IMG/VR virus record: IMGVR_UViG_3300035698_035366
Coordinates: 124,001 to 188,000 of that record
Length of the DNA: 64,000 nucleotides
Direction: 5' to 3' (one strand)
The notes under the pieces were generated by a model that saw only the letters and a list, made by a program, of their open reading frames with translations, was not told the origin of the DNA and made no database searches. The first letter of the stretch is position 1. The number at the start of each line of letters is the position of its first letter. This document shows positions 1 through 64,000 of the stretch, one piece after another. Made by a program: the position numbers and the translations under genes.

Positions 1-1
1 T

Positions 2-1426
2 CACCGCTTTGAAACAAGAGATGCACAAACAGAACAAGATTTTGGTGGACGACCAAAACCAAAATTCCTGTTTGGTGTGCGATTCATAACTCAGTTCAAT
101 TCACCGGCCTTTGGACAATTTTCTGACCAAAATGGCGACGTCGCTTTTATGGTTAAAACTGTTGATAAACCAAAAATTGATTTTGACGTCACAGTTATGA
201 ATCAATATAATAAGCGTAGATTAGTTCAAACAAAAATAAAATATCAACCAATTAATATGCGTTTTTATGATTCAGTAGATGAAAGACTATCAAAATTTAT
301 ATTATCATACATGCAGCATTACTATGGTGATCATTTAGCAGAAAATGTTGATCAATGGAGTTATGATAAAATTTCTTCAGAATTCAATAATGGTGTAGAT
401 GGTTGGGGTTACAGAGGTATTTCCCAACCAGGCCGCTCAAATTCTGCCCCTTTCATGTCACATATTGAACTTTATCAATTCTTTGGTGGTAATTTTTCTC
501 GTTGGGTTTTTGTTAACCCATTGATTACTAGCTTTGATCATGATAATGTTGATGCAGAATCGGGCAATGTTGCACAAGAAGCAAGTATGTCAGTCGAATT
601 TGAAGGACTTCTTTATAGAGAAAAAAATATCCCATTAGCAACATCTAAAGTTGGTCGCGCAGCAATTGATTTCTTCAAGCTAGAAGAGTTCGCTGATAAT
701 TTAGAATTACCTGATGCACTACAAATCGGCGGTTTAAATCTCGGTGGTATTAGTGATCTTGCATCGGCTAGATCAGTTTTTGGTCGAGAACTTGGTAGGA
801 AAACAATCGAAGTTTTGAGCGGTAGCCCAATCGATACATCAGGCATTTCTAGAACATCATCATCGGCATTAACACCGTTTGGTAACTTTGATTTTGGTTC
901 AGTTATTGTTGGTGAAGGTGTTGATGGATTAATTAGTAGCGGTGTAAGTGGATCGACAGGTGCGGTTTCAAACGCCATTAGAGCTGGTACTGCAAACGTT
1001 GCACGTGATGCTCTTAACTTGGTTAGAGGTAATATTCTTGGAACAGGTGGTACTCGACTCAATGACGGCGCTGCCTCGTTTTGTGCTGACCCAGCAACAG
1101 GATCTGGGACTTCACCGTCCGCATCCCCGGCAGGTGCCGCCAAAGCTGTTGGTCAAACAGGTGGGTTTTCCACACCAGGAGTAGCAGCAGATGAAAATTC
1201 AGCAGTTGTACAGTTTGCAGGAGCGGTGACAACTGGTGTTGATACAGTGGTCAAAGGGGTTGGTGATGGTTTACAGTTTGGATTAGAGACCATCGGGCTT
1301 AGAAATTCCCAATCTACTACAGGAAACCAAATTGGAGTAACAGCTAAACCATTTGTTGACCCAGATTCATTAACGCCTTCACAACGGGCTATTCGGGCAC
1401 AAAACCAATTTCCGGATAACACCTGA
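2..1426 (+). CDS. Tail tube/baseplate (T4 gp19/gp48/gp54-like) protein with long Gly/Ala/Ser/Thr-rich C-terminal extension; 5' end runs off the window
   Basis: Frame is open from position 2 (…RPKPKFLFGVRF…), upstream of the ORF-track start at 77. Motifs VKTVDKPKIDFDVTVMNQYN, YQPINMRFYD and ITSFDHD…SVEFE are typical of tube-fold proteins. Confidence 0.6.
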   Translation, partial: HRFETRDAQTEQDFGGRPKPKFLFGVRFITQFNSPAFGQFSDQNGDVAFMVKTVDKPKIDFDVTVMNQYNKRRLVQTKIKYQPINMRFYDSVDERLSKFILSYMQHYYGDHLAENVDQWSYDKISSEFNNGVDGWGYRGISQPGRSNSAPFMSHIELYQFFGGNFSRWVFVNPLITSFDHDNVDAESGNVAQEASMSVEFEGLLYREKNIPLATSKVGRAAIDFFKLEEFADNLELPDALQIGGLNLGGISDLASARSVFGRELGRKTIEVLSGSPIDTSGISRTSSSALTPFGNFDFGSVIVGEGVDGLISSGVSGSTGAVSNAIRAGTANVARDALNLVRGNILGTGGTRLNDGAASFCADPATGSGTSPSASPAGAAKAVGQTGGFSTPGVAADENSAVVQFAGAVTTGVDTVVKGVGDGLQFGLETIGLRNSQSTTGNQIGVTAKPFVDPDSLTPSQRAIRAQNQFPDNT

Positions 1427-1857
1427 TGGCTAAGTATGGTCATGTGCATAGTGGTGAATTTACGCCCAGCAATCCGGCAAAATATAAAGGTTCATATCCA
1501 ATAACATATAGAAGTTCATGGGAACTCACTGTATTCAACATGTTTGATTCGCACCCCAACGTTTTAGAATGGGCAAGTGAAAGCATAAAAATACCTTATA
1601 TGCACCCATTTAAGGGTAGAATGTCATTTTATATCCCAGACATTGTTGCAAAATTCGTGGATAAAAAAGGAAAAACTCATGTTGAGGTTATCGAGATAAA
1701 GCCTTTGAAAGAAACTTTGGCAGAACATGCCAAATCCAGGTATGATCAAGCACAATTAGCGGTTAATCATGCTAAATGGAAATCGGCTCAAGCTTATTGT
1801 GCAAAAGTCGGTATGAAATTTAGGATTTTAACCGAAAAACAAATATATAGAAATTAG
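1426..1857 (+). CDS. Head completion nuclease, T4 gp4-like (TnsA-type PD-(D/E)xK)
   Basis: G-x-F-x-P-x-N-P-x-K-Y, YRSSWE, WASE…IPY, YIPD and IEIKP motifs. Confidence 0.85.
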   Translation: MAKYGHVHSGEFTPSNPAKYKGSYPITYRSSWELTVFNMFDSHPNVLEWASESIKIPYMHPFKGRMSFYIPDIVAKFVDKKGKTHVEVIEIKPLKETLAEHAKSRYDQAQLAVNHAKWKSAQAYCAKVGMKFRILTEKQIYRN

Positions 1858-1954
1858 CAATTACTTAGTGCAATTGCGGTTTATACAACTTCTTTGCTGT
1901 GAACCTTACGAAATTCGTTTTGTAAATAATAAAAATATATTGAGGAGATATTGT

Positions 1955-2542
1955 ATGCCTAAACAGCAAAAAACAAAACTTGAAGAAACCTTGGATTTGC
2001 CCAGTTTATCTGACGCATTAGAAGAATCAAAAGTGTCAAAAGAAAAAGAAGCACTCGATGCTGAAGAAAAAGAAGTGGATGAATTGGAAGAAACAATGAA
2101 AGAACTTTCAGCAACCAATCCACAGTCTGCTTCAGATTTTAAAAATGCATTGGATTCAGCAGCTGAATTAGAAAACACTGTCGCTAGGCATGCTGATTTC
2201 AAAGAACATGATGATGAAATGAATGAAGTTTCTGCACACGCAATGGAAAGTTATGAAATGCTAATGGATTTTGGAATGAACTGTACACCAGCTCATGCCG
2301 GATCAATATTTGATACCGCCGCCACTATGTTAAAGATTTCCCTTGATGCTCGAAATTCTAAATCAGATAAAAAATTAAAAGTTTGGCGTTTACAAATTGA
2401 ACAAGCCAGATTGATGCGTGATATGGAAAAACAGCGAGATGATAGTGGTGAAATTATTGATAATAACAATAACCAAATTAAAGGTTCTAGAAATGCGATT
2501 ATTGAGGGAATCAAATCTGGTAAGATCAGCTTGGACGATTAA
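1955..2542 (+). CDS. Acidic helical hypothetical protein; possible small terminase subunit
   Basis: ATG at 1955 follows a GAGGAG RBS (1942-1947), so the ORF-track start at 1868 is probably too far upstream. The function guess is positional only. Confidence 0.5.
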   Translation: MPKQQKTKLEETLDLPSLSDALEESKVSKEKEALDAEEKEVDELEETMKELSATNPQSASDFKNALDSAAELENTVARHADFKEHDDEMNEVSAHAMESYEMLMDFGMNCTPAHAGSIFDTAATMLKISLDARNSKSDKKLKVWRLQIEQARLMRDMEKQRDDSGEIIDNNNNQIKGSRNAIIEGIKSGKISLDD

Positions 2543-2597
2543 AAACAATCAACCAGCTAAATATAAAGAAATACAATTCTTTTAAAGGCTTTGGAAT

Positions 2598-3425
2598 ATG
2601 AAAAAAACATTTATTGAACATTTGATAGAGAGCGATCGGGAATACAGCTACCGAATTAAATCGGTTGTTGATTTTGACGATACCCAAATGGAGAAATTGG
2701 AGAGATTGGTTCAAAAATATGAACTACGTGATATGGAATCTCCAAGAAAGACTATTATTCAAGATCATCCACTTGATTTCCCAGATGTGAACCATGCAGA
2801 AGTTTATATTATTGATATTGTCACTGGTGTACCAGTATCATCATATATATTACAACAAGAAATCCGAGAGAATTTGAAAGTACCGGAAAAGTTTATTGTT
2901 GTTCGTTCTGAGAATGATCCTCTAGAGATTGAAACAGAAAAAATGCTTGCAATGAAAGATATGCGTGATGAAGCTGAAAAGAAAGGCCTTGAACGAGATG
3001 CATTACTTTCAACTTCAAGTGTTTATGTTGAAGATGAAAACTCAGTTCCTGGTGAAGAAATGTATGGGGATATATATAATAAGAGATTTCTAGATACTCT
3101 TGCCCAAATATCAGCAACTCGTTCCCCAGAATTCATTGAAAACAAAGGCACGGGGATTTTCTCGTGGTTGAACAATGAAGTTGACGATGTTCCTGAAATT
3201 ATGACAGACGATAGTTTCAACAGTGGTAAAGAATACGAATATGCTCCAAAACCAACACCGTGGTGGAAAGCTTCCAGCGTTGATCACAGGTTACATGATG
3301 ATTTAAGTTTGGGAACAGCCGGAAACTTTGATGACGATTCAAAATTATATCATCAAAAATATAAAAAGATTGATGGAGAAGAAGTCCATATGATCCGTAA
3401 AACAGAGGGAATTCAAGATGACTAA
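2598..3425 (+). CDS. Hypothetical late/virion protein
   Basis: 275-aa ORF after GCTAAATA (2556). N-terminus MKKTFIEHLIES resembles the E-site leaders of the other head proteins. Confidence 0.6.
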   Translation: MKKTFIEHLIESDREYSYRIKSVVDFDDTQMEKLERLVQKYELRDMESPRKTIIQDHPLDFPDVNHAEVYIIDIVTGVPVSSYILQQEIRENLKVPEKFIVVRSENDPLEIETEKMLAMKDMRDEAEKKGLERDALLSTSSVYVEDENSVPGEEMYGDIYNKRFLDTLAQISATRSPEFIENKGTGIFSWLNNEVDDVPEIMTDDSFNSGKEYEYAPKPTPWWKASSVDHRLHDDLSLGTAGNFDDDSKLYHQKYKKIDGEEVHMIRKTEGIQDD

Positions 3426-5472
3426 CGAATTGGATAGAATGATTAAACTAGCGGGCATTCGTCTTGCAGAAGATAATATGACCACTGACGGATTTGATTT
3501 CTCAGGAATTTCAAAACTCGTTGATGAAAATAAAATCAATACATTACCATATGGTGATCAAAAAGAAATTTTTAGACTGTCAAGTATGATTGGTGATGGT
3601 GGTATCCATGATGCAGTTTCCAGAGCGAAGGCGATGATACAGAAAGATCCATCGATGAGTTCAACTATGCAGAGTATATTACAAGACCTAATTTCAAATA
3701 GTGGTGTCAGTGATGTACAGGAAAATCTTAGTCCAATCCATGGTTCTCCTGAGAATCCAGATGAGGATCTTTATCCAGATCAGGAAGTTCACCAACATGA
3801 TCACGATTGGAACAATAACGATTCGTCCGAAGCAACAGATGATGATGGGCATCTAGTAGAAGATGAAGGTTCGTTAACATTTAAACTTTCAAGAAAGAAA
3901 ACTGAAGACGGGGAATTTGTAGTTAAAGCATACAAAAATGGCAAATATTATGAGCCAGCAAGCTACTATACAGATGATTGGGAAGATGCAGTTGGAACTA
4001 AAGCTGATATGGAGAAACGTGAAGGCATCAAGGAAGATGGTGACATGGGCGAAGCGCGTGAATTACCAGATGCAGTTAAAAATAATTTTGAATATGATCC
4101 AGATGCAGAAGCAACCGAAATTAGCTTTGATACAGAAGAACCTATTTCGGAAGAAAATACAACAGAAGGTGTTGTCAAACTAATATCAATGCTAGACGGT
4201 GATAGAAAAACTGCTAAAGAAATTGTAAAGCAATTGGATGAATGGGTTAACTTTGCTGGTGAAGATTGGTCTTCTGATGATTTTGTTGATGAACTCATGA
4301 ATGCATTTCCTGACCTAAGTGAAGAGATGGCTACTGAAATTCTTGAAATGCATGAAATGGGTGAAATTGGCGTCTCGGCATCATCATATAATGAATTTGG
4401 TGAATCAATCAAAGAAGACGTTCGTCAAGACGTTCCTGTTCTTGAATTCGATTCAACAGGTGATGCTTATGATGCGTGCCAGTATGATGACAATATAAAG
4501 AATGGTGATGTACTTTTAATTCCATCCGAAGGTGTGGTTGGAATAGCTGGTACGTGGCCCGTGGCAGTCACAATAGAAAATGGTAATCTCCATTCAGCAA
4601 AGGATGGTGAGTTATCACTTTACTTGGATGAACAAAATATGGGAGCCGGATTAGATAAAGCTGTTGCAACTGCAAATGATCACGGCTTTGAAATTGTTCC
4701 TGAAATGGCACAAGAAATAACTGAAGGATTTATGGATGATCTTCGTTCAGCAGCCAGTGATTTAGAAGGTGAGCTTGTTGTTATGCGTGAAACCCCAGAT
4801 GAAAGCGAATATGGTGCGGTAGAGGCCTTGGTTCGGGATATGGCACAAGCATATCATGTCGATGAAGATAGTTTATCTAGAACATTTGAAGATGTTTATG
4901 GTGTACATCCAGAAGAATATATGATGCAAACCGAATCGATGAACGAAATTAATGAAGATTGGGGCTCATCAGATTGGTATCCAATCATACAAAATATCGA
5001 TCAGGCAATTGAAAGAGACGGTGTATCACCTGAATCTATTGAAAATGCGGCACGCGATAGTGCAGAAATGTATTACGACCACATGGGATATGAATCAGTA
5101 GATGATGCAGTAGATCCAATTATCAATGGTTGGATGCGCATGTCAAAGAAAGGTAAACAGCTTTCTGCTATGTTCGCACCAAAAGAGACTATGGATGAAC
5201 ATGAAAACGGTGAATACGATTTTGGTCACCGTCAGATGGGTTACAAAGATTATCAACAGGATGTTTTTGATTATAGAGGACGAGCAGAAACTTCTGGCTC
5301 CAAACTTCGAGTTGTTAATAATTATGGCGATAACCCAATGATTGAAGAAGACCCTAGAAATGATAATGGTATTCGTGGAAAGCGGTTTTATGAAAATCAA
5401 GATCCTATTGCTGTTCGTGAAGCTCAATATGCTAAAGAATTCCGAGCGTTTTTAAAAGAAGGAAAGAAATAA
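3418..5472 (+). CDS. Very acidic multi-module protein, putative internal head polyprotein
   Basis: 684 aa, D/E-rich, many (I/L/V/M)-x-E sites (LAE, LVE, IKE, ITE, INE, LKE), RMIKLAGI N-terminal motif. Confidence 0.6.
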   Translation: MTNELDRMIKLAGIRLAEDNMTTDGFDFSGISKLVDENKINTLPYGDQKEIFRLSSMIGDGGIHDAVSRAKAMIQKDPSMSSTMQSILQDLISNSGVSDVQENLSPIHGSPENPDEDLYPDQEVHQHDHDWNNNDSSEATDDDGHLVEDEGSLTFKLSRKKTEDGEFVVKAYKNGKYYEPASYYTDDWEDAVGTKADMEKREGIKEDGDMGEARELPDAVKNNFEYDPDAEATEISFDTEEPISEENTTEGVVKLISMLDGDRKTAKEIVKQLDEWVNFAGEDWSSDDFVDELMNAFPDLSEEMATEILEMHEMGEIGVSASSYNEFGESIKEDVRQDVPVLEFDSTGDAYDACQYDDNIKNGDVLLIPSEGVVGIAGTWPVAVTIENGNLHSAKDGELSLYLDEQNMGAGLDKAVATANDHGFEIVPEMAQEITEGFMDDLRSAASDLEGELVVMRETPDESEYGAVEALVRDMAQAYHVDEDSLSRTFEDVYGVHPEEYMMQTESMNEINEDWGSSDWYPIIQNIDQAIERDGVSPESIENAARDSAEMYYDHMGYESVDDAVDPIINGWMRMSKKGKQLSAMFAPKETMDEHENGEYDFGHRQMGYKDYQQDVFDYRGRAETSGSKLRVVNNYGDNPMIEEDPRNDNGIRGKRFYENQDPIAVREAQYAKEFRAFLKEGKK

Positions 5473-5520
5473 CCCTTAATTTTAGTGAGCAGCCTTATCA
5501 ATCTTAAAAAGGAAATTAAA

Positions 5521-5793
5521 ATGAAAGTATCAAAGGATTTTCAAGAACAGTTTGTTTACGGTAAGGTTAATACTACAATTCATGTTTATTATCACTTACC
5601 AGATTATAATTCTATAATACAGGAATTTGTCTGGAGAACTCTTGATCTTGATCCACATTTCCCTAGAATCCATCAATTTTTGGATCATTGGGATAGAAAT
5701 ATCGATGCACCAATAAAGGAAGCTTTCATCTCCTGTGATAAAGGAAACTTCAAACCAGAGTTCAGAAATGTTACTGCTTGGTTTAATGCCTAG
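5521..5793 (+). CDS. usg: Usg-family protein
   Basis: Pattern TTIHVYYHLPDYNSIIQEFVW…DLDPHFPRIHQFLDHW matches the alphaproteobacterial Usg family as I recall it. ATG 5521 follows AAGGAA. Confidence 0.75.
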   Translation: MKVSKDFQEQFVYGKVNTTIHVYYHLPDYNSIIQEFVWRTLDLDPHFPRIHQFLDHWDRNIDAPIKEAFISCDKGNFKPEFRNVTAWFNA

Positions 5794-5809
5794 ACCTACG
5801 TTTTTGCGT

Positions 5810-5817
5810 TATAAATA
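5810..5817 (+). promoter_or_regulatory. T4-type late promoter TATAAATA upstream of terminase
   Basis: Exact T4 late consensus. Other exact copies at 10542, 36927, 57377 and 62909. Confidence 0.65.
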
Positions 5818-5873
5818 TAATACTTACAACATGTTACAGAACGTGTTTGTAGATTATTAATTATACGGGGTAA

Positions 5874-7490
<1,617 letters not shown>

Positions 7491-7533
7491 CCTAGCATAA
7501 ATAAAGTATATAATGATAATATAAGGGTTTAAC

Positions 7534-9849
7534 ATGGCTGATAAGTTTGGTCTCTTGGCAGAAAGAATATTTAGTATTTTCAAAGGAACGGGGCACACCC
7601 TTAGACTCTTCGATGAGCAGGGAAACCAAACAATTGATCCTGAAAATGCTCGGCATTTCTTTGCTGTTGAAGACCGTATTATGGTTACTTTGCATCAAGA
7701 CAATGCGGATAACAATGAATTAACGTTAATGATTCCGGAAAAGAATGATAAGGGTGATGTCCGCCATTTTGCCGATATGATTAGATCTTTAAGACGGTCA
7801 GCACAACACTTTAATATTATGTTTACAGTTAGAAAATTTGGGCATGAGATTACACCGAAAGATGTGATCCATAAAATAAAAGAATCATGGAGTAATGACA
7901 TGGAAATCGCAGAACAGATGAATCCAAAGATGACGGGAACCTCTCGCACAAGTCATCAAAAGTGGAATGAAGCAAGACTAATCGTCAAGCACTCAAAAGT
8001 TGTAAATGAAGAACAACGGGGCGCTCGATCCAGAAATATTAGTCGGCTTTTTGTAGAAACCGCTGAAGGCGAACGTTTCTTGTTCCCTACAAAGAACTTA
8101 CAAGCTGCGAGAGCATGGTGTCGTCATCTGGGTGCGGGGGGTGTTGCTAATGACATAGTTAGTGAGCATATCAAAAGCCTAAGCAATGAAATGGAAACAT
8201 TGAAGGAATTTTCCGCACATATTTTCCGCAATAGGACAACTTTGGAAGAATCAGCACTTGCTGTTCGTTCATCTGCCCGCACTAGAATTGACGAGATCCG
8301 TAATGAGCTAGGTCGTTTTATGACTAAGAGAGCATACTTTACGGTTGCTGAAGAAATCGAAAGTTCTGAAACCAGCGGTGATACACTTGTCGAATCACAC
8401 ACCGATTTATCTGAGCGTTTAGAATGGTTGTCAGACACGTTAGCTATTGCAGAAGATCATGATTTATATGGTAAATTGTCTTCTTTAGTTGAATTTACCG
8501 AACCAGCTGTTGCTGACGAAGAACCAATGGAAGGACAATTTACTCCGGACGATGTTGCCCAAGCATATGAATTCCGTGGTGCAGATAATGCAGCCCGTGA
8601 CCCGGAAGGCACATTTGATTGGGAAGCAATCAATAAAGATACTCCTCCGGAGCACAAAGATCACCTGAAACCACCTGCCGTAGAACGTTTATATTTTGAA
8701 GAAGCTGCGGCCCTACTTAATACAAATGATTTTACGTTTTTTGACAAATACACCGATGACGACGCAAACAAACCAGATGAATGGACCCCTCGTGGAAAAT
8801 TAGCTTGGCGTTTAGCTTCAATCGCAAAGAGACTTGATCCAAAGGTTAAGGGACAATTGGTTCTTTCAAATATTCTTTCCTATGTGGCAGATAAGATGCA
8901 AGAAGGCGCAAGACCAAATCCACAAGCACAACGCATCGCTGGTCACTTCATTACAAATATTGCTCCAACAATTCATGAATCAATCAGCGTTCGTTTAGCA
9001 CAAATTGAAGAAAGTGTAAAACTTGGAGAATCATGGCTTGAAGATTTGGAATCAGCGGTTAATGATTTAGAAGCAGAGCTCGAAGCATTCATTGACAATG
9101 ACAGTGAATATGGCGCAGTTGACCCATTAATATACGATATGGCACAAGCCTATGGTGTAGATGTAGCAAGCTTGGCCAATGCATTCCACGACATGAAAGG
9201 TATACCACCAGAAGACTTCGTGTTTCGCGGTCGATCATTTGGTGAAAGCCGTGAACTAGACGAATGGTTCGAAGGATTTGATCCATTGAGAATTATTAAG
9301 GAATCTTCAAAAAAACTAACCGATGATATTCCAGTAATTCCGGGTGACATGGGAAAGGATTTTGAGGATGAAATTACAACCGATGGTTATGACCATGGTG
9401 AAGACGCGCAAAACATTATAAACTCAAACGACGAAATCGATACAGAGATGTATGAAGAAGTTGAATTGGCTAACGGTATGAAAGTTAAGTTTACTCCGGA
9501 TTATGCTGGTAATGACGCCGGTGAGGTTTTCACTTTAACGGGATGGGATGGCAAGCGTGGTCGAGTTGAAGATTCTCAAGGTCGTGGTTGGGGGGTTAGT
9601 GGTTATCAAATCGAGCCAGCTTTTTCAAGTCAAGACGACGATTACGATGATGATTCAATCCCAACGCAGGGATCATCCCGTGATCTGAGAGATATTAATG
9701 AAATTGCAGAATGGGCAGCTGATGCAGTTACCGATGGTAGAATGAATTTTGATGAAGCCGTTGAAGATTATTACCAAGACAATTTCGAAGAGAGTGGAAT
9801 TATGATTGGTAAATTCGAACAGATGGTTCAGGCACATTTGGATAGCTAA
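7534..9849 (+). CDS. Large hypothetical virion/head-associated protein with acidic modular C-terminal half
   Basis: 771-aa ORF after CATAAATA (7496). Many x-x-E sites (IKES, LVES, IHES, LGES, FGES). Shares a module with 3418..5472. Confidence 0.6.
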   Translation: MADKFGLLAERIFSIFKGTGHTLRLFDEQGNQTIDPENARHFFAVEDRIMVTLHQDNADNNELTLMIPEKNDKGDVRHFADMIRSLRRSAQHFNIMFTVRKFGHEITPKDVIHKIKESWSNDMEIAEQMNPKMTGTSRTSHQKWNEARLIVKHSKVVNEEQRGARSRNISRLFVETAEGERFLFPTKNLQAARAWCRHLGAGGVANDIVSEHIKSLSNEMETLKEFSAHIFRNRTTLEESALAVRSSARTRIDEIRNELGRFMTKRAYFTVAEEIESSETSGDTLVESHTDLSERLEWLSDTLAIAEDHDLYGKLSSLVEFTEPAVADEEPMEGQFTPDDVAQAYEFRGADNAARDPEGTFDWEAINKDTPPEHKDHLKPPAVERLYFEEAAALLNTNDFTFFDKYTDDDANKPDEWTPRGKLAWRLASIAKRLDPKVKGQLVLSNILSYVADKMQEGARPNPQAQRIAGHFITNIAPTIHESISVRLAQIEESVKLGESWLEDLESAVNDLEAELEAFIDNDSEYGAVDPLIYDMAQAYGVDVASLANAFHDMKGIPPEDFVFRGRSFGESRELDEWFEGFDPLRIIKESSKKLTDDIPVIPGDMGKDFEDEITTDGYDHGEDAQNIINSNDEIDTEMYEEVELANGMKVKFTPDYAGNDAGEVFTLTGWDGKRGRVEDSQGRGWGVSGYQIEPAFSSQDDDYDDDSIPTQGSSRDLRDINEIAEWAADAVTDGRMNFDEAVEDYYQDNFEESGIMIGKFEQMVQAHLDS

Positions 9850-9852
9850 GTC

Positions 9853-10437
9853 ATGCGCTTAGTTGAATTCGAAGATCCTGGAGTTTATGTTGCGTTTAAA
9901 CTTGATTTATCAAGTGCTACGCAATTATCAGATTTTGTTGAAAACGAGTTGGACATGAAGCCAATTCCTAAAGATTTAATGCATGTCACAGTGGCGTCAT
10001 TCAAAACTGGAACCATTAATGAGTCGACCTTTCCAAAAATAAATTTCCCAATTGAAATTGATATTGCGGATTCATTTAGTACCTTTGGTTTCTTTACACT
10101 TCCATTTAAAGGGATTTATAATGCTGCATATATCAATCTAGAAAATAACCGAGAACTAATGATTGCTAGGGGTAACATTTTAGATTGGATGGACGATTGC
10201 GGAATATCAACAAAAACACCAGGTGGTAGATTTAGAGCCAGATGGCGGGGATGGACCCCGCATGTTTCTGTTACTTTTCAGGATACAGAAAAAAATAAGC
10301 TTCCTTGGGAAGGGGGTAATATGATTAAAGTCAAAAACTTTTTAAGAGGGACTGTGGATCTACCAATTTCAACTATAAAAGTGTCAGATATAATTCTAAC
10401 GCCGCATGATAAGAATTGGGGAGCAGATTTAGTTTAA
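9853..10437 (+). CDS. 2H phosphoesterase, Acb1 (T4 gp57B)-like
   Basis: Two HxT/S motifs (MHVTV, PHVSV). GVYVAFK near the N-terminus and a W-x-x-D-L C-terminus parallel T4 57B as I recall it. Confidence 0.75.
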   Translation: MRLVEFEDPGVYVAFKLDLSSATQLSDFVENELDMKPIPKDLMHVTVASFKTGTINESTFPKINFPIEIDIADSFSTFGFFTLPFKGIYNAAYINLENNRELMIARGNILDWMDDCGISTKTPGGRFRARWRGWTPHVSVTFQDTEKNKLPWEGGNMIKVKNFLRGTVDLPISTIKVSDIILTPHDKNWGADLV

Positions 10438-10462
10438 CTATTTGAAATATATTGTTTAACTT

Positions 10463-10489
10463 GGGCGGGAGAAATCCCGTCCTTTTTTT
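10463..10489 (+). terminator. Intrinsic terminator
   Basis: GGGCGGGA-GAAA-TCCCGTCC followed by a T7 run. Confidence 0.85.
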
Positions 10490-10697
10490 GTGATTTTTTC
10501 ATTGATTTTTCGCCTATTTTTATATTGTTATTAACTTCAAGTATAAATATAATTAACATACAGTAAAGGGAAGCTTTATTGTGTGTTTAGGCAAAAGCAA
10601 AAAGTATTGGTGAAGTATTCATATTTTAATATTGATATCTTCACTGTACAGGCATTATATTATAGGCACTAACATAGGCAAAAAGGAAAACATAACT

Positions 10698-11759
10698 ATG
10701 GCAACATTAGCAGAAATCAGAGCAAAGCTCGCAGAACAAGAAGACCGTAAGTCATCTTACGGAAACAAAAAATCCAACAACGAAGTATATCCATTCTGGA
10801 ACATCGCAGACGGCTCAACGGCATTAGTCCGTTTCCTACCCGATGGCGATGACAATAATATCATGTTCTGGAAGGACCGTCAGATTATTAAGATCCCATT
10901 CGATTATGAAGGTAAGGAAGTTGAAGTCCAAGTTCCTTGCATGGATATGTATGGTAAGAAGTGTTTCATCACAGAAGAAATTAAGCCTTGGTGGAATGAT
11001 GACGACCTAATGCCACTAGCTCGTAAGTATTACAAGAAGCGCTCATATATCTTCCAGGGATTTGTGGTAAATAATCCACTTGAAGGCGATGAATGTGAAA
11101 CACCAATCCGTCGATTCGTAATCAATAAGAGCATTTTTGATATCATTAAGGCCAGTCTGCTAGATGCGGATATGGAAGATAGCCCAGTAGATTTTGATGC
11201 TGGTCGTGATTTCAAGATTACTAAGACAAAGAAAGGTAAGTATGCAGATTATACTACATCTGCATGGTCTATGAAGAGCCGCTCACTAAGCGACGAAGAA
11301 CGCGCAGCAATTGTTGAGCCAGGTCTTCATAATTTAAATGATTTTCTTCCAAACGAACCAAACGAAGAACAGCTAGTAGCAATCAAAGAAATGTTTGAAG
11401 CTAGTGTTAACGGTGACCCATACGATCTAAATCGTTGGGGCAACTTTTACCGTCCATATGGTATCCAGGCTCCAGAAGAATCCTCATCAGCCCCTGTTTC
11501 AAAGCCTACTACGCCCAAGCCAGTAGAAAAGGTAGCTGAAAAAGCAACTGAAACAGTCGTTGAAGACTCCGATGACAGCGTCCCTTTTGATGTCGACGAG
11601 TCAAACTCTCCAAAAGAAGACTCTTCAGCAGTTTCGTCCTTGAAAGACCGTGTTGCTGACGATGCACCTGCCCCTACAGGTAGTGATGATAGCTCGGAAG
11701 ATAAGCCCGATCCAAAAGCTATTATTGCGATGCTTCGTAACCGCAAAAAAGCTGAGTAA
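10698..11759 (+). CDS. Single-stranded DNA binding protein (T4 gp32-like)
   Basis: MATLAEIRAKL, ALVRFLPDGD, KRSYIFQGFV, GRDFKITK…YADY, acidic tail. ATG 10698 follows AGGA. Confidence 0.9.
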   Translation: MATLAEIRAKLAEQEDRKSSYGNKKSNNEVYPFWNIADGSTALVRFLPDGDDNNIMFWKDRQIIKIPFDYEGKEVEVQVPCMDMYGKKCFITEEIKPWWNDDDLMPLARKYYKKRSYIFQGFVVNNPLEGDECETPIRRFVINKSIFDIIKASLLDADMEDSPVDFDAGRDFKITKTKKGKYADYTTSAWSMKSRSLSDEERAAIVEPGLHNLNDFLPNEPNEEQLVAIKEMFEASVNGDPYDLNRWGNFYRPYGIQAPEESSSAPVSKPTTPKPVEKVAEKATETVVEDSDDSVPFDVDESNSPKEDSSAVSSLKDRVADDAPAPTGSDDSSEDKPDPKAIIAMLRNRKKAE

Positions 11760-11771
11760 GAAGAGCATATC

Positions 11772-11811
11772 TACCGGACGGTGCTCCCCGCGCCGTCCGG
11801 TACCTTTCTTT
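11772..11811 (+). terminator. Intrinsic terminator
   Basis: TACCGGACGGTGC / GCGCCGTCCGGTA stem followed by CCTTTCTTTT. Confidence 0.8.
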
Positions 11812-11881
11812 TATAGTATTACTTAAAAGATAAGCGTAGGATATAAGTATGGTTGGTTACAAAAAATGAGGAAAAATAAAA

Positions 11882-13018
11882 ATGAAACCATTTGATTTAA
11901 CAAAATTTCGTAAAAAAGTAGATGGAAAAATTGAAGGCCTTAGCGTTGGCTTTCATGACCCAAGCACTTGGTTGTCTACTGGTAATTATACGCTCAACTA
12001 TTTGATCAGCAACAATTTCCACCGCGGTATTCCACTAAGCCAAATAACAATGTTGGCAGGTGAATCGGGTTCCGGTAAGAGTTTGATTGCTGCTGGTATC
12101 ATTAGTTATGCACTTGATAACGGTATTTCGGTCGTGGCGTTTGATTCAGAGAATGCATACACTGAAGAATGGTTAACAAAAGCTGGTGTTGATGTTAAAA
12201 AGTATGACAAGGATCTCGGTGGTAATGGTATGCTTATGCGTATCCAGGTTAGTCTTGTTGATACTGTTGCAGAGACAATTTCCAGTTTTATGGAAGATTA
12301 TAAGAGAGAGTATAAAGACGTTGACCGCGATGACCGTCCACCTATGCTCATTGTCGTTGACAGTCTTGGTATGTTATTGACTCGTACTGATATGGATCAA
12401 TTCCAAAAAGGCGACCTTAAAGGTGATATGGGTCGTAAGCCAAAGGCGCTAAATGCTTTGGTAAGAAATTGTGTCGTTCAGTTCGCTGAATATAATGTTG
12501 GAATGTTGGCAACTAACCACACTTATGCATCACAGGACATGTTTGACCCAGATGATAAAATTTCTGGAGGTGGTGGATTTATCTTTGCTTCAAGTATTGT
12601 TATCGCAATGCGAAAATTGAAGCTAAAAGAAGATGAAAGTGGTAACAAAGTAACAGATGTTCGTGGTATACGAGCAGCCGTTAAGGTTGTGAAGTCCCGC
12701 TATAACAAACCATTTGAATCAGTGCAAGTTCGTGTTCCATATGAATCAGGAATTGATCCATACTCTGGTCTTGTTGATTTATTTGAAAAGCAGGAATTGC
12801 TAGAAAAGGTTGGTAATAAATTACAATATGTGGATTTAGAAGGAAATGAACACAAATATTTCCGTAAGTATTTTTTCACAGAAAAAGGCCATGAACTACT
12901 AAATCTTATGATGGCTGAACATGATGCACAAATGAATCTCAAACATGCATCCGGAGAGTTTGAGGTTATGGACGAACTAGAAGGAGAGGAAGGGGACGAC
13001 GATGAATCTATCGAGTGA
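11882..13018 (+). CDS. uvsX: RecA/UvsX recombinase
   Basis: AGESGSGKS Walker A, IVVDSLG Walker B, GDMGRKPK and SGGGGF motifs. Confidence 0.95.
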   Translation: MKPFDLTKFRKKVDGKIEGLSVGFHDPSTWLSTGNYTLNYLISNNFHRGIPLSQITMLAGESGSGKSLIAAGIISYALDNGISVVAFDSENAYTEEWLTKAGVDVKKYDKDLGGNGMLMRIQVSLVDTVAETISSFMEDYKREYKDVDRDDRPPMLIVVDSLGMLLTRTDMDQFQKGDLKGDMGRKPKALNALVRNCVVQFAEYNVGMLATNHTYASQDMFDPDDKISGGGGFIFASSIVIAMRKLKLKEDESGNKVTDVRGIRAAVKVVKSRYNKPFESVQVRVPYESGIDPYSGLVDLFEKQELLEKVGNKLQYVDLEGNEHKYFRKYFFTEKGHELLNLMMAEHDAQMNLKHASGEFEVMDELEGEEGDDDESIE

Positions 13019-13235
13019 TTTCGTAGCTGATTTTTGGGAATCAGTAAAACCATTGGTTACTAAAGAGAACCGTGAAGAATTTGTAGAAAAACTTTATATT
13101 ATTCTTCAGGAGTATGGAACAGACCCAGACGACTTAAAGGCCGCTGGCCATGAGGATGAAATCCTTGACATGGTTTGGGAAAATATGTTTCATGACCCTG
13201 ATGCGGAATTTTTTGAAGACGACGATGAAATATGA
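13002..13235 (+). CDS. Small acidic hypothetical protein
   Basis: 77-aa ORF overlapping the uvsX end, with RBS AGGGGA. Confidence 0.65.
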   Translation: MNLSSDFVADFWESVKPLVTKENREEFVEKLYIILQEYGTDPDDLKAAGHEDEILDMVWENMFHDPDAEFFEDDDEI

Positions 13236-13251
13236 GCGAATTTGAAAATTA

Positions 13252-13740
13252 ATGGACAGATATTACCAAGTTACCTCTGCCAATTCTGATGATCTTTCGG
13301 AGTTAGTGTCAGCTGTTGCTGATATTTTAAGCTATTTCGAAGATGAATATATGGAAGGCAAAATTGATATCCAGATTAAGGGGGCGGTCGAACGGGCCGC
13401 CTCCAAAATCCCTGGTATCACCGAGCATCGATGGTCACAACTCCAAGAATTAGAGGCCATTGTTGTTTATATTGAAACCGTTGTAAAAAAAGCTAAACAG
13501 CGAGCATTCAAGAAATATTTTGAAAATTACAACCGCCAGCTATCGAGTCGCGATGCGCAAATTTATGCAGACGCCGATGATGATGTTTTGAATAAAGCTG
13601 AGGTTTTGAACCAAGTTACCTTCATGCGTAATAAATTTTTAGGAATTTATAAGAGCATCGAAGCGAAGCATTGGCAACTCAACAACATAACAAAGTTGCG
13701 AACATCCGGAATGGACGACGCGTTTATTGATTACGATTGA
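13252..13740 (+). CDS. uvsY: Recombination mediator UvsY-like
   Basis: Helical protein with KKYFENYNRQLSSRDAQIYADAD and K-W-Q-L-N-N-I-T-K-L-R pattern, directly after uvsX. Confidence 0.75.
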   Translation: MDRYYQVTSANSDDLSELVSAVADILSYFEDEYMEGKIDIQIKGAVERAASKIPGITEHRWSQLQELEAIVVYIETVVKKAKQRAFKKYFENYNRQLSSRDAQIYADADDDVLNKAEVLNQVTFMRNKFLGIYKSIEAKHWQLNNITKLRTSGMDDAFIDYD

Positions 13741-13748
13741 TTATATAC

Positions 13749-13777
13749 TTGACTTATCATATTATGCTATGTATAAT
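13749..13777 (+). promoter_or_regulatory. Sigma70-type promoter
   Basis: TTGACT-17 nt-TATAAT. Confidence 0.8.
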
Positions 13778-13803
13778 TAAGTTTAATAGATAGAGGTATA
13801 TCA

Positions 13804-14517
13804 ATGTCGACGCACTTAGAAACCATTGTTGAAGAAGTTGCAGGTATATTCCATCATCTTCAATGGGACCAAGATAAATCCTTGAAAGTTTCACCCGCTG
13901 ATTTCAAATTCATTACTGATATCGCTGGCAAAACGAGTCAAGGTAAGCAAATCTCAACCAAGCAAGCCGAGGTTGCAATTCGTATTTTGCAGAAATATAT
14001 TACTGTACTTCCCACAAGGGACAATTTTCCATGGTCTGAGGAAGAGTTAAGCGCGGCAATTTCTATGCCCATTTATCGTCAACCCCCCTATCAAAGCGTT
14101 CCAGTCCGCCGTGAAGTTCGGTATATTGGTAATCGCAAAATAGCACTTCGGTCGAAATTTTCCCCTCAAGTTACGAAGAGGATACGATCAACAGTTGATA
14201 AAAAATGTATCCGTAATGTTATTGGTCGTTCTAGATATAACCATAACCAATTTGATTTTCCACGTTTTAATAAGAAACACAGACTCTGGGTAATCGAGGT
14301 TACCGAGGGAAACCTAGAAGCTGTAATGAGAACAGTTAAGAAAGCTAATTTTGAGTTCGATGATTCGGTCGTACAATTTCTAACGGATTGTGCAAACACC
14401 GTTGAAAACGAAACCACTATCAGCTCGGTTGATAATGAAATTGAAATTATCGTACAAAACGATGAATTTATGTCTTTGTGGTTAGATGATACCTTTAAGG
14501 AGAAGAAAAGTGTTTGA
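13804..14517 (+). CDS. Hypothetical protein
   Basis: 237-aa ORF with RBS GAGG, after the sigma70 promoter. Confidence 0.6.
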   Translation: MSTHLETIVEEVAGIFHHLQWDQDKSLKVSPADFKFITDIAGKTSQGKQISTKQAEVAIRILQKYITVLPTRDNFPWSEEELSAAISMPIYRQPPYQSVPVRREVRYIGNRKIALRSKFSPQVTKRIRSTVDKKCIRNVIGRSRYNHNQFDFPRFNKKHRLWVIEVTEGNLEAVMRTVKKANFEFDDSVVQFLTDCANTVENETTISSVDNEIEIIVQNDEFMSLWLDDTFKEKKSV

Positions 14518-15445
14518 TCGAGTAAGAATACCGAGAACTCCAAAGAACGCCCGGAAATTGATATATTGGGGGAATGTGAATTATACCACAATTCCTGATG
14601 ATCTTCAGAACCTTGCAATGCAGGATCATGTTTACCATCCAGATCCACAAGTACAAGAAGCCTGGCAGTATCTCATTGACAGAGATAATCGAGCAGTTAT
14701 TATGAACGATGTAGATGATATGCATCGTAATAAGAATCTTGTTTTTGATCACTTCACTAATCAAAAATTATTCCCGATGGTAATTATCGCTACTGAAGAG
14801 TTTGATGAATGGCTTAAAATTGCCAGCAATTTTGCAACTACGCATGAAAAGACAATGCAGATTGTGACAGGTAAGGATAATGCAAGTTCAATCGATGAAA
14901 ATTTAAAAACATCTGTGGTCGAAAACGCTGAAAACGGCCATGACATCTATGTCATAGACACAGTAAAAGATATAAACATTATATTGGACAGTATTTTTCC
15001 AGCAACTTCGATAAAATCATTAATTTATGATGTCACGGAAAAACACAGAGACAAAGGCCAGAGTAATCGGTATACTTTTGGTCTCCGCCAACGATATGAG
15101 TCTAACGACACTCTTCGGGCATTGTTTCTGGAAATCCCAAATGCTGTTATTCTTGCATCATACGAGGATATTTTTTCATTGCATAAAGGAAATAATGGGA
15201 AAAGAATAAACGATGTATCTTTGGATACGGAAGGTTTTGCATTTATTAACCATTTGCTGTATAATGAGAAAATACTACCAAAAGCATTCCCAATTGAACA
15301 TGATAGTATCAAGAAACAATTAAGCGACAGTGGTTATAAACTAACCGACGAAACGTTTTTAGCATACTTTCCTTTAATTGGCATTTCAACCGCCCTTTTA
15401 GGAGACAACCATGGATCAACTGCAAACAATGTCATTCCTGAGTAG
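14510..15445 (+). CDS. Hypothetical protein (possibly a degenerate helicase-like alpha/beta fold)
   Basis: Long ORF with a probable GTG start at 14510 after AGGAG. No intact catalytic motifs were recognised. Confidence 0.5.
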   Translation: MFDRVRIPRTPKNARKLIYWGNVNYTTIPDDLQNLAMQDHVYHPDPQVQEAWQYLIDRDNRAVIMNDVDDMHRNKNLVFDHFTNQKLFPMVIIATEEFDEWLKIASNFATTHEKTMQIVTGKDNASSIDENLKTSVVENAENGHDIYVIDTVKDINIILDSIFPATSIKSLIYDVTEKHRDKGQSNRYTFGLRQRYESNDTLRALFLEIPNAVILASYEDIFSLHKGNNGKRINDVSLDTEGFAFINHLLYNEKILPKAFPIEHDSIKKQLSDSGYKLTDETFLAYFPLIGISTALLGDNHGSTANNVIPE

Positions 15446-16049
15446 AAATAATAAGAACAAACTTGTGACGCTTAGAATAAGCAGGTCAGTTGACCCGTTC
15501 GAACAAAAGAATTTTCGATACATTAATCGCCAACTTCATATGACTGTAGGTGTAACTTCACCTACAAGCAAGCCGGAAGAATGGATTGAAGTTGAATCAT
15601 TCGAAGATGCTGAGCGCCAAGCTGTAAGGCTTATGGTTGATTTGGAGCCAGATTTTGAAATCAATCTCAATTCACGTCGAGCAAGAGATGTTCTTGCGGC
15701 AATGGGAAACCGTGTCGCAACCCTGTCTACTCGAGGCAATGCAACCAATTATATTGTGCATCCCAATCATGAAGAAACGCTTCATAGCCTTCTAAAAAGT
15801 TCTAACCGCGCATCAGTTTATGCAAACAAATATTGTCCAGAAGATAAAATGATGGTAGTTTTCAAAAATGCGCTACCTACAATGGCTATCGACGGGGCTT
15901 TTCATTATCTGTATGACAATGAGAGTGGCAAGCATTGGTTATGCACGGTGAAGGGGAAACCTACTGATATTACCTGGAAGCATTATATTTCTGTTGCTCA
16001 TATCGTTAACGGAACTGATTCCGATGAAGAGGATGAATCTTTTGACTAA
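15411..16049 (+). CDS. Hypothetical protein with a segment resembling the gp23-type capsid protein
   Basis: MGNRVATLSTRGNATNYIVHP resembles the capsid ANxIAxxTRRGxGNxxxxSP motif. RBS AGGAGA. Confidence 0.5.
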   Translation: MDQLQTMSFLSRNNKNKLVTLRISRSVDPFEQKNFRYINRQLHMTVGVTSPTSKPEEWIEVESFEDAERQAVRLMVDLEPDFEINLNSRRARDVLAAMGNRVATLSTRGNATNYIVHPNHEETLHSLLKSSNRASVYANKYCPEDKMMVVFKNALPTMAIDGAFHYLYDNESGKHWLCTVKGKPTDITWKHYISVAHIVNGTDSDEEDESFD

Positions 16050-16425
16050 ACCTAGATTTAAATTCGGCCCAATCCCCGAGGGTTATCACATGATTGACCC
16101 AAACGTTTATCTCCCTATGGATGAAAACGAAACGGTTTGGGAGAGCCTGTTGGGTTTTGAATTTGGTGGTGACGTCCGATGGAAGCTATCGAAGATCCAT
16201 GTCTATGAAAATGGATACAGATTCTCAAAGAGTATAAAGATATTGTATTTCGAGGATGAAGCTGATTTGGTCATGCTTAGGCTTATGCTTGACCGAAACG
16301 AACATAAGTCCGAACGGGTTTTTACTCTAGATGAACACGAGAAGATGAAGAAGATTCGGGATATAGCGATCGCCCGTGGTCGTATTAAGAATGCAAATAA
16401 TCCTGATTCGAATTCTATTTTTTAA
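16033..16425 (+). CDS. Small protein, FxxxxDAxLFKL-motif family (divergent)
   Basis: Contains ILYFEDEADLVMLRLML. Probable ATG at 16033. Confidence 0.55.
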   Translation: MNLLTKPRFKFGPIPEGYHMIDPNVYLPMDENETVWESLLGFEFGGDVRWKLSKIHVYENGYRFSKSIKILYFEDEADLVMLRLMLDRNEHKSERVFTLDEHEKMKKIRDIAIARGRIKNANNPDSNSIF

Positions 16426-16447
16426 AAGTCTGAAGATATAATAAGAA

Positions 16448-16474
16448 AGATGGGCCCGAAAGGGCTTATTTTTT
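16448..16474 (+). terminator. Intrinsic terminator
   Basis: GGGCCC-GAAA-GGGCTT followed by ATTTTTT. Confidence 0.75.
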
Positions 16475-16642
16475 GACTAAAATTCCAAGTAATACCAAAT
16501 AATTATTAAATTGCTGTATCCTAGTAATAAATAAAGTATATTATAAACTACCCTAATTATTGAATTAATTACTTTAAATTTGACAAGAGTAATAGTATTC
16601 GTGTTATTATTTCCTAATAATAAATTAATAAAGGAAATAATA

Positions 16643-17089
16643 ATGAATATAGAATGTAATAAAGTATTTGAATTTAGTTTAGAAAATATACAATTCGCAT
16701 ATCTTAGTCGGGAAGAAGTATTTAATATATTGTCCGATGGTCGAGTATCAAGTCATTTTTTAGAAAAATTACTTGAAAAATGGTTCCCGGAACTTGTACA
16801 TGTTGATAAAAAAGGATATGACCATATAGATTCTTTTAATTTTAAATACGACCAAAAATGTTTCACATTTAATGGTTTGAAGTTTATGCCAAGTAATCAG
16901 ATTGGTCAAGGTAGAAAATTTGATATAGAAAAATCACACATACATGCCCAAGAAATAACTTATATATGCTGTAGTGTATATGATTTGCCAACCGTTCGTG
17001 TTATTTTCAAAAAAGGTCGAGATTTAGTTAGAGATTTCCCTCAATGTCAAATTAAGTTCAATGACCGATCCTATTTGTTTAATAACTAA
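16643..17089 (+). CDS. Putative restriction endonuclease (PD-(D/E)xK-like)
   Basis: DGRVSSHFLE, YDH…YDQK and PSNQIGQGRK motifs; adjacent to an MTase; very AT-rich. ATG 16643 follows AAGGA. Confidence 0.5.
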   Translation: MNIECNKVFEFSLENIQFAYLSREEVFNILSDGRVSSHFLEKLLEKWFPELVHVDKKGYDHIDSFNFKYDQKCFTFNGLKFMPSNQIGQGRKFDIEKSHIHAQEITYICCSVYDLPTVRVIFKKGRDLVRDFPQCQIKFNDRSYLFNN

Positions 17090-17115
17090 ATATACAAAAA
17101 TAAAGGGAGCAATAT

Positions 17116-17919
17116 TTGCATATGACGTCAAGAGATTTAGATCAATTTTATACGAAAGAATCAATTTCTTTGGAATTGTACAATATATCTAAAAACTATA
17201 TTACCGATTTTAATGATTACGATATTATATTGGAACCGTCGGCCGGATCAGGATCTTTTTTCAAATTATTTCCTGAAAAACAAAGACTTGGTTTAGATAT
17301 CGAGCCAAAATTCAACGATATAGTTAAACAAGATTTCTTTGAGTTTAAACCAAATCCATTTTTAAGTTATATAACAATTGGAAATCCTCCATTTGGTAAA
17401 AATGCAAGTTTAGCAATTAAATTTTTTAATAAATGTTCTGAATTTTCTAATTATATATGTTTTGTGGTCCCTAAAACATTTCGTAAAGTTTCGTTACATA
17501 ATAAATTAAGTTTAAACATGCATCTTATATATGATAAGGAATTGCCGGAGAATTCATTTATATTTAATGATAATCCATATAATGTACCATGCTGTTTCCA
17601 AATTTGGCAGAAAGCTACAACGAAACGGAAAATTATCCCCCCTATTTCTTATCATACCGATTTTGAGAGGGTTGATGATGTTTCCCTAGCAGATTTTATT
17701 TTTCAGCGCGTTGGCGCGCGCGCTGGAACATTAAAAACAGACAATCTTCTAAAATGGGGGAAAACTAGTCATTATTATATCCGCTCAAAGATTGATAAAC
17801 AACTTATTATTTCTAGATTCAACGAATTAAACTTCGATGAAGTTAAATATAATACTGCTGGAAATCCAAGCATCTCATATTCTGAAATCATACGTTTATA
17901 TACAGATAGATATACTTAA
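17116..17919 (+). CDS. DNA adenine (amino) methyltransferase
   Basis: DQFYT, motif I EPSAGSGSF, motif IV GNPPFG. Confidence 0.9.
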   Translation: MHMTSRDLDQFYTKESISLELYNISKNYITDFNDYDIILEPSAGSGSFFKLFPEKQRLGLDIEPKFNDIVKQDFFEFKPNPFLSYITIGNPPFGKNASLAIKFFNKCSEFSNYICFVVPKTFRKVSLHNKLSLNMHLIYDKELPENSFIFNDNPYNVPCCFQIWQKATTKRKIIPPISYHTDFERVDDVSLADFIFQRVGARAGTLKTDNLLKWGKTSHYYIRSKIDKQLIISRFNELNFDEVKYNTAGNPSISYSEIIRLYTDRYT

Positions 17920-18033
17920 ATTATTAATCAGCGCAGGTAATACCAAGTACTCGTTAAATTATATTGAAACCATTACTTGTTTTATACTATAGTAAATATA
18001 GTAATAATAATAACAAGGCTAATAAACAAAGTA

Positions 18034-19062
18034 ATGGCAAAAGACCAATGCACACTAGTAATTGAAGATGAAGTCAACATTAAGTTCAACAATTTAGATC
18101 CAGCAACAAGGCGGAAAGTTGTAACAGAACTAAAATTCTTTGTCCCTTATGCACGTCACACACCAAGCTTCAAGCTTGGTAGATGGGATGGCACTATAAG
18201 CTTAGCCACAACAGGTGGTCGTACTTTCTTCAACCTTCTTGACCGTGTCCTTCCCATAATTATGGATGAAGGTTATGAAATTAAAATTGAGGATCAGCGG
18301 GCTAGTCTTGAACTAGAATTTCCAAAGGCAACGGTTGATATGTTCTCCGATACATTATGGCCAAAAGGTCATATGAATGAGGGAGAACCAATCATTCTAC
18401 GGGATTACCAAGCAGATGTTATTGATGCGTTCTTGCGCAACCCACAGAGTTTACAAGAGATTGCCACCGGCTCCGGTAAGACGATCATAACGGCGGCTCT
18501 TTCAAAACTTTGTGAACCATATGGAAGAACAATTGTTGTTGTCCCAAATAAGGATCTAGTCACACAGACAGAAGCTGATTATATCAACCTTGGACTTGAT
18601 GTTGGTGTATTTTTTGGTGACAGAAAAGAATGGAATAAAACTCATACTATTTGTACATGGCAATCATTGTCGGTTCTTGATAAAAAATCTAAAAATAAAT
18701 TGGCCCTAACCGATGAAGAACTAAACGATTTCCTCAACAATGTTCAAACTATTATTGTTGATGAATGTTTTCACGGGGATTCGTTGGTATTAACCCCAAA
18801 TGGATATATACCTATAAAAGATATTAAATCGGGAGATATTGTTGTTAATTATGATGAAAAAGAGAAATTATTCAAAAACGATGTTGTTAAACAAATATAT
18901 GAAAATTTAACAAATTCATCTAAGGAAGAAATGCTTGAACTTGTATTTGATAATGGTAAAATAATTAAAGTTACAGCTAATCACAAATTCCTAACAAATA
19001 AAGGCTGGATTAGGGCCGATGAATTAAATGAACATCTAACCATTATTGACATAAATACATAA
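18034..19062 (+). CDS. uvsW: UvsW-like SF2 helicase N-terminal half fused to split-intein N fragment
   Basis: LRDYQ Q-motif and IATGSGKT Walker A. The protein ends IIVDE followed by CFHGD…TANH…, an intein N domain. Confidence 0.9.
   Translation: MAKDQCTLVIEDEVNIKFNNLDPATRRKVVTELKFFVPYARHTPSFKLGRWDGTISLATTGGRTFFNLLDRVLPIIMDEGYEIKIEDQRASLELEFPKATVDMFSDTLWPKGHMNEGEPIILRDYQADVIDAFLRNPQSLQEIATGSGKTIITAALSKLCEPYGRTIVVVPNKDLVTQTEADYINLGLDVGVFFGDRKEWNKTHTICTWQSLSVLDKKSKNKLALTDEELNDFLNNVQTIIVDECFHGDSLVLTPNGYIPIKDIKSGDIVVNYDEKEKLFKNDVVKQIYENLTNSSKEEMLELVFDNGKIIKVTANHKFLTNKGWIRADELNEHLTIIDINT
18766..19059 (+). mobile_element. Split intein N fragment (IntN, 98 aa)
   Basis: Block A CFHGDSLVLTPNG…IKDIKSGD and block B IKVTANHKF, then TAA at 19060-19062. 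Confidence 0.9.
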
Positions 19063-19081
19063 AGCTAAAGGAGATGTATTT

Positions 19082-19975
19082 ATGCCAAAAAAATTTAATA
19101 TAATCAGATTTAATCAATTATTAATGAAACATAATCAAATATTACAAGCCAAATATATCAACAAACAAATAATGCTTACTAATGGAGTTGAGATTATCAC
19201 AATTCCGGAAGTTAGAAAATGTAAACGTCGGGTAATGAATGAATCTATTGAATATATTACCAGATTTGATTTAATATATTCCGGTAATGAAAATTTAGCT
19301 AAAAACGCATTACATGAAGCAAAATCTAAATCAGCATCTGTTGGTGGTAAGAAATGTCAAGAAAAGCATGGTGATTTAATAAAGAAAAATCTTAACACTG
19401 GCATACCTTGGAACAAAGATACTCAAGGTAATTATCCATATTCATTTCCATGTACCAAACAAACCAGAGAAAAAATAAGTAAAGCTAATTCAGGAAAACA
19501 TAATGGAATGTATGGTAAGAAAATGTCAGAATTTGATAAGAGTTATCGAAGCGAACTAATGAAAAATAAAATCAAAAATGGTGAATTTACACCTAATAGT
19601 AATAATAGAAATACTCATTGGGATTCGCATTATGATGGTAATAAATATAGAAGCTCATGGGAAGCACTTTATCATGCTAGTGATCAGGCGGCAGAATATG
19701 AAACTCTTCGAATACCATACAATATAAATGGTGTTGAGCGAATTTATATAGTTGATTTTGTAAATCATTCTACTAAAAAGGCAATCGAAGTAAAACCAAA
19801 ATCACAATTACAAAATTGCTATGAGAAAATAGAAGCATTAAAAGAATGGTGTTATAATAATAATTATGAAATGATAATAGCTGATGAAGATTATCTTCAA
19901 AAAATAGATAAAACAAAAATTAATTTTTCGTTGTTTGATGAAAAAACATTAACTAAAATTGGTAATATTAGATGA
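19082..19975 (+). CDS. Free-standing homing endonuclease (NUMOD3-like DNA-binding segment + TnsA/gp4-like nuclease domain)
   Basis: TREKISKANSGKHNGMYGKK, then YRSSWEA…IPY…YIVDF…IEVKP. Own RBS AAAGGAG; different frame from the two intein halves. Confidence 0.8.
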   Translation: MPKKFNIIRFNQLLMKHNQILQAKYINKQIMLTNGVEIITIPEVRKCKRRVMNESIEYITRFDLIYSGNENLAKNALHEAKSKSASVGGKKCQEKHGDLIKKNLNTGIPWNKDTQGNYPYSFPCTKQTREKISKANSGKHNGMYGKKMSEFDKSYRSELMKNKIKNGEFTPNSNNRNTHWDSHYDGNKYRSSWEALYHASDQAAEYETLRIPYNINGVERIYIVDFVNHSTKKAIEVKPKSQLQNCYEKIEALKEWCYNNNYEMIIADEDYLQKIDKTKINFSLFDEKTLTKIGNIR

Positions 19976-20076
19976 AATTAGTTTCTACAAAAATTATTGA
20001 AAAACCAGAAACCGTATATAATTTAGAAATCGAAAATGATCATAATTATATTGTTGAAGGAGCAGTTGTTTCAAAT
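19972..20076 (+). mobile_element. Split intein C fragment (IntC, 35 aa)
   Basis: Block F VYNLEI…HNY and block G VSN followed by +1 Cys (20077-20079). Confidence 0.9.
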
Positions 20077-20808
20077 TGTCACATGGCAAAGGCTGATGTT
20101 CTAAAAGGTCTTCTAACATCTGCATTCAAGGATTGTCCAATTCGTTGGGGGTTAACCGGGACCATTCCAAAAGAAGATCACGAATTCCTTTCAATTCTTT
20201 CAAGTATTGGCCCAGTCGTTGGAAGCCTAGCAGCAAAAGATCTTCAAGACATGGGTGTTCTTTCAAACTGTCATGTTGAGATTTGTCAACTTCAAGATCA
20301 GCAAGTATTTGGTGATTATCATTCAGAGCAAAAATTCTTATCAGAAAACCCCAACCGTTTAGATTGGGTCTCAAAATTTGTTGAAAATATTTCTAAAGAT
20401 GGCAATTCTTTAATTCTTGTAAATAAGATAGCGACGGGTGAAGCGTTACAAGCAGCAATTCCAGATTCAGTGTTTATATCAGGCAAAGTCAAAAGCGTTG
20501 ATCGAAAAGACGAGTATGATGCAGTATCGTTGGAAGATGGTAAAGTAATCATTGCAACTTATGGAGTTGCAGCCGTTGGAATTAACATACCGCGTATCTT
20601 TAATTTGTTCTTGTTTGAGCCTGGCAAATCCTTTGTCCGGGTTATTCAAAGCATTGGTCGCGGACTACGTAAAGCAAAAGATAAGGATTATGTTCAAATT
20701 TATGATATAACATCTAGTTGTAAATTCAGTAAGAGACATTTAACAGCTAGAAAACGTTTTTATAAAGATGCTGGGTACCCTTTTCGTGTAACCAAAGTTA
20801 AAATATGA
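19972..20808 (+). CDS. uvsW: Split-intein C fragment fused to UvsW-like helicase C-terminal half
   Basis: MKLVS…VYNLEIENDHNYIVEGAVVSN|CH, then WGLTGT (motif III), IATYGVAAVGINIP (V) and QSIGRGLR (VI). Confidence 0.9.
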   Translation: MKLVSTKIIEKPETVYNLEIENDHNYIVEGAVVSNCHMAKADVLKGLLTSAFKDCPIRWGLTGTIPKEDHEFLSILSSIGPVVGSLAAKDLQDMGVLSNCHVEICQLQDQQVFGDYHSEQKFLSENPNRLDWVSKFVENISKDGNSLILVNKIATGEALQAAIPDSVFISGKVKSVDRKDEYDAVSLEDGKVIIATYGVAAVGINIPRIFNLFLFEPGKSFVRVIQSIGRGLRKAKDKDYVQIYDITSSCKFSKRHLTARKRFYKDAGYPFRVTKVKI

Positions 20809-21365
20809 CAGAAAAATATATTGAAGACCCATCGAACGCAAGATTAGTGGACCATTTATATACAAATTATTTGGTACTGTGGTATTCTTTGTTTTCTTTA
20901 TCAGCACTACAAGATATACCTGATCGAGGAGATGTTACTGTTGGGATGAGCACCGGATCGAAAAATTTTAAAACAATGTTTTTGGATCAATATTCTGATT
21001 ATGAAGAACATATTAGAGACATTGCAATTGTTACCGCAGCAAGGGGATATTTAAAAGAAAACTTCCGCCTAACAAAAAATTATCTTGACGAGTGTGGTCA
21101 ATTGGATAGGATGCAAAATCGTCCTTGGTATCAATTCACTAGAATCCTAGTAAATTGTTTATCTCATAATATGGTTTTTGATTTCAGTACGGTCAATCCA
21201 AACCACCTGCCTGCTCGATATAATGATTATTATATTACTGAAGATATGGATGGGACCTACCCACCACTTGATTTTGATGCAGAGCTTTATATTAACCTCG
21301 GTGATAACATTAGGTATTTTGTAAATGTTAATCCGGACTTATTTGATACAAAGGGTAAAAAATAA
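20805..21365 (+). CDS. Hypothetical protein
   Basis: 186-aa ORF with ATGA overlap to the helicase stop. Confidence 0.6.
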   Translation: MTEKYIEDPSNARLVDHLYTNYLVLWYSLFSLSALQDIPDRGDVTVGMSTGSKNFKTMFLDQYSDYEEHIRDIAIVTAARGYLKENFRLTKNYLDECGQLDRMQNRPWYQFTRILVNCLSHNMVFDFSTVNPNHLPARYNDYYITEDMDGTYPPLDFDAELYINLGDNIRYFVNVNPDLFDTKGKK

Positions 21366-21367
21366 TA

Positions 21368-21907
21368 ATGAGAATTCTAACAAACGAAAATGATGTTTAT
21401 GAAATGAACAACTTACCTGAAGAAGTTAACGAATTGAACTATTGCGTGCTTGATTATTCTAATGCTGCTGATGTTGATTTTTATTTCGTCCCAATGCTAT
21501 TTATGGATACGTTTAGGTCACCCGCAGCCCTTTTACAAATTGGGCCGTATCAAGTACAAGTTCCTCTTGATTGGTCTCTTATAATTGGGGATAAACATTT
21601 AGGTGATTTGGAAATCTTAGAGATTATTAAAATTAATGACCGGGATTTTGATGTATTTACTTTTAATCCAATATCATCATATATGCCCGATTTTCAACAG
21701 TTGGCTATACTGGATATTTTCCCAGATATCAAATGGCATTTCCCAAAATTGAAGTTTGGTCATATTTTACCAATACCACTAGGTGAAAAGAAACAATGGC
21801 CCATGACGAAGGGACCTGAGCCTAAATTAAGCCCGGAATGCTTTTATATTGTTAAAGATATCAATAAGTTATCAGACAGTTTAGACATCGGTAAAGTCAT
21901 TGTATAA
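21368..21907 (+). CDS. Conserved-looking jumbo phage hypothetical protein
   Basis: 179-aa ORF in the replication operon. Confidence 0.6.
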   Translation: MRILTNENDVYEMNNLPEEVNELNYCVLDYSNAADVDFYFVPMLFMDTFRSPAALLQIGPYQVQVPLDWSLIIGDKHLGDLEILEIIKINDRDFDVFTFNPISSYMPDFQQLAILDIFPDIKWHFPKLKFGHILPIPLGEKKQWPMTKGPEPKLSPECFYIVKDINKLSDSLDIGKVIV

Positions 21908-22096
21908 CATTGTATAAAAACGAATGAAGCGGGGTATTACCCCGCTTCAAACTTGTTTAAGAAATTGTTCTGTTTTATCTTATACCGATGGTCGAGTTTT
22001 ACTTCCAACTTGGTGCTCGGTAAAACATCATTCGGAAGAAATATTGAATTACTTATTACTTATATTTATACTACATAGTGGTAATTGGAGATTTAC

Positions 22097-22732
22097 ATGG
22101 CTAAAACAGTGAAAAATACAAATAAAAACCCATATATGGAAGCATTGGCTGCATTAGACAGGGGTGATTTAGAGTATTGGAACCGTTTAGAGGAAGATGA
22201 TAGAAAGAAGATTCCTCCTTTTATTCTTGTGCAATATATGGCTTCCTATGCAGACAGTGAAGTTGATTGGAATGAAGCAAAGAGTCAAGGGCGTAAAAAG
22301 GGTGATGGTAAGGGTGCATGGCCACAACGATTATCTGATAATGCAGTTACTGAAGATTATTTGATACTCGTAAATGAAATGATTAACTTGAGTCTTTGGT
22401 CAATTATTGGTAAACCAGATATGGCATGGAGACTACTGGCCTATATTGGAAGAACTGTGAATAGTTCGAGCTTTTCTCCGAATCGAAATAGCCAACATGT
22501 TTGGATTAATCCAGGAAAGATGAGCACCACACCGAAACTAGATGAATTATTGCATAAATTATACCCATTGGCAAATGGCGATGAAATTGATTTAGTTCGA
22601 AATAATATGTCGGCCAAAGATGTTCAAGATATATGTGAAGATTCCGCAATGGATGCAGCAAAAGTAAAAACATATGTGAAAGAAATGCGTGATTATATTA
22701 AATCTAGAGATGAAGATGACGAATCCGAATAA
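22097..22732 (+). CDS. Possible clamp-loader small subunit (T4 gp62-like)
   Basis: ALAALDRGD…W…PPFILVQYMAS pattern and location. ATG 22097 follows GGAG. Confidence 0.4.
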   Translation: MAKTVKNTNKNPYMEALAALDRGDLEYWNRLEEDDRKKIPPFILVQYMASYADSEVDWNEAKSQGRKKGDGKGAWPQRLSDNAVTEDYLILVNEMINLSLWSIIGKPDMAWRLLAYIGRTVNSSSFSPNRNSQHVWINPGKMSTTPKLDELLHKLYPLANGDEIDLVRNNMSAKDVQDICEDSAMDAAKVKTYVKEMRDYIKSRDEDDESE

Positions 22733-22749
22733 TTTTGCAGTAAAAAACC

Positions 22750-23421
22750 ATGTCATACACTTGTGAATTTTGTAAAAAATCGTTTGTGAAAGAACGAACA
22801 TTAATGGTTCATGTTTGTGAAAAGAAACGCAGATGGATGAATCGAGATGAGCAATATGTAAAAATTGGTTTTATGTCATTCCAGAGATGGTATAAAATGA
22901 ATGGATATAAAAAGGAGAAGACGTACGAAGATTTTATGCAATCAACTTTTTACATAGTATTTACAAAATTTGGAAGGCATTGTATTGATATTCGGGCCAT
23001 TGAAATTGACTCATTTATTGATTTTTTAATCAAAGGAACTGTTAAGGTTGATCGATGGCATAGAGACGAGGTATATATGGAATTCGTTCGTCATCAAACT
23101 TCTAGGGAATCAGCTGAACGCGCAGTTGCAAGAAATGTTCTACTCATGCAACAATGGGCTATGGAAAATTATGAAGAATGGACTGACTTTTTCCGACAAA
23201 TACAAACAGGTGATGCAATACGTTATATAAACACCGGAAGATTAAGCCCCTGGCTACTGTTAAACTGTCCTTCAGCCGAAGAGTTGTTAAATAAAATGAG
23301 CGATGAACAAATGGGAATTGTATCAAAAATGGTCAATCCCAGGAGTTGGCAACGTAAATTTAGAGAAGACCCAGAAGCTGTCATAATGATAAAAGACTGG
23401 GCTAAGGAAAGTGGGCTATGA
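22750..23421 (+). CDS. Hypothetical protein with N-terminal zinc finger
   Basis: YTCEFCKKSF…LMVHVC. Confidence 0.65.
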   Translation: MSYTCEFCKKSFVKERTLMVHVCEKKRRWMNRDEQYVKIGFMSFQRWYKMNGYKKEKTYEDFMQSTFYIVFTKFGRHCIDIRAIEIDSFIDFLIKGTVKVDRWHRDEVYMEFVRHQTSRESAERAVARNVLLMQQWAMENYEEWTDFFRQIQTGDAIRYINTGRLSPWLLLNCPSAEELLNKMSDEQMGIVSKMVNPRSWQRKFREDPEAVIMIKDWAKESGL

Positions 23422-23696
23422 CAAACTTAAAAAAAATGCAATATCAAGAAAAAAGAACTCAAGAGGAAATTGAGGCGGCTAAGCCCGATCCAATTCCTCT
23501 ACCATTTGTTCAAGCCAAAGAAGCTGTTACTGTTGTTGGTACCGATAATCCAAAGCATCAAGAGACAGTAATAAAACACGACCGAGAAATAAAGAAATTG
23601 ACAAATCAATTACGTAATGCTATGTTAACTATACGTAATATGGAAAATAGAATTAAAGTATTAGAGAGAGAACGACAAAGCGCAGCAAGATGGTAA
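23418..23696 (+). CDS. Small coiled-coil hypothetical protein
   Basis: ATGA-coupled ORF with heptad-like C-terminal half. Confidence 0.6.
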   Translation: MTNLKKMQYQEKRTQEEIEAAKPDPIPLPFVQAKEAVTVVGTDNPKHQETVIKHDREIKKLTNQLRNAMLTIRNMENRIKVLERERQSAARW

Positions 23697-24280
23697 AAAC
23701 GGTAACAGATATTGACATTGATTTTGGCGGTCGAGATAATGTTTTGGAATTAATTCCTCACATCACTGCAAGCCGGTTAGATGGAAATATGCTTGTCAAA
23801 CACAATGTTGGGGTTTATCTCCAGGAAATACCAATGGACCCAATAACTGGGTTATCCACTATTCCATATCAAGAAGCAGAAGAACGTGGATATTTTAAGT
23901 TTGATTTCCTTAATGTCCGGGCTTATGGTTTGGATCAAATCGAAGATGAAGATCATTTATTAAGACTTATTGATCAAGAACCAATTTGGGATATGTTGCG
24001 TTATCAAGATATCACTAACCAACTATTCCAAGTTAACGGAGAGGAAAATTTCCGTCTATTGCAATTAATGCACCCGAAATCAGTTGAACAACTAGCAATG
24101 ACTTTGGCATTACAACGACCCGGAAAACGGCATTTAGTTGGGAAATCATGGGAAAAAATTGAAGAAGAAGTTTGGGATGCCACTGGCGATGGTTATGTCT
24201 TCAAGCGCAGTCACGCTACTGCTTACGCGATAGCGATTGTGGTGCAATTAAATTTATTAACGGAACAAGCGATTGGATGA
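23690..24280 (+). CDS. Miniature DNA polymerase III alpha (DnaE)-like protein
   Basis: DIDIDF, KHNVGVY, FKFDFL, LALQRPG and FKRSHATAY motifs in only 196 aa. Confidence 0.75.
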   Translation: MVKTVTDIDIDFGGRDNVLELIPHITASRLDGNMLVKHNVGVYLQEIPMDPITGLSTIPYQEAEERGYFKFDFLNVRAYGLDQIEDEDHLLRLIDQEPIWDMLRYQDITNQLFQVNGEENFRLLQLMHPKSVEQLAMTLALQRPGKRHLVGKSWEKIEEEVWDATGDGYVFKRSHATAYAIAIVVQLNLLTEQAIG

Positions 24281-24606
24281 CAAGCTGGAAATCTTACGAC
24301 TGGTATAAGGTAGAGAGGTGCCCACAATTCGTTCAAGATGCTGATTGTTGTGATATAAATGATGATGGTGTGTTACCAATTAAATTAGATGTTCCGCAAA
24401 TGAAATTACATCATTTGTTTTGGTGTGTTGATAATTGTGAAGGTTTATTCCATCGATGCCGGCAAGAAAAAATTGACCCAATAGCTGATAATTCGGATAT
24501 AGCTTGGGTTCCGGTAGTAAATGTTATGGCTTTCGAAAATAAAAATGATGCAATTATGTTTAGGCTTAGATGGGGAATGATAGACGATGGCTCCGAAATT
24601 ATTTGA
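24277..24606 (+). CDS. Small protein, FxxxxDAxLFKL family
   Basis: MAFENKNDAIMFRLRWG. ATGA overlap at 24277. Confidence 0.65.
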   Translation: MTSWKSYDWYKVERCPQFVQDADCCDINDDGVLPIKLDVPQMKLHHLFWCVDNCEGLFHRCRQEKIDPIADNSDIAWVPVVNVMAFENKNDAIMFRLRWGMIDDGSEII

Positions 24607-24928
24607 TCACTTAGAACCAACCGATGGGCGAACATTTGAAGAGCTTCACCGATTTCTAACTGGCGAACGAAACGAAAATCACGCAAATAGAATTACTAAA
24701 ATAAATAAATCCAATATAACGCTCCTTAATTCATTAGATTTTGATTGGATGGTTAACAAAGTATTACCTTGGCCTGTTAAATTAAATGACGGTCCACCCT
24801 ATAAGAATTTCGACGCTATTGAAGAATGGTTGATGGATAATTGTCTTGGTCGATATTATGGTAATTATGGGTCGTTTAGATTTGAAATTAAAGATGATGC
24901 AATACGATTCAAAATGACCTGGATGTAA
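24587..24928 (+). CDS. Small protein, FxxxxDAxLFKL family
   Basis: EEWLMDNCLGRY…FRFEIKDDAIRFKMTW. Confidence 0.65.
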   Translation: MAPKLFDHLEPTDGRTFEELHRFLTGERNENHANRITKINKSNITLLNSLDFDWMVNKVLPWPVKLNDGPPYKNFDAIEEWLMDNCLGRYYGNYGSFRFEIKDDAIRFKMTWM

Positions 24929-24929
24929 A

Positions 24930-25127
24930 ATGCATATCGTTGTTATTAAAAATGAAACGCAAGAAGAACGAGCAGAGATGAAGCGATGGTTCATTGATAA
25001 ATATGGTTCTTTGAATAGACGCCGTGATGCATCATTATTTGATTCCGGTAATTTAGCCAAACTCACTTCTTGGGGATTCTTTTTTGAAGAAGAGGACGCG
25101 ATCTTGTTTAAGTTGACTTGGGGATAA
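24930..25127 (+). CDS. Small protein, FxxxxDAxLFKL family
   Basis: FFFEEEDAILFKLTWG. Confidence 0.65.
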   Translation: MHIVVIKNETQEERAEMKRWFIDKYGSLNRRRDASLFDSGNLAKLTSWGFFFEEEDAILFKLTWG

Positions 25128-25130
25128 AGG

Positions 25131-25159
25131 TTGACTTACGCCTCCCAATAAATTATATT
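25131..25159 (+). promoter_or_regulatory. Sigma70-type promoter inside the paralogue array
   Basis: TTGACT-17 nt-TATATT. Confidence 0.65.
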
Positions 25160-25217
25160 AATGCAATCTTACGTATATAAGAAGATGAGATATTGTTTAA
25201 ATTAAAATTGGATTTCA

Positions 25218-25457
25218 GTGATGCAAACATATAACATGGATGAATTTAAGCATTTCGTGCCGATACCTGAAAAAATGCAAGGAGTATCCTGGAAGATAAC
25301 AGATTTGCTATACGACGTTAAACCAAAAGACTATATGATTTTATATAATCTTTACCATGAAGCGAATGGACAATGGCATACTGGGCCATCTACTGTAGCT
25401 GTAGTAATCGCCTTTAAAAATGAGGAAGACGCGGTTAAACTTAGGTTGCAGTTATGA
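25218..25457 (+). CDS. Small protein, FxxxxDAxLFKL family
   Basis: IAFKNEEDAVKLRLQL. Confidence 0.65.
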   Translation: MMQTYNMDEFKHFVPIPEKMQGVSWKITDLLYDVKPKDYMILYNLYHEANGQWHTGPSTVAVVIAFKNEEDAVKLRLQL

Positions 25458-25717
25458 GGTTGTTTTTCTGGAGAAAAGACGAATGTGAACTTCCTACTCA
25501 AATAGAGGAAACTTGGTATGACGAATTTCCTCATGAAATAATTTTGAACTCAATTATAACGATTACTTCAACAGATGTTTATCAATTTCTGAGAGAGAAC
25601 TTTGAAATTGGATCATACCGGGATATCAGGCAACAACAGGGATTTTTTACAGTTACAATTGGATATAAATTCAAGAACGAGGAGGATGCCGCACTCTTTA
25701 AGCTTTGTTTTTTGTAA
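25454..25717 (+). CDS. Small protein, FxxxxDAxLFKL family
   Basis: YKFKNEEDAALFKLCFL. Confidence 0.65.
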   Translation: MRLFFWRKDECELPTQIEETWYDEFPHEIILNSIITITSTDVYQFLRENFEIGSYRDIRQQQGFFTVTIGYKFKNEEDAALFKLCFL

Positions 25718-25728
25718 ATAAGAGCGTA

Positions 25729-26061
25729 ATGCATGATACGATGAAATACTTGAAACTTCGAGAACCTTATCAAGATACTGAGCATGATCTTCTGATTAAA
25801 TCCAAATGGAGAAAAACTGAAAAAATATGTGAAGATAAATGGGATCATGACCTTGATAGGGGATATATTTCAAGTGATAAAAATAAGGCTTATTCTTATC
25901 AAGTGATTGTCGATCAGGTGATAGCGCATAATGAATTGCGTTGGTGTGGTGAGAATTGTAGCGGTAAATTTTATAGAGACCGACAATTTAAATCAGGTTG
26001 TTTGAACATTATGGTGTTTGAATTAGAAGAGGACGCCATATTATTCAGGATGGCTCATTAA
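25729..26061 (+). CDS. Small protein, FxxxxDAxLFKL family
   Basis: LRWCGENCSGKFY…VFELEEDAILFRMA. The start is uncertain (25705 TTG or 25729 ATG). Confidence 0.6.
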   Translation: MHDTMKYLKLREPYQDTEHDLLIKSKWRKTEKICEDKWDHDLDRGYISSDKNKAYSYQVIVDQVIAHNELRWCGENCSGKFYRDRQFKSGCLNIMVFELEEDAILFRMAH

Positions 26062-26600
26062 TGACCAAAATAATTAAACCAATACTAAAAAATACCAATA
26101 TGAGTTTGCTAAGATCATGGCTTGAAGAAGATATGAGCTATGTATCTTGGGAAATAGTGGGAAACGCGATCGAATTCAAAGATGATGGAACAACGGCTTC
26201 GCAATGTGATATAAACCATTATGATACAATGTGGGCTGTCACTTATCCTGATAATGTAGTATTACTTCCAATACACAAAAATGAAGAAATGTTGGCAACA
26301 TGGTTTAATTTGACATGTGATAAAACTTATATACTTAACGAATTTATGATAACAGAAAATTTAAGAACCGTTATACAAGATTCAAAAGATAAGTCAGTTC
26401 ATATAATGTGTAAAAACACTGGGGCATCTTCAATCTCTAAAATTGAAATTGTTGATTTTCATTATGTTTCTAATTGTTCAGTATTATCTACCCCTATGAA
26501 TATAATATCCACTAGCATTGCAATAACATTTGAAGATTATGATGAACAGGTAGAATTTGTTCTTACGTGGGGAGATGCCCGCCATGATACGAATGATTAA
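26061..26600 (+). CDS. Protein of the FxxxxDAxLFKL family, possibly two tandem units
   Basis: C-terminal ITFEDYDEQVEFVLTWG; internal HKNEEMLATWFNLT. Confidence 0.55.
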   Translation: MTKIIKPILKNTNMSLLRSWLEEDMSYVSWEIVGNAIEFKDDGTTASQCDINHYDTMWAVTYPDNVVLLPIHKNEEMLATWFNLTCDKTYILNEFMITENLRTVIQDSKDKSVHIMCKNTGASSISKIEIVDFHYVSNCSVLSTPMNIISTSIAITFEDYDEQVEFVLTWGDARHDTND

Positions 26601-26892
26601 CCTTGATACCTTTGAACAAGAACAATGGAACCATAAGAACGAAGATAAACGGAAACCATTTGTATGGATTAATGGCAACACTGGTTTTAACGCAACTGAA
26701 TTGATACAATGGGTTAATGATAATTGTAAAGGGCGTTTTTTCATACCGGCCACCATGGCCGCCAATCCTAAAATGTTTAGTCATGATATTCTTCGAATTG
26801 GAACTTGGCGTATATGGTTTGAAGAAAAAGATGATGCGGTATTATTTATTTTGACATTTGGTAAAGGTAAAAGCCCGTTTGAATTATCTTAG
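26584..26892 (+). CDS. Small protein, FxxxxDAxLFKL family
   Basis: IQWVNDNCKGRFF…IWFEEKDDAVLFILTFG. Confidence 0.65.
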   Translation: MIRMINLDTFEQEQWNHKNEDKRKPFVWINGNTGFNATELIQWVNDNCKGRFFIPATMAANPKMFSHDILRIGTWRIWFEEKDDAVLFILTFGKGKSPFELS

Positions 26893-27284
26893 TCCATTTT
26901 ACGAACAAGTGAAATTGTTCTTTTCTTAATCCTCTTTGACATAATATCTTGTAAAGAAATAATCGGACCAAAAACAATTGTAAAATCTTTGCGATTAAAT
27001 GTTTTTAAAATGGGTCTAAACGGCTCAAAATCTCTTTTAATAAAAATGTTGATTGGTATTGTGCGATTGCTTTCCCACCACCAATGATCACCCAGCTCTA
27101 AAAATTTATTTTTGTCGTCGTCATTGATAATTTGATTCCAGCAATAGATACTGATAATTTGGTTATCACAATTCTGAACTATTCCCACATAATCTTTATC
27201 TAAATATTGTCCATACGTCATGAATGGAAATTTTTCACGTATACGAATATAAGCTGGATTGATATTTTCTAAATTTTCTTCCAT
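26889..27284 (-). CDS. Conserved-looking jumbo phage hypothetical protein
   Basis: MEENLE…KFPFMTY…YVGIVQN…WWWESNRTIPINIF. Probable ATG at 27284. Confidence 0.65.
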   Translation of the reverse strand: MEENLENINPAYIRIREKFPFMTYGQYLDKDYVGIVQNCDNQIISIYCWNQIINDDDKNKFLELGDHWWWESNRTIPINIFIKRDFEPFRPILKTFNRKDFTIVFGPIISLQDIMSKRIKKRTISLVRKMD

Positions 27285-27396
27285 TGGTAACCCGATATTG
27301 TTAGTGATCCCCGATCTTCTAATATTTAGCAGTACAAAAATTAAGACTTTGAAATAAATATAATAGTTATAATGTATTACATTCGGAGACTTAACA

Positions 27397-28317
27397 ATGG
27401 ATCGACTAGTTTTAAATAACCTCAATGACCTGAGACAACTTCATACCAATCAAGGGGATGGTTTTGAATTTTTTACACTTTCAAAAGAATTCCCATTGAA
27501 AGCAGAAAAGGAGTATTCATCTATAACTGCTTGGTGGTGTGCTGAATTCGCTAGATTGGCGTATGTTGAAGATGTGACTCGAATTAAAGATGAATGTATT
27601 AAACATGGATTTAAAATTGAGTTGTTTTATGTAGATGACACCGAGGCACATATTGCGTGGGATGATGATCATATTATCTGCTTCTTCCGTGGAACCCAAC
27701 CAGATCAAATTGGTGATATTGTAACTGATTTGCGTTTTTTCAAAGAGCAGTCGCGTACCCATGGGCTTGTTCATGGTGGATTCAAGGATTCGTTGGATGA
27801 AGTATGGAATGATATGGAAATATTACTCAATATTATAGATAATGGAAAAAGAAAATTCCTATTTACTGGGCATTCATTGGGGGCCGCCCTGGCAACTCTA
27901 GCAGCATCGAGATGGTTAAAAGAAACAATTGTATATACATTTGGGTCACCTCGATGTGGTAATAAACAATTTGCAACTGGGTTTGATGCAGAAAATGTAC
28001 ATCATCGATTTACAAATGACAATGATATAGTACCACACATCCCACCGAGGTTTATGGGTTTTGTTCACACTGGTCAACGACATGTTATTGATTATAATGA
28101 AGCATTTGAATACCATGATGACGGAAAGGGTAGTAAAATATATCAAAAAGTAATGAAGATTATATTGTCCGTAACGAAGCTATGGGTGAGAACAGTTATA
28201 GCGACCACTGCTATCATCGTTCGTAAACTGGTTACTGAAAAAATAACTGATCACAGCATGGCCCATTATTCAAAATATTTAGAGAATCACCTACGTGAAA
28301 TGTTATCGGTTAAATAA
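27397..28317 (+). CDS. Class 3 (fungal-type) lipase
   Basis: FRGT, VHGGF, nucleophile elbow TGHSLG, YTFGSPR, NDIVPHIP, C-terminal DHSMAHY. Confidence 0.9.
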   Translation: MDRLVLNNLNDLRQLHTNQGDGFEFFTLSKEFPLKAEKEYSSITAWWCAEFARLAYVEDVTRIKDECIKHGFKIELFYVDDTEAHIAWDDDHIICFFRGTQPDQIGDIVTDLRFFKEQSRTHGLVHGGFKDSLDEVWNDMEILLNIIDNGKRKFLFTGHSLGAALATLAASRWLKETIVYTFGSPRCGNKQFATGFDAENVHHRFTNDNDIVPHIPPRFMGFVHTGQRHVIDYNEAFEYHDDGKGSKIYQKVMKIILSVTKLWVRTVIATTAIIVRKLVTEKITDHSMAHYSKYLENHLREMLSVK

Positions 28318-28346
28318 GTGAGTAGTTAATTAATGAGGTAGAATGT

Positions 28347-28877
28347 ATGTTTAAATTAAAAATATGCGGTTTATACGAATCAGGATATTTTATGAATCAA
28401 TGTACGAAAGCGATTGGTATCGTTAATCCTGATGCAGAAGTAACACCAACAGAAAAATATCATGTAACTGTGTGTCATGATATATCTGAGAATATGGAAG
28501 ATTGGTATGTGCTACCAACAATTGAAATGTTTGAAGAGGTTTTAGAATTCTCCAAGGGTTTCGTAGAGTATGATAAAGTTATGATTCATTGCTCGGCAGG
28601 AATAGCAAGAAGCACAGCCACAGCTTTAATGGTATTATTACAGCATGGCGCAACAATAGAAGAAGCATATGATATTGTATTTGAAGCTAGGCCACATATG
28701 AATCCAAATACATTGATACTTTCTTTTGCTGATAACTTATTAGGTTATTCGGGAGAATTGATTGATTATCATAAAAAATGGGCAAAAAACAAACGAATCA
28801 ATCCTACTAATTTTGCTGGACAGAAACTCGCTAACCCAGAAATCGACACCATGAAGAAAATGTTAGCACGACTTTGA
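28347..28877 (+). CDS. Cys-based (dual-specificity/tyrosine) phosphatase
   Basis: HCSAGIARS (CX5R), then RPHMNPN. Confidence 0.85.
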   Translation: MFKLKICGLYESGYFMNQCTKAIGIVNPDAEVTPTEKYHVTVCHDISENMEDWYVLPTIEMFEEVLEFSKGFVEYDKVMIHCSAGIARSTATALMVLLQHGATIEEAYDIVFEARPHMNPNTLILSFADNLLGYSGELIDYHKKWAKNKRINPTNFAGQKLANPEIDTMKKMLARL

Positions 28878-28906
28878 GCTAAATAAGCTAATAAAGGTGG
28901 ATAATC

Positions 28907-29734
28907 ATGCCCAGAGCAAAAGTGAAACTATATGTTTATCCATGGAAAGTTCAGCTGACACTGGGCAACCATGGAGTGGAGAATTATAATATGCCATTTG
29001 GTGAAGCGGATTTTCGTGTATACAAAGGATCAACGACTAATATCGATTTTGAGATTAAAGACGTTGATCGCAAACCAGTTAGTGCAATTGGTAAAAATGC
29101 AATCATAACAATCCTTGATCATGAGAATCGTTTCGAAGTTCTTACCAAGGATTTGGAAGTGATTAATGATCTAAAAGGAAAACTACAATTACAGTTGACA
29201 CCAACTGATGTTAATAGTTTGGATGATGGTTGGTATGACTATGTTGTTCTGTTAGAGAATGAAGATGGTACGCAAAATGTTCTTTATACTGATCAAACAA
29301 TGACGGCCAGGGGATATTTTGAAATTATCGGTGATATGCTCCCTCCAAATGTTATGTCTATGGATTTTGGTGACCCAATGACTGATTGGTTGGCCTCCAC
29401 CAATGCTGATACTTTGATTACAACGTATTATAGCGCACCAGAGCTGGGTGATGCATCAATAGGCGATGAGTGGGGCCTACACACAGCGGCTATTTACCTA
29501 ACTGACTATTCCGGTACAATTAAGATTCAGGGATCACTGGAAAGCACTGCGCCATCTGATAACGCACAGTGGTTTGATATTTCCATTACACCTAATACCT
29601 TTGAAGCAGTTTTTGAGAATGTTTCAGGTATTCAGGCGTATAATTTTGAAGCCAATGTTACATGGGTGCGTTTTTGTCGTGTTGATGCTACTCTAAATAC
29701 CGGTACAGTAGATAAGGTCCTTCTTAAACTATAA
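28907..29734 (+). CDS. Putative virion structural protein (Ig/BppU-like beta-rich)
   Basis: Beta-strand-rich 275-aa ORF after GCTAAATA (28878). Confidence 0.55.
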   Translation: MPRAKVKLYVYPWKVQLTLGNHGVENYNMPFGEADFRVYKGSTTNIDFEIKDVDRKPVSAIGKNAIITILDHENRFEVLTKDLEVINDLKGKLQLQLTPTDVNSLDDGWYDYVVLLENEDGTQNVLYTDQTMTARGYFEIIGDMLPPNVMSMDFGDPMTDWLASTNADTLITTYYSAPELGDASIGDEWGLHTAAIYLTDYSGTIKIQGSLESTAPSDNAQWFDISITPNTFEAVFENVSGIQAYNFEANVTWVRFCRVDATLNTGTVDKVLLKL

Positions 29735-29769
29735 ATTGATAATTATCAAGTATTATGTTAAATTAAAGT

Positions 29770-30099
29770 ATGGAAAACTATATGTTTGCATATTTTGAAA
29801 CAACTGACCGTCTCAAAATGTATAAGGATAATACACTTGGGGCGATTTCGCTTGACGAAAATGTCAAACTTTGGGCAGAAAATAATGGGATTAATTATAA
29901 CATCCCCAAAATTAGATTTATAACATTGGATCATTTAGATACACGTCTGTCAATGACTGGTTCGCACCCAATGATCGGATATAGACTCATAGAATCGGAT
30001 GCTGTATTATTTAAGTTAGAGTTTATGCTTGCCAAGTTTGAAAAAATTGGATCAAGGGAATATGATGAAATTGATTATATAAAGATAAAAAGAATATGA
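29770..30099 (+). CDS. Small protein, FxxxxDAxLFKL family (divergent)
   Basis: YRLIESDAVLFKLEF. Confidence 0.6.
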   Translation: MENYMFAYFETTDRLKMYKDNTLGAISLDENVKLWAENNGINYNIPKIRFITLDHLDTRLSMTGSHPMIGYRLIESDAVLFKLEFMLAKFEKIGSREYDEIDYIKIKRI

Positions 30100-31124
30100 A
30101 TATAGTTGATGAAGTACGAAGGCATTTACCTTCAAAAAGACGGCAAGTCGCCGCGGGTTGGATTTCATTTGACTGTCCAGCCTGCATCGCAGCGGGTGAG
30201 TCTAGAGAAGATACCCGGAGTCGAGGTGGGATATTGTTTTCACCTGATGGTGGTATTGTATATCATTGTTTCAATTGTAAGACCAAAGCCCGTTGGGAAC
30301 CAGGAAATCGTTTTTCTGCGAAGATGAAGTTTGTATTTAAGCAATTGGGTATCCCATATGAGCTTATACGTAAAATGGATTTCGAAGCTTGGAGAATGGA
30401 AGAATTAGAGAAGCTCGATGATAATTCATTAGCTGAACGTTATCAGAAGCTTGAACTAAATTTTGATGTGAAAAGCTTACCCAAAGGAACAAAATCATTT
30501 AATGAATGGTTGAAAGAAGAGATAATTCCGGAAAAGTGCATTGATGCAATAAACTATGTCAAAGAACGTGGCCCTCATTTACTAACACATTATAATTTTT
30601 ATTGGTCTCCCGGTCGAAGGAACCAAATGAATGAGAGAGTAATTGTACCATTCACCTATAAAGGTGATATTGTTGGTTATAACGCACGTTTATTTGGTAC
30701 CGGTAAGAATAGATATTATGGTGATATTCCTACAAATTTCCTGTTTAATAATCAAGTATTGGAAAAACATGATAGGAAATATGTATTAGTAGTTGAAGGC
30801 ATTTTTGACGCATATGCAGTTGATGGTGTATCGGCATTGGGATCAACTCTATCTAAAATACAACGACAATGGATTAATGAATCCGGATTGATACCAGTTG
30901 TCATAGCTGATAAAGATAAAGGTGGACAATCTTTGATTGATGCAGCTATTGAAGAACGTTGGGCCGTGTCTTTTCCATATTGGGAAGAAGGCATCGGGGA
31001 TCCTGCAAAAGCTGTGGAAGAATATGGTAGATTGTTTGTTATCAAGTCAATAATTGATAATATAGAGACTAGTAAAATAGCTATTAATGTAAGAAGGAAA
31101 AGGTGGTATGACAATGCAAATTAA
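30096..31124 (+). CDS. DNA primase
   Basis: Zn finger CPAC…HCFNC and TOPRIM VLVVEGIFDA…ADKD. Confidence 0.9.
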   Translation: MNIVDEVRRHLPSKRRQVAAGWISFDCPACIAAGESREDTRSRGGILFSPDGGIVYHCFNCKTKARWEPGNRFSAKMKFVFKQLGIPYELIRKMDFEAWRMEELEKLDDNSLAERYQKLELNFDVKSLPKGTKSFNEWLKEEIIPEKCIDAINYVKERGPHLLTHYNFYWSPGRRNQMNERVIVPFTYKGDIVGYNARLFGTGKNRYYGDIPTNFLFNNQVLEKHDRKYVLVVEGIFDAYAVDGVSALGSTLSKIQRQWINESGLIPVVIADKDKGGQSLIDAAIEERWAVSFPYWEEGIGDPAKAVEEYGRLFVIKSIIDNIETSKIAINVRRKRWYDNAN

Positions 31125-31422
31125 TTTTGAGATAAAAGCAACTGAAATTGAATATATGCCTTATTCAACGGTTTATAATACAACTTCAAATGGCGGACAG
31201 CCTGTTTATGATAACATTGCAAAATATCTAGATCAAAACGTTGAAACTCGCAATCTAGAAATAGATGATAGACTAAATGAACTGGTGAGACGTTTAGATA
31301 GGCTTGAAGAACAAATGAACCAAGAAAAAGAAATTCGAGAAAATAATGAATTCGTCAACGATTTGTATATGCAATATCAATCTGCATTGAAATTAGTAAC
31401 AGATTCAGATAATATTAAATAA
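31108..31422 (+). CDS. Small coiled-coil hypothetical protein
   Basis: 104-aa ORF between primase and helicase. Confidence 0.55.
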   Translation: MTMQINFEIKATEIEYMPYSTVYNTTSNGGQPVYDNIAKYLDQNVETRNLEIDDRLNELVRRLDRLEEQMNQEKEIRENNEFVNDLYMQYQSALKLVTDSDNIK

Positions 31423-31446
31423 TAAACAGTTGGAGGTTTATAAGTA

Positions 31447-32868
31447 GTGAATTACGGCGAAGACACACAGAAAATTTTATTGAGTCTTTTATCGAGTAGC
31501 GAGGAATTATTCATTCGTGTTAGGTCAATTATCAAACCGTATTACTTTGATAAGAAATTCCAAAAGACCGTAAAGTTTATTATCACATATGCTGACGAGC
31601 ATAATGCATTACCTGATGAAAGAATAATTTCGTCCGAGACTGGTTTAGAAGTTGAGACCTTTCCGGATATCGATAGGGGAACCGGAGAATGGTTTCTAAA
31701 AGAGATTGAAAATTTCTGCAAGTATAAGGCATTGGAATATGCTGTAGAATCAGGCCCTGAAATGATTGATAAGGGCGACTATGCTAAACTTGAGAAAAGA
31801 ATTAAAGATGCAATCCTTATTAGCCTGAATAAAGAACTTGGCGTTAATATGTTTGATAACCCAGCATCGGTAATCCAAAGATTAAAAGACAATAATGGTC
31901 AAGTGGGTACAGGTTGGAAAACTATGGATACTATTATCTATGGTGGATTTAATCGAGGAGAATTAGAAATCTTTGCAGGTGCTCCAGGTACCGGTAAGTC
32001 AATTTTCCTACAAAACTTAGCAATCAATATGATTGAACAAGGATTAAATGTTGTTTATTTCACATATGAATTGAGTGAAGAATTAGTTGCCCAGCGGCTT
32101 ATGGCAATGATGGCTGGTGTATCAACCAAAGATGTTATGCGAAAAACCGATGATGTATCTCTTACCATCATGCAACAAAAAAGAAAGAATTCATATGGTG
32201 AGTTACACGTCAAATACATGGGTGCAGGTTCCTGTACAAACGATCTTAAAAGTTATTTGAAGGAATATGAAATACAAACAGGTAACAAAATTGATGTAAT
32301 TGTTCCTGATTACTTGGATTTGATGAGTCCAAATAATAAACGGGTAAGCCCATCAGATTTGTTCATTAAAGATAAGTATGTTTCGGAAGAATTGCGTTCA
32401 CTAGCTGCTGAACTAAATGCTATTTGCATTACGGCATCACAGTTAAACAGAGCAGCAATGGAAGAACAGGATCACGAAATGTACCACATCGCTGGTGGCG
32501 TCTCAAAGATTAACACCGCTGATAATGTTATGACGATTTATACTTCTGAAAGTTTGAAAGAACGTGGTGAATATCGGGTACAGTTTATTAAAACTCGATC
32601 ATCAGCCGGCGTCGGTAAACGATTGAATCTCGCGTTCTCCACCAATTCATTACGGCTTAGTGATTTGGATGAAGATACTGCAACACAAACCAGACAAACA
32701 ATTACTGATATTGGTACCACTTTAAATCGCAAAACTACAATTAAGGCTGTCGATGCGGTGCAAGACGACATTGATGAAAATGATCAAACCGAGAAAGCCA
32801 AACAACAAATTGCTGATAAAGGTAAAAATCTTCGGAGCATTATTAGCAACATACGCAATGATGGTTAA
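31447..32868 (+). CDS. Replicative DNA helicase (DnaB/T4 gp41-like)
   Basis: AGAPGTGKS, VPDYLDLM, ITASQLNR. No intein. Confidence 0.95.
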   Translation: MNYGEDTQKILLSLLSSSEELFIRVRSIIKPYYFDKKFQKTVKFIITYADEHNALPDERIISSETGLEVETFPDIDRGTGEWFLKEIENFCKYKALEYAVESGPEMIDKGDYAKLEKRIKDAILISLNKELGVNMFDNPASVIQRLKDNNGQVGTGWKTMDTIIYGGFNRGELEIFAGAPGTGKSIFLQNLAINMIEQGLNVVYFTYELSEELVAQRLMAMMAGVSTKDVMRKTDDVSLTIMQQKRKNSYGELHVKYMGAGSCTNDLKSYLKEYEIQTGNKIDVIVPDYLDLMSPNNKRVSPSDLFIKDKYVSEELRSLAAELNAICITASQLNRAAMEEQDHEMYHIAGGVSKINTADNVMTIYTSESLKERGEYRVQFIKTRSSAGVGKRLNLAFSTNSLRLSDLDEDTATQTRQTITDIGTTLNRKTTIKAVDAVQDDIDENDQTEKAKQQIADKGKNLRSIISNIRNDG

Positions 32869-32923
32869 TTACAATTTACACCTAAGCTAAATAGTTGATA
32901 GAATTGTATTTAGGAGTATTAGT

Positions 32924-33529
32924 GTGAGTAATTTACACCATTTAGATCAAATGAAGGACTTCATCGCCGCCGCCTATGGCGTCGAACGACCAAGTCTTAG
33001 TGAAGAATCCGAAGAACAATATATTCCAAAATTTGCTCTAGACACATTCAATATGAGTGAAACGTTACTTGAAATGAACATTGACCGTATAAGCAGCATG
33101 TTGGGTGACCGAACGTCTGCAGAAATTGTTCTCGAATCATGCGAAAATTTACGTAATAAAATGGCTGAACAAGATTACCAAGCAGTATACGAAGTAGGTG
33201 AATGTTTAGCGTCAATATTGAAAGATGTTACCAATGACGATACCCCAGAACAATTAACTGAAAGTATGCAACGTAATCGTTATATGTATGATTCAGTCAT
33301 TGAGGATATAAGTGATAAAAAAGAAAAGGTATTGGCTGAAAGTATAGAAAAAATTATCGACGATTGGGAAATGTATTCCGATACTGAAGATAGGGAGGGA
33401 ACATTCTCTGAAGGCGTGGAATATGGTTATACTCTAGCAGCACAAAAAATGCGTGAGATTCTAGAAGCACATACAAAAGAAGAGATTGAACAAGACGAAC
33501 GCGAGGAAAATAATGAAAAACATTATTGA
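32924..33529 (+). CDS. Acidic putative head protein
   Basis: After GCTAAATA (32886); LSEE, LLE, VLES, LTES, LAES sites. Confidence 0.55.
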   Translation: MSNLHHLDQMKDFIAAAYGVERPSLSEESEEQYIPKFALDTFNMSETLLEMNIDRISSMLGDRTSAEIVLESCENLRNKMAEQDYQAVYEVGECLASILKDVTNDDTPEQLTESMQRNRYMYDSVIEDISDKKEKVLAESIEKIIDDWEMYSDTEDREGTFSEGVEYGYTLAAQKMREILEAHTKEEIEQDEREENNEKHY

Positions 33530-33752
33530 AGAACTTGATAAGATTGAAAAAGATAATAATAGATATCTTTTTATTGAATCAAAAGCCAACAACGCAATTG
33601 TCGCTGCAATAAATGTATTGCGTCAAATTAATGAAACCTTTAACCCGGAAGAAGCAGATGAACTAAAGCGTCGGCTGGTTAATTCAATCAAAGGGGAAGA
33701 TCCTCGGAAATTCCAACGAAAGATTCGCCAGTTAAAGGAATCTAAGGAGTAA
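33513..33752 (+). CDS. Small hypothetical protein
   Basis: ATG 33513 after GAGGA; MKNIIEEL…LKES. Confidence 0.6.
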   Translation: MKNIIEELDKIEKDNNRYLFIESKANNAIVAAINVLRQINETFNPEEADELKRRLVNSIKGEDPRKFQRKIRQLKESKE

Positions 33753-33754
33753 TT

Positions 33755-33952
33755 ATGTCTAACGTATCCATTATGAGATCGATAATCAACGATTTGGCTA
33801 ATGAAAAAAGAATTTCGTTAATCGAAAATCCCGGCGTTACTATGCCAGACCAACGGTCATTACGTGATCAATTGTGGGATTTGCATTCTCTAGCAAATCG
33901 AAATAAATTATACGATGCTGCTGATTGGTTGAAAAGGTATTTGGAGAAATAA
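33755..33952 (+). CDS. Small hypothetical protein
   Basis: 65 aa, RBS AAGGAG. Confidence 0.6.
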   Translation: MSNVSIMRSIINDLANEKRISLIENPGVTMPDQRSLRDQLWDLHSLANRNKLYDAADWLKRYLEK

Positions 33953-33954
33953 AT

Positions 33955-35181
33955 ATGTCTTCAGCTAATTATATGCGCGACATTTTAGATAATATGCCCC
34001 ATCGTTTAGATGAGAAAGGTATTATTGGTAGAGCTATGGGTTCTGCCAAACGCAAAGCTTCTAAGCGTATAGGACAAGCCAGGGTTGATAGCGGAAATGC
34101 TAAAAAATCTGCTAAAGGATCTCAACAAGTGCAAGATGTGGATTCTTATGATAATATGGTTGATGCGTTTGGTTATACGTGGAATACATGGTCGAGTAAT
34201 AAAAAAGATAATAATAAATGGCCTGATGCAGATCGCAAACGTAATGGTACAAAAACAAAAACTGTTGGTAATCTGGCATTGTATCTTTTTGGCTTGGGGC
34301 TTGAAGTAACAGAAATTAGAGACTTCTTCAGTCAAGCTAAACTTGATGCACGAGAAGGATTAGGGAAAATTAAAAACCATTTGGATGCAACGGGATTGGG
34401 GAATCAACCGAAAGACACGAAAGACACGAAAGACCCTAACGTCGCGAAAGACACTAACGACACCGAAGACCCAGACGATTTACGCAATATACTTGATTCA
34501 ATGCGTATACCAACTTCAGCTGATAGATTCATGCTATTAGAATTTGTTGTGTTATTAACCGAAGCCGGCGCGTCTTTCAACTTGAAGTCAGTAGCTGACG
34601 ATTTTGCAAACTGGGCCATTGATACTGGCAAAGATTATTTGGGAATCGGTAATGATGATGGTACTGACGGTGCAGGTGAAGAGAAAGTAGATACTGAAGA
34701 GTTTCGAAAAGATTTAATCTCAGCACTTCTAAAATATGGTAAAGGGACCAGTAAGAACCCTGAATGGGTTCAGAACCGCCTCCTACCAGATTCCAAAATG
34801 GAATTATTGCAAAAATTGAATAAACTTAATAACAAGGATGCCAAAAACCCCGAGGAAGAATTAAATGGTACTTTGATAAATGACGAAAAGAATCGAAAAT
34901 TTATCGAGTTTGCCCATATACTTTTGGGAATGTATAAAGATAACAAAGAAAAGTACAGTTTGTTGAGTAAAGAGATAATGAAGGCTATGGTTAAGGCTGG
35001 CCCCGCGGATGGAAAAAGTGCTGGGAAAGAAATTGAAGATGGTTTAAAGAACTACTTACGGCAAATATCTGGTCCTATGAAAAATAATGCGTATGAACAG
35101 GGAACAGCTAGAAAGCTTTGGGCATTTGGATATGCCGGAGCAAGGTATATTAACAATAAGAAGTTATACGTGGAGAAATAA
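33955..35181 (+). CDS. Putative internal head/ejection protein
   Basis: ATG 33955 after GGAG; leader ending LDE|KGIIG. Confidence 0.55.
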   Translation: MSSANYMRDILDNMPHRLDEKGIIGRAMGSAKRKASKRIGQARVDSGNAKKSAKGSQQVQDVDSYDNMVDAFGYTWNTWSSNKKDNNKWPDADRKRNGTKTKTVGNLALYLFGLGLEVTEIRDFFSQAKLDAREGLGKIKNHLDATGLGNQPKDTKDTKDPNVAKDTNDTEDPDDLRNILDSMRIPTSADRFMLLEFVVLLTEAGASFNLKSVADDFANWAIDTGKDYLGIGNDDGTDGAGEEKVDTEEFRKDLISALLKYGKGTSKNPEWVQNRLLPDSKMELLQKLNKLNNKDAKNPEEELNGTLINDEKNRKFIEFAHILLGMYKDNKEKYSLLSKEIMKAMVKAGPADGKSAGKEIEDGLKNYLRQISGPMKNNAYEQGTARKLWAFGYAGARYINNKKLYVEK

Positions 35182-35182
35182 T

Positions 35183-35956
35183 ATGACCTTTGAACTGTTT
35201 AATGATTTGTTGGAAAGTAGATTAATAAGGAGTCGATCGGCTTTATCAAAATATGATGCACAGGACATTGCTAATCTAACATTTCTATATTTTATTGCTA
35301 TGGAAATTTTATCACAGGAGTTTTCAACAACTAGATTTGCAAGTAATTATGCTCGAAAGACCATTACATATAATAATTTTGATAGGCTAATAACCGCATC
35401 TACTGATTTATATGTACTAATGCATGTATTGATGGGTAAGAATAGCGAGGAAGCCCGTAAGCAATTAAAAAATGATTCATCGAATGATGTTTTTTTCCAA
35501 GGATTGAATTTACCGCTTCCACAAATTAAAAAATATTTTAACGATATTCATAAAAATAAACGGGATACTGGTTTTTCGAGACGTTTATTATACACACTAC
35601 AAAGCAAATTAAGAATATCCAATTCAAATTATCGCTCGATGCGAATATTAGCAAGTGATTGGTCTGAACAGACAGAAGAGCGTAAGCGTTTAACAATGAC
35701 TAGGTTGCTTATGGCATTACGAAAAAATGCAATTATGAGTGAACTTCTACCGGTATTAGAAAAAGTGGCTAAGAGTAATAAATATGAGATAAAAGGAGCC
35801 AATAATCCAGAAGAAGAACAGCCAAAGAAAAATGGTAGTAATTTTTGGAAAACATTGGCTGTTGGGGCATTAGGTGCCGCAGGTGGCGCATATGCTGGAT
35901 ATAAATTAGTTCAAAATCCAAATATAAGGAAACAGAGATCATGGTCAACCAAATAA
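35183..35956 (+). CDS. Putative virion protein with C-terminal glycine-rich hydrophobic helix
   Basis: MTFELFNDLLES leader; FWKTLAVGALGAAGGAYAGYKLV. Confidence 0.6.
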   Translation: MTFELFNDLLESRLIRSRSALSKYDAQDIANLTFLYFIAMEILSQEFSTTRFASNYARKTITYNNFDRLITASTDLYVLMHVLMGKNSEEARKQLKNDSSNDVFFQGLNLPLPQIKKYFNDIHKNKRDTGFSRRLLYTLQSKLRISNSNYRSMRILASDWSEQTEERKRLTMTRLLMALRKNAIMSELLPVLEKVAKSNKYEIKGANNPEEEQPKKNGSNFWKTLAVGALGAAGGAYAGYKLVQNPNIRKQRSWSTK

Positions 35957-36903
35957 AGAGAGAGATGCGTAAATTGTTGGATCATATTAATGATGGTTAT
36001 AATAATACGACACCAAAGAAAAAGTTGAATGAGAGTCGTATTGTGATGGAAGCTGATAATGATTTCACAGATGCTCTACGCCAGAAGATCGTTAATGACG
36101 ATGATTATAAAAATGGTGACGTACATCAAGCAATTTTGAATGTCGCATATGATGATTGGCAAAATAATGATAAAATGCAAGGTTATAGAGATATGATTGA
36201 ACATACCCATGTTACTTATGGTCCATTGGCTGCATTTGCAGTTCTTGCAGGAAAGCACAACCAACAAGTTGAGAATGGTGGCCATGCGCAATATTTCGAT
36301 AATGGTTATGCTGGTGGTGATGGGCCGGGTGGTCGGAAAGATGAAAGTGATACAGAATTGCATCAAATGCTCATTGAATTCGCCAATCAATATAATATTT
36401 CATCCTTATCCGGTGGTTCAGATGCTTTAGAAATTTATAATGAATGGAAACCAAGTCAATCAGATTGTGATGAATGCGGCGGTAATGGACACTACGAAGA
36501 AGACTGTCCTGACTGTCATGGTCAAGGTATGGATGATGAAGGAGAAACGTGTGAATACTGTGATGGTAGCGGAGTTGATCAAGGCGAATGTAGTCAATGC
36601 TGGGGAAGTGGTGAAGGTGAAGTTACCGGAGAAGCTGATTATTTAGATAGTGCATGGTATAAACTTAACGGACCATACATGAAAGCATTAAACAGTTTCT
36701 TTGCCAGCAAGCTAAAATCCAATACAACAGAAGAAAGCTTTAACCATGTAGAAGAAACAGCTACTTCCGGTGGATCAAGTGCTGGTGGTATCGCGTCTGT
36801 ACCTGGATCTTTGGGTGCGGGATTCGGCGGAGACCCAAAAGCAAGCATTTATCACAAAAAAGAAAAGAAAAACCGGAAAAAGCCTACCATAATTAAGAGA
36901 TAA
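35941..36903 (+). CDS. Protein with DMP19/DUF4375-like domain and inserted DnaJ-type zinc finger
   Basis: QQVENGGHAQYFDN plus four CxxCxGxG repeats. Confidence 0.6.
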   Translation: MVNQIKREMRKLLDHINDGYNNTTPKKKLNESRIVMEADNDFTDALRQKIVNDDDYKNGDVHQAILNVAYDDWQNNDKMQGYRDMIEHTHVTYGPLAAFAVLAGKHNQQVENGGHAQYFDNGYAGGDGPGGRKDESDTELHQMLIEFANQYNISSLSGGSDALEIYNEWKPSQSDCDECGGNGHYEEDCPDCHGQGMDDEGETCEYCDGSGVDQGECSQCWGSGEGEVTGEADYLDSAWYKLNGPYMKALNSFFASKLKSNTTEESFNHVEETATSGGSSAGGIASVPGSLGAGFGGDPKASIYHKKEKKNRKKPTIIKR

Positions 36904-36994
36904 GGTGCAACAAAATATACTTCTTGTATAAATAATATTACACGGACTCAAAATATTTGAGGCCATATTAACACATTTATTGGAGACAAATAAA

Positions 36995-37447
36995 ATGGTA
37001 ACTAAAGTAAACGGTTTTAGCCAGACAGGAGTAGAAGCTCTTACTGGTAATCTAGACTTCTTCACAGTTCGCACACTTGAGCCAATCCTAACAGATGGCC
37101 AGGATGAAGGAACGCCAGTATCTGGTGAAGTAACACAGGGCGACGCAACCACACAGGCTGCCCTAGACCTCCTAATCGAAACAATTTCACAGCGTGCTCA
37201 GCCAGTAATTCTTTCCAACGTTGCTGTTTCTCGTGAAGCGGTTGCCGGTATCACTGACCTTCCAGCAGTTGCCGACGATGGTGATACAAATGATACAGTT
37301 TATGTATTCAAGTTTGCAATCGAGCATACAGAAGCATGGGATGCAGACCTACTAGCAGAAGCACTTGACTCTGCAAACGGTGTATTCGTATTCCGTACAC
37401 CAACAACAAACAACAACGTTGCAATCGTTCGTAACGCAACTCTATAA
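36995..37447 (+). CDS. Abundant structural protein candidate (head decoration-like)
   Basis: TATAAATA at 36927, RBS GGAG, biased high-expression codon usage, own terminator. Confidence 0.6.
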   Translation: MVTKVNGFSQTGVEALTGNLDFFTVRTLEPILTDGQDEGTPVSGEVTQGDATTQAALDLLIETISQRAQPVILSNVAVSREAVAGITDLPAVADDGDTNDTVYVFKFAIEHTEAWDADLLAEALDSANGVFVFRTPTTNNNVAIVRNATL

Positions 37448-37472
37448 TATTTAGAGTAATTGTTTAACATTT

Positions 37473-37500
37473 AATGGCGGGGCTTGTCCCCGCCATTCTT
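37473..37500 (+). terminator. Intrinsic terminator/stem-loop
   Basis: AATGGCGGGG-CTTGT-CCCCGCCATT followed by CTT. Confidence 0.75.
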
Positions 37501-37583
37501 GTATCTAGAACTTCAGAATCTGCTAAATAAATATAATATACTGTGGCATAATGTCACCATGACAAATTGAAGGGATTTAGGGA

Positions 37584-38555
37584 ATGTTAACAACTAAAAA
37601 CTTTAGAAATAAACTTATTCGAGAAGCAATTGAATCTTTGCTTGAAACAGGATTTAATTTGAAAGAATATGATATCGAAGAGCTTAAACGCGGGATCCTG
37701 AAGAATTTCGCCAGGTCGACGGAAGCGCGTTTTGATGTGGATAGTATAGATGATGCGACCAATATGCGTGGTATGTTTACTAGGCTTGCTAAAAAATCAT
37801 TTGCAGATCAAGAAATTCCACTTGAATCAACCAATGAAGATACTCAATTAGGACCAGATGGCCGCGGTGCATGGAAAGTTACTTATGTTTCTCCAGATAA
37901 GAAAGACATCGGTAATGATAATTTTGAAACTGAACGTGAAGCCAGACGATTTGCTCGCGCTTTAAAACGTAAAGGATATAACGATGTCCACGTTGAATTA
38001 GGTCAACTTGGTGAGGCCTACCCTGATGATTTTGACTCCAAAGCCGCTGATGCTTATTGGGGTGACAATGAAGAAGAATTCGAAAAGATGGCTGAAGCTT
38101 TAAAGTATGAAATTGATAATGTTGACCTAGAAGGGCATTCTAAAGATCCAGAAGATTATGAATATAATATGGAACATCTACTTGATGCGTTAGTTGGCGG
38201 TTTAAAATCCCGAGCAGAAGATGAAAATGCATTCCATGACATGTACAAAGATCTTTACAACTATGGTGAGAAAATTCTTGCTCCCAAGTTAAAAAAATAT
38301 ATGGGAATGGTTGATGAGGGTTATCATGTAGTTCCGGGAATTAATACAGAAAGATATCAAGAACGCGCCGGCTTAGAAGGACCATTCGGAACTAGAAGTG
38401 GGAAGGTTGTTTATTATGACCCGAAGGAAGGAAAATATTATGATTCGGATAGTGATATGTATTTGAGTCATGATGAATACGAGGCACTCAATTCAAATAG
38501 AAACGTTCATGAGAATGCACTTGTTAAACTTAGAAGATTATCAGGCATAAAGTAA
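37584..38555 (+). CDS. Acidic multi-module putative internal head protein
   Basis: LLE, TNE, LGE, VDE and VHE sites; ends KLRRLSGIK; after GCTAAATA (37522). Confidence 0.6.
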   Translation: MLTTKNFRNKLIREAIESLLETGFNLKEYDIEELKRGILKNFARSTEARFDVDSIDDATNMRGMFTRLAKKSFADQEIPLESTNEDTQLGPDGRGAWKVTYVSPDKKDIGNDNFETEREARRFARALKRKGYNDVHVELGQLGEAYPDDFDSKAADAYWGDNEEEFEKMAEALKYEIDNVDLEGHSKDPEDYEYNMEHLLDALVGGLKSRAEDENAFHDMYKDLYNYGEKILAPKLKKYMGMVDEGYHVVPGINTERYQERAGLEGPFGTRSGKVVYYDPKEGKYYDSDSDMYLSHDEYEALNSNRNVHENALVKLRRLSGIK

Positions 38556-38596
38556 TAAATACAACTAACTAGGGTTAAACACAGAAGGGCAATAAA

Positions 38597-38905
38597 ATGA
38601 CACTTGACGAATTATTTGAAGATGATGATTTCGAGAAAGAACTTGGGGAATCAGTAAAACGTATTTGGGCGAGATCTGGTAAGAAGGTTGTTCGTAAATT
38701 CAGGTGTACTGCTGGCCCAAAACAAGGTCGTATTGTTGCATCCGCCGCCGCATGTGGACGCGCACCTGATCCTAAAAAGCGTATGACGTTGAAAAAAACA
38801 AAAGCTGCTAAGGGAAAGCGTATGTCCCGTAAGGCCTTAAAGACAAAAAAGAGAAATCCAGCTTCAATTAGAGTTCAAAGACTTAATAAACAGGCAGGTA
38901 AGTAA
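38597..38905 (+). CDS. Small basic protein with acidic leader (prohead core-like)
   Basis: MTLDELFE…LGE|S, then K/R-rich body with two Cys. Confidence 0.6.
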   Translation: MTLDELFEDDDFEKELGESVKRIWARSGKKVVRKFRCTAGPKQGRIVASAAACGRAPDPKKRMTLKKTKAAKGKRMSRKALKTKKRNPASIRVQRLNKQAGK

Positions 38906-39558
38906 TGACTGAAAAAACTCTAACTGAGGTTTTGCGAGACTATCAAAATTCAATTGAACGGAGCCTAGCTGGTGCAATTACCGGTAAAAAAGATGACGAG
39001 CTTGATAATTCGGATATCGAATCAGCCCAACAAATAGCAGCGAAAACAACAGATTCTTCGTATATGGCACTCGCAAATGCATTAGATATCGATGATGCGA
39101 AACAAGTACAAGATATAGTACATAGTATTAATCCGACTATAAAATTTGTAGAAATGAGGGAAACTAACTTGTTAGATCGAGACATGCTGGAATCTGCTGG
39201 TTTCACTTATGCTGCAATAGTACCACAAGAGTTGACTAAAAGGATTTCAGATTATTTGGATGAAAACGAAATTGATTATATGGATGATGGTACAGGAAAC
39301 TACCAGTTAAAACTCGGTGACCGAGAATCAGCATACAAAATTGGGCGTGGATTAAACAAAATGCTTACAGCAAGCCATATAGTTAGAGATTCAAAAGAAG
39401 AAGAAAACAAAACCAAGAAAAAAATTGTCAAAAGACATCGAACAGGGCTCGCTGGTATACAACAAACGGGTTCTGGTCCACACACCGCAGCTAAATATAC
39501 TAAACAAGATAGACGTGGTGGAAAGCACCGCAAAGAATTTAATTCGGGAGACGAATGA
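38905..39558 (+). CDS. Hypothetical head-cluster protein
   Basis: 217-aa ORF translationally coupled to its neighbours. Confidence 0.55.
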   Translation: MTEKTLTEVLRDYQNSIERSLAGAITGKKDDELDNSDIESAQQIAAKTTDSSYMALANALDIDDAKQVQDIVHSINPTIKFVEMRETNLLDRDMLESAGFTYAAIVPQELTKRISDYLDENEIDYMDDGTGNYQLKLGDRESAYKIGRGLNKMLTASHIVRDSKEEENKTKKKIVKRHRTGLAGIQQTGSGPHTAAKYTKQDRRGGKHRKEFNSGDE

Positions 39559-39559
39559 T

Positions 39560-40369
39560 ATGACAAAAGATAATAAATTAGATGAGCAGGTTCTTGGCTT
39601 CGCAAGTGTTGGTCGTCTACAGAAACTAGCAGGAATCCACAGTAATCTTCCGATTGTTAAACAAATCGATGAAGAAGATGATAAAAAACCTGACGAAGAT
39701 GGTGATGGTGTTCCTGATTGGGCCGATAAGAAGTCTGGAAAAGATGACAAGGAAGCCGTTAACGAAGATGAGTTTGATGGAATTGATGACTTCGATGATG
39801 ATCCGGTAATCGACCCAATGGGCGATAGCGGAATGCCTGGCGAATTGGGAGATGAACCAGTTGAAGAACCATTTGATCCAGAAATGGATGATATGGCACC
39901 AGAGCTCGACGATATGCCAGGAGATGACATGGGTCCTGATATGGACGATGACATGGTTTCAATGGATGATCTACCATCAGTAGAACCAGAACCAATGATG
40001 CCAGATTCAAGAATGGATATGGGAATGGGATCTGATATGGTTGGTGACGTTCGTTCAGAAATGGAAAGCAATTTAGACAGTTTATTGTCTTCTGCACCAA
40101 ACTTGAAGATTGCAGATTTCAAGGATGTTTTACACCACGCTGAAGAAGTTGTTGCGCAGATCCGTGCAATGGGTGCGCAGTACCTCAAGGAAGGTCGAGT
40201 AACAAGGCGTAATGCAAACAAAACGCTCCGTGAAGGATCAAATGCTTCTGGTTCAGGTTTCCGCAAGTCACTGTTTGAAGTTAATACAATTGTTAGTGAT
40301 AAAAAATATTCTAATAAAACCCACCCAACTCACCGATTGAAGCGTGGCAAAACAGCCGCAACCAAATAA
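39560..40369 (+). CDS. Acidic low-complexity protein (scaffold-like)
   Basis: LDE|Q…RLQKLAGI, then a D/M/P-rich tract. Probable ATG at 39560. Confidence 0.55.
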   Translation: MTKDNKLDEQVLGFASVGRLQKLAGIHSNLPIVKQIDEEDDKKPDEDGDGVPDWADKKSGKDDKEAVNEDEFDGIDDFDDDPVIDPMGDSGMPGELGDEPVEEPFDPEMDDMAPELDDMPGDDMGPDMDDDMVSMDDLPSVEPEPMMPDSRMDMGMGSDMVGDVRSEMESNLDSLLSSAPNLKIADFKDVLHHAEEVVAQIRAMGAQYLKEGRVTRRNANKTLREGSNASGSGFRKSLFEVNTIVSDKKYSNKTHPTHRLKRGKTAATK

Positions 40370-40599
40370 TGCGTTGGATAGAAGTCCTTGGTGGATTACG
40401 AATGCCAATCAACAACGAGGAATCCAAGCTCGTTGATAAGATTGACGAATCCAAAGAATTTGATAAGGAAAAACTGTCAGAAAGAGAGCAAGAATTGGCT
40501 CGCAATCTCGTATCACGTGGAGTTTTAAATAGATTTTCCAATGATGATAGTATAGTATATTATACAGTTAATAAAATTCAACCAGCCTGGAGGGAATGA
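40369..40599 (+). CDS. Small hypothetical protein (winged-helix-like pattern)
   Basis: LSEREQELARNLVSRGVL. Confidence 0.6.
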   Translation: MRWIEVLGGLRMPINNEESKLVDKIDESKEFDKEKLSEREQELARNLVSRGVLNRFSNDDSIVYYTVNKIQPAWRE

Positions 40600-41288
40600 T
40601 GGTTTCCACTGAAGAAAAGAATGAAATGAAGAGACTACGTGCTATCTTGGATTCAGGATTTGACGGATCAGTTCATTCGGATCCAGAAATACCATTCACG
40701 GAAACACCAAATACCGATGGTAAGATAGCCCCTCCAGCGTTATCATCGGCTAGAGATCCACAAATGGCTAAATTTTTGGCCATTACTGAAGGCTTTACCG
40801 ATACAGCAGAAAAATCTGCACAGTCATTACAAGAAAGCAATGACCCTGAAATACGGGAAGCACTCAATACTAATCACAGCGATGATAGTATTAGTATCGG
40901 AAATTGGAAGATTAAAATAGTTGAAAGGCCATCATATTCAAAGAAAAATATTAAGACATATGATATTATCAATAATTTGAACAACCAAGTAATAGTTGAG
41001 GGGTTGTATATTTATGAAGCCGCTCGCGGTCTTGTTCGACTACTAAACAAAGGTATTCCTTTAAACCAAACATCTCCACAACATATCATCCAGCTTGAAG
41101 CAAAATATGTCGCATTGCGTGATGATTTATATCGAGCAATGAAAAAACGCATTAAACTACGCGAAGAAGGTCACCTGAGCCAGTCAGGCATTTATAAGGC
41201 CCGAGCCGAAGATTATCAAGAGAAGGCATTTCTTACTAAAAAACAGATCATTGAGGCTTCAAACAACGCTCTGCGCCTACTTAGATAA
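40596..41288 (+). CDS. Hypothetical head-cluster protein
   Basis: 230-aa ORF with LQES site. Confidence 0.55.
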   Translation: MMVSTEEKNEMKRLRAILDSGFDGSVHSDPEIPFTETPNTDGKIAPPALSSARDPQMAKFLAITEGFTDTAEKSAQSLQESNDPEIREALNTNHSDDSISIGNWKIKIVERPSYSKKNIKTYDIINNLNNQVIVEGLYIYEAARGLVRLLNKGIPLNQTSPQHIIQLEAKYVALRDDLYRAMKKRIKLREEGHLSQSGIYKARAEDYQEKAFLTKKQIIEASNNALRLLR

Positions 41289-41353
41289 AAATTGAAATCG
41301 TACAACTAGTCAGGCATAAATAGTATATTAGTATACTAAAAGGGCTTGAACAA

Positions 41354-42643
41354 ATGGTTATTGATCAATTAGAATCTGGCACAGATCTTAATAAAATTTT
41401 AAACCTTCTGCGTAAACGCTTTGGTGTTGACTTGCGATTGCATGAATCAACCAAAGATGAAGTGGAACAAATTCTAGAACATTACGAGAATGTTAAGCGA
41501 ACAATTGCCTTAGCAGAATCTTTCAATACGACAATCAGTCATCCTGAATATGCAAAAGCAATTTTGATATGTGAGGCTTGCCGATTGTTTCTACATGAGA
41601 TTGCTCCTGCACGCAAGAACGCAAAGGTTCGCACTAAGAAGCAACAGAAAGCAGAAAAAACTATAGATGGCTCCGTTACTGAAGACATTTCTCCAGAATT
41701 ACAGATTGGTAAAGATTTTGAAGATGCCGGTACATGTTTTGATGGAGAAGATCATACACGGGATTACCGAGCAGATCGTAATCCAGCAAATCCGAAATCA
41801 TTTTCGTTTGATTATACAAAAGATGATTCAGCTGTTTTTGTCAAGGACGAATCACCTGAAACTTTACCAATTGATACAGAGAAATCATTTGAGGTTGTTT
41901 CGAAAGATGACGAATCGGGTGTTGTTGCTCGATATTCAGTACATAGAAACTTAAACCCAGATGATTATGCGGACGATCGAGATCCACGATCAATAACACC
42001 TGAACCAGAATCATCTAATCCAATGGATGCATTACGTGCAAGGTCCGACGCCGACAATCCAGAAACGAAGACGGGATTGGATCCAAGTCTTGAAACCGGT
42101 ATGACTATAGAAAAACCAAAATTTGTTGGCAGTGGAATACGGAAGAATATGAAAAAGGGATCATCAAATCCTACTCAACGAGAAATACCAGATCCAAATG
42201 ATCTACAAGCCGGAAACAAACAATTTTATAATAACGGTCACGTAAATGAAGCATCATTGGCATTGGCTTGGATTAACAAAATTAATGATAAAAAATATTA
42301 TAATAAAATCTTAGAAGCTGCTGATGCAGTCGCCACAGAACGAGATAAAGATATTATTCATATATTGAATGCTGTTGAAACTTATGGTCATCGTTATGCA
42401 AATTCAAAAAATGATGAGTATACTTTGGCTATGGTTGAAGCACTTAATATGCTAGGTGACGTTTCGGATCTTAATATTATAATGGAGGCACGATCCTCCG
42501 GCGATAAACATCGAAAATTATTCAATAAATTACTAAATAACTGTAGACAATTTAACCTGACTGAGGGACAGAAAAAGCGTTTTGTGTATGCTGCTCATAA
42601 TGCCTTGTTCCAAACAAATTTGGTTAAACATAATATTTTATAA
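41354..42643 (+). CDS. Hypothetical head-cluster protein
   Basis: 429-aa ORF after CATAAATA (41315); LHES, LAES, VTE, VNE and IME sites. Confidence 0.55.
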   Translation: MVIDQLESGTDLNKILNLLRKRFGVDLRLHESTKDEVEQILEHYENVKRTIALAESFNTTISHPEYAKAILICEACRLFLHEIAPARKNAKVRTKKQQKAEKTIDGSVTEDISPELQIGKDFEDAGTCFDGEDHTRDYRADRNPANPKSFSFDYTKDDSAVFVKDESPETLPIDTEKSFEVVSKDDESGVVARYSVHRNLNPDDYADDRDPRSITPEPESSNPMDALRARSDADNPETKTGLDPSLETGMTIEKPKFVGSGIRKNMKKGSSNPTQREIPDPNDLQAGNKQFYNNGHVNEASLALAWINKINDKKYYNKILEAADAVATERDKDIIHILNAVETYGHRYANSKNDEYTLAMVEALNMLGDVSDLNIIMEARSSGDKHRKLFNKLLNNCRQFNLTEGQKKRFVYAAHNALFQTNLVKHNIL

Positions 42644-42661
42644 GGGCACAAGGAGTCAATT

Positions 42662-44329
42662 ATGAACAAGAAATCACTTGCCGCAGCGAAACTGAAGGAA
42701 ATGACGCGTCTCGCTCAAAAGCGACAATCTCTTCTAGAAGAAAAAAGATTGCGTGATAATCCTGCATTGGGAATGTCATTACTGCTTGAAGGCGATTTAG
42801 AACAAGCCGAGATTGCTCTTGCAATCCAGTCAATGGAAGCCGATATCCAGAGCATGGCAGAAAAGGTTGCAAAAATGTCAGTTGAGGAGGTTATGCCACT
42901 GACTGACCGCATCCGTGAACAGTTCGGTACAGATAAAGCTGATGCATTTGATGCCGCCGCCAATGAAACACTAACCACTTTATTAGATGCAGTTAAGGAC
43001 ACACGTGAAGCACTTTCCCAGCAGAGTCTAATCATTCAGGGAAAAGCCGAAGCCAGTGAATTTTCCGATATGGGAAAGGATGATGGTGGTGAAATGGATT
43101 TAGATGGTGCTGATATGGATTTGGGAGATGGGGAAGAGGATTCAAGCGGAGACAGCGAAATTGATGATTTATTTAATGGGTCTGAAGCTGCATCAGGACC
43201 TGAGGAAGAGCCATTAGGTCGTGCCAAGAAAGAATCGGCACGCAACTCAAAGAAAGTTCTTGAGTCTAAAAAAAAAATCTACGAAGATGAGAAGCTAACC
43301 TCTGCATTAGAAGAAATCAGTCAAGCTGAAACCGTGTTCGAGCAAGAACTTATTGCTGATCGTCACGGTTTCCTTCTTGAAGAACTTACCGAATTTTTAG
43401 AATCAAACGATGCTGCGGAAGCCGAAGAACTCTTGCGTAAAATTAGGACGCCTGGTTCAGCTATTCGTGAAGCCCTTGGAATTGAAGAGGGTGTTCTTGG
43501 TGATCTAGCATTAACAGCCGCAAAATGGATCCCTAGCCCAATAGCACCAATTGCTAGGGCTGCTGATGCACTCGGTGCCTTTGACGATAATGACGAAAAC
43601 GCTGATGATCCAAAGACCGGCGAAGATGCCGCTCAAGCAGCCAAAGATGAAAAAATTAAAAAAATGCCAATGGTTAAGCAAGCCATACAAAAGGTATCAA
43701 ATAAGGTTGCTAAGAATCCAGCCGTTAAAAAAGTAGCTGATGCACTTGGTGTCGATCCAGAATCCGCTGCTGAATTGGCAACAGGATTAACTGACTCAAT
43801 TGAGTATTCATCACCAATCCTTGAACACGCTATTGTTGAAATGGTAGATGATTCCGAGATGCGTGAATCAGAAGCAATTGATCTCCTAAAAAATAAAATG
43901 TCGGCGGCCCGTGCAGGAAAATCAATTGCAGAAACTGAAGCATTTGATGGAGGAATGACATTATCTACTCCTCGCAGTTTAATGAAGCAACTCACCAAAA
44001 AGTATGGATCACCAGATGGGTGGCAGATTGCTGAAAACGATGAGGGTGGTTATTACGTTATTTCTGAGCGTATTCCAGAAACACTCCGTGCAAAAGAAAT
44101 TGAAAAGACACTTGAGTCACTTGATGCCGAGTCTGCAAACCTTCGAGAAGAATACGGTGATTTGGAAGAAGATTTTCAGCTACCACAAGAAATCCGCGCA
44201 ACCAAATTGAGAGATCAACTTAAAGAACTTGCACAAGGTTATCACCACCCAGTTGCGCGTTGGTGTACAATGGACGAGGCCCGTTCAATTGTTGCACTAG
44301 GTCGCCGCTGGTTTGGAAAAGAAGCCTAA
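42662..44329 (+). CDS. Putative prohead scaffold/core protein
   Basis: Acidic coiled coil with repeated VLES/FLES/LLE/IAE sites; RBS AAGGAG. Confidence 0.55.
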   Translation: MNKKSLAAAKLKEMTRLAQKRQSLLEEKRLRDNPALGMSLLLEGDLEQAEIALAIQSMEADIQSMAEKVAKMSVEEVMPLTDRIREQFGTDKADAFDAAANETLTTLLDAVKDTREALSQQSLIIQGKAEASEFSDMGKDDGGEMDLDGADMDLGDGEEDSSGDSEIDDLFNGSEAASGPEEEPLGRAKKESARNSKKVLESKKKIYEDEKLTSALEEISQAETVFEQELIADRHGFLLEELTEFLESNDAAEAEELLRKIRTPGSAIREALGIEEGVLGDLALTAAKWIPSPIAPIARAADALGAFDDNDENADDPKTGEDAAQAAKDEKIKKMPMVKQAIQKVSNKVAKNPAVKKVADALGVDPESAAELATGLTDSIEYSSPILEHAIVEMVDDSEMRESEAIDLLKNKMSAARAGKSIAETEAFDGGMTLSTPRSLMKQLTKKYGSPDGWQIAENDEGGYYVISERIPETLRAKEIEKTLESLDAESANLREEYGDLEEDFQLPQEIRATKLRDQLKELAQGYHHPVARWCTMDEARSIVALGRRWFGKEA

Positions 44330-44352
44330 ATAATTTTGTCTCAAGGAGATAT

Positions 44353-44784
44353 ATGATGCGCTTAAAAGAGTTATTTGAAAATTTGGATACCATTATATAT
44401 TATTCGCCGGAGGTTGATGATCTTACGGAAGAGTCTGAAACTTTGGAAGACATAGAGCGATCAATAATTGATTCGTTAGTTTATGCACGAGCACAAAATC
44501 TTGAACATATTTATCTACACCATATTGAAGATAGAGTTAGAAAACAAGGTATGGAAATACCAAAAGATTTCCTAATGGATTTTTTAATGTCTCGACCTGA
44601 TATTGAAAAGATTGCTCCTATCGATGCAAAACATCACGGTGACGAAGTTTTCGAAATTGTATTTACTGACCAGGATGCTGATGTGCATCAAAGAGTTGAT
44701 CAAGATAAAGAAGCAATGGATCAAGAGATGATCGATAGAAAAGCCAAAGCCCAAGCAAAGAAAAATGTTAAGGATAAAGAATAA
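44353..44784 (+). CDS. Hypothetical head-cluster protein
   Basis: MMRLKELFE leader; RBS AAGGAG. Confidence 0.6.
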   Translation: MMRLKELFENLDTIIYYSPEVDDLTEESETLEDIERSIIDSLVYARAQNLEHIYLHHIEDRVRKQGMEIPKDFLMDFLMSRPDIEKIAPIDAKHHGDEVFEIVFTDQDADVHQRVDQDKEAMDQEMIDRKAKAQAKKNVKDKE

Positions 44785-45116
44785 TGAGTGAAGTATTTCC
44801 AACAGCATCTGAATTGCGTACACGCAAGACAAAGAGCCGAACAATACAGGAAGAAATTTCTGCTATTCAACTCGGTATTTTAACCGCCGACGAAGCGGGT
44901 GCAATCGAAACAACATTAGCTAATACTCCGTTTACAATACCAGGTGATGCTGATGCGGAATTTAGGTATGAAGTATTTAAAAAAACTGAAACAGATCGAT
45001 TGGTTTCATTGGAACTGTCTGAGGTTGAAAATTATTTTTCGACCAGAGGGTATAGCATAGTAAAATTAACAAATGGTGATACCGGTAACACCTTTTTATG
45101 GAGTATAAAATGGTAA
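44784..45116 (+). CDS. Hypothetical protein
   Basis: 110-aa coupled ORF. Confidence 0.6.
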   Translation: MSEVFPTASELRTRKTKSRTIQEEISAIQLGILTADEAGAIETTLANTPFTIPGDADAEFRYEVFKKTETDRLVSLELSEVENYFSTRGYSIVKLTNGDTGNTFLWSIKW

Positions 45117-46363
45117 ATAATTTTAAGAAGCTTGTTAGGGAAAGCTTGGATATCGTCGAATCAGGCAATAAACCATTGATGGAATTTAGTGCAATAAGGA
45201 CCATTGATTGGGTTAAAAAGAACGTTGATAATTTTGACTCAGTTGATGAGATCATTGATGCTTTAAAAAACAAAGTAACAAATCCAAAGCTACTTAAAGA
45301 TCCAAAAGCAATGGACTATTTTGTAAAGAATATTTTTGAACCAGTAGCAACAAAAGCTATGAAAAATAAGGATCAATCCAAGGAAGTTAACGAGTCAGAC
45401 AACCCAGATGATTGGATCGATATTTTTGAAAATCTAAAGAAGGGTGATCGCCTACAATTAGCATGGAAAGGAGTTATGTCTGGTGGACCGGATACCCCAA
45501 TTACAATGGTTGCTGTTCGTAAAAGCTATTCTAAAAAATATAATGTTACAAGATGGGTTGTAGTTAAAGAAGGTGCAACACCAACACCAAAAAAATCAAA
45601 TAAAATGAATACATACTGCCTATACCAAAGAGGTGAGGGGAAACCTATCACTATGGCACATGGTGATATGGGAATTATGTTGAAATATATGAGTAAGGAT
45701 CTTGGTGAATCCATGGATCTTTCAGAAGATGCAATGGATGATGCAATGCATGATCTAGACAATGAAGGCATTGATGCATTGAATGATATCGCCGCTGATT
45801 ATAATCTTGATCCAGTAGTTGTTGCAAGCCAGTATCGTCAATGGCAAGAGCGTGGAGAGGCTTCTAGAGTTGCTTCTAAAGTACACCAGTCTGAATTGGA
45901 TAGAGCTGAGGCAGAAATGCGTGCTGTCACTAAAGCAAACCGATCAGCCGCCGCCAAGAAAGCCGCAGCTAATCGCGCACCATATTATGTACAGTCTGAA
46001 CGATATTATGACGAAAGGGTTCCAGTAACACATGATGATATACAAGAACTCGGACATTATATGATGGGAGCCGCCGGCGAATCATTTCCGGACGGTGACC
46101 CAAACAATCAATTAATGCGTTTCTTCCGGCAGAAAGGTTGGGATTCAAGTAATGCATTTGAAAAACTTGTTCCAGTCGCCGCTAGAAAGGTATTACAGAC
46201 AAACTCCTATAATGAGTATCTAGCTGATATGTGGGATGATTTCTATGGTGACGCTAAATATGATGCCGAACATCCAATAAAGAATCCTGATGGAAGTGAA
46301 TATTATGATACTTCTAGACTAGATATGCTTGGCGGAGCCAATGCACATAATCCTTGGAGATAA
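45110..46363 (+). CDS. Multi-module putative internal head protein
   Basis: VRES, IVES, LME, VNES, LGES and LSE sites separating distinct modules. Confidence 0.55.
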   Translation: MVNNFKKLVRESLDIVESGNKPLMEFSAIRTIDWVKKNVDNFDSVDEIIDALKNKVTNPKLLKDPKAMDYFVKNIFEPVATKAMKNKDQSKEVNESDNPDDWIDIFENLKKGDRLQLAWKGVMSGGPDTPITMVAVRKSYSKKYNVTRWVVVKEGATPTPKKSNKMNTYCLYQRGEGKPITMAHGDMGIMLKYMSKDLGESMDLSEDAMDDAMHDLDNEGIDALNDIAADYNLDPVVVASQYRQWQERGEASRVASKVHQSELDRAEAEMRAVTKANRSAAAKKAAANRAPYYVQSERYYDERVPVTHDDIQELGHYMMGAAGESFPDGDPNNQLMRFFRQKGWDSSNAFEKLVPVAARKVLQTNSYNEYLADMWDDFYGDAKYDAEHPIKNPDGSEYYDTSRLDMLGGANAHNPWR

Positions 46364-46409
46364 TAAATGCCTAGGATTAATAAAACTTATATAGGATGAA
46401 TAATTTATT

Positions 46410-46856
46410 ATGAGAGCACGAGAATTTTTGTTTGAATTATTTTTTAATGGGTTTGAGAACAGAAATAGGAAATATGTTGAACTGTTTATTAATCCAACTA
46501 GTAAAGAATTGCAGCAATTAGAAAGTCATGATACAATAAGAGCATTTTTAACAGAAGATGATTGTATAGCATGGGATTCAAATTTGGCATTGCACTATGA
46601 AGTTTCGGAAAATATAAATTTAGATAAAAACACAGTATCAATTTTACTGTATTATACCCCATCTGAACCAAACATATTAATATTAGTCACTGATTTTACG
46701 AAAAAAAGCCAATGGTTCCATAATCCTAATTTAGCAGATTGGATTAAAGATCATCCTTATATACAATCACTCGCCGATGAAGGTTATATCGATATATCTT
46801 ATTTCGATGAAGATATATATGGTGATTGGGAAAACCTAGAAGATGAGAGCTCATAA
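46410..46856 (+). CDS. Hypothetical protein with MRAREFLFE leader
   Basis: 148-aa ORF. Confidence 0.6.
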   Translation: MRAREFLFELFFNGFENRNRKYVELFINPTSKELQQLESHDTIRAFLTEDDCIAWDSNLALHYEVSENINLDKNTVSILLYYTPSEPNILILVTDFTKKSQWFHNPNLADWIKDHPYIQSLADEGYIDISYFDEDIYGDWENLEDESS

Positions 46857-46865
46857 GTAATAATA

Positions 46866-46895
46866 TTGACAATAAAGTATTCGTAGTGTTAATAT
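46866..46895 (+). promoter_or_regulatory. Sigma70-type promoter
   Basis: TTGACA-18 nt-TAATAT with extended TG. Confidence 0.55.
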
Positions 46896-46924
46896 AAGTA
46901 ATAATTAACTAAAAAGAAGAAAAG

Positions 46925-47611
46925 ATGATCCCAATAGTTGAAAAATTCGAATATCCAACGCTAAAACAGATCAATAATTATCAGGGAACAAAAACTCGCC
47001 GTTACGAAACCCCCGATAATGAAAAGCTTCCAAGCGTAACAACAATCCTTAGTGCTACTGGTGATAAAAGCGGTCTTAAAGCTTGGCGAGATTGGGTAGG
47101 CGACAAAGAAGCCGACCGTCAGATGAAAGAAGCTGCTGGTATTGGTTCGTTGATGCACACACATCTAGAAAATTACATTGATGGTGTTGAGCGCCCAAGG
47201 GGAAATAACTTGGCTCGGGTTATGGCCAGAAAGATGGCGGACGAAATTATTAACCGGGGATTGTTTGAGGTTAGTGAAATATGGGGATTAGAGAAGAAAC
47301 TATATTTCCCGGGCCTCTATGCCGGAACCGCCGATGTTATTGGTCTCTGGCGTGGCCTTCCTGCAATTATGGATTATAAGTCATCAAAGAAGATTAAAAA
47401 AGAAGAACATATGCAGGATTATTATTGTCAATTATGCGCTTACTCGATGGCCCATGATGAATTGTTTGGGACAAAAATAAAACACGGTGTTATTTTTATG
47501 GCTGATAGAGAATATAATTACCAGTCGTTTATCATCGATGGTATTAAATTTCAAGAGAAACAGGATATGTGGCTTGGTCGCTTAGATGAATATTACAATA
47601 AACAAATTTAA
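46925..47611 (+). CDS. PD-(D/E)xK exonuclease (RecB/Cas4/MGME1-like)
   Basis: LPSVTTIL, G-S-L-M-H, YAGTADV, IMDYKSS, QLCAY. Confidence 0.85.
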   Translation: MIPIVEKFEYPTLKQINNYQGTKTRRYETPDNEKLPSVTTILSATGDKSGLKAWRDWVGDKEADRQMKEAAGIGSLMHTHLENYIDGVERPRGNNLARVMARKMADEIINRGLFEVSEIWGLEKKLYFPGLYAGTADVIGLWRGLPAIMDYKSSKKIKKEEHMQDYYCQLCAYSMAHDELFGTKIKHGVIFMADREYNYQSFIIDGIKFQEKQDMWLGRLDEYYNKQI

Positions 47612-47922
47612 CCAAAAGAAGATTTAAATAAAACTGCATCTTCTTGATATTCAAACAACACTAGATAAAAATTATTTTTGGAATCTGGTAAAGTTTGGAT
47701 TGTTGGTTTCAATACAAGATCACCGAACGGTGTTTGGCCATTGTTCTTCGCAGCACAACCTATTATTGCATCACTTGAGCATTTAGTTGTAAAGAACATT
47801 CCAGTGCAATTATCTGAGCACCATTCTTTTATCTCTGTTACTTTGCTAAAAGAGAGACTTTCAGACATAACCATAATGACATGGTTGAATTTTAATTCAT
47901 CGTTTCCTGAAAGAGCTTTCAT
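47608..47922 (-). CDS. Small protein, FxxxxDAxLFKL family
   Basis: IKEWCSDNCTGMFF…VLFEYQEDAVLFKSSFG. Confidence 0.65.
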   Translation of the reverse strand: MKALSGNDELKFNHVIMVMSESLSFSKVTEIKEWCSDNCTGMFFTTKCSSDAIIGCAAKNNGQTPFGDLVLKPTIQTLPDSKNNFYLVLFEYQEDAVLFKSSFG

Positions 47923-47925
47923 TAT

Positions 47926-48369
47926 TTAATCCCCCAAAATATGATCATTAAAAAAATCTGGTAATTGTAATTTGAAATTAATGGCATCTTTGATATCCGA
48001 AAAGGTTAAATCTAATTCATATTCAAATCTTTTAGTTTCGTATAATGACATATGCGTGTCAAAGCCATCATAGATTCGTAATTTATAGTAAATGAAAAAT
48101 GGATATGACGGCAGTGAATTATTAAGCAAGTGTAGAAAAGATTCATTTTTAATAACTATATCTCTATGCCCTCCCAATTCTTCATTGTGCATAAACGTAA
48201 CGTTTATTGATTTGGTAAACCTAAATTTAAGAGTATATGAATGACATACTATTGCCTTAATCCATTTGAATACATACCAAAACGATGGCTTTTTGCTAAT
48301 AAAAAATTCTTTATTTATTAAAAACTCATCAGTAGAACCAGTATATTTCCATATATTAATCAACATCAA
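47926..48369 (-). CDS. Small protein, FxxxxDAxLFKL family
   Basis: LTFSDIKDAINFKLQL; internal SYPFFIYY. Confidence 0.6.
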   Translation of the reverse strand: MMLINIWKYTGSTDEFLINKEFFISKKPSFWYVFKWIKAIVCHSYTLKFRFTKSINVTFMHNEELGGHRDIVIKNESFLHLLNNSLPSYPFFIYYKLRIYDGFDTHMSLYETKRFEYELDLTFSDIKDAINFKLQLPDFFNDHILGD

Positions 48370-48775
48370 TTTTAAACTCTGCTAACGAAGACATTGATAA
48401 GAGCGATAAAATGGCGTCAGATTTGACCATTGTGATTCGTAAATTTATATGATGCATCTCCCATGAAGTAGAACCGGGATTATCGAGATCATATGCAATA
48501 ATACTATTATATGATATAAAAAATGGATATTCTGTATCCAAGTTTTCTAACTCGTCGAATATTTTTACATTTCCCACTGTTGGTTTATCAATGCCATCGT
48601 TGAATATACTAACACCATTTCTTCCGTGAACAAATTTATAGTCTGCTATATGTTTTTTACGAAACAGTGAGAACCATGATTTTGGCAACTTTGATAATTC
48701 TGGTCGGATGATAATACTTACCGATTGTTCGGCCCATCCACGACCATGATTGTGCCTGTTGTTAAACATTAACAT
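48356..48775 (-). CDS. Small protein, paralogue of 47926..48369
   Basis: EYPFFISY…ITMVKSDAILSLL. The start is uncertain. Confidence 0.55.
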   Translation of the reverse strand: MLMFNNRHNHGRGWAEQSVSIIIRPELSKLPKSWFSLFRKKHIADYKFVHGRNGVSIFNDGIDKPTVGNVKIFDELENLDTEYPFFISYNSIIAYDLDNPGSTSWEMHHINLRITMVKSDAILSLLSMSSLAEFKIDVD

Positions 48776-48868
48776 AAAATTAATATAACAGTATATAATA
48801 TCCAATGTCAATATCTAAGTTGGCTTGCTAAATACTATAAGAAACATAGTTTGAAGAGGATTTTAACA

Positions 48869-51295
48869 ATGCCCATTACTCAAGTATCTAGAATAATGCA
48901 CCGTCGGGGGCTATCTACTGAGTTACCACTAGCTCTAAATGAAGGTGAGATTGGTCTAACAACTGATACAGGCCAAGTTTTTATTGGTTCTCCCAATTTT
49001 GCGCCTATTGTCAACCGAGTGGATTTTCCATTTCAAAATATCGAACTCCTTACTGAATTTTCCATAGCTAATCTTTTAGAGACTTCAGCGACTTATACTT
49101 ATCGTTACCAGGATCCAACCAGTATACAATTCCCTGGTCCTGGTTCGTTTAGAACAACACCTGCGTTTACTGCTGAAGGAGAGCGTCTTCTCCAGGAACG
49201 TTTGGATGAATCAGTAAGTGTTAAAGCTTATGGAGCAATCGGTGATGGTATTAAAGATGATACACTGGCAATTATACGGGCCTGTCAGGATATTTTCTCA
49301 AATGAAGCATTATTAGAAGGACCAGCTAGAACATTGTTTTTCCCTGCTGGAGAATATATAATTACATCTACGATACCACTTTATCCATTCACAAAATGGC
49401 TTGGAGAGGGTATTGGAAAAACAAAAATTACTCTAACATCGGTGATTTCAATTGATAGTCTTGGTACATTGACTGTTGGAGTCGACGCTCTTCCTAGCAG
49501 CCCAACCGCCGGTGATCGTTACATCGTATCTGGCACAGGTAATTTAATCGATGGTAGTTTTTCAATTGCAGTCAGTGATGGAGATCAAATTATCGCAACT
49601 GGGATTGATGTTAGCGTCGGCGATCCTTGGAAATTATCCAATGAAATATTAAAAGCCGTTGCTGAAACCGTCGATGGTCAAGGCAATACGGGACTAAACA
49701 TAACTGATCTACATACAATACCGCAAGACATTGAGGTTATTGGTATTGACTTCCAGCTTTCCGACAGTGTTTCAATTGATGCTATTGGTATCGAAGGAGC
49801 AACTGATATTATCCAGCTCAATCGTTCAAATAATGTTAGGTTTGCTTATTGTAGATTTGCGGGTAATTTCGAATGTGCTGACCTAGAAAACAAGATTGAA
49901 TTCGGTGGATATTTCGATGAACCAGGTGCTATTGATTCTAATTTCATGTTACATGGAAAATTTGACATTGATCGTGATGGTATGTGTGTTCGTATTGATT
50001 CATTGAGCAATTTAACACCAGAGATTTTTTCACGTTCTAATTATCAATTTATAGGATGTGAATTCTCTAATCAACCATATGCATTTTATATCACAGATTC
50101 AGTGATTAATGTGAATGTTACTGATGCTAAATTTTATGAAAATTACCGCTCAATCGTTCTTGGAGAAGGCTGTATACCAGGTTTCGCCATAGCAACCGGA
50201 GATTTGACTATTCCATCACCGTTTGTCCCCTTAACAAAGTTTGGACCTAAAAATTTCCGAGTAACCAACTCATTGTTTGAAAATATCGCTGGACCAGGTT
50301 TTAGTGTTTATTCAACCAACTCGGATAACATTTCAGCATATAATGCCTATCGTCATTATGGGCGTGGATGTATCACAACTGAAGATCTAATTCTTGAACC
50401 ATTCATTGCGCCGGGCGTATTCTTTTATGGTGACCCAGAGAATGATTTAGTTACAACTGGTAATGCTTCAGTTAATGATGATTTTGATTATGAACCAGAC
50501 CAGGATAGAGTCGCTGCTCTTAGTGTATTTGCTGATCAAGATAATCGCAGAGTGTTTACATTGTCAAACACCAACACTATTACTGGTTCATCTTTAATTG
50601 ATCATCATCCCAAGGGAACGCAATCAGGTGCAATTACACGAGGCGAAATGGAGCCAACGGTTATTGAACTTGAGAATAATATTTTAGCAGAGCCACAACA
50701 AATTAATAAACCAACTGGTATCATTCTTGAATTAGACGGTGAACAAAAAGCTGACACTATTATTATTGATTATTCATTACGACGAGGGTTTTCATCCCGA
50801 AAGGGCCAACTTCATATTTGTGCTGACTCTTCGGGTTCAGACATTGAATGGGATGAGCATGTTGTTGAGGTGGGTAACGTAGCCATAGATGTTGACTTTG
50901 ATGTTACATTGGCTGTATTATCAAGCCCTGAACTCGCTGATCCATTATTTGTTCGTGTAAAATATACCGATAATGCTGATCCAGTTGATTATGGCAACCC
51001 AGGTTTTCACGAATCAACCGACAAGATATATCTTAAATGGGCCGCTACTTATTGGGATAGTTCAATAACATCATATGGGACGACCACCCCTGCAGAGCTT
51101 GAGCCAAACGGTCTTATTGATATTGCTGATCAAGCGGGCGTTCTTGATTATGGTTTCGTTACTGACCTTCTACCGGATCAGGAAGACTTTGAATCAGTTG
51201 ACGGATCTCCAGAATCATTAACCGCACCGAATGCTAATATGACATTACCAATGGAAGCCCCAGATAGTCCTCCAACTGTCTACGGCACTTTATAA
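48869..51295 (+). CDS. Tailspike/tail fibre-like protein with pectate-lyase-type beta-helix
   Basis: N-terminal HRRG…LNEGEIGLTTDTG; LQERLDESVSVKAYGAIGDGIKDDTLAI; LFFPAGEY. After GCTAAATA (48827). Confidence 0.75.
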   Translation: MPITQVSRIMHRRGLSTELPLALNEGEIGLTTDTGQVFIGSPNFAPIVNRVDFPFQNIELLTEFSIANLLETSATYTYRYQDPTSIQFPGPGSFRTTPAFTAEGERLLQERLDESVSVKAYGAIGDGIKDDTLAIIRACQDIFSNEALLEGPARTLFFPAGEYIITSTIPLYPFTKWLGEGIGKTKITLTSVISIDSLGTLTVGVDALPSSPTAGDRYIVSGTGNLIDGSFSIAVSDGDQIIATGIDVSVGDPWKLSNEILKAVAETVDGQGNTGLNITDLHTIPQDIEVIGIDFQLSDSVSIDAIGIEGATDIIQLNRSNNVRFAYCRFAGNFECADLENKIEFGGYFDEPGAIDSNFMLHGKFDIDRDGMCVRIDSLSNLTPEIFSRSNYQFIGCEFSNQPYAFYITDSVINVNVTDAKFYENYRSIVLGEGCIPGFAIATGDLTIPSPFVPLTKFGPKNFRVTNSLFENIAGPGFSVYSTNSDNISAYNAYRHYGRGCITTEDLILEPFIAPGVFFYGDPENDLVTTGNASVNDDFDYEPDQDRVAALSVFADQDNRRVFTLSNTNTITGSSLIDHHPKGTQSGAITRGEMEPTVIELENNILAEPQQINKPTGIILELDGEQKADTIIIDYSLRRGFSSRKGQLHICADSSGSDIEWDEHVVEVGNVAIDVDFDVTLAVLSSPELADPLFVRVKYTDNADPVDYGNPGFHESTDKIYLKWAATYWDSSITSYGTTTPAELEPNGLIDIADQAGVLDYGFVTDLLPDQEDFESVDGSPESLTAPNANMTLPMEAPDSPPTVYGTL

Positions 51296-51325
51296 AACCA
51301 CATATAGTCTAACGGGAGAAATCCA

Positions 51326-51757
51326 ATGACCGACTTCAATCTACCGCCAGAACGCCGGCTTGAAAATTGGCAGAATTTCAGGGAATCATTAAACACGCAA
51401 GACGATTTTACACAGTTAGAAAGTGTAGCAACATATTGGTCAATGGCCCCGATATTAAATTGGTATTTGGATGATGAGCATCCGGAAGAATGGCCAACCC
51501 CGTGGGAAATCATTTATGACGGAAATTATTGCTCAACAACTATTGCGTTTTTGATGAAGGAAACATTACGCCTATCTAATGGTGATAAATGGGAAAATAG
51601 CAGATTTTCAATTAAGTTTATCAAGGACTTAAAACATGATAAAATGGTGACCGCACTAATAGTAGACGATGAGTGGGTTTTGAATTATGATTGGTCTAAA
51701 GTAATAAATTGGTCAAGTATTGCTTCTCATGTTACAATAATCAATTCAATAGAATAA
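51326..51757 (+). CDS. Hypothetical protein (weak transglutaminase-like pattern)
   Basis: PWEIIYDGNYC…TL…VDDEWVLNY. Confidence 0.55.
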   Translation: MTDFNLPPERRLENWQNFRESLNTQDDFTQLESVATYWSMAPILNWYLDDEHPEEWPTPWEIIYDGNYCSTTIAFLMKETLRLSNGDKWENSRFSIKFIKDLKHDKMVTALIVDDEWVLNYDWSKVINWSSIASHVTIINSIE

Positions 51758-51955
51758 ATTAATTTAGCTTTGTATTTTTGTAATAACGTTGTAGTTTAAC
51801 TACGAATATTTGATTAATAAATAACTTTAATCAACAACTGATAGAATTACTTGGAAAATCCAAATATAAGTGGCAATCGACCAGAATTAATATTGATTGA
51901 ACAGTGGTTTTATCTTATAATACATAGAAATTATAAGAAAGGATAGCAAGTAAAA

Positions 51956-54256
51956 ATGAAAGTAAGAAAAAGAACAGGGGAACTGGTTGAGCTAGATATC
52001 AATAAAATGCATAAGGTTGTATACTGGGCGACAGAGGGAATCGCTGGCGTATCTGCATCTGAAGTCGAATTGAAATCTCATTTGCAATTTTACGAAGGTA
52101 TTGAAACGAGCAATATACAGGAAACTTTGATCAAAGCCGCTGCTGATTTGATTACGGAGGAAACACCGAATTATCAGTTTGTTGCTGGTAGATTGATTTC
52201 ATATCATTTGCGGAAACAGGTTTATAATCAATATGAACCATGGCATTTATATGATCTCGTTAAAAAGAATGTTGATATTGGATTCTATGATCCTGAACTT
52301 CTTGAGACCTATACCGAAGATGATTTCAATAAACTAAACTCATATATCAACCATGACCGGGATATGAATTTAACATATGTCGCAATGGAACAGTTTCGTG
52401 GTAAGTACCTAGTACAAAACCGAGTAACGGGTAAAATATTCGAAACACCGCAAATGTCATATATTTTAATTGCTGCTTCATTGTTTTCTGATTACCCAGT
52501 CGAAACAAGAATGCAATATATTCGAGAATATTATAATGCCATTTCAACATTTGCTATCAGCTTACCAACTCCGGTTATGGCCGGTGTTCGTACACCACAA
52601 CGCCAATTTTCCTCTTGCGTTTTGATTGAGACCGATGACAGTTTGGATTCAATTAGTGCAACTTCAGCAGCTATTGTTCGTTATGTTTCCCAAAAGGCGG
52701 GTATTGGTATTGGTGCGGGCCGAATCCGCGCCATTAATTCACCTATTCGTAATGGCGATGCATATCACACTGGTGTTATTCCTTTCTATAAAATGTTTCA
52801 GGCGGCTGTTAAAAGTTGCTCACAGGGCGGTGTAAGGCGCGCCGCCGCCACATTATATTATCCAGTGTGGCATTTAGAAGTCGAAGATTTGCTTGTATTA
52901 AAGAACAATAAGGGCACTGAAGATAACCGTGTTCGTCAACTTGATTATGGGGTCCAATTTAGTAAGCTCTTTTATGAACGGCTTATTAAAGGTGAAAACA
53001 TAACATTGTTCAGTCCAAAAGATGTTCCTGGATTATATGATGCCTTTTTCAACGATGAAGAACTATTTCGTAAATTATATGAAGAGGCCGAAAATGATTC
53101 AACATTACGGAAAAAGACAATCAAAGCAAATGATTTGTTTACTTCTTTCATGCAGGAAAGAAAAGATACGGGTCGCATATACTTGATGAATGTAGATAAT
53201 GCAAACCAACATTCTTCTTTCGATGAAAAAGTTGCTCCGATTTATATGTCCAATCTTTGCTGCGAGATAACGCTTCCAACAAAGCCCTTGAATGATATAA
53301 ATGACCCGGATGGCCGAATAGCCCTCTGTACACTCTCAGCAATTAATTGGGGTGTTATTAAAAACCCTGAAGATTTTGCAAAACCATGTGATCTAGCAAT
53401 CCGTGGACTTGATGCATTATTGGATTACCAAAAATATCCTGTATTGGCTGCACAATTACATTCAATTGAATGGCGCCCACTCGGTGTTGGTATAATTAAT
53501 CTTGCATACTTTCTAGCAAAAAATGATACCAATTATACCAACCCAAATTTGGAATTAGTTGACGAATATGCAGAAGCTTGGAGTTATTATCTAACTAAGG
53601 CAAGTGCTGATTTGGCTACTGAAAAGGGTGCATGTTTGTCAAATAATAATACCAAATATAGTAGGGGTATTTTACCTATTGATACACGTAAACCAGCAGT
53701 GGATGAACTGGTTCCGTATAAAGAACGTATGCCGTGGGAAGAGTTGCGTCAACAATTGAAAGAAACAGGGATTAGAAATGCAACGTTAATGGCTCTTATG
53801 CCAGCAGAAACATCAGCGCAAATTAGTAATTCGACCAATGGTGTTGAACCACCCCGTTCATATGTTAGTATTAAGCAAAGCAAGCACGGTGTTTTGAAGC
53901 AAGTTGTTCCAGAATTTCGCCGCCTGAAAAACAAATATGAATTACTTTGGGATCAGGAAAGCCCTGAGGGCTATTTGAAGATCATGGCTGTATTACAAAA
54001 ATATGTTGACCAAGCAATTAGTGTAAATACATCATATAACCCAAAATTCTATGAAGATGAAAAAATTCCGATGTCGGAAATGTTGAAGCACCTTTTGATG
54101 TTTTATAAGTACGGAGGGAAACAACTCTATTATTTCCAGACACATGACGGCGCCGGAGAAATTGATTTCGGTGATATTGAAACAAGTGACACATCCAATC
54201 TAGAAGTATTAACCTCACTTGATGATGAGGAAGGTTGTGATAGTTGTATTTTATAA
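51956..54256 (+). CDS. nrdA: Class Ia ribonucleotide reductase alpha subunit
   Basis: ATP cone VRKRTG, PTPVMAG, FSSCVL, SNLCCEI, MPAETS, KQLYY, C-terminal CDSC. Confidence 0.97.
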   Translation: MKVRKRTGELVELDINKMHKVVYWATEGIAGVSASEVELKSHLQFYEGIETSNIQETLIKAAADLITEETPNYQFVAGRLISYHLRKQVYNQYEPWHLYDLVKKNVDIGFYDPELLETYTEDDFNKLNSYINHDRDMNLTYVAMEQFRGKYLVQNRVTGKIFETPQMSYILIAASLFSDYPVETRMQYIREYYNAISTFAISLPTPVMAGVRTPQRQFSSCVLIETDDSLDSISATSAAIVRYVSQKAGIGIGAGRIRAINSPIRNGDAYHTGVIPFYKMFQAAVKSCSQGGVRRAAATLYYPVWHLEVEDLLVLKNNKGTEDNRVRQLDYGVQFSKLFYERLIKGENITLFSPKDVPGLYDAFFNDEELFRKLYEEAENDSTLRKKTIKANDLFTSFMQERKDTGRIYLMNVDNANQHSSFDEKVAPIYMSNLCCEITLPTKPLNDINDPDGRIALCTLSAINWGVIKNPEDFAKPCDLAIRGLDALLDYQKYPVLAAQLHSIEWRPLGVGIINLAYFLAKNDTNYTNPNLELVDEYAEAWSYYLTKASADLATEKGACLSNNNTKYSRGILPIDTRKPAVDELVPYKERMPWEELRQQLKETGIRNATLMALMPAETSAQISNSTNGVEPPRSYVSIKQSKHGVLKQVVPEFRRLKNKYELLWDQESPEGYLKIMAVLQKYVDQAISVNTSYNPKFYEDEKIPMSEMLKHLLMFYKYGGKQLYYFQTHDGAGEIDFGDIETSDTSNLEVLTSLDDEEGCDSCIL

Positions 54257-54276
54257 GGTAGATGGATTAACCAATA

Positions 54277-55416
54277 ATGAAAAAGTTTAGCGTTTTCAAT
54301 ACTAATAATCATTCCGATCATACAAAAAATAAAGCTTTTCTTGATGAATCTGGATCAATAACATTACAGAGGTATGAGTCTTTAAAATACCGACAGTTTG
54401 ATAAGCTTACAGATAAATCATTGGGTTTTTTCTGGAGACCAGAAGAGGTTGACGTGGTCGGTGATTCGAAAGATTTTAAAGAACTCAATGAGCATGAACG
54501 TCATATTTTTACATCAAACCTAAAACGACAAATACTTCTAGATTCTGTACAAGGTAGATCACCCAATTTGGCATTCTTACCAATTGTAAGTGTTCCTGAA
54601 ATTGAAGCATTTATTGAAACATGGGCATTCTTTGAGACAATTCATAGTCGAGCATATACGCATATCATCCGTAATGTTTATTCGAACCCAAGTAAGGTGT
54701 TTGATGAAATGATGGACTTGGAAGAAATTGTAAAATGTTCAAAGGATATATCGGTACATTACGATGAATTAATAGAATTATCAAATTGGTATAGATTGCT
54801 TGGCGAAGGAACACATACCGTCAATGGTGAAAAAATACCAGTTAAGCTATATGACTTAAAGAAATTGTTATGGCTTGCAATCATGAGCGTTAACATATTG
54901 GAAGGAGTACGTTTTTATGTGAGTTTTGCATGTTCATGGGCGTTCGCAGAATTAAAGAAGATGGAAGGAAACGCAAAACTCATTAAATTTATTGCTAGAG
55001 ATGAAAATGTTCATCTTGCAGCAACGCAACAATTAATAAAAATCTTACCACAAGACGACCCAGATTTTATAAAGATTAGAAAAGAAACAATGGATCAATG
55101 TACTGAAATGTATGTTGAAGCTGTTAGTCAAGAAAAAGATTGGGCCAAATTTCTATTTAACGATGGATCAATGATTGGACTCAACGAATTATTACTATCT
55201 GAATATATTGAATGGATTGCTTCAAAGAGAATGCAAGCAGTGGGGATAAAAAGCCCATATAGCGTGCCACAAGCAAATCCATTACCCTGGACACAGAAGT
55301 GGATCTCAGGAAGTGAAGTACAGGTAGCACCACAAGAAACTGAAATATCAAGCTATGTCATTGGTGGAACCAAGCAAGACGTAGATGAAGATACATTTAA
55401 AGGATTTGAACTATGA
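54277..55416 (+). CDS. nrdB: Class Ia ribonucleotide reductase beta subunit
   Basis: FFWRPEE, LDSVQGR, ETIHSRAY, EGVRFY, RDENVH. Confidence 0.97.
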   Translation: MKKFSVFNTNNHSDHTKNKAFLDESGSITLQRYESLKYRQFDKLTDKSLGFFWRPEEVDVVGDSKDFKELNEHERHIFTSNLKRQILLDSVQGRSPNLAFLPIVSVPEIEAFIETWAFFETIHSRAYTHIIRNVYSNPSKVFDEMMDLEEIVKCSKDISVHYDELIELSNWYRLLGEGTHTVNGEKIPVKLYDLKKLLWLAIMSVNILEGVRFYVSFACSWAFAELKKMEGNAKLIKFIARDENVHLAATQQLIKILPQDDPDFIKIRKETMDQCTEMYVEAVSQEKDWAKFLFNDGSMIGLNELLLSEYIEWIASKRMQAVGIKSPYSVPQANPLPWTQKWISGSEVQVAPQETEISSYVIGGTKQDVDEDTFKGFEL

Positions 55417-55670
55417 TTACATTATACACAAAAAACAATTGCCCGTATTGCAAAATGACTAAAACCTTATTAGGAGAAAACGGTCTTTCTTTCAGAGAAA
55501 TTAACATTGAGGAAATACATACTGCCCGAGAGTTCTTGATCGAAAATGGTCACAAAACTGTCCCACAAATTTATTTCAATAATGAAATATTAGTTGAAGG
55601 CGGTTTTACAGGTTTATCTAACGTTGATTTTGACCTATTAAAGCAGCGAGTTTTTGTCGAGGCGGCTTAA
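55413..55670 (+). CDS. Glutaredoxin
   Basis: CPYC and TVPQI. Confidence 0.92.
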   Translation: MITLYTKNNCPYCKMTKTLLGENGLSFREINIEEIHTAREFLIENGHKTVPQIYFNNEILVEGGFTGLSNVDFDLLKQRVFVEAA

Positions 55671-56029
55671 TGGATGAAATGCAAAATCCAGTTTATGTAT
55701 ATCAAGGAAGCCGAATATCCGTAGGGCAAAAATTTAAATTGGATATTGAGACGGGTGATTCTTGGTTTGAATTAGATGCTACTTTAAGCAAAATTTTAGT
55801 AGGTCATACTATTGTACAAATAAATCATGGACAATTACTACAATTAGTTAAGTCATCTGAATTCCAAGACCACATGTATGAAACTTCATATAGAGATTGG
55901 TATAACAAACGTTTATTAGATCGAAACCCAACGGCACCATCGACGGTAGTTAATAACGCAAAGACGCAAGACACACTTACCGACCTTAATGGATTAGGTG
56001 CGCTGGGGGTTCGAATTCAACGACATTGA
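55670..56029 (+). CDS. Hypothetical protein
   Basis: 119-aa coupled ORF. Confidence 0.55.
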   Translation: MDEMQNPVYVYQGSRISVGQKFKLDIETGDSWFELDATLSKILVGHTIVQINHGQLLQLVKSSEFQDHMYETSYRDWYNKRLLDRNPTAPSTVVNNAKTQDTLTDLNGLGALGVRIQRH

Positions 56030-56040
56030 AAGGAATAAAC

Positions 56041-56394
56041 ATGCTAGAAATTAAATCCCAAAAATTAAAAACAACTGACATCGCAGTTCTAAAATTAAAT
56101 TCCGGAGAAGAAGTTATTGGTCGTGTTACCAATATTGCCAATGGCTCCATTACGATTACCAAGCCTGGAACCCTTGGACCAGTTCAAACTGCACAAGGAA
56201 TTACAATAGCAATGCAGCCATTTATGTTTGGTGTAGATGCAGATGGATCATTTGTATTCACTTCTGACAAATATATCGTTGCGCTACCAGCAATGAAACA
56301 AGCGGCAGATATGTATACCAAGCAGACATCAAGTATTCAGTCAGCATCGTCCGTTGACCTTTCGGGAATTGATTTATCAAATTTAAAAACTTGA
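56041..56394 (+). CDS. Hypothetical protein (Sm-like beta pattern)
   Basis: VLKLNSGEEVIGRV. ATG 56041 follows AAGGA. Confidence 0.6.
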   Translation: MLEIKSQKLKTTDIAVLKLNSGEEVIGRVTNIANGSITITKPGTLGPVQTAQGITIAMQPFMFGVDADGSFVFTSDKYIVALPAMKQAADMYTKQTSSIQSASSVDLSGIDLSNLKT

Positions 56395-56418
56395 CAATGA
56401 CCACAATTGTGTTATAAT
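56391..56418 (+). promoter_or_regulatory. Sigma70-type promoter
   Basis: TTGACA-16 nt-TATAAT with extended TG. Confidence 0.7.
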
Positions 56419-56569
56419 AAAACTATAGAAGGAAACAAATGATGAAAATATTTCTAGTATCTATAATTTTGATGTCTTTGATGATGGCTACTGGTTTAGT
56501 TGTCAATAATGATGTTTTTGCAGCTAGGGTTATTGGACCGTCAATTTAATTTGCTTTTAGGAGGATATT

Positions 56570-57385
56570 GTGGATAAAACTCCCCTTGGTGATCGCATGA
56601 AAGCGTATGAAAATCAGGAAACTGGACGCAAATTAATGCCTGGACTTCCTGTTTATGCACGAGTAGATGGGCGAAGTTTCAGTAATTTTACAAAGAAATT
56701 TAAACGACCATTTGATTATGATATGTCGGCTATGATGGTCGCAACCACAAAATACCTAGTTGAAGAAACTCATGCTATCGTTGGTTATACCCAAAGCGAT
56801 GAGATTAGCCTTGCGTGGTTACCAAGCGAAGATCAAAATAACATGATTTTTGCAGGGAAGATTTTCAAATTGGTTAGTAACATTGCATCACTAGCAACGG
56901 TTAAGTTTAACCATTTGGGCGTTAACAGTGAAAACAAAGAAATTCTAAAGGCAACGTATTCTAAATTACCAACCTTTGATTGTCGAGTATGTCAAATACC
57001 CGATGAGGATGAACTCCTGAGCATGTTTATTTGGCGTGAACGGGATGCAATGAAAAATGCAGTTAGTATGGCAGCATCCGCCTATTTCTCCCACAAGTCA
57101 TTGAATGGTCTCACTGGTTCAGAAAAGCAGGAAAGGCTTTTTCAAGAAAAGGGGATTAATTTTAACGATTATCCGTCATTCTTCAAGCGTGGAACTTATG
57201 TTCGTCGTGTCAATGTTGAACGTCATCTCACCGATTATGAGATGGAAGACATTCCAGAACAACATCGTCCAACTGGTCCAGTTATTCGAAGTAAAATTGT
57301 TAGTCTTGATATTCCACCAGTTGCAAAATTGGATAATGCAAAGACTGTATTGTTTGGTGATCTTCCTTCATCTTGCTATAAATAA
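56570..57385 (+). CDS. tRNA(His) guanylyltransferase / Thg1-like protein
   Basis: RMKAYE, ARVDGRSF…RPFD, YTQSDEIS, FDCR, WRERDA…N. Confidence 0.9.
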   Translation: MDKTPLGDRMKAYENQETGRKLMPGLPVYARVDGRSFSNFTKKFKRPFDYDMSAMMVATTKYLVEETHAIVGYTQSDEISLAWLPSEDQNNMIFAGKIFKLVSNIASLATVKFNHLGVNSENKEILKATYSKLPTFDCRVCQIPDEDELLSMFIWRERDAMKNAVSMAASAYFSHKSLNGLTGSEKQERLFQEKGINFNDYPSFFKRGTYVRRVNVERHLTDYEMEDIPEQHRPTGPVIRSKIVSLDIPPVAKLDNAKTVLFGDLPSSCYK

Positions 57386-57394
57386 GTAAAGAAC

Positions 57395-57559
57395 ATGAGA
57401 AACTTAGTTAAGTATCCGTTGACTCTAGATGAAATAGAGAAATATTTGGAAGATCAAATGAATCAATTGCAAAATTTGGAAGAGAGACCAATTGGCAGCA
57501 TGGAACCATTAATTTTACAAACCTTGTTATCGTGGGTTAAAGAGAAGAAAGAGGGGTAA
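57395..57559 (+). CDS. Small hypothetical protein (54 aa, not in the ORF track)
   Basis: MRNLVKYPLTLDEIEK…KEG* fills the gap after TATAAATA (57377). Confidence 0.45.
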   Translation: MRNLVKYPLTLDEIEKYLEDQMNQLQNLEERPIGSMEPLILQTLLSWVKEKKEG

Positions 57560-57563
57560 GTTA

Positions 57564-58016
57564 ATGGAATGGGAACAATTACAACCTTCACAATTGCAAG
57601 AACTCGTTGATTACGAAGTTGGTATTTTTGATGAACCTGACCGAAGCACTGTTCAAGAATATCTTAACCATATAAAAACAAATAATTTACATATTCACGT
57701 ATTGCGTGACTCTTCCGGAATTATTGGTTGTTATCAAATATTACCTGAAGAAGATCGGGTTTTTATGTGTGGTTTCTCCATACATCCAAATCATCGCGGT
57801 GGGGATTTATCTAGAATACTTATGAATCATCTTATCCACAATTACCTTGATCAAGGGATTGTTTGTAAAACATTAGCCAATCATCCAGCAATGCGCAAAA
57901 TATTGAATTCATCTGGTTGGAAAAATGATCTAGATAAATTTGAAAAGGGAATTTTGTGGAGTTGGTGGTATATCAATAATGATACCATTGCTAAAAAAGC
58001 TGGCTTGAAGCCTTAA
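57564..58016 (+). CDS. GNAT-family acetyltransferase
   Basis: FSIHPNHRGGDLS acetyl-CoA loop and N-H-P-A…L…SGW. Confidence 0.75.
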   Translation: MEWEQLQPSQLQELVDYEVGIFDEPDRSTVQEYLNHIKTNNLHIHVLRDSSGIIGCYQILPEEDRVFMCGFSIHPNHRGGDLSRILMNHLIHNYLDQGIVCKTLANHPAMRKILNSSGWKNDLDKFEKGILWSWWYINNDTIAKKAGLKP

Positions 58017-60697
58017 ATTTCTAGTTCTTTTGGAATTGGGATACCATCACCTTCTAAACGTTCTTTAAATCGCTGGAATACAATCTTACGCAATTCAATT
58101 GGTTTCTTTTTAAGTAACGGCATTATGGTTTCAACTCTATCTAGATCCGCGGCGGTTACATCAGTCTTTACATCACCAAACAAAAATTGGGCAATATCAT
58201 TTGGGTTATCCATAGACCACTTTTTTCCAAACTTATCAATTTCAACGCTGGTGAATTCTTTCTTAAAATTCTCTATGTCTACCGTCTGTTCACCCTTTAG
58301 TCTTGGCTTACTAGCAAGATCAACGCCTTGCTTAATTTCCTTTTTCGTAAGCTTTTTTCTTGGGCGCAATTTGGCGCGGATATTTAATCCAGTGCTTGGT
58401 GCAAAGGCTGGGCCAAATCGACCAACCAATTCATCATCTCCTTCATCATAGAAGATTTGGTTCATAGCACTAGCCATACTTGCTATTAATATCGTACGAA
58501 GAACACCTTTATATTTTGATTTATCACCCGCAGAATGATATCCAAATTTTAGGGTATTTGCATTACCAAACATAAAATCTACTTGCACCATGCCAGTGCG
58601 TTCTTTATCTGTTTGATCATTTATGCTTTCATCGTAACCAGCAATTTTCATTGGGAATGAAATGACCGCTCCGAGCCTTGGATTAAGACCGGCTTTTTTG
58701 AGTTCATTGAATACTTCTTGTTTATCATGCAACCCATCATCCAGCGCAATATCAATATCACCTGAGAATTTGGCCTTACCAACGGATCCAAGAGTACCAT
58801 TCTTAATTTCACTAAATGGTATATCAGCAGCCTTTGCGATTTCTTTTAACGTGGCGGGAATTTCCCCTATATAAATTGCACCACCCCCCTCAATAGCTCG
58901 ACCACCTTCCATAATTATAGATTCAGTAACGGACTCATGAGCAAGAAGAGCAATCAAATCATCCATTTGTTCTTCATCAAAATCACCAAGTTCAGAATAT
59001 TGTTTTTGCAATTCCGAGCGAATCTTATTAACTGCTAATGCAGTTTTTCCACGGCGTTTTGCATTGGTATAGAACGATCGTAGTTTGGTGAGCCTTCCAC
59101 CTTTTGATAGGTCAGTTGCAACTCTAGCGACATCATCGCCCTTGTTTGCCAAAGACTTACCAATTTTTATAGCACCTTGTCCTAGTTTACCAACACCACG
59201 TGCAAGAGCTGAAACTCCTTTACCAACACCTGAGATAATTCCTTCGTCGATATATTCCTCAGTTGTAATGGATGATAATTTATCACCAGCAAAAATTACA
59301 ATCAAATCTTCTGGTGTTTTAGCTGTTTTCAATGCTTTTAAATAATCAGCAAGTAATTCATGTGTTTCTGCAAATGTTTGTAATGTACGTTCTTTTACAC
59401 CTTCTTGATAATCTATGTTAGCATACTGACCAGTTTTGTTTTTGAAATTCTCTAAATTATCTAATAGTTCTTTGTTAGCTACCTTAACTTGTTGGACAAA
59501 AACCTTCTTAACTTTGGGGAAATTCATATCTGATGCTAGATTAACTGTTTGTTCTTCTGCACTGTTACCGAATTTTTTAGCATACCTCTTCGCTTGGGCA
59601 CCACTTAATGGACCATGACCCATTACATTGGCTACTTCATGTCGCATTTTCATAACAACTGATTCTGAGTTACGACTATCATAAATGTCGTTCCGAACTA
59701 GCCAATTATAATTATTGATTGAAGTGAAACCTTCTTTGTCTACGATTTTAGTCATTGCTCCTTCTTGATCTTTAGCAACGACCCCTTCGATCCAACCCCC
59801 GTTCTCAATATCAGGACCAAAGTCAGATTGTTGATTATGCACAAAAGCAGAAAGGAGTTGGTTTTTAATCTCCAGCTTGGATGACATTAATGCCTTTTTG
59901 ATTTCTTCTTGTTTTTCTTTTACCAGGGCCTTAATTTCTTTCCAATTGCCGTCACCAAGCCAATCTGGCTTTTTATTAAGTGGAATGGCAATAACTTCTT
60001 TAACTAAGAGTTCTTTTTCACCAACTTTGATATTTCTATCAAGTAAAACTTCTATCTTCTTAACTTCCTCATCTACTATCTGTTGAGCTTCTTCATTGCT
60101 CATTTGATCAGCACGTTTTTTTGGAACAACTGCAACGACCCATTCATGTTCCTCATCTCTACGATTAATGGAGATACCATTTTCAGTATATGGAACATTT
60201 TCAACTTGAACAGTTACTTCATGATCTTCCAGAACTTTGTTCATGTGTTCAAGAGATTTTCTAGCCTCATCACTGTCCTTTTCAGAGTCTTTTGAAAGTA
60301 AAATTATTTGGTTAATTTCACCACTATAAAGAACAGCATTTGGTAATTTTCCAAATAAAATCTCTACGGAGAAAACATCACCTGTTTGTATAATCTTTCG
60401 TTTACGTAATGGAGTCATTAATTTCTTTAGGGCATCATGCGCAGAACGAAAACCAGTCGACATAAATTTAGTTCCCCATTCATCTCCATTACGAATCCGT
60501 CGATCGTCACCTTTGTTTTCCCTACTTGTAAAAAACCCGTCATCATCGAAGCCAAATCTCATAGCGGCACCATCGACTTTTTCGGAGATTTCCCATGAAT
60601 TGAGGTTCTTTACAGCTCGAAGAAACTCATCCTCGCTTAGATCCTCAATATGGGTAATACCCTCGTTTAGATCTACATATAATTCGTTGAGTATCAT
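58013..60697 (-). CDS. Polyprotein: RNA/DNA-ligase-like adenylation domain + Pol-beta-family nucleotidyltransferase domain
   Basis: ISEKVDG (motif I), EGVVAK (IV), KIVDK (V); later LGSVGK…SGDIDIA and VQVDFM. Domains are bounded by LNE|G, IDE|G and IME|G. Confidence 0.7.
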   Translation of the reverse strand: MILNELYVDLNEGITHIEDLSEDEFLRAVKNLNSWEISEKVDGAAMRFGFDDDGFFTSRENKGDDRRIRNGDEWGTKFMSTGFRSAHDALKKLMTPLRKRKIIQTGDVFSVEILFGKLPNAVLYSGEINQIILLSKDSEKDSDEARKSLEHMNKVLEDHEVTVQVENVPYTENGISINRRDEEHEWVVAVVPKKRADQMSNEEAQQIVDEEVKKIEVLLDRNIKVGEKELLVKEVIAIPLNKKPDWLGDGNWKEIKALVKEKQEEIKKALMSSKLEIKNQLLSAFVHNQQSDFGPDIENGGWIEGVVAKDQEGAMTKIVDKEGFTSINNYNWLVRNDIYDSRNSESVVMKMRHEVANVMGHGPLSGAQAKRYAKKFGNSAEEQTVNLASDMNFPKVKKVFVQQVKVANKELLDNLENFKNKTGQYANIDYQEGVKERTLQTFAETHELLADYLKALKTAKTPEDLIVIFAGDKLSSITTEEYIDEGIISGVGKGVSALARGVGKLGQGAIKIGKSLANKGDDVARVATDLSKGGRLTKLRSFYTNAKRRGKTALAVNKIRSELQKQYSELGDFDEEQMDDLIALLAHESVTESIIMEGGRAIEGGGAIYIGEIPATLKEIAKAADIPFSEIKNGTLGSVGKAKFSGDIDIALDDGLHDKQEVFNELKKAGLNPRLGAVISFPMKIAGYDESINDQTDKERTGMVQVDFMFGNANTLKFGYHSAGDKSKYKGVLRTILIASMASAMNQIFYDEGDDELVGRFGPAFAPSTGLNIRAKLRPRKKLTKKEIKQGVDLASKPRLKGEQTVDIENFKKEFTSVEIDKFGKKWSMDNPNDIAQFLFGDVKTDVTAADLDRVETIMPLLKKKPIELRKIVFQRFKERLEGDGIPIPKELEI

Positions 60698-60722
60698 GTT
60701 TGTGCCTTTAATTATGTGCTAT

Positions 60723-60730
60723 TATTTAGC
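60723..60730 (-). promoter_or_regulatory. Late-promoter variant GCTAAATA
   Basis: Upstream of the ligase/NTase polyprotein. The same 8-mer lies upstream of genes at 2556, 28878, 32886, 37522 and 48827. Confidence 0.55.
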
Positions 60731-62837
60731 GACGTCTAATTGTATTAAACAGGGTTCGGAATTCTATAAATGCCGTGGTCATTTCGCCTCTCGAGTCCGA
60801 ATATGCAATGTCATATGCTAGATCCATTAATCTCTCAATTTCATCACTGGTTGCCTTCTTTCGAACAATAACAACTAAACGTACCCATCTAAATGGCACT
60901 GGATATCCCGGATACTTATCACCTCGAACTGGTCTATAACCAGTATCAGGAACTGATTCCTCTGGCACCGGCACTATGGTATCAGACATTTTTTCTGTTT
61001 CAATTTCAGTTGTTATATTAAACGATGATTCAGTTGTGGTTTTCTTCTCCCCGAGTTCAGTAGTCTGAGACCCATCTGACCATTTAATTGTTGTAACTGT
61101 CCAAGTTGTTAAAGTGGTAACGGTTTCAGTTTTAATTTGGAAATGATGATCTTCATAAACAACTGTATGAACATCACCATTGTCATGTGTGTGGGTTTCT
61201 GTTCTTTGTTCAACATGGGTCTCTTGACGAATTGGATCCAAAACTTGGATATTTTCAATTTTTTCAAGGTTTACAAATCTACCAGTTTCTTTTAGTTCTT
61301 TCTCCAAAATGGGTGTAAGTTTACTGTCGATAACTTCGTGAGAATGCGATACACTAACATCATCCTTGATTGTAATGCCCTCAAATGGTTCACCCTGTTT
61401 AACACCAATTGTACCATCAGAATATTTGGTTGTTGTAACCCATGCTTTGGTTATTATTGTGGAAATTTTTATCGTTGTAACGTGTTTGTAAAAACGAACC
61501 AACTCCCACAGGATAGAACCATCACTTTGTTCCGTTTCTTGTTCCTTATCTTCAAACGTAGTAACTGTTATTGGATCACCTTCACTTACCACTGTTGATA
61601 ATGTTTTGTATTCAGTCTTAACATCAACCACAGTAATTTCCTCAACAACCGGCTCTGGTTTAGCTTTTTCAATAATTGGTTCTAGATCAACATATAACGC
61701 TCTATTTGCTGAGGTTTGTGTAGCTCTTGAATGTAATGCTAATGTATCTTTGATAGATGAATTAACAACCCATTCATGAACATGTTCAACGTCCTTTGCA
61801 TTAGCGGTTGTTTCCATTCCTTGAGCATAAAGGGCGCAGGCTCCAGCAACGTGGGGTGAAGCCATCGAGGTACCTGAAAGCATATTTTCAGAATCAACGC
61901 CATCTTTTCCAGCAGCGCAAATATAATGGCCAGGGGCAAAAACGTCAACTGTTTTACCATAATTGGAGAATGAAGAAATTCTATCCTTGATATCATGTGA
62001 ACCAACAGTAACAGCGCGGGCAACTTCAGCAGGCATAACATCGTAACCAACTTCTGCAAGATCCCTGCCATCGTTACCAGCAGCAACAACACAAATTATT
62101 CCTGCATTGATGCAGTCATTTACAACCTGTTCTTCGGTCTTGTGTGCTGGCCCACCAAGTGATAGGTTCATAATGCTTGGGTTCATATTACCTTGAGCAC
62201 GCTTATTACGGTGATGCTTTAGGCACGCATCAATTCCAGAAACGATAGCAGCAAGAGAAGCACCACCAGTTTCAAACACCTTACTAATAAGAAGATTGCA
62301 TTCCTTAGCTACGCCATACTTCACCCCACCAACTGTAGATGCAACATGAGTTCCATGTCCCTGTTGATCAAACCCATAACCTGTTTGTCCTTTCTTCGCA
62401 TAGTAATCGAAGATTGGAACAGCGCGGCCTTGGAAATCATTATGAGAAAAGTTACAACCAGTATCAACTATATAAACGTCAACATTTTTTCCTGTTCGGT
62501 TATATTCGTATTTTCCATTAAATGGGTACCAGTTGCTATCATTCCATTCGTCACCGTGTGTAATTCTACTTAGTCCCCAATTATCACCAAAACCATATCG
62601 GGAAACAGCAATATTCTGAATAGCTTTAAATTCAACAATAGCATCCGCGGGTGCGACATGTTCGATCTCTCGTTCAGTTTTCAACTTGGTCTTTTTCATA
62701 TCGTCCATTGTAATTTTGAACATACGCTCTAAACCACGATAATCTTCGTCAATCGTAGCGTTATATCTAGAAGCTAGATTTTTGAATCTTTGGTTACTAC
62801 AACCCATTTTAACTGTTACGATATATTCTTTGTTCAT
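60726..62837 (-). CDS. Subtilisin-like S8 serine protease with I9-like prodomain and C-terminal Thr/Val/Glu-rich repeats
   Basis: VYIVDTG (D), GHGTHVAS (H), AAGN, SGTSMASPHVAG (S). RBS AAGGAG. Confidence 0.92.
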   Translation of the reverse strand: MNKEYIVTVKMGCSNQRFKNLASRYNATIDEDYRGLERMFKITMDDMKKTKLKTEREIEHVAPADAIVEFKAIQNIAVSRYGFGDNWGLSRITHGDEWNDSNWYPFNGKYEYNRTGKNVDVYIVDTGCNFSHNDFQGRAVPIFDYYAKKGQTGYGFDQQGHGTHVASTVGGVKYGVAKECNLLISKVFETGGASLAAIVSGIDACLKHHRNKRAQGNMNPSIMNLSLGGPAHKTEEQVVNDCINAGIICVVAAGNDGRDLAEVGYDVMPAEVARAVTVGSHDIKDRISSFSNYGKTVDVFAPGHYICAAGKDGVDSENMLSGTSMASPHVAGACALYAQGMETTANAKDVEHVHEWVVNSSIKDTLALHSRATQTSANRALYVDLEPIIEKAKPEPVVEEITVVDVKTEYKTLSTVVSEGDPITVTTFEDKEQETEQSDGSILWELVRFYKHVTTIKISTIITKAWVTTTKYSDGTIGVKQGEPFEGITIKDDVSVSHSHEVIDSKLTPILEKELKETGRFVNLEKIENIQVLDPIRQETHVEQRTETHTHDNGDVHTVVYEDHHFQIKTETVTTLTTWTVTTIKWSDGSQTTELGEKKTTTESSFNITTEIETEKMSDTIVPVPEESVPDTGYRPVRGDKYPGYPVPFRWVRLVVIVRKKATSDEIERLMDLAYDIAYSDSRGEMTTAFIEFRTLFNTIRRR

Positions 62838-62885
62838 ACCTGAATCTCCTTAGTCGGAATTATATAATTATTTATCATAAAAGTG

Positions 62886-62916
62886 TTGACTTTCTATAGG
62901 GATTGTTGTATAAATA
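62886..62916 (+). promoter_or_regulatory. tmRNA promoter (sigma70 -35/-10 overlapping a T4-type late TATAAATA)
   Basis: TTGACT-17 nt-TATAAA(TA). Confidence 0.75.
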
Positions 62917-62920
62917 TACT

Positions 62921-63220
62921 TGTAAATGCTTGATGCTAATAATAGCAAATCAGGACCCGGGCTCGTTCCCGGCATCTCCACCAACACTTCGGTGGCATCT
63001 CTTTTTTATGGGGATGAAAGGTTCGACTGGTGCGTGAAAGTTTAGTTTAGTTTACATCGGATTGGTGAGCCGACCACAAAGTAACCCGTTTTAAATGCAA
63101 ACGACAATGCTCCCGTACAGGAAATGCGCCTAGCGGCCTGATCCTGGTAGGGAAATTCCGGAGACGAATGCGATCTTCGGTGGAGTTTGGAGGGCACTCA
63201 TCATCAGGAGCCCTCCGTTT
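62921..63220 (+). ncRNA. ssrA: Circularly permuted two-piece tmRNA
   Basis: Acceptor piece ends CATCTCC-A-CCA (62973-62983) and comes before the coding piece starting GGGGATG (63010). The two form a 7-bp stem with G3:U70. Tag ANDNAPVQEMRLAA* at 63097-63141. Outer boundaries are approximate. Confidence 0.92.
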
Positions 63221-63999
63221 TATTCCATAATTTCCAATTCAAGTTCCTCTAATAATATAGAAGAATCACTGCTTTTAGAACTATTTTCAGATACTGTTAA
63301 AAATTCGCAATTTTTTATATGTCCTATTATGGATGGGTCGATTTGATTGTTATAACCATAATGTATACTTAATCGATGATCTTTAACAACCCCACCTGGA
63401 TTATTTTTAGGATGAAACCATCCCAATTTAACCAATAAATCATATCCTTTGATTCCCTTTATATTTTCTGGTGTAATATGAAATGAACAAATAGAACGAT
63501 ATGAATGTATATCTTTTTCAGAACTGGATAAAATACGTTGTTGTTCCTCATTTAATGAGGTTATTTCGTGGTCCATAATTAATTGTAATTCTTTAATTAA
63601 TTCAGAGTATTTAGGATTGGTAATTTCTATTCTCTTTTGTATATGCTCCAATTTTCTAAACGTTGAGAAATTCCTTAAAAACATTTTTCGTATAGATTTG
63701 GTCTTGCGTTTTTGATTAAGTTTATAATAAATAGATTTTGGTATTAAATTATAGGCTAACAGCATCCTGTCCGCAAATATATAATTAGCAAACCCTACAT
63801 CCGATTGATCTATATCAATATTAAATAATGATTTTAACATTAATGATAATTCACTATGTGTTATATTAGGTAATTTCTTTTTGATAACGCCACCAAAGGA
63901 CTGATGCAAATCTGCTAACCCGTCAACTACAATTTCGGTATATGGATAATCGTTACTGTCTGAAGATAATGAACTATTAATATAGGCCCGTAGTTTGAT
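63220..63999 (-). CDS. HNH-like endonuclease; 5' end runs off the window
   Basis: KDHRLSIHYG…IIGHIKNCEFL…ENSSKS. The frame stays open from 63909 to the window edge. Confidence 0.65.
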   Translation of the reverse strand: MKLRAYINSSLSSDSNDYPYTEIVVDGLADLHQSFGGVIKKKLPNITHSELSLMLKSLFNIDIDQSDVGFANYIFADRMLLAYNLIPKSIYYKLNQKRKTKSIRKMFLRNFSTFRKLEHIQKRIEITNPKYSELIKELQLIMDHEITSLNEEQQRILSSSEKDIHSYRSICSFHITPENIKGIKGYDLLVKLGWFHPKNNPGGVVKDHRLSIHYGYNNQIDPSIIGHIKNCEFLTVSENSSKSSDSSILLEELELEIME

Positions 64000-64000
64000 A

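Follow-up and report, generated by a model that had tools for sequence, protein, structure and literature searches.

A fractured uvsW gene

Positions 18034-20808 of the window (the whole 64,000-nucleotide stretch of DNA analysed here, positions 124,001 to 188,000 of IMG/VR virus record IMGVR_UViG_3300035698_035366) hold a uvsW helicase gene broken in two: an N-extein joined to IntN, a 297-aa ORF, and IntC joined to a C-extein. The features of the locus are listed below; the two exteins were searched separately, by reference.

17964..17993, + strand: candidate sigma-70-like promoter upstream of uvsW-N, TTGAAA / 18 nt spacer / TATAGT (10/12 matches in a consensus scan)
18034..18765, + strand: UvsW N-extein, SF2 helicase motifs I to II, ending ..IIVDE (Pfam ResIII, DEAD and UvsW_N; PHROG DNA helicase; alignment)
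18766..19062, + strand: IntN, the N-half of a split intein, 98 aa, with Cys1 and block B T-A-N-H; stop codon TAA at 19060-19062
19082..19975, + strand: free-standing endonuclease ORF, 297 aa (M1 start confirmed by homologues; alignments)
19972..20076, + strand: IntC, the C-half of the split intein, 35 aa, ending ..VVSN (Pfam Intein_splicing positions 123-155; alignment)
20077..20808, + strand: UvsW C-extein, beginning CHMAKAD.. (Pfam Helicase_C; PHROG DNA helicase)

Judged by sequence, the arrangement is that of a fractured gene, with a conserved enzyme gene present as two same-strand ORFs that each carry an in-frame half of a split intein. The true uvsW start is probably the ATG at 18034 rather than the TTG at 17977. 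The candidate promoter at 17964..17993 would be the source of a read-through RNA, and it is weakly supported because the scan gave 20 sites against 17.5 expected.

The hallmarks of a split intein are in place: a Cys directly follows the extein Glu, T-A-N-H is invariant in the IntN alignment, and the C-terminal Asn is followed by the extein Cys. The insertion point lies between E and C of helicase motif II (DE/CH, with the slash marking the insertion), so written that the +1 Cys of the C-extein is both the nucleophile position and the Cys of DECH. The penultimate residue of IntC is Ser, His being commoner in inteins. IntN matched Pfam Hint at 33 bits, over the curated cut-off, with Intein_splicing and others under theirs, and it is 55-62% identical to its counterparts in Salmonella phage S16, Proteus phage PM2 and the majority of the metagenome alleles in the comparison (45% for one allele). 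The 297-aa ORF appears to stand where endonucleases are usually inserted in a Hint-fold intein, thereby dividing IntN from IntC, and the endonuclease may, as a previous sequence-only reading proposed, have driven the split.

That sequence-only reading of this DNA had noted a promoter-like motif at 19050-19057 in the last IntN codons, a ribosome-binding site after it, and an ATGA overlap between the endonuclease stop and the IntC start. We verified all of these.

Domains and active site of the endonuclease

The protein predicted from the ORF starts with an N-terminal domain, continues with a NUMOD3 motif and ends in a PD-(D/E)XK nuclease, and its AlphaFold2 model has a pLDDT of 86.8. The phage's own gp4-like protein is listed with them as a comparison point.

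19082..19396, + strand: N-terminal domain, aa 1-105, a small alpha/beta unit and a long helix (domain model pLDDT 89.9)
19454..19531, + strand: NUMOD3 DNA-binding motif, aa 125-150 (Pfam PF07460, 31.3 bits against a cut-off of 20.4)
19550..19972, + strand: PD-(D/E)XK nuclease domain, TnsA/gp4 type (Pfam, PHROG, fold search)
19661-19663, 19754-19756, 19787-19789 and 19793-19795, + strand: codons of the putative catalytic residues E194, D225, E236 and K238, respectively (alignment)
1426..1857, + strand: gp4-like head-completion nuclease (Pfam PF08722, 68 bits; PHROG 218 'head closure', 4.6e-42)

We found 526 homologues at E<=1e-3; among the 120 listed, length is about 300 aa and identity 45-58%, and precomputed PF08722 matches are recorded for most homologues. 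The segment that the sequence-only reading had called NUMOD3-like is the one matched by Pfam NUMOD3 at aa 125-150. Homologues also match the DNA-binding part of NCBIfam TIGR01453 (group I intron endonuclease), weakly and below threshold; the NCBIfam search with the window's enzyme itself gave zero matches. Compared with PDB folds, the N-terminal domain model matched single helices at most (best Z 4.7), and an Atlas feature search gave leads at the 0.80 level, to viral NUMOD3 proteins. The relatives in S16, PM2 and HY03 have Cys-rich segments in place of this domain. It presumably helps target recognition, and we suggest that NUMOD3 and this lineage-specific N-terminal domain tether a TnsA/gp4-type nuclease, both of them probably reading the target DNA.

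Several searches bear on the nuclease domain. Pfam Tn7_TnsA-like_N (PF08722) matched at aa 207-266 (30.1 bits against a cut-off of 26.5), and the domain matched PHROG 15427 'endonuclease' (5e-31) and PHROG 218 'head closure' (3.4e-7, with full-profile coverage). In Foldseek, the top matches of the endonuclease model were the TnsA structures 1t0f and 1f1z, at probabilities of 1.00 and 0.99. TnsA was also the best VIA structure match (Z 8.7, rmsd 3.0, 116 residues), all others scoring 5.9 or less, among them Vsr and I-Bth0305I at 5.6. PDB sequence searches, with the single protein and with a profile, returned nothing useful; because the profile search gave no match, the TnsA link rests on Pfam and fold. 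Together with the conserved E..D..ExK, these results support a nuclease whose closest kin are TnsA and the gp4-like protein of the phage itself rather than the Vsr-like EDxHD enzymes, in agreement with the assignment made from sequence alone.

Two other identities were considered. An EDxHD/Vsr enzyme was rejected on three counts: neither Vsr nor DUF559 is among the Pfam matches at E<=1, the conserved residues are E..D..ExK with no conserved catalytic His, and the structural match is Z 5.6. A member of the Hef-like family (phage U5 Hef) gained no PHROG support, no PHROG of that name being among the matches at E<=1. Separately, two JGI records call homologues 'very-short-patch-repair endonuclease', a label that we could not reproduce. 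We know of no characterised enzyme in this TnsA/gp4-NUMOD3 lineage.

The parallel with the protein of 1426..1857, also drawn by the sequence-only reading, was borne out by BLASTP (E 4e-6, 30% identity over 94 aa), and the two share the blocks GEFTP(N/S), YRSSWE, IPY and IE(V/I)KP. The gp4-like gene is the only paralogue of the endonuclease that we found in the genome. The endonuclease is not a gp4 orthologue: it is longer by 150 residues at the N-terminus, its gene sits within uvsW, and a genuine gp4-like gene stands at 1426-1857.

The four putative catalytic residues are invariant across 36 sequences 45-58% identical to the window's enzyme, as are about 40 further columns of the same alignment, and the ORF is full length at every locus of the window's clade. 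Invariance of so many columns at this level of identity points to purifying selection on the endonuclease protein. It also speaks against a decaying, inactive relic that once delivered the intein and whose conserved junction now serves just the expression of the helicase halves. Such decay does occur elsewhere, in Campylobacter phage CP21, whose enzyme and intein are broken into several ORFs, and the enzymes of S16 (gp114.1) and PM2 have R in place of K in the ExK motif. For the window's clade, given its full-length ORFs and invariant columns, we regard a relic as highly improbable.

The junctions with IntN and IntC

Three elements lie where IntN gives way to the endonuclease gene.

19050..19057, + strand: CATAAATA, a T4-type late-promoter-like element (NATAAATA) within the last IntN codons
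19068..19073, + strand: Shine-Dalgarno AAGGAG, 8 nt upstream of the ATG at 19082 (direct reading)
19046..19088, + strand: RNA hairpin; the 5' arm (19050-19060) holds the motif, the 3' arm (19074-19084) holds the endonuclease start codon, and the Shine-Dalgarno lies in the loop

The sequence-only reading had proposed a late-like promoter here. NATAAATA stands 32 nt upstream of the endonuclease ATG in 34/44 distinct junctions, and in a shifted register in 4 more. Across junctions it falls in differing reading frames of the IntN end, which supports conservation of the motif as DNA, independent of reading frame. The position of the Shine-Dalgarno is likewise retained: most of the 35 alleles in the alignment have a variant of it there (AAAGGAG or AAAGCxG). 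In contigs of other phages from salt-lake runs, the match to the window is limited to 19041-19114, at 85% or more, and the flanks diverge. The runs matching the window's sequence were salt-lake DNA solely, with no RNA runs among them. The recurrence of the motif, its distance from the ATG and the overlap of the endonuclease with IntC in dozens of independent alleles exceed chance.

The hairpin, which buries the endonuclease start codon, had been missed by the sequence-only reading. Its minimum free energy is -10.8 kcal/mol (z -3.39; 1/200 shuffles as good), and RNA beginning at 19062-19065 folds at merely -0.4 to -0.6. Over 35 distinct alleles, 97.5% of cells are paired, with 10 wobble-compatible one-sided changes and 8 unpaired cells. 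No compensatory (double) changes occur among these alleles, so the conservation could stem from promoter and ribosome-binding-site constraints alone.

Is the motif a promoter? It may instead be kept because it forms the 5' arm of a hairpin that controls translation, or through a chance linkage with the end of the intein, and expression would then come solely from read-through uvsW RNA. A perfect palindrome would account for conservation of both arms, yet the 5' arm is conserved beyond what pairing needs (C in 33/35 and A in 34/35 alleles), and a hairpin unable to open would mean permanent silencing of the gene. The first base of CATAAATA is C, against T in the T4 late consensus (a TATAAATA-like element at about -10, upstream of late genes), and across the genome every NATAAATA octamer occurs about as often as composition predicts, or less often. 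Against this stands the placement of the core word ATAAATA: 41/126 sites genome-wide (32%) precede an ORF start by 15-60 nt, where position alone would give 2.7%, about 12-fold and the highest concentration among the 21 A5T2 permutations in this genome, and the motif also precedes late genes, those for the large terminase (5810) and a virion protein (7496). The two cultured-phage alleles examined, S16 and PM2, have neither motif nor hairpin, and their endonuclease ORF starts within the IntN end. Weighing these points, we think it rather unlikely that the element is something other than a promoter.

If the element is a late promoter, expression timing could follow the pattern of T-even homing endonucleases. 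In read-through RNA, CAUAAAUAC(AU) would pair with (AU)GUAUUUAUG and hide the start codon. RNA initiated at the internal NATAAATA would begin about 6 nt downstream, at about 19063, and, lacking the 5' arm, would be translatable.

At the other end of the gene, the IntC ATG at 19972 overlaps the endonuclease stop (ATGA). The two genes overlap in 41/41 distinct alleles, by 4-56 nt, and a Shine-Dalgarno-like 4-mer of its own lies upstream of IntC in 19/35 distinct alleles. Coupling of IntC translation to endonuclease expression, as the sequence-only reading had it, is just one possible reading of this overlap. On read-through RNA the hairpin would keep the endonuclease from being translated, and under strict coupling such transcripts would leave the helicase short of its C-half.

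Distribution, homing and relation to known systems

The same three-gene layout was found in 80/80 IMG/VR loci with the enzyme and on the contigs of 3/3 homologues looked up, and the cassette is also present in the cultured phages S16 and PM2. Between the window and S16, PM2 and L060, the exteins are 22-27% identical, IntN 55-59%, IntC 49-60% and the endonuclease 39-49%. A Lak megaphage has the same insertion site, its endonuclease region interrupted by stops under table 11. Uninterrupted uvsW occurs in L095-L100, with exteins as near to the window's as those of occupied alleles; the window's C-extein is 58-64% identical to them. These empty alleles read DETH or DEVH, and occupied alleles read DE/CH. 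We saw no joints skipping the cassette in contigs of the same samples, which does not imply that such joints are absent there, and megablast of the locus against cultured phages gave zero matches.

Relatives of the enzyme lie in other genes as well. In HY03-like coliphages they stand between intein pieces at 'DE/C' in the large terminase gene, where the intein ends were seen by reading translations (Pfam found no intein on the HY03 terminase pieces); in CP21 the relative is in phoH. A site shared by divergent uvsW genes, empty alleles and relatives in split terminase and phoH genes fit a mobile homing cassette. At the level of the element, comparison of these sequences gave a conserved site, presence/absence polymorphism, a mismatch between cassette and extein divergence, and several host genes, as would be expected of homing.

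Could the phage instead benefit from the enzyme? A domesticated nuclease might act in marker exclusion of related phages or in gp4-like DNA processing, its location in an intein being a frozen accident. The nuclease module does align along the entire gp4 'head closure' profile, but the phage retains a separate, bona fide gp4 at 1426-1857, and the presence of NUMOD3, a DNA-binding module of homing-endonuclease type, also argues for homing. T4 gp4 is reported to be a non-specific DNase required for morphogenesis (Benler et al. 2020, as cited in PMC7824862), and late expression of the window's enzyme would coincide with packaging. The catalytic residues are intact in hundreds of alleles, longer than the classic homing cycle predicts. 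Even so, the enzyme always accompanies an intein, in three host genes, and empty uvsW alleles exist, and we consider a beneficial phage enzyme improbable.

We therefore prefer, as the likely reading, that the ORF encodes a free-standing homing endonuclease of an undescribed lineage that splits a Hint intein in uvsW, from which we infer homing, trans-splicing and late-transcript control. Domain make-up, fold, catalytic residues, the recurrent site, presence/absence, the cassette-extein mismatch and the DNA-level conservation of motif and hairpin form its basis; it predicts in turn that the enzyme cleaves DNA, and where exactly, that the promoter is active, that the hairpin functions and that the UvsW halves are spliced in trans. 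In a mixed infection, the homing endonuclease would cut intein-less uvsW near the motif II codons (..VDE/xH..). Recombinational repair from the occupied allele would copy IntN, the endonuclease gene and IntC as a single unit, co-converting flanking codons, including that of the +1 Cys required for splicing. Protein trans-splicing would then rejoin the UvsW halves, so that the helicase would survive the insertion.

More tentatively, and leaning slightly against it as a whole, we entertain a wider reading. TnsA/gp4-type PD-(D/E)XK nucleases with NUMOD3 would be a further homing-endonuclease family, recruited from the phage's head-completion nuclease module and specialised for split inteins that directly follow the 'DE' of Walker B / motif II in P-loop NTPases (UvsW, large terminase subunit, PhoH). 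This family would be spreading among salt-lake jumbo phages, Salmonella T-even phages, Campylobacter phages and gut Lak megaphages.

If true, these proposals would extend the few known families of homing endonucleases by a new catalytic lineage, and a virion-assembly module (gp4) and a transposase module (TnsA) would have been reused in homing. uvsW joins the genes fractured by split inteins, and the locus offers a Cys1/Cys+1 split intein (98 + 35 aa) from nature, sampled widely and in many variants, with a possible use in protein ligation. The recurrent 'DE/C' site in three ATPases allows a test for a shared DNA or protein-coding signature read by the enzymes. Because cultured phages (Salmonella phage S16 and relatives, Proteus phage PM2) carry the cassette, cleavage specificity, homing and trans-splicing are directly testable, beyond metagenomes.

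Among known enzymes, I-Ssp6803I (PDB 2ost) also uses a classical PD-(D/E)XK active site for homing; it belongs to a separate, unrelated lineage, is encoded in an intron, forms tetramers and has no NUMOD modules, and the fold matches listed do not include it. TnsA, the Tn7 transposase subunit (PDB 1f1z, 1t0f), is the best structural match to the catalytic domain and has PF08722 in common with it, although identity is 16-19% and the endonuclease has neither the TnsA C-terminal domain nor TnsB/TnsC partners nor transposon ends, and sits in a phage intein. The whole T4 gp4 module (about 145 aa) aligns with the endonuclease, including the GEFTP and YRSSWE blocks; gp4 is a single domain encoded in the head/neck gene cluster, whereas the endonuclease has two more N-terminal modules and lies inside an intein. 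I-Bth0305I and the EDxHD enzymes (PMC3239194) likewise have a restriction-endonuclease-like fold and a catalytic domain C-terminal to DNA-binding modules, NUMOD3 possibly among them, and members are found in fractured genes. The window's enzyme differs from them in having the classical E..D..ExK in place of EDxHD and in matching TnsA better (Z 8.7 against 5.6).

The closest parallels are in gene arrangement. As with mobE of Aeromonas phage Aeh1 and T4 intron endonucleases, for which a late promoter is reported within the 5' arm of an RBS-sequestering hairpin that conceals the start on read-through RNA (Gibb and Edgell 2007, as cited in PMC2677866), the window's gene lies within a split essential gene. 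The mobE product is an HNH enzyme and its split nrdA has no intein, whereas the control elements proposed for the window are read from its letters. The fractured genes originally described, mainly in T4-like phages, comprise eight hosts and endonucleases limited to the GIY-YIG and Vsr-like families (Dassa et al. 2009, PMC2677866), which upholds the sequence-only reading's view that the window's endonuclease is of a different type. Neither a uvsW host nor a NUMOD3/TnsA-gp4-like PD-(D/E)XK enzyme is among them, and the spacer from IntN stop to endonuclease ATG is 19 nt here, against 27-51 nt reported there. In other respects the uvsW locus resembles that set: its IntN and IntC sizes are within the reported ranges, and it has a late-promoter-like element in a hairpin before the endonuclease ORF and a 3' end overlapping IntC, two traits that other fractured genes are reported to have (PMC2677866).

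The fractured uvsW gene and its endonuclease

The ORF listing, read directly, shows three successive genes that make up the locus:

18034-19062, + strand: UvsW N-extein and IntN (Pfam ResIII, DEAD and UvsW_N; Hint/intein families)
19082-19975, + strand: free-standing endonuclease ORF, 297 aa (ORF listing, direct reading)
19972-20808, + strand: IntC and UvsW C-extein (C-terminal intein blocks, 35 residues; Helicase_C)

The N-half of the UvsW-type SF2 helicase stops at ..IIVDE and is joined in frame to a 98-residue IntN whose first residue is Cys, and the 35-residue IntC terminates in ..SN, followed by CHMAKAD.. of the C-half. These ends put the intein inside helicase motif II, after its E and before its C (DE|CH), with Cys as both intein position 1 and extein +1 residue. 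Direct reading reproduced exactly the positions given in the sequence-only reading for CATAAATA (19050-19057), the RBS AAGGAG (19068-19073) and the ATGA overlap (19972-19975).

That reading had also assigned the endonuclease to a TnsA/gp4-type rather than a Vsr-like family. Pfam places NUMOD3 at aa 125-150 and Tn7_TnsA-like_N at aa 207-266, both over the curated cut-off, and PHROGs matches comprise an unnamed family (1e-40), an 'endonuclease' family (4e-31) and two 'head closure' (gp4) families, with the C-terminal 148 residues covering the whole gp4 profile. The proposed parallel to the phage's own gp4-like head-completion nuclease (1426-1857) was recovered by BLASTP (E 4e-6), and GEFTP, YRSSWE, IPY and IE(V/I)KP blocks occur in both proteins; T4 gp4 is already regarded as a TnsA-like restriction-fold nuclease (PMC7824862). 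TnsA was the top Foldseek match (1t0f, probability 1.00; 1f1z, 0.99) of an AlphaFold2 model built from 36 homologues (pLDDT 86.8). A second structure alignment matched TnsA over 116 residues of model positions 157-273 (Z 8.7, rmsd 3.0), compared with Z 5.9 for VRR_NUC and 5.6 for each of Vsr and I-Bth0305I. R190-S-S-W-E194, D225, E236 and P239 do not vary in family alignments of 27 and 36 members, and K238 is fixed within the window's clade, its place being taken by R in Salmonella phage S16 and Proteus phage PM2. The predicted active-site pattern is the classical E..D..ExK, not EDxHD. Both family searches, both fold comparisons and these columns thus uphold the TnsA/gp4 assignment. JGI names two close homologues (P0023 and P0110) 'very-short-patch-repair endonuclease', a label that no family or fold search favoured over TnsA-like.

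The N-terminal 105 residues form a confident fold (pLDDT 89.9) for which the fold search returned no solved-structure match. In the alignment, Cys-rich segments replace this domain in the S16, PM2 and coliphage HY03 relatives; such N-terminal modularity would be expected of target-recognition domains.

Distribution and mobility of the cassette

The cassette of IntN, endonuclease and IntC is widespread and present in cultured phages. A word search returned 526 endonuclease relatives, the best 120 of which are mostly ~300 aa long, 45-58% identical and nearly all metagenomic. The three-gene layout was constant in every context inspected, namely the contigs that encode three of the homologues and 80 of 80 IMG/VR loci fetched by family profile. 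Cultured carriers are S16 (gp114, gp114.1, gp115) with its relatives and PM2; all of these are recorded under no more than the labels 'DNA helicase / hypothetical protein / DNA helicase'. In PM2 a second gene, lying between uvsW and uvsW.1, is annotated as a homing endonuclease. Lak megaphages have an IIDE|C.. junction, as at the window's site: in Prevotella phage Lak-B4 (L105:1582-4378) the break in a UvsW-like helicase falls at IIDE|CCHPDTL.., its IntN shares 39% identity with that of the window, and the endonuclease-matching region is interrupted by stops when read under table 11.

Relatives of the endonuclease also occupy other split genes. HY03-like T4-type coliphages have the large terminase split at MIYIDE|C.., and in HY03 itself (L002:2010-4862) a 199-aa endonuclease relative lies between intein pieces of atypical division, an IntN of ~41 aa and an IntC of ~107 aa ending ..SHN|CAFIPNF. 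Pfam did not detect the intein in the HY03 terminase pieces, and the records of HY03 and many T4-like coliphages give no more here than two terminase genes and an 'endonuclease'; Dassa et al. remarked on the same unusual split point in their own terminase locus (PMC2677866). In Campylobacter phage CP21 (L104:436-3298), an intein with an endonuclease relative splits phoH at VIVDE|C.., and this copy looks decayed, since intein, endonuclease and phoH C-part are each in several small ORFs. The uvsW, terminase and phoH insertion sites all lie directly after the Walker B/motif II acidic pair of a P-loop NTPase.

We compared the window with S16, PM2 and a further carrier locus, L060, and found the exteins (22-27% identical) far less alike than IntN (55-59%), IntC (49-60%) and the endonuclease (39-49%). 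We therefore infer that the cassette moved between very different uvsW genes, to the identical codon. The exteins were used as separate queries rather than as one joined (spliced) UvsW; in the C-extein-only search, loci L095-L100 had uninterrupted uvsW genes although 58-64% identical, as near to the window's as occupied alleles. Empty alleles (L095-L100 and L102, around position 3000) read DETH or DEVH whereas occupied alleles are all DE|CH, a contrast that fits co-conversion of the +1 nucleophile alongside the intein; the +1 Cys seems to travel together with it.

The nearest cultured C-extein matches are jumbo phages such as Sinorhizobium Phosso, Agrobacterium Atu_ph07, the Pseudomonas PA5oct group and Salicola SCTP-2, none of them among the endonuclease matches or the best IntN matches listed. 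As these are its nearest cultured UvsW relatives, the window is probably from a jumbo phage related to T4 (whole genome G000, 296,119 bp, GC 38%, salt-lake metagenome). Elsewhere in this genome, a weak IntN-like tblastn match (C1:64219-64422, E 0.18) might mark a further intein. The gene directly upstream of uvsW (17116-17919) matches a PHROG of unknown function (2.6e-71) and, weakly, a DNA methyltransferase family (3.7e-8).

Junctions flanking the endonuclease

In 34 of 44 distinct junctions the endonuclease ATG is preceded, at a distance of 32 nt, by the motif NATAAATA, most often as CATAAATA; in 4 more the motif stands in shifted register. It codes ..I-N-T of IntN in some alleles and contains the IntN stop TAA in others, differing coding contexts which argue that it is conserved as DNA, not protein. 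Salt-lake contigs of other phages from the same samples match the window at >=85% only across 19041-19114, with unlike flanks on both sides. Across the 296-kb genome, 41 of 126 ATAAATA sites are placed 15-60 nt ahead of a predicted start, against a positional background of 2.7%, the highest such placement of all 21 same-letter permutations; among them are sites before the genes for the large terminase and for a virion protein.

The sequence-only reading had overlooked a palindrome of which the motif is one half: CATAAATACAT (19050-19060) pairs with ATGTATTTATG (19074-19084). The 3' arm holds the endonuclease start codon and the loop the Shine-Dalgarno sequence. The predicted hairpin RNA folds at -10.8 kcal/mol (z -3.39); RNA from 19062-19065, the predicted start of a T4-type late transcript, is practically without structure. 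Stem positions can pair in 97.5% of cases over 35 distinct alleles, and the variation is all one-sided and so gives no proof from covariation. S16 and PM2, whose endonuclease relatives lie at L001:2785-3660 and L003:2785-3660 respectively, lack this junction, their endonuclease ORF beginning within the last IntN codons. Because the arms form a perfect palindrome, a second CATAAATA lies on the minus strand (19077-19084), directed antisense into IntN/uvsW-N.

Downstream, the end of the endonuclease frame and the start of IntC overlap in each of 41 distinct alleles; the overlap measures 4-56 nt, with 14 nt the most common length. A Shine-Dalgarno-like 4-mer, built from endonuclease tail codons, precedes the IntC ATG in 19 of 35 alleles and is missing from the window's, which has the tightest overlap. 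Coupling of IntC translation to endonuclease expression is thus not general but plausible for the window's allele, where it would clash with the putative hairpin silencing on read-through RNA unless IntC also initiates independently.

Comparison with known fractured genes

Our searches for UvsW with split inteins, TnsA-like nucleases with phage homing and S16 with inteins found no paper, many subscription papers lying outside their reach. In the founding paper the host genes were gp41, IMPDH, DnaE, NrdA, NrdJ, ligase, terminase and one unknown gene, and the endonucleases were GIY-YIG and Vsr-like only (PMC2677866); later reports added HNH enzymes, for example in MIJ3 PolB, and, from actinophage inteins, an enzyme resembling endonuclease VII. 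Other mobile elements are known to target uvsW, namely T4 SegE and an intron in LIMEstone1. Within the reach of sequence comparison, the suggestion of a different homing endonuclease family holds: the nuclease, with putative cleavage activity, is of a lineage not earlier tied to homing, and the locus is, by its predicted parts, a fractured gene of known kind with uvsW as a new host and putative trans-splicing of the two helicase halves. The likeness extends to the putative leader elements, as Dassa et al. described this hairpin-plus-promoter design for 15 of 16 endonuclease leaders (PMC2677866), with Gibb and Edgell as their source on Aeh1 mobE.

Follow-up and report, generated by a model that had tools for sequence, protein, structure and literature searches.

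A UvsW-type helicase gene probably fractured at motif II by a split intein and a TnsA-like endonuclease gene

Does a helicase gene that breaks off within its catalytic motif and resumes in a separate reading frame still encode one enzyme, and if so, what rejoins it? The question is raised by a locus in a 64,000-nucleotide stretch of DNA (the window) from the genome of a 296-kb T4-core jumbo phage, where the two halves of a UvsW-like helicase gene each carry what resembles part of an intein and enclose a third reading frame. The neighborhood includes gp32-like and UvsX/RecA-like genes, and a megablast search of window positions 1-25000 against 50,697 phage records gave no match; the genome has no close cultured relative. 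We consider it very likely that the locus is a fractured gene: a class-1 intein at motif II of a UvsW-type helicase of recombination and repair (DE/CH, the slash marking the insertion point), broken by a free-standing homing-endonuclease gene. Its features are the following:

17964..17993, + strand: sigma-70-like promoter match, TTGAAA-18-TATAGT, upstream of gene 1 (10/12 matches; a lead only)
18034..18765, + strand: N-extein, N half of the UvsW-like SF2 helicase, 244 aa, with Walker A GSGKT and the D-E of motif II, ending in IIVDE
18766..19062, + strand: intein N-part (IntN), 98 aa and TAA, with Cys1 in block A (CFHGD) and block B T-A-N-H
19067..19073, + strand: Shine-Dalgarno AAAGGAG, 8 nt before the endonuclease ATG, read from the sequence
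19082..19975, + strand: putative free-standing homing-endonuclease gene, 297 aa, with an N-terminal NUMOD3 region and a C-terminal TnsA-like PD-(D/E)xK domain
19972..20076, + strand: intein C-part (IntC), 35 aa, with block F VYNLEIENDHNY and block G VVSN, whose Asn is terminal
20077..20808, + strand: C-extein, C half of the helicase, 243 aa and stop, with the +1 Cys of DE/CH and the RecA2/Helicase_C domain

Gene 1 runs from an ATG at 18034, a start codon backed by relatives that align from residue 1, to a TAA at 19060-19062; the ORF list and the raw sequence both read ...TIIVDE followed by the 98 residues CFHGDSLVL...VTANHKF...IIDINT, just as the preliminary description of the locus had it. 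That description also had the 35-residue IntC opening a second gene: the IntC is there, but the gene that it opens is the third ORF, with the endonuclease ORF lying between the halves. Gene 3 starts with an ATG at 19972 and encodes MKLVSTK...VYNLEIENDHNYIVEGAVVSN (35 aa) and then CHMAKADVLK... (243 aa). The endonuclease ORF begins 19 nt past the gene 1 stop, in a frame that differs from that of both intein halves, and its stop overlaps the gene 3 start codon in an ATGA; an overlap of the IntC ATG with the 3' end of the endonuclease gene is kept in 10 loci, at 4-41 nt. A near-identical Shine-Dalgarno motif, taaaggagaNgtatttATG, stands in three of the loci (L006, L012, and L057), even though their endonucleases are only ~51% identical in protein. 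No convincing Shine-Dalgarno sequence is present before the IntC ATG, and synthesis of the C half would therefore depend on translational coupling. Promoter-like sites in the region are as frequent as expected from shuffled sequence (25 found, 25.3 expected), and a scan for terminators was likewise no better than shuffled sequence, so we make no claim on transcription units.

Curated profiles recognize both intein halves. IntN matches the NCBIfam model intein_Nterm (TIGR01445) with 43.7 bits (cut-off 24.5) over residues 245-321, starting exactly at Cys245 of gene 1, and IntC matches intein_Cterm (TIGR01443) with 24.0 bits (cut-off 15.6) over gene 3 residues 15-36; the comparison with intein HMMs that had been proposed for the locus thus places both halves above the NCBIfam cut-offs. 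The Pfam families Hint (33.0 vs. 29.7) and PT-HINT (30.3 vs. 27.7) also match IntN, as does Intein_splicing. Among PDB sequences, the best solved relatives of IntN are the Npu and Ssp DnaB mini-inteins (E 1.5e-6), and the best matches of IntC are Npu DnaE intein chains, the C-part chains 4lx3_B and 4qfq_B among them. The features of a class-1 intein are present, with Cys1 and VTANH upstream and ...VVSN/CH downstream; the Cys1, the block B T..H, the terminal Asn, and the +1 Cys are invariant in 13 split or mini-intein members and in 12 contiguous members of the family. The penultimate residue is Ser, as first described, but it is not unusual here, since Ser, Ala, or His occupies this position across the family. 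Position 4 of block F is Asn (VYNL) in place of the usual Asp in all split and mini-intein members compared and, with the single exception of P0143, which has Asp, in the 12 contiguous members. A penultimate His and an Asp at block F:4 are common accessory residues of class-1 inteins, not defining ones. Fast natural split inteins typically have halves of opposite net charge, as do the corresponding halves in the cultured phages S16 and PM2 (about -6 and +4); those of the window do not (IntN, -4; IntC, -3).

The fold was examined on a natural contiguous homologue, L008, rather than on the window's two chains; with the window's halves it shares 48% (IntN) and 71% (IntC) identity. The AF2 model of L008 (pLDDT 93.7, pTM 0.86) is a predicted HINT domain, and Foldseek aligns it with solved inteins at TM 0.76-0.87 and probability 1.0 (Ssp DnaB, 0.83; Npu DnaE, 0.83; NrdJ-1, 0.81; gp41-1, 0.79), although at the sequence level no solved intein exceeds 27% identity with this mini-intein. 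The 98/35 split falls in a loop of the model, between a strand ending at residue 83 and one starting at residue 96; the model thus puts the break in the canonical endonuclease-insertion loop, between the N-terminal blocks and block F.

The host protein has an SF2 helicase core, with ResIII (2.6e-15) and DEAD (1.8e-10) in the N-extein and Helicase_C (5e-6) in the C-extein, all above the Pfam cut-offs, and its helicase motifs are intact. The match to UvsW_N is weak (19.8 bits, below the cut-off of 25.3); the C-extein matches phrog_9690 and phrog_16, both named “DNA helicase,” and the closest cultured relatives are annotated as UvsW or as “RNA-DNA + DNA-DNA helicase.” Uninterrupted helicases of jumbo phages are 45-61% identical to the N-extein and 48-66% to the C-extein. 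About 45 uninterrupted relatives are collinear with the exteins across DE/xH, as in Vibrio phage 2.275.O, whose homologue reads VIVDECHTAKGE across the junction.

The preliminary description took the intein's +1 Cys to be the C of DECH, and it is; as the ancestral helicase residue of this clade, however, the Cys does not hold, because 44 of 47 intein-free relatives read DEVH. The site in L032, for example, is an empty one of the DEVH type, GTTGACGAA followed at the insertion point by GTACAT. All 13 occupied alleles scored have the +1 Cys (DE/CH), as opposed to 2 of the 47 empty ones. Cys at this position apparently accompanies the intein, and in the window's clade it appears not to be the original helicase residue. 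Corrected for phylogeny, the test of the association between Cys and intein comes down to only four well-supported independent pairs, all in one direction (sign test, p = 0.125).

It could be objected that the split is an artefact, a contiguous intein with a nested endonuclease broken by frameshifts, or that the gene is a decaying pseudogene encoding a dead helicase, and the window's data do come from a metagenome only. We regard either as hardly credible. Contigs of two independent assemblies, from different metagenomes, agree at every base of the 9,026-nt locus, which rules out assembly error; the organization with its stop, Shine-Dalgarno sequence, and ATG, and with an endonuclease frame that always differs from that of IntN, has been kept in 10 diverged loci and in cultured phages with finished genomes. 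A pseudogene is further opposed by the intact helicase motifs and by dN/dS below 1 in every part where it can be measured (0.05-0.57, mostly <0.3). The ratio is ~0.05-0.20 for IntN and mostly 0.07-0.25 for the endonuclease gene, where a single distant pair reaches 0.57. Many pairs have saturated dS, and these values come from the pairs with finite dS alone. The intein halves and the endonuclease are under purifying selection. The claim of a split intein in a UvsW-like helicase is thus sustained by curated HMMs, by invariant splicing residues, by uninterrupted homologues, by independent genomes, and by the predicted HINT fold of a contiguous homologue.

The split three-ORF layout is shared by ~16 IMG/VR loci. 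It is also present, without annotation, in Salmonella phages S16/STP4-a and Proteus phage PM2, which are cultured. The site is empty in ~45 of 65 related phages, and at least 12 proteins contain a contiguous mini-intein of 130-162 aa, so that empty-site, mini-intein, and split alleles exist at one codon. The presence of the intein changes at least nine times on the extein tree, and four of these changes are forced by well-supported branches. The exteins of L006 (occupied) and L032 (empty) are 95-96% identical in DNA, and L012 and L057 share C-exteins that are 98% identical but cassettes that are only 65-77% identical. Between jumbo and T4-like phages, IntN is 55-67% identical, whereas the exteins are only 22-26% identical. 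The distribution is patchy, and the cassette has been exchanged between otherwise near-identical helicases.

The enzyme encoded between the intein halves matches the Pfam families NUMOD3 (31.3 bits; cut-off 20.4) and Tn7_TnsA-like_N (PF08722; 30.1 bits; cut-off 26.5), as well as phrog_22417 and phrog_15427, the latter named “endonuclease.” The enzyme has 526 homologues, and the predicted catalytic residues E194, D225, E236, and K238 are fully or almost fully conserved. Neither a search with its sequence alone nor one with a 36-row profile gave a usable match among PDB sequences, so classification needed Pfam and a predicted structure. In the AF2 model (pLDDT 87), the top three PDB fold matches are TnsA chains (1t0f and 1f1z), with probability 0.99-1.0, E-values of 5e-3 to 2e-2, and TM-scores of 0.28-0.32, which are low because only a single domain aligns. 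The nuclease domain is homologous to “head closure” proteins of the T4 gp4 type, and the same nuclease family splits terminase genes. By profile and predicted fold, the enzyme is classed as a NUMOD3 plus TnsA-like PD-(D/E)xK protein and not as a GIY-YIG or EDxHD endonuclease. A homing role is suggested by the patchy distribution, by the exchange of cassettes, and by the terminase-splitting nuclease kin.

Two JGI records name homologues of this endonuclease “very-short-patch-repair endonuclease.” The EDxHD class, which is defined by a composite E-D-x-H-D catalytic motif and by homology to Vsr (PMC3239194), was considered because of these names and because N-terminal NUMODs occur in the family of Dassa et al. 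too. It was rejected: the invariant residues are E194, D225, E236, and (K238), there is no conserved D-x-H, and neither Vsr nor I-Bth0305I was matched by sequence profile or among the 50 fold matches listed.

If the locus is a fractured gene of this kind, one transcript would carry the three ORFs; the endonuclease would be translated from its own strong Shine-Dalgarno sequence, and translation of the C half would be coupled to the stop of the endonuclease ORF. IntN and IntC would then associate into the HINT fold, and an N-S acyl shift at Cys1, attack by the +1 Cys, and cyclization of the terminal Asn would release a 487-aa helicase with an intact IIVDECH motif. Before splicing, the ATPase site would be divided and would hold an intein of ~15 kDa, so helicase activity should depend on splicing. 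During co-infection the endonuclease would cut intein-free alleles, mostly DEVH, and repair would copy in the cassette along with the adjoining TGY codon, the source of the obligatory +1 Cys.

Splicing itself might instead have been lost, the intein halves now serving as high-affinity docking domains that join the helicase halves non-covalently. There is a precedent in the NrdA of phage Aeh1, which is split by a homing endonuclease and is reported to assemble non-covalently (PMC3045599), and the Asn at block F:4 and the lack of a penultimate His would suit it. We nevertheless think docking improbable: the Cys1, the block B His, the terminal Asn, and the +1 Cys have stayed invariant across 25 diverged sequences, and Cys replaces Val precisely where the intein sits, a change needless for docking and obligatory for splicing. 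The contiguous mini-intein alleles, moreover, must splice, or they would keep ~130 extra residues inside motif II. Slightly less probable still is that a selfish split intein doubles as a conditional switch, for example a redox- or timing-dependent one acting through the pair of Cys1 and +1 Cys and the order of translation. An insertion in the catalytic Walker B motif makes activity wait for splicing, translation reaches the C half only after the endonuclease ORF, and a functional meaning has been argued for the clustering of inteins in ATPase motifs of replication proteins (PMC4760082). Against a switch, ~45 of 65 related phages do without the intein, and its patchy presence, seen even among near-identical helicases, marks a parasite and not a regulator. 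Splicing of a mobile intein is therefore the reading that we retain.

Elements of this kind are known. Fractured genes were described by Dassa et al. (2009) for gp41-1, gp41-8, NrdJ-1, IMPDH-1, NrdA-2, and others, in the hosts gp41, IMPDH, DnaE, NrdA, NrdJ, ligase, and terminase; the window's locus shares with them the break at the usual endonuclease-insertion position, the overlap of frames, and parts whose lengths fit those published (N, 88-105 aa; C, 33-54 aa) (PMC2677866). It differs in its host, a UvsW-type SF2 helicase, and in its TnsA-like PD-(D/E)xK endonuclease, those of Dassa et al. being GIY-YIG or Vsr-like/EDxHD enzymes. By sequence, the window's IntN has only weak matches to NrdJ-1 and DnaE (E no better than 0.002) and none to gp41-1. 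The Npu and Ssp DnaE inteins are natural class-1 inteins with Cys1 and +1 Cys that are split at the same loop into ~100 and 35-36 aa, and the window's IntC aligns with that of Npu DnaE. The latter is, however, only 19% identical to L008 and has Asp at block F:4 (VYDIGV), where the family has Asn. The penultimate His is absent from these inteins too (Npu DnaE ends in ...ASN and Ssp DnaE in ...AAN); their halves lie far apart in the genome and, to our knowledge, with no endonuclease between them. The Ssp and Npu DnaB mini-inteins are the closest solved inteins by sequence and by fold (TM 0.83 for the contiguous homologue) and have the size of the contiguous alleles, but they are themselves contiguous, interrupt DnaB at another site, and are 24-26% identical. 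In jumbo phage MIJ3, a split PolB intein likewise fractures a replication gene and has a mini-intein allele in another jumbo phage, but with an HNH endonuclease, a Ser1 and +1 Ser intein, and a PolB host (PMC6892783). The restriction-enzyme-like nuclease fold, recruited for homing, is shared with I-Ssp6803I, the EDxHD enzyme I-Bth0305I, and TnsA, and I-Bth0305I also has a NUMOD DNA-binding region N-terminal to its nuclease domain (PMC3239194); the window's enzyme is set apart from the PD-(D/E)xK homing endonucleases by a canonical E...D...ExK, TnsA as best fold match, and no EDxHD.

The closest counterparts are gp114/gp114.1/gp115 of S16 (also in STP4-a and others) and the locus of PM2, which carry the same allele at the DE/CH codon of UvsW and enclose a homologous endonuclease gene (identity to the window: IntN, 55-57%; IntC, 49-54%; endonuclease, ~40%). 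Their T4-type UvsW exteins share only 22-26% identity with those of the window; their penultimate residue is His and their IntC positively charged; and in their clade the Cys is native, since the intein-free UvsW of RB18 reads NDECH. In the records, the three genes are labeled only “DNA helicase / hypothetical protein / DNA helicase.” The preliminary description had called the intein possibly new and its host gene less usual. The second point is borne out, as a UvsW-type SF2 helicase lies outside the hosts named in PMC2677866; the first holds for the literature but not for the records, since the same allele is in GenBank in S16, STP4-a, and PM2 and pieces of it are in PHROG families. In the literature searched, where absence is not proof, no split intein in UvsW is named, and nothing relevant was found on a split intein in S16 or Gelderlandvirus or on a TnsA-type homing endonuclease associated with an intein; within that literature, the UvsW host and the TnsA-like nuclease type had not been described for this kind of element.

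A wider reading, to which we give slightly less than an even chance, is that the NUMOD3 plus TnsA-like protein, related to gp4 “head closure,” is the prototype of an undescribed family of phage homing endonucleases, moving one intein allele between T4-like and jumbo phages and imposing a change from Val to Cys in the DExH box at each invasion; the family would also keep side by side all the stages through which a split intein arises or reverts, namely empty DEVH, mini-intein, and split plus endonuclease. If this is true, the origin of split inteins is directly testable in cultured phage S16. S16 and PM2, both cultured, also make splicing, homing, and effects on fitness testable. For evolution, the locus offers empty, mini-intein, and split alleles at one codon, some of them in helicases 95% identical in DNA, and an obligatory intein residue that would rewrite a host catalytic motif from DEVH to DECH.

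Protein ligation already makes practical use of natural split inteins, and any further pair unrelated to those known may prove orthogonal to them. This family supplies dozens of natural variants that differ in the penultimate residue (Ser, Ala, or His) and in the charge of the C-part, and contiguous forms with which to compare them. For annotation, “DNA helicase / hypothetical / DNA helicase” triplets of this kind in phage genomes are probably to be read as one intein-split uvsW.

The helicase gene lies in three pieces at 18034-20808, all of them ORFs in the same orientation:

18034-19062, + strand: gene 1, from ATG 18034 to TAA 19060-19062; 244 residues of an SF2 helicase ending ...TIIVDE, then 98 residues of intein N-part (IntN)
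19082-19975, + strand: endonuclease ORF, 297 codons, in a frame different from that of its neighbors
19972-20808, + strand: gene 3, from ATG 19972; 35 residues of intein C-part (IntC) ending ...NDHNYIVEGAVVSN, then CHMAK... and 243 residues of the helicase C half

The ORFs and raw sequence bear out the helicase halves, intein halves, and junctions of the preliminary description; its two split halves also stand, but its "second gene" is actually the third ORF, with the endonuclease between. Gene 1 matches Pfam ResIII (2.6e-15), DEAD (1.8e-10), and, weakly, UvsW_N, and the helicase half of gene 3 matches Helicase_C. The last 98 residues of gene 1 begin with CFHGD and include VTANH. The endonuclease starts 19 nt past the gene 1 stop and 8 nt past an AAAGGAG, and its own stop overlaps the gene 3 ATG as ATGA, with no clear Shine-Dalgarno sequence (SD) ahead of IntC. 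G+C content is 0.31 across 16001-20000, which covers the element and its upstream neighbors, versus 0.35-0.42 elsewhere; immediately before gene 1 is an ORF (17116-17919) that hits phrog_5172 and, less strongly, a family of DNA methyltransferases.

Both intein halves score above curated NCBIfam cut-offs, giving the proposed HMM comparison a positive outcome: intein_Nterm reaches 43.7 bits (cut-off 24.5) in a match beginning exactly at gene 1 Cys245, and intein_Cterm 24.0 bits (cut-off 15.6) over gene 3 residues 15-36; Pfam Hint and PT-HINT are also above cut-off. Among solved structures, IntN is closest in sequence to the Npu and Ssp DnaB mini-inteins (E 1.5e-6), and IntC can be aligned to the C-part of Npu DnaE, which has 36 residues. 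Vibrio phage 2.275.O has an uninterrupted homologue whose sequence over the junction, VIVDECHTAKGE, places the insert exactly between E and x of the DExH box, as had been proposed. The splicing residues (Cys1, Thr and His of block B, the C-terminal Asn, and the Cys at +1) are invariant in 13 split or mini-intein and 12 contiguous sequences; at block F:4, Asn takes the place of Asp in every split and mini member compared and in 11 of 12 contiguous sequences. The penultimate Ser, previously singled out as unusual, is ordinary in this family (Ser in four distinct sequences, Ala in five, His in two). Npu DnaE also has Ser at this position. IntN evolves with dN/dS of 0.05-0.20 in pairs with measurable dS. 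The contiguous mini-intein of a related locus, L008, shares 48% identity with the window IntN and 71% with its IntC; its model is a HINT domain (pLDDT 93.7) resembling Ssp DnaB (TM 0.83), Npu DnaE (0.83), NrdJ-1 (0.81), and gp41-1 (0.79), with identities of 27% or less, and the natural break maps to the loop before the strand starting at residue 96. Judged from sequence, the split intein at this locus is real and intact and is accompanied by its own endonuclease gene.

Two artifacts could mimic such a split: an assembly error, or a contiguous intein broken by a frameshift. We reject both, because a contig from a second metagenome carries 9,026 nt of the locus with zero differences (the window itself spans about 124001-188000 of a 296-kb IMG/VR contig) and the three-ORF layout is kept in 10 diverged loci. 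In all 10, the endonuclease frame differs from that of IntN and the first 4-41 nt of the IntC ORF lie within the 3' end of the endonuclease gene; most have a strong SD ahead of the endonuclease.

We scanned IMG/VR with gene 1 and sorted the states of 65 loci by tblastn with five separate pieces. The site is empty in about 45, and about 16 carry a split intein with endonuclease; in L008 and L014, which lack both the endonuclease and an intervening stop, IntN and IntC form a single in-frame unit, a contiguous mini-intein, inside helicase-gene stretches of 611 and 615 codons free of stops. A database search with the L008 intein region added ten more contiguous alleles (133-162 aa) at the same site, and further split N halves. 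Met is kept at the split-allele IntC start position in 6 of 12 contiguous mini-inteins, by alignment columns at the IntN/IntC junction. The mini-inteins are compatible with descent from a split ancestor by loss of the endonuclease gene, a direction that is not established; empty, mini, and split alleles form a natural series in which to study how split inteins arise. In three protein relatives (P0133, P0134, and P0142) the DE/C junction (slash, break point) lies ~375 residues further in and a LAGLIDADG Pfam domain is present, probably because the helicase contains another, full-size intein further upstream.

The same allele occurs in cultured T4-like phages, namely Salmonella phages S16 (gp114, gp114.1, gp115), STP4-a, and relatives, and Proteus phage PM2, whose annotations give no more than helicase, hypothetical protein, and helicase; each of the three pieces already has a PHROG family of its own. 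Among 2,286 phage records with a homologue of the UvsW C half, counting as carriers only those with an IntN match in uvsW, it is confined to eight records of the Salmonella S16 group and those of Proteus PM2.

Several comparisons provide evidence that the element moves between helicases. Intein presence requires at least nine changes on the extein (helicase) tree, four of them forced by well-supported branches. Occupied L006 and empty L032 have exteins 95-96% identical in DNA, dipping to 88% in the 51-nt windows on each side of the insertion, as expected from co-conversion. L012 and L057 have C-exteins 98% identical in protein, yet identity falls to 77% for IntN, 66% for IntC, and 65% for the endonuclease; the cassette has therefore been replaced. 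Between jumbo and T4-like phages, IntN retains 55-67% identity, versus only 22-26% for the helicase halves.

The strongest sign that the intein works comes from the +1 residue, which also speaks against the unlikely alternative that the intein halves only dock the two parts of the helicase. The sequence is DE/CH in all 13 scorable occupied alleles, whereas the 47 empty alleles read DEVH (44), DECH (2), or DGVH (1). Docking would gain nothing from a +1 Cys, whereas splicing cannot do without it; that this Cys strictly accompanies the intein therefore speaks for selection on splicing. With phylogeny corrected for, the four well-supported independent contrasts all lie in the expected direction (p = 0.125), too few for significance. 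T4-type UvsW is natively DECH, per RB18, compatible with entry of the element into jumbo-phage helicases from DECH-type hosts, although the direction is not established. The empty site of L035 (~4711) is the sole intein-free allele with VDG/VH for VDE/VH in Walker B, and also has AKVD for AKAD nearby; this helicase may be dead, or the changes may be sequencing errors.

The sequences establish the anatomy, the family membership, the alternative alleles, purifying selection, and a patchy distribution; the mechanism is a proposal built on them. The endonuclease would use its own SD, and translation of the C half would be coupled to termination of the endonuclease, after which IntN and IntC would associate and follow the class-1 pathway (Cys1 thioester, Cys+1 attack, Asn cyclization) to yield a 487-aa helicase with IIVDECH restored. 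The ATPase site would be divided until then, so that activity should depend on splicing. In mixed infections the endonuclease would cut DEVH-type alleles, and repair would copy in the cassette with the adjacent TGY codon. Natural split inteins usually show charge complementarity, and S16 and PM2 conform, with pairs at about -6 and +4; the window pair lacks it (IntN -4, IntC -3; window versus related loci L001 and L003), and because both halves are net negative, fast electrostatic association is not to be assumed.

The endonuclease combines a NUMOD3 motif with a TnsA-like nuclease domain, both above Pfam cut-offs. At E <= 1e-5 it finds 526 homologues, of which more than 100 are full-length at ~50% identity. 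In a 36-row alignment, E194 (RSSWE), D225 (IVDF), and E236 are invariant and K238 (IEVK) nearly so, which by alignment is the canonical PD-(D/E)xK signature. The three best PDB matches of its AF2 model (pLDDT 87) are TnsA (probability 0.99-1.0), the TM-score being low because only one domain aligns. Membership of the EDxHD/Vsr-like family, as defined by Dassa et al. and in the I-Bth0305I work, is ruled out, since the motif is absent and neither Vsr nor I-Bth0305I is matched by the sequence profile or among the 50 fold matches listed. Endonuclease dN/dS is mostly 0.07-0.25, with one distant pair at 0.57 (measurable dS). Related endonucleases lie between two terminase gene halves in HY03-like coliphages, again at Walker B (...IDE/C), which supports a homing role for the family. 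The nuclease domain is also homologous to T4 gp4-type "head closure" proteins. One such protein is encoded in the window (1426-1857, + strand; 143 aa; phrog_218, E 4.6e-42) and shares YRSSWE...D...IEIKP nuclease-like motifs with the endonuclease (tblastn E 0.002; phrog_15427 E 5e-8), and may hint at the family's origin.

The locus belongs to the known "fractured gene" kind and does not represent a novel type of system. Dassa et al. 2009 (PMC2677866) described the same arrangement in gp41, IMPDH, DnaE, NrdA, NrdJ, ligase, and terminase, with GIY-YIG or Vsr-like endonucleases, and jumbo phage MIJ3 has a split PolB intein with an HNH endonuclease (PMC6892783); the present locus differs in its new host gene, UvsW-like, and in nuclease family. 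Neither a UvsW split intein nor a TnsA-like intein-associated endonuclease is named in the literature searched, which took in few subscription journals. The suggestion of a possibly new intein in a less usual host holds as far as that literature goes, but the allele was already present, unrecognized, in sequenced cultured phages. The window intein is possibly an orthogonal ligation tool.

Other candidate split genes surfaced among the relatives. In Escherichia phage HY03 (L070, NC_031047; 1510-4362), and in many Tequatrovirus records, the terminase large-subunit gene forms two ORFs broken at Walker B (...MIYIDE/CVAKDTKV...), with only ~40 extra residues on the N piece and a 199-aa homologue of the window endonuclease between, resembling the atypically split terminase intein (long C-part) of Dassa et al. 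(PMC2677866). IMG/VR relatives L057-L060 (~2390-4000) have a second insertion in the same helicase, at Walker A (...ATGAGK/CRTYDST...): the upstream ORF runs ~400 aa beyond the break to a C terminus with a Vsr/DUF559-like motif (..IIVEFHGSKFHAN..), and the next has ~115 extra N-terminal residues ending ...DADGVLHHN/TITTATL. Pfam finds no Hint domain in this stretch; its layout suggests that an intein is split here in an atypical way, into a very short N-part and a long C-part. In Prevotella phage Lak-B2 (L071, MK250021.1; ~386,020-387,453), an IntN-like match (39% identity) adjoins an endonuclease-like one (35% identity), which points to a further fractured gene with this type of cassette in Lak megaphages; read with table 11, the region contains almost no long ORFs, possibly owing to a reassigned stop codon.

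Follow-up and report, generated by a model that had tools for sequence, protein, structure and literature searches.

A virus-restricted family of small C-terminal alpha/beta domains carried in tandem arrays by a salt-lake jumbo phage

Polymorphic toxins are accompanied by adjacent tandem arrays of diverged immunity proteins, and virulent phages carry arrays of small early genes for host takeover or anti-defence. The eight consecutive ORFs described here, from the 296-kb genome of a salt-lake jumbo phage, resemble both kinds of array in being short, diverged paralogues on the same strand that turn over rapidly between close relatives. Unlike immunity-protein arrays, they adjoin no toxin gene, and they match no known family of immunity or anti-defence proteins. 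The stretch of DNA that was analysed, referred to below as the window, comprises 64,000 nucleotides (positions 124,001 to 188,000 of the IMG/VR record IMGVR_UViG_3300035698_035366).

The expansion of one small domain in a giant phage has been described in Bacillus phage G, which encodes a zinc-ribbon family of ~35 copies with a proposed regulatory or binding role (Iyer et al. 2021, PMC7824862). The present family is similar in that dozens of copies of one small domain occur in a single genome. However, the domain has another fold without metal ligands, is found in tandem arrays in many phage lineages rather than in one, and is not mentioned in that survey. RRM and related ferredoxin-like domains (PF00076 and related) provide another comparison. 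They share the order of secondary structure elements and an F-x-F-x3-E-D-A junction between strand 3 and helix 2, and RRM and ACT-like domains are among the best structural neighbours of the family. In contrast to an RRM, the present domain lacks the fourth strand, a profile match and conservation of the base-stacking RNP1/RNP2 residues, and its proteins are acidic. True homologues occur in the phages Atu_ph07, PA5oct (e.g., PQE65_gp209 and gp210) and Phosso, and are included in the structural matches from BFVD. Two of the PA5oct members are found downstream of a gene for a 'DNA polymerase III' fragment, a few genes away, just as the array lies near a DnaE fragment. The homologues in these three phages are annotated 'hypothetical protein', except for one PA5oct match (185424-185564) inside gp201, an 'Endonuclease III-like protein', so they add to the distribution of the family but not to its function.

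Layout and membership of the array

The array occupies positions 24277-26892 of the window on the + strand, and JGI gene calls on an identical contig reproduce the set (109, 113, 65, 78, 87, 110, 179 and 102 aa). A preliminary description of the DNA had reported a common C-terminal motif, which is present in all eight proteins 0-10 residues before the stop. The shared ending is a hydrophobic strand and helix of the form f-x-F-x-x-x-(D/E)-(D/E)-A-x-x-F-(K/R)-L-x-(W/F), of which ORF4 and ORF7 have degenerate versions. The other motif reported for several ORFs, W-x-x-x-N-C-x-G-x-(F/Y), is exact in ORF1, ORF2, ORF6 and ORF8 and degraded yet recognisable in ORF3, ORF5 and ORF7. Membership was scored with a profile made from metagenomic relatives only, which is not fully independent of the eight ORFs because its members were first found via an alignment that included them. 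It matched ORF1 to ORF8, in order, at E = 6e-13, 1e-14, 5e-6, 1e-3, 1e-8, 6e-13, 5e-3 and 1e-13, with the domain C-terminal in all, and nothing among 3,608 reversed-ORF controls fell below E = 0.16. ORF1, ORF2, ORF3, ORF5, ORF6 and ORF8 (E<=5e-6) are therefore secure members, and ORF4 and ORF7 (1e-3 to 5e-3), matched mainly at the terminal strand-helix, are weak ones.

ORF1 (24277..24606, 109 aa, E = 5.9e-13) contains a W-C-V-D-N-C motif, and its start overlaps the stop of a DnaE-finger fragment gene upstream (ATGA). It is followed by ORF2 (24587..24928, 113 aa, E = 1.2e-14), for which there is an AlphaFold model, and by ORF3 (24930..25127, 65 aa, E = 5e-6), a minimal member and the first gene of a four-gene block missing from the close relative L051. 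ORF4 (25221..25457, 78 aa, E = 1.3e-3) is matched at the terminal strand-helix only and overlaps ORF5 (25454..25717, 87 aa, E = 1.2e-8) by 4 nt. The nearest paralogue of ORF6 (25729..26061, 110 aa, E = 5.7e-13) is ORF1, with 38% identity over 60 aa (BLASTP E = 5e-8). ORF7 (26061..26600, 179 aa, E = 5e-3) is an outlier with a secure terminal strand-helix, and a weak match of its residues 8-41 (single-sequence E about 1e-4 to 8e-4) covers the first two thirds of what would be another domain copy. ORF8 (26584..26892, 102 aa, E = 1.1e-13), with alternative starts at 26575 and 26557, is convergent with a minus-strand gene at 26889-27284/27425. The neighbours of the array are the DnaE fragment, a conserved minus-strand gene, a lipase and a phosphatase, and no toxin domain was found among the genes next to the arrays. 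A further member lies elsewhere in the window on the minus strand (47608..47922, 104 aa, E = 1.6e-10), with a sigma70-like site 889 nt upstream on the same strand.

The gap ahead of ORF4 contains a decayed family C-terminus, E-D-E-I-L-F-K-L-K-L (25181..25210, + strand), recognised from a DNA repeat family (D1) and its translation. It lies right behind a stop codon, out of frame with ORF4, and is probably a decayed or truncated ninth copy. DNA repeats within the array are confined to stretches of 15-38 nt with 63-93% identity that encode the conserved motifs, so the earlier remark that there is no DNA-level repeat is essentially right.

Size and distribution of the family

Applied to the whole 296-kb genome, the same profile identifies 44 family ORFs, against none in the reversed controls. 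With about 411 genes by a crude call, these ~44 make up roughly a tenth of the gene complement, and the eight-ORF array is one of about ten family clusters. The preliminary description had called for a profile and a count of copies across this genome and jumbo phages, and the count reveals that it underestimated the scale: the array is a small part of a ~44-gene family that is widespread in phages. Sinorhizobium phage Phosso has 44 profile matches, Agrobacterium phage Atu_ph07 has 9 and Pseudomonas phage PA5oct has 6; RaK2, T4, KVP40, P-SSM2 and phiKZ have none. A profile search of 1.84 billion proteins returned 2,241 protein clusters at E<=1e-3. In 113 of the 151 best matches the domain reaches to within 1 residue of the C-terminus, and 12 of these 151 relatives have the domain twice in tandem. 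The genes generally stand in tandem arrays, which can extend to about 20 genes, with metagenomic contigs encoding about 20 members in succession. The back-translated motif was found at 19 IMG/VR loci, 18 of them with 1-9 members that are mostly adjacent, and a scan of 185,579 cellular genomes produced a single match judged to be due to chance. The family is restricted to viruses.

The core motif is retained over thousands of clusters at GC contents of 0.36-0.53, and the paralogues are highly diverged. No pair is more than about 38% identical, and BLASTP recognises just 65 of the 946 pairs in the genome at E<1e-3, in keeping with the earlier characterisation of an old, expanded family. Members are detectable by profile searches only: no match came from a megablast search of 50,697 phage records with the region, or from tblastn of a two-domain relative against phages. 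A homologue search seeded with ORF8 alone returned only ORF8, a domain-fusion search with an alignment anchored on long proteins returned only one two-domain protein that was already known, and in Pfam scans neither the long members nor one of 336 aa from Phosso had an informative N-terminal domain. The array sequence is present only in DNA runs, from salt-lake metagenomes, and in no RNA run. The contigs of the region in the metagenome runs are low-depth, near-identical fragments without structural variants.

The family is undescribed and unnamed in curated databases. The preliminary description knew of no assigned function, and Pfam, PHROGs, NCBIfam and the PDB indeed contain no match. Searches of the eight ORFs against Pfam-A, PHROGs v4 and NCBIfam gave nothing better than E = 0.007, all below curated cut-offs, and 128 domain pieces gave only single chance-level matches in Pfam and PHROGs. 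A profile search of the PDB yielded non-significant matches (best E = 0.21). Several weak matches were rejected as chance, among them an AcrIIA13 chain (E = 1.4 in the PDB profile search), TscA (1 of 128 members) and DUF3110, DUF960 and CPxCG_zf. No similarity to known anti-defence, antitoxin or takeover proteins emerged from the PDB profile and family searches. No description of the family was found in the literature, and the PA5oct omics paper does not mention the members in that phage. A profile of the domain would strip thousands of 'hypothetical protein' labels from phage annotation.

Domain fold and conserved residues

The conserved part of each protein is a C-terminal alpha/beta domain of about 55 residues in the order strand-helix-strand-strand-helix. 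In the AlphaFold model of ORF2 (medfdd2f35c30) these elements are a strand at residues 62-65, a helix at 72-85, strands at 90-93 and 96-99 and a helix at 102-112, with a pLDDT of 87-97 in the core. A core confidence of about 90 bears out the small alpha/beta domain that had been proposed, and the alignment does the same for a fixed C-terminal strand-helix with variable N-termini and loops. The modelled fold resembles an RRM/ferredoxin-like sandwich minus the last strand. The ORF2 protein ends 1 residue past helix 2, so its model has no fourth strand to complete the b1-a1-b2-b3-a2-b4 order of an RRM; over the first five elements it can be superposed on RRMs with Z 4.3-5.3. The model of ORF7 is mostly of low confidence apart from a helix at 14-24, a strand at 152-157 and a helix at 160-170. 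For the ESM Atlas model of ORF8 the structural neighbours are phage hypothetical proteins and RRM domains (TM about 0.5). More generally, neighbours in BFVD and ESM Atlas are phage hypothetical proteins and those in AlphaFold DB are uncharacterised, and Foldseek returned nothing below E = 1 from the PDB. VIA-align listed ferredoxin, RRM and ACT-like matches at Z<=5.7, and with a best Z of 5.7 the predicted fold class is a generic one.

Conservation is concentrated on aromatic and aliphatic residues plus the D-A at the start of a helix. Helix 1 contributes the W and N-C-x-G, strand 2 an aromatic residue, strand 3 the f-x-F and helix 2 the D-A-x-L-F-K-L-x-W motif. Most of these residues look structural, and the conservation profile contains no catalytic-looking constellation. 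Helix 2 (D-A-V-L-F-K-L-T-W) is hydrophobic on almost every side, and a K/R at position 109 is conserved at 85%. F97 and F99, both conserved, stand at alternating positions along strand 3, which by strand alternation would correspond to buried RNP1 sites. The RNP1/RNP2 consensus, in which aromatic residues of strands 1 and 3 are exposed, was not found, and neither the eight ORFs nor the 128 domain pieces match PF00076. The members are small cytoplasmic proteins, a few of them membrane-anchored, and are mostly acidic (median pI 5.4, with 8 of 44 above pI 8).

Expression context, turnover and candidate roles

The internal sigma70 promoter claimed at 25131 corresponds to a predicted site, TTGACT-17-TATATT (25131..25159, + strand), in the sole intergenic gap of the array, about 60-90 nt upstream of the ORF4 start. 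Strict matches of this type number 66 in the genome, with 45 in intergenic gaps, which make up 12% of the genome, and 61 on the + strand. The candidate at 25131 is thus one of a predicted sigma70-like set that is genome-wide, strongly enriched in intergenic gaps and consistent in strand. ORF4-8 lie downstream of this credible predicted promoter, and ORF1-3 appear to be co-transcribed with replication-type genes. Another family cluster, at 220-222 kb, lies behind a TATAAATA (T4-late-like) motif. The family is weakly associated with sigma70-like sites in preference to TATAAATA ones (28/40 vs 197/371, p = 0.046, the genes being non-independent).

The same backbone site carries 0, 0, 3, 4 and 8 copies in different relatives. 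In L051 the orthologues of ORF1, ORF2, ORF7 and ORF8 are 61%, 40%, 48% and 39% identical, respectively, and the array site contains no orthologue of ORF3, ORF4, ORF5 or ORF6. The family changes much faster than its neighbours: orthologues in this close relative are 39-61% identical with dN of 0.31-0.68, compared with 72-89% and 0.07-0.20 for the flanking genes, save for orf23418 (92 aa, 52% identical, dN 0.41). On a second syntenic contig the median is 59% for family orthologues and about 71% for neighbours. None of the family orthologues is disrupted, and dN/dS, for those that allowed it to be computed, is 0.23-0.30, dS being saturated in the comparison. Rapid divergence and gene turnover would fit an arms-race role and also relaxed constraint. 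A locus that seemed related by its coordinates (L039) was rejected as unrelated.

The reading that we tentatively prefer is that of a diversified accessory binder scaffold acting in phage-host conflict, either in host takeover or in counter-defence. Each protein would consist of a variable N-terminal segment followed by the conserved domain, which would serve as a stable non-enzymatic scaffold, and the variable N-termini, loops and open sheet face would give each paralogue a separate binding specificity. The targets would be host proteins, bound for takeover or to neutralise defence or toxin proteins. The arsenal would be carried in tandem arrays able to expand, and some or all of its transcription, perhaps early as the preliminary description expected, would start from sigma70 promoters of the host type. 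Counted in favour of such binders were the size of the family, its virus restriction, a confident AlphaFold core without a catalytic constellation, expandable copy number and fast evolution with intact orthologues, the sigma70-like site upstream of ORF4, and an acidic charge unlike that of typical nucleic-acid binders. Counted against them were the missing similarity to known anti-defence, antitoxin and takeover proteins, the weakness of the sigma70-like association together with the 220-222 kb cluster behind TATAAATA, the generic fold class, the relaxed constraint that would also fit fast divergence, and a fusion of the domain to a putative homing endonuclease in a close relative. A bolder and more doubtful version holds that the virus-exclusive 'truncated RRM-like' scaffold is a programmable binder library. 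In arrays of tens of paralogues, each copy would either neutralise a target of its own in the host (a defence, a toxin or a housekeeping function) or complement a strand of its partner in place of the absent fourth. The family, to which ~10% of the genes in the present genome belong, would then rank among the most abundant gene reservoirs for counter-defence or takeover still undescribed in jumbo phages.

The endonuclease fusion bears on the unlikely proposal that the domain is a nucleic-acid-binding module, an RRM-like RNA/ssDNA or DNA-binding accessory whose paralogues regulate phage or host genes post-transcriptionally or at the DNA level; such proteins would form a new class of phage regulators. 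In L051 the family domain forms the C-terminal end (E = 5.6e-6) of a 445-aa NUMOD3 and TnsA-like endonuclease located between the two parts of a split-intein UvsW-like helicase, a fusion suggestive of a nucleic-acid context. It is a single case, however, and the orthologue in the window (19082-19975) has no family domain. The order of elements and the F-x-F-x3-E-D-A junction recall RNP1 plus helix 2 of an RRM, and several structural neighbours are RRMs (Pes4 RRM4 at Z 5.3, besides PABP, Pub1 and La, and RRM clusters matching the ORF8 model). These Z scores are nevertheless within the range of chance fold resemblance, a Pfam RRM match is absent even at E<=1 and the fourth strand is missing. The conserved F-x-F would fall on the buried RNP1 positions 6 and 8, as judged from known RRMs, and the exposed base-stacking positions 3 and 5 are not conserved; the acidic charge argues weakly against RNA/ssDNA binding.

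Alternatively, the conserved domain could dock different N-terminal segments onto one common partner, for example a phage or host machine, making the paralogues interchangeable adaptors as the preliminary description had also suggested, and the partner might supply the missing fourth strand. Docking would agree with the position of the domain at the extreme C-terminus of almost all members, the invariance of this part next to wholly different N-termini, the hydrophobic surround of helix 2 with its K/R at 109, the relatives with two tandem domains, and the open sheet edge left in the model because the fourth strand is absent. It is nonetheless quite improbable, as many members have almost no N-terminal cargo (e.g., ORF3 with its 65 aa), core packing alone can explain the conserved residues, no candidate partner co-occurs, and RaK2, T4 and KVP40 share the core machinery yet have no family match. 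Very improbable is the suggestion that the arrays are largely neutral or selfish filler, produced by duplication and recombination, tolerated by a large capsid and mostly without specific function. The copy number of 0 to 8 at one site, the decayed relic in the gap and the very fast divergence are what filler would predict. Against it stand the core motif kept across thousands of clusters of differing GC content, positional orthologues that have stayed intact beyond the saturation of dS and whose dN/dS, where it can be measured, is well below 1, and compact overlapping genes typical of expressed phage operons.

Should the members be host-directed binders as preferred here, they would constitute a ready catalogue in which to look for new activities of anti-defence or host shut-off and for the targets of these. 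Members are present in three cultured phages whose hosts are tractable, namely PA5oct (P. aeruginosa PAO1), Atu_ph07 (A. tumefaciens C58) and Phosso (S. meliloti), so the question of function is directly testable.

The array and its family in the genome

The window (bases 124001-188000) is taken from one 296,119-bp contig (GC 38%) whose DNA source is salt-lake metagenomes; no RNA data set was found to contain the sequence. For the large terminase (5880-7490), identity is 56% to the protein of Sinorhizobium phage Phosso and approximately 50% to the PA5oct and Atu_ph07 proteins; on these values the phage belongs with the jumbo phages of the T4-related Atu_ph07/PA5oct group. Several window proteins also appear in a contig of 407,795 bp, so that either the 296,119-bp sequence is possibly incomplete or there is a larger assembly.

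The array (24277-26892) consists of eight same-strand ORFs (ORF1-ORF8), set end to end or with overlaps of 1-44 nt; the only breaks are two short spacers and a single gap of 93 nt. JGI gene calls on an identical contig give the same eight genes. The C-terminal strand-helix motif reported in the preliminary description is present at the end of all eight. The second motif, ascribed to several of them, occurs as exact W-x3-N-C-x-G in ORF1, ORF2, ORF6 and ORF8 and is missing in that form from the other four. The reported lack of DNA-level repeats also essentially stands, repeats in the array being limited to the codons of the conserved motifs. In the array's only gap, right after a stop codon and beside a promoter-like site, codons for E-D-E-I-L-F-K-L-K-L (25181-25210) look like the C-terminal relic of a lost or truncated family gene.

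An external profile of 112 domain pieces, drawn from metagenomic proteins only, is not fully independent because its pieces were first found with an alignment containing the eight ORFs. Searched against 3,608 stop-to-stop genome ORFs, it gives 44 matches at E<0.01, about a tenth of the gene set (~411 crude gene calls), and no match below E=0.16 among the reversed sequences. E-values for the eight ORFs run from 1e-14 to 5e-3, the weak ones being ORF4 and ORF7. Other clusters lie at 9.6-15.5, 56, 66-68 (minus strand), 93-96, 114, 193-200, 206, 214, 220-222, 257 and 295.5 kb of the genome, and a further copy at 171.6 kb (window 47608-47922, minus strand). ORF1 and ORF6 (38% identity) are the one pair in the array that are clearly mutual nearest copies, and the best paralogue of ORF2 is 48 kb away; on this evidence the array duplications are old, in line with the old, expanded family first proposed. 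A 109-aa ORF (29770-30099) carries E-S-D-A-V-L-F-K-L-E-F approximately 25 residues from its end. The first motif profile scores it at E=0.04, and with the external one it falls below the passing level; it may represent a highly diverged member that is extended at the C-terminus.

Distribution and turnover

The copy number is 44 profile matches in Phosso, 9 in Atu_ph07 and 6 in PA5oct, and zero in RaK2, T4, KVP40, P-SSM2 and phiKZ. When 1.84 billion representative proteins are searched exhaustively with an HMM, 2,241 clusters match at E<=1e-3, and the best 150 matches include one spurious tandem-repeat protein. The matching proteins are small (median 83 aa); among 151 best matches the domain ends at most one residue from the C-terminus in 113, and 12 have two tandem domains. 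The back-translated motif E-D-A-x-L-F-K-L-T-W, expected by chance about once per 10^12 positions, has a single occurrence in 596 Gb of genomes from bacteria and archaea, and the contig that carries it has no family ORF. It is found at 19 IMG/VR loci, 18 of which carry 1-9 family members, mostly adjacent, and each of two metagenomic contigs of 10-14 kb holds approximately 20 consecutive members. On this evidence the family is effectively phage-restricted within the collections searched, and tandem arrays are its normal state.

The array site has a backbone order of orf22085, orf22750, orf23418, a DnaE-finger fragment (23690-24280), the array, a minus-strand gene (26889-27284/27425) and orf28907, an order that five further phage contigs share. 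The window has eight family genes here, and those contigs have 0 (L021), 0 (L024), 3 (L022), 3 (L023) and 4 (L051). L051 is a close relative from a different sample, with backbone proteins mostly 72-89% identical. Its orthologues of ORF1, ORF2, ORF7 and ORF8 are 61%, 40%, 48% and 39% identical, and the block ORF3-ORF6 (24930-26060), promoter gap included, is missing. Between the two, dN is 0.31-0.68 for family genes and 0.07-0.20 for flanking genes, the 92-aa orf23418 (dN 0.41) excepted; dS is saturated, and dN/dS is 0.23-0.30 where computable. The pattern recurs for the 93-96 kb cluster, which keeps five intact orthologues (31-74% identity; neighbour median ~71%) in a second syntenic contig. 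Judged from these comparisons, selection maintains the family, its rate of evolution is several times that of most genes around it, and whole blocks of it come and go.

Fold and proposed role

AlphaFold2 applied to ORF2 with a 128-row alignment gives a C-terminal core of pLDDT 87-97 (strand 62-65, helix 72-85, strands 90-93 and 96-99, helix 102-112), preceded by 55 residues of low-confidence helices. Conserved columns are W81, C/L82, N85, C/I86, G88 and an aromatic at 90, followed by F97, F99, D104, A105, F108, K/R109, L110 and W112. These are read as mostly hydrophobic core, plus a helix-capping D-A and a helix-ending N-C-x-G. Column statistics give no sign of a catalytic or metal site, the cysteines being conserved at only 48-60%. 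Foldseek finds nothing in the PDB below E=1, and a second, independent aligner returns just generic ferredoxin, RRM and ACT-like matches (Z<=5.7). Structural neighbours in BFVD and the ESM Atlas are uncharacterised phage proteins and those in AlphaFold DB clusters uncharacterised proteins; RRM, reverse-transcriptase palm and YajQ-type folds follow at TM below 0.5. The description that suits the predicted fold best is a sandwich of RRM/ferredoxin-like type lacking the final strand. Unrelated predicted folds would have told against the family first proposed, and the models do not show this, since the ORF2 AlphaFold and ORF8 Atlas models belong to one fold class. The ORF7 model is confident solely in helix 14-24 and the terminal strand-helix; because residues 8-41 of ORF7 show a weak match to the initial two thirds of the domain, this protein may be a degraded two-copy fusion.

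No matching family exists in Pfam, PHROG, NCBIfam or the PDB, which agrees with the earlier remark that no function is assigned. A survey of 224 jumbo phages (PMC7824862) yields no keyword match to the family and describes a similar case in phage G, a zinc-ribbon family expanded to ~35 copies, alike as a lineage-specific small-domain expansion in a giant phage. Such expansion is a known phenomenon; what appears undescribed is this domain, how widely phages carry it and its organisation in arrays.

The domain would be a non-enzymatic scaffold, with binding specificity in the variable N-termini and loops. This reading draws on the hydrophobic and capping conservation, the hypervariable N-termini and loops, the acidic composition (median pI 5.4) and a transmembrane-like N-terminus in four members. 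Together with virus restriction, block-wise turnover and fast protein evolution, it favours, tentatively and at somewhat under even chances, a diversified family of binders directed at host proteins for takeover or counter-defence. The main rival, nucleic-acid binding by the domain, finds its support in the RRM-like geometry and in a single fusion, a 445-aa NUMOD3 + TnsA-like endonuclease of L051 that ends in the family domain (E=5.6e-6). However, the last strand is missing, the RNP positions are not conserved, the charge is acidic, no profile match is seen, and the window's orthologue of the endonuclease (19082-19975, 297 aa) lacks the domain. Less likely candidates are an adaptor model, in which all paralogues share one partner, and a model of the arrays as neutral filler.

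Transcription signals and neighbouring genes

In the 7-kb region promoter-like matches are no commoner than in shuffles. Genome-wide, the strict sigma70-like pattern TTGAC[AT]-N16-18-TAnnnT has 66 sites, densest at 235-294 kb. The class is real, to judge from the 45 sites that fall in gaps (12% of the genome sequence is intergenic) and the 61 on the plus strand. The promoter noted at 25131 belongs to this gap-enriched class and probably drives ORF4-8. No gap separates ORF1-3 from the preceding replication-type genes, whose transcript probably includes them and starts after a perfect 11-bp GC-rich hairpin (21925-21949). The hairpin has T-runs on both strands, sits between the helicase/intein block and the operon leading into the array, and looks like a bidirectional terminator. 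TATAAATA is the late promoter of T4-type phages. It has 51 genome sites, 37 of them in gaps, where both motif classes are strongly enriched, and the two sets are likely early and late promoters. The bias of family genes toward sigma70-like sites is only weak (p=0.046), and a TATAAATA precedes the 220-222 kb cluster; early expression of part of the family is plausible.

A UvsW-like helicase (17977-20808) is divided by a split intein into a ResIII/DEAD + Hint half (17977-19062) and an intein C-part + Helicase_C half (19972-20808), with the free-standing NUMOD3 + TnsA-like endonuclease gene between them; the L051 endonuclease likewise lies between the halves of such a helicase. The 196-aa stand-alone protein at 23690-24280 matches DNA polymerase III alpha in its finger domain only (E=3e-4) and is 48-85% identical to more than 1,000 same-length metagenomic proteins. 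The corresponding region of PA5oct has a 257-aa gene annotated 'DNA polymerase III', and this gene and the conserved finger-only protein suggest that DnaE is fragmented in this phage group. A dual-specificity phosphatase gene of HC-x5-R type (28347-28877; Pfam DSPc, E=5e-9) has been inserted in this phage specifically: in L051 a class-3 lipase gene is followed directly by the orf28907 homologue, and more distant relatives have neither lipase nor phosphatase at the site. Further along the window are a tail-fibre-like protein with Mtd_N and pectate-lyase-like domains (48851-51295), a class I ribonucleotide reductase large subunit with an ATP-cone (51956-54256) and a minus-strand subtilase (Peptidase_S8, 60726-62837).
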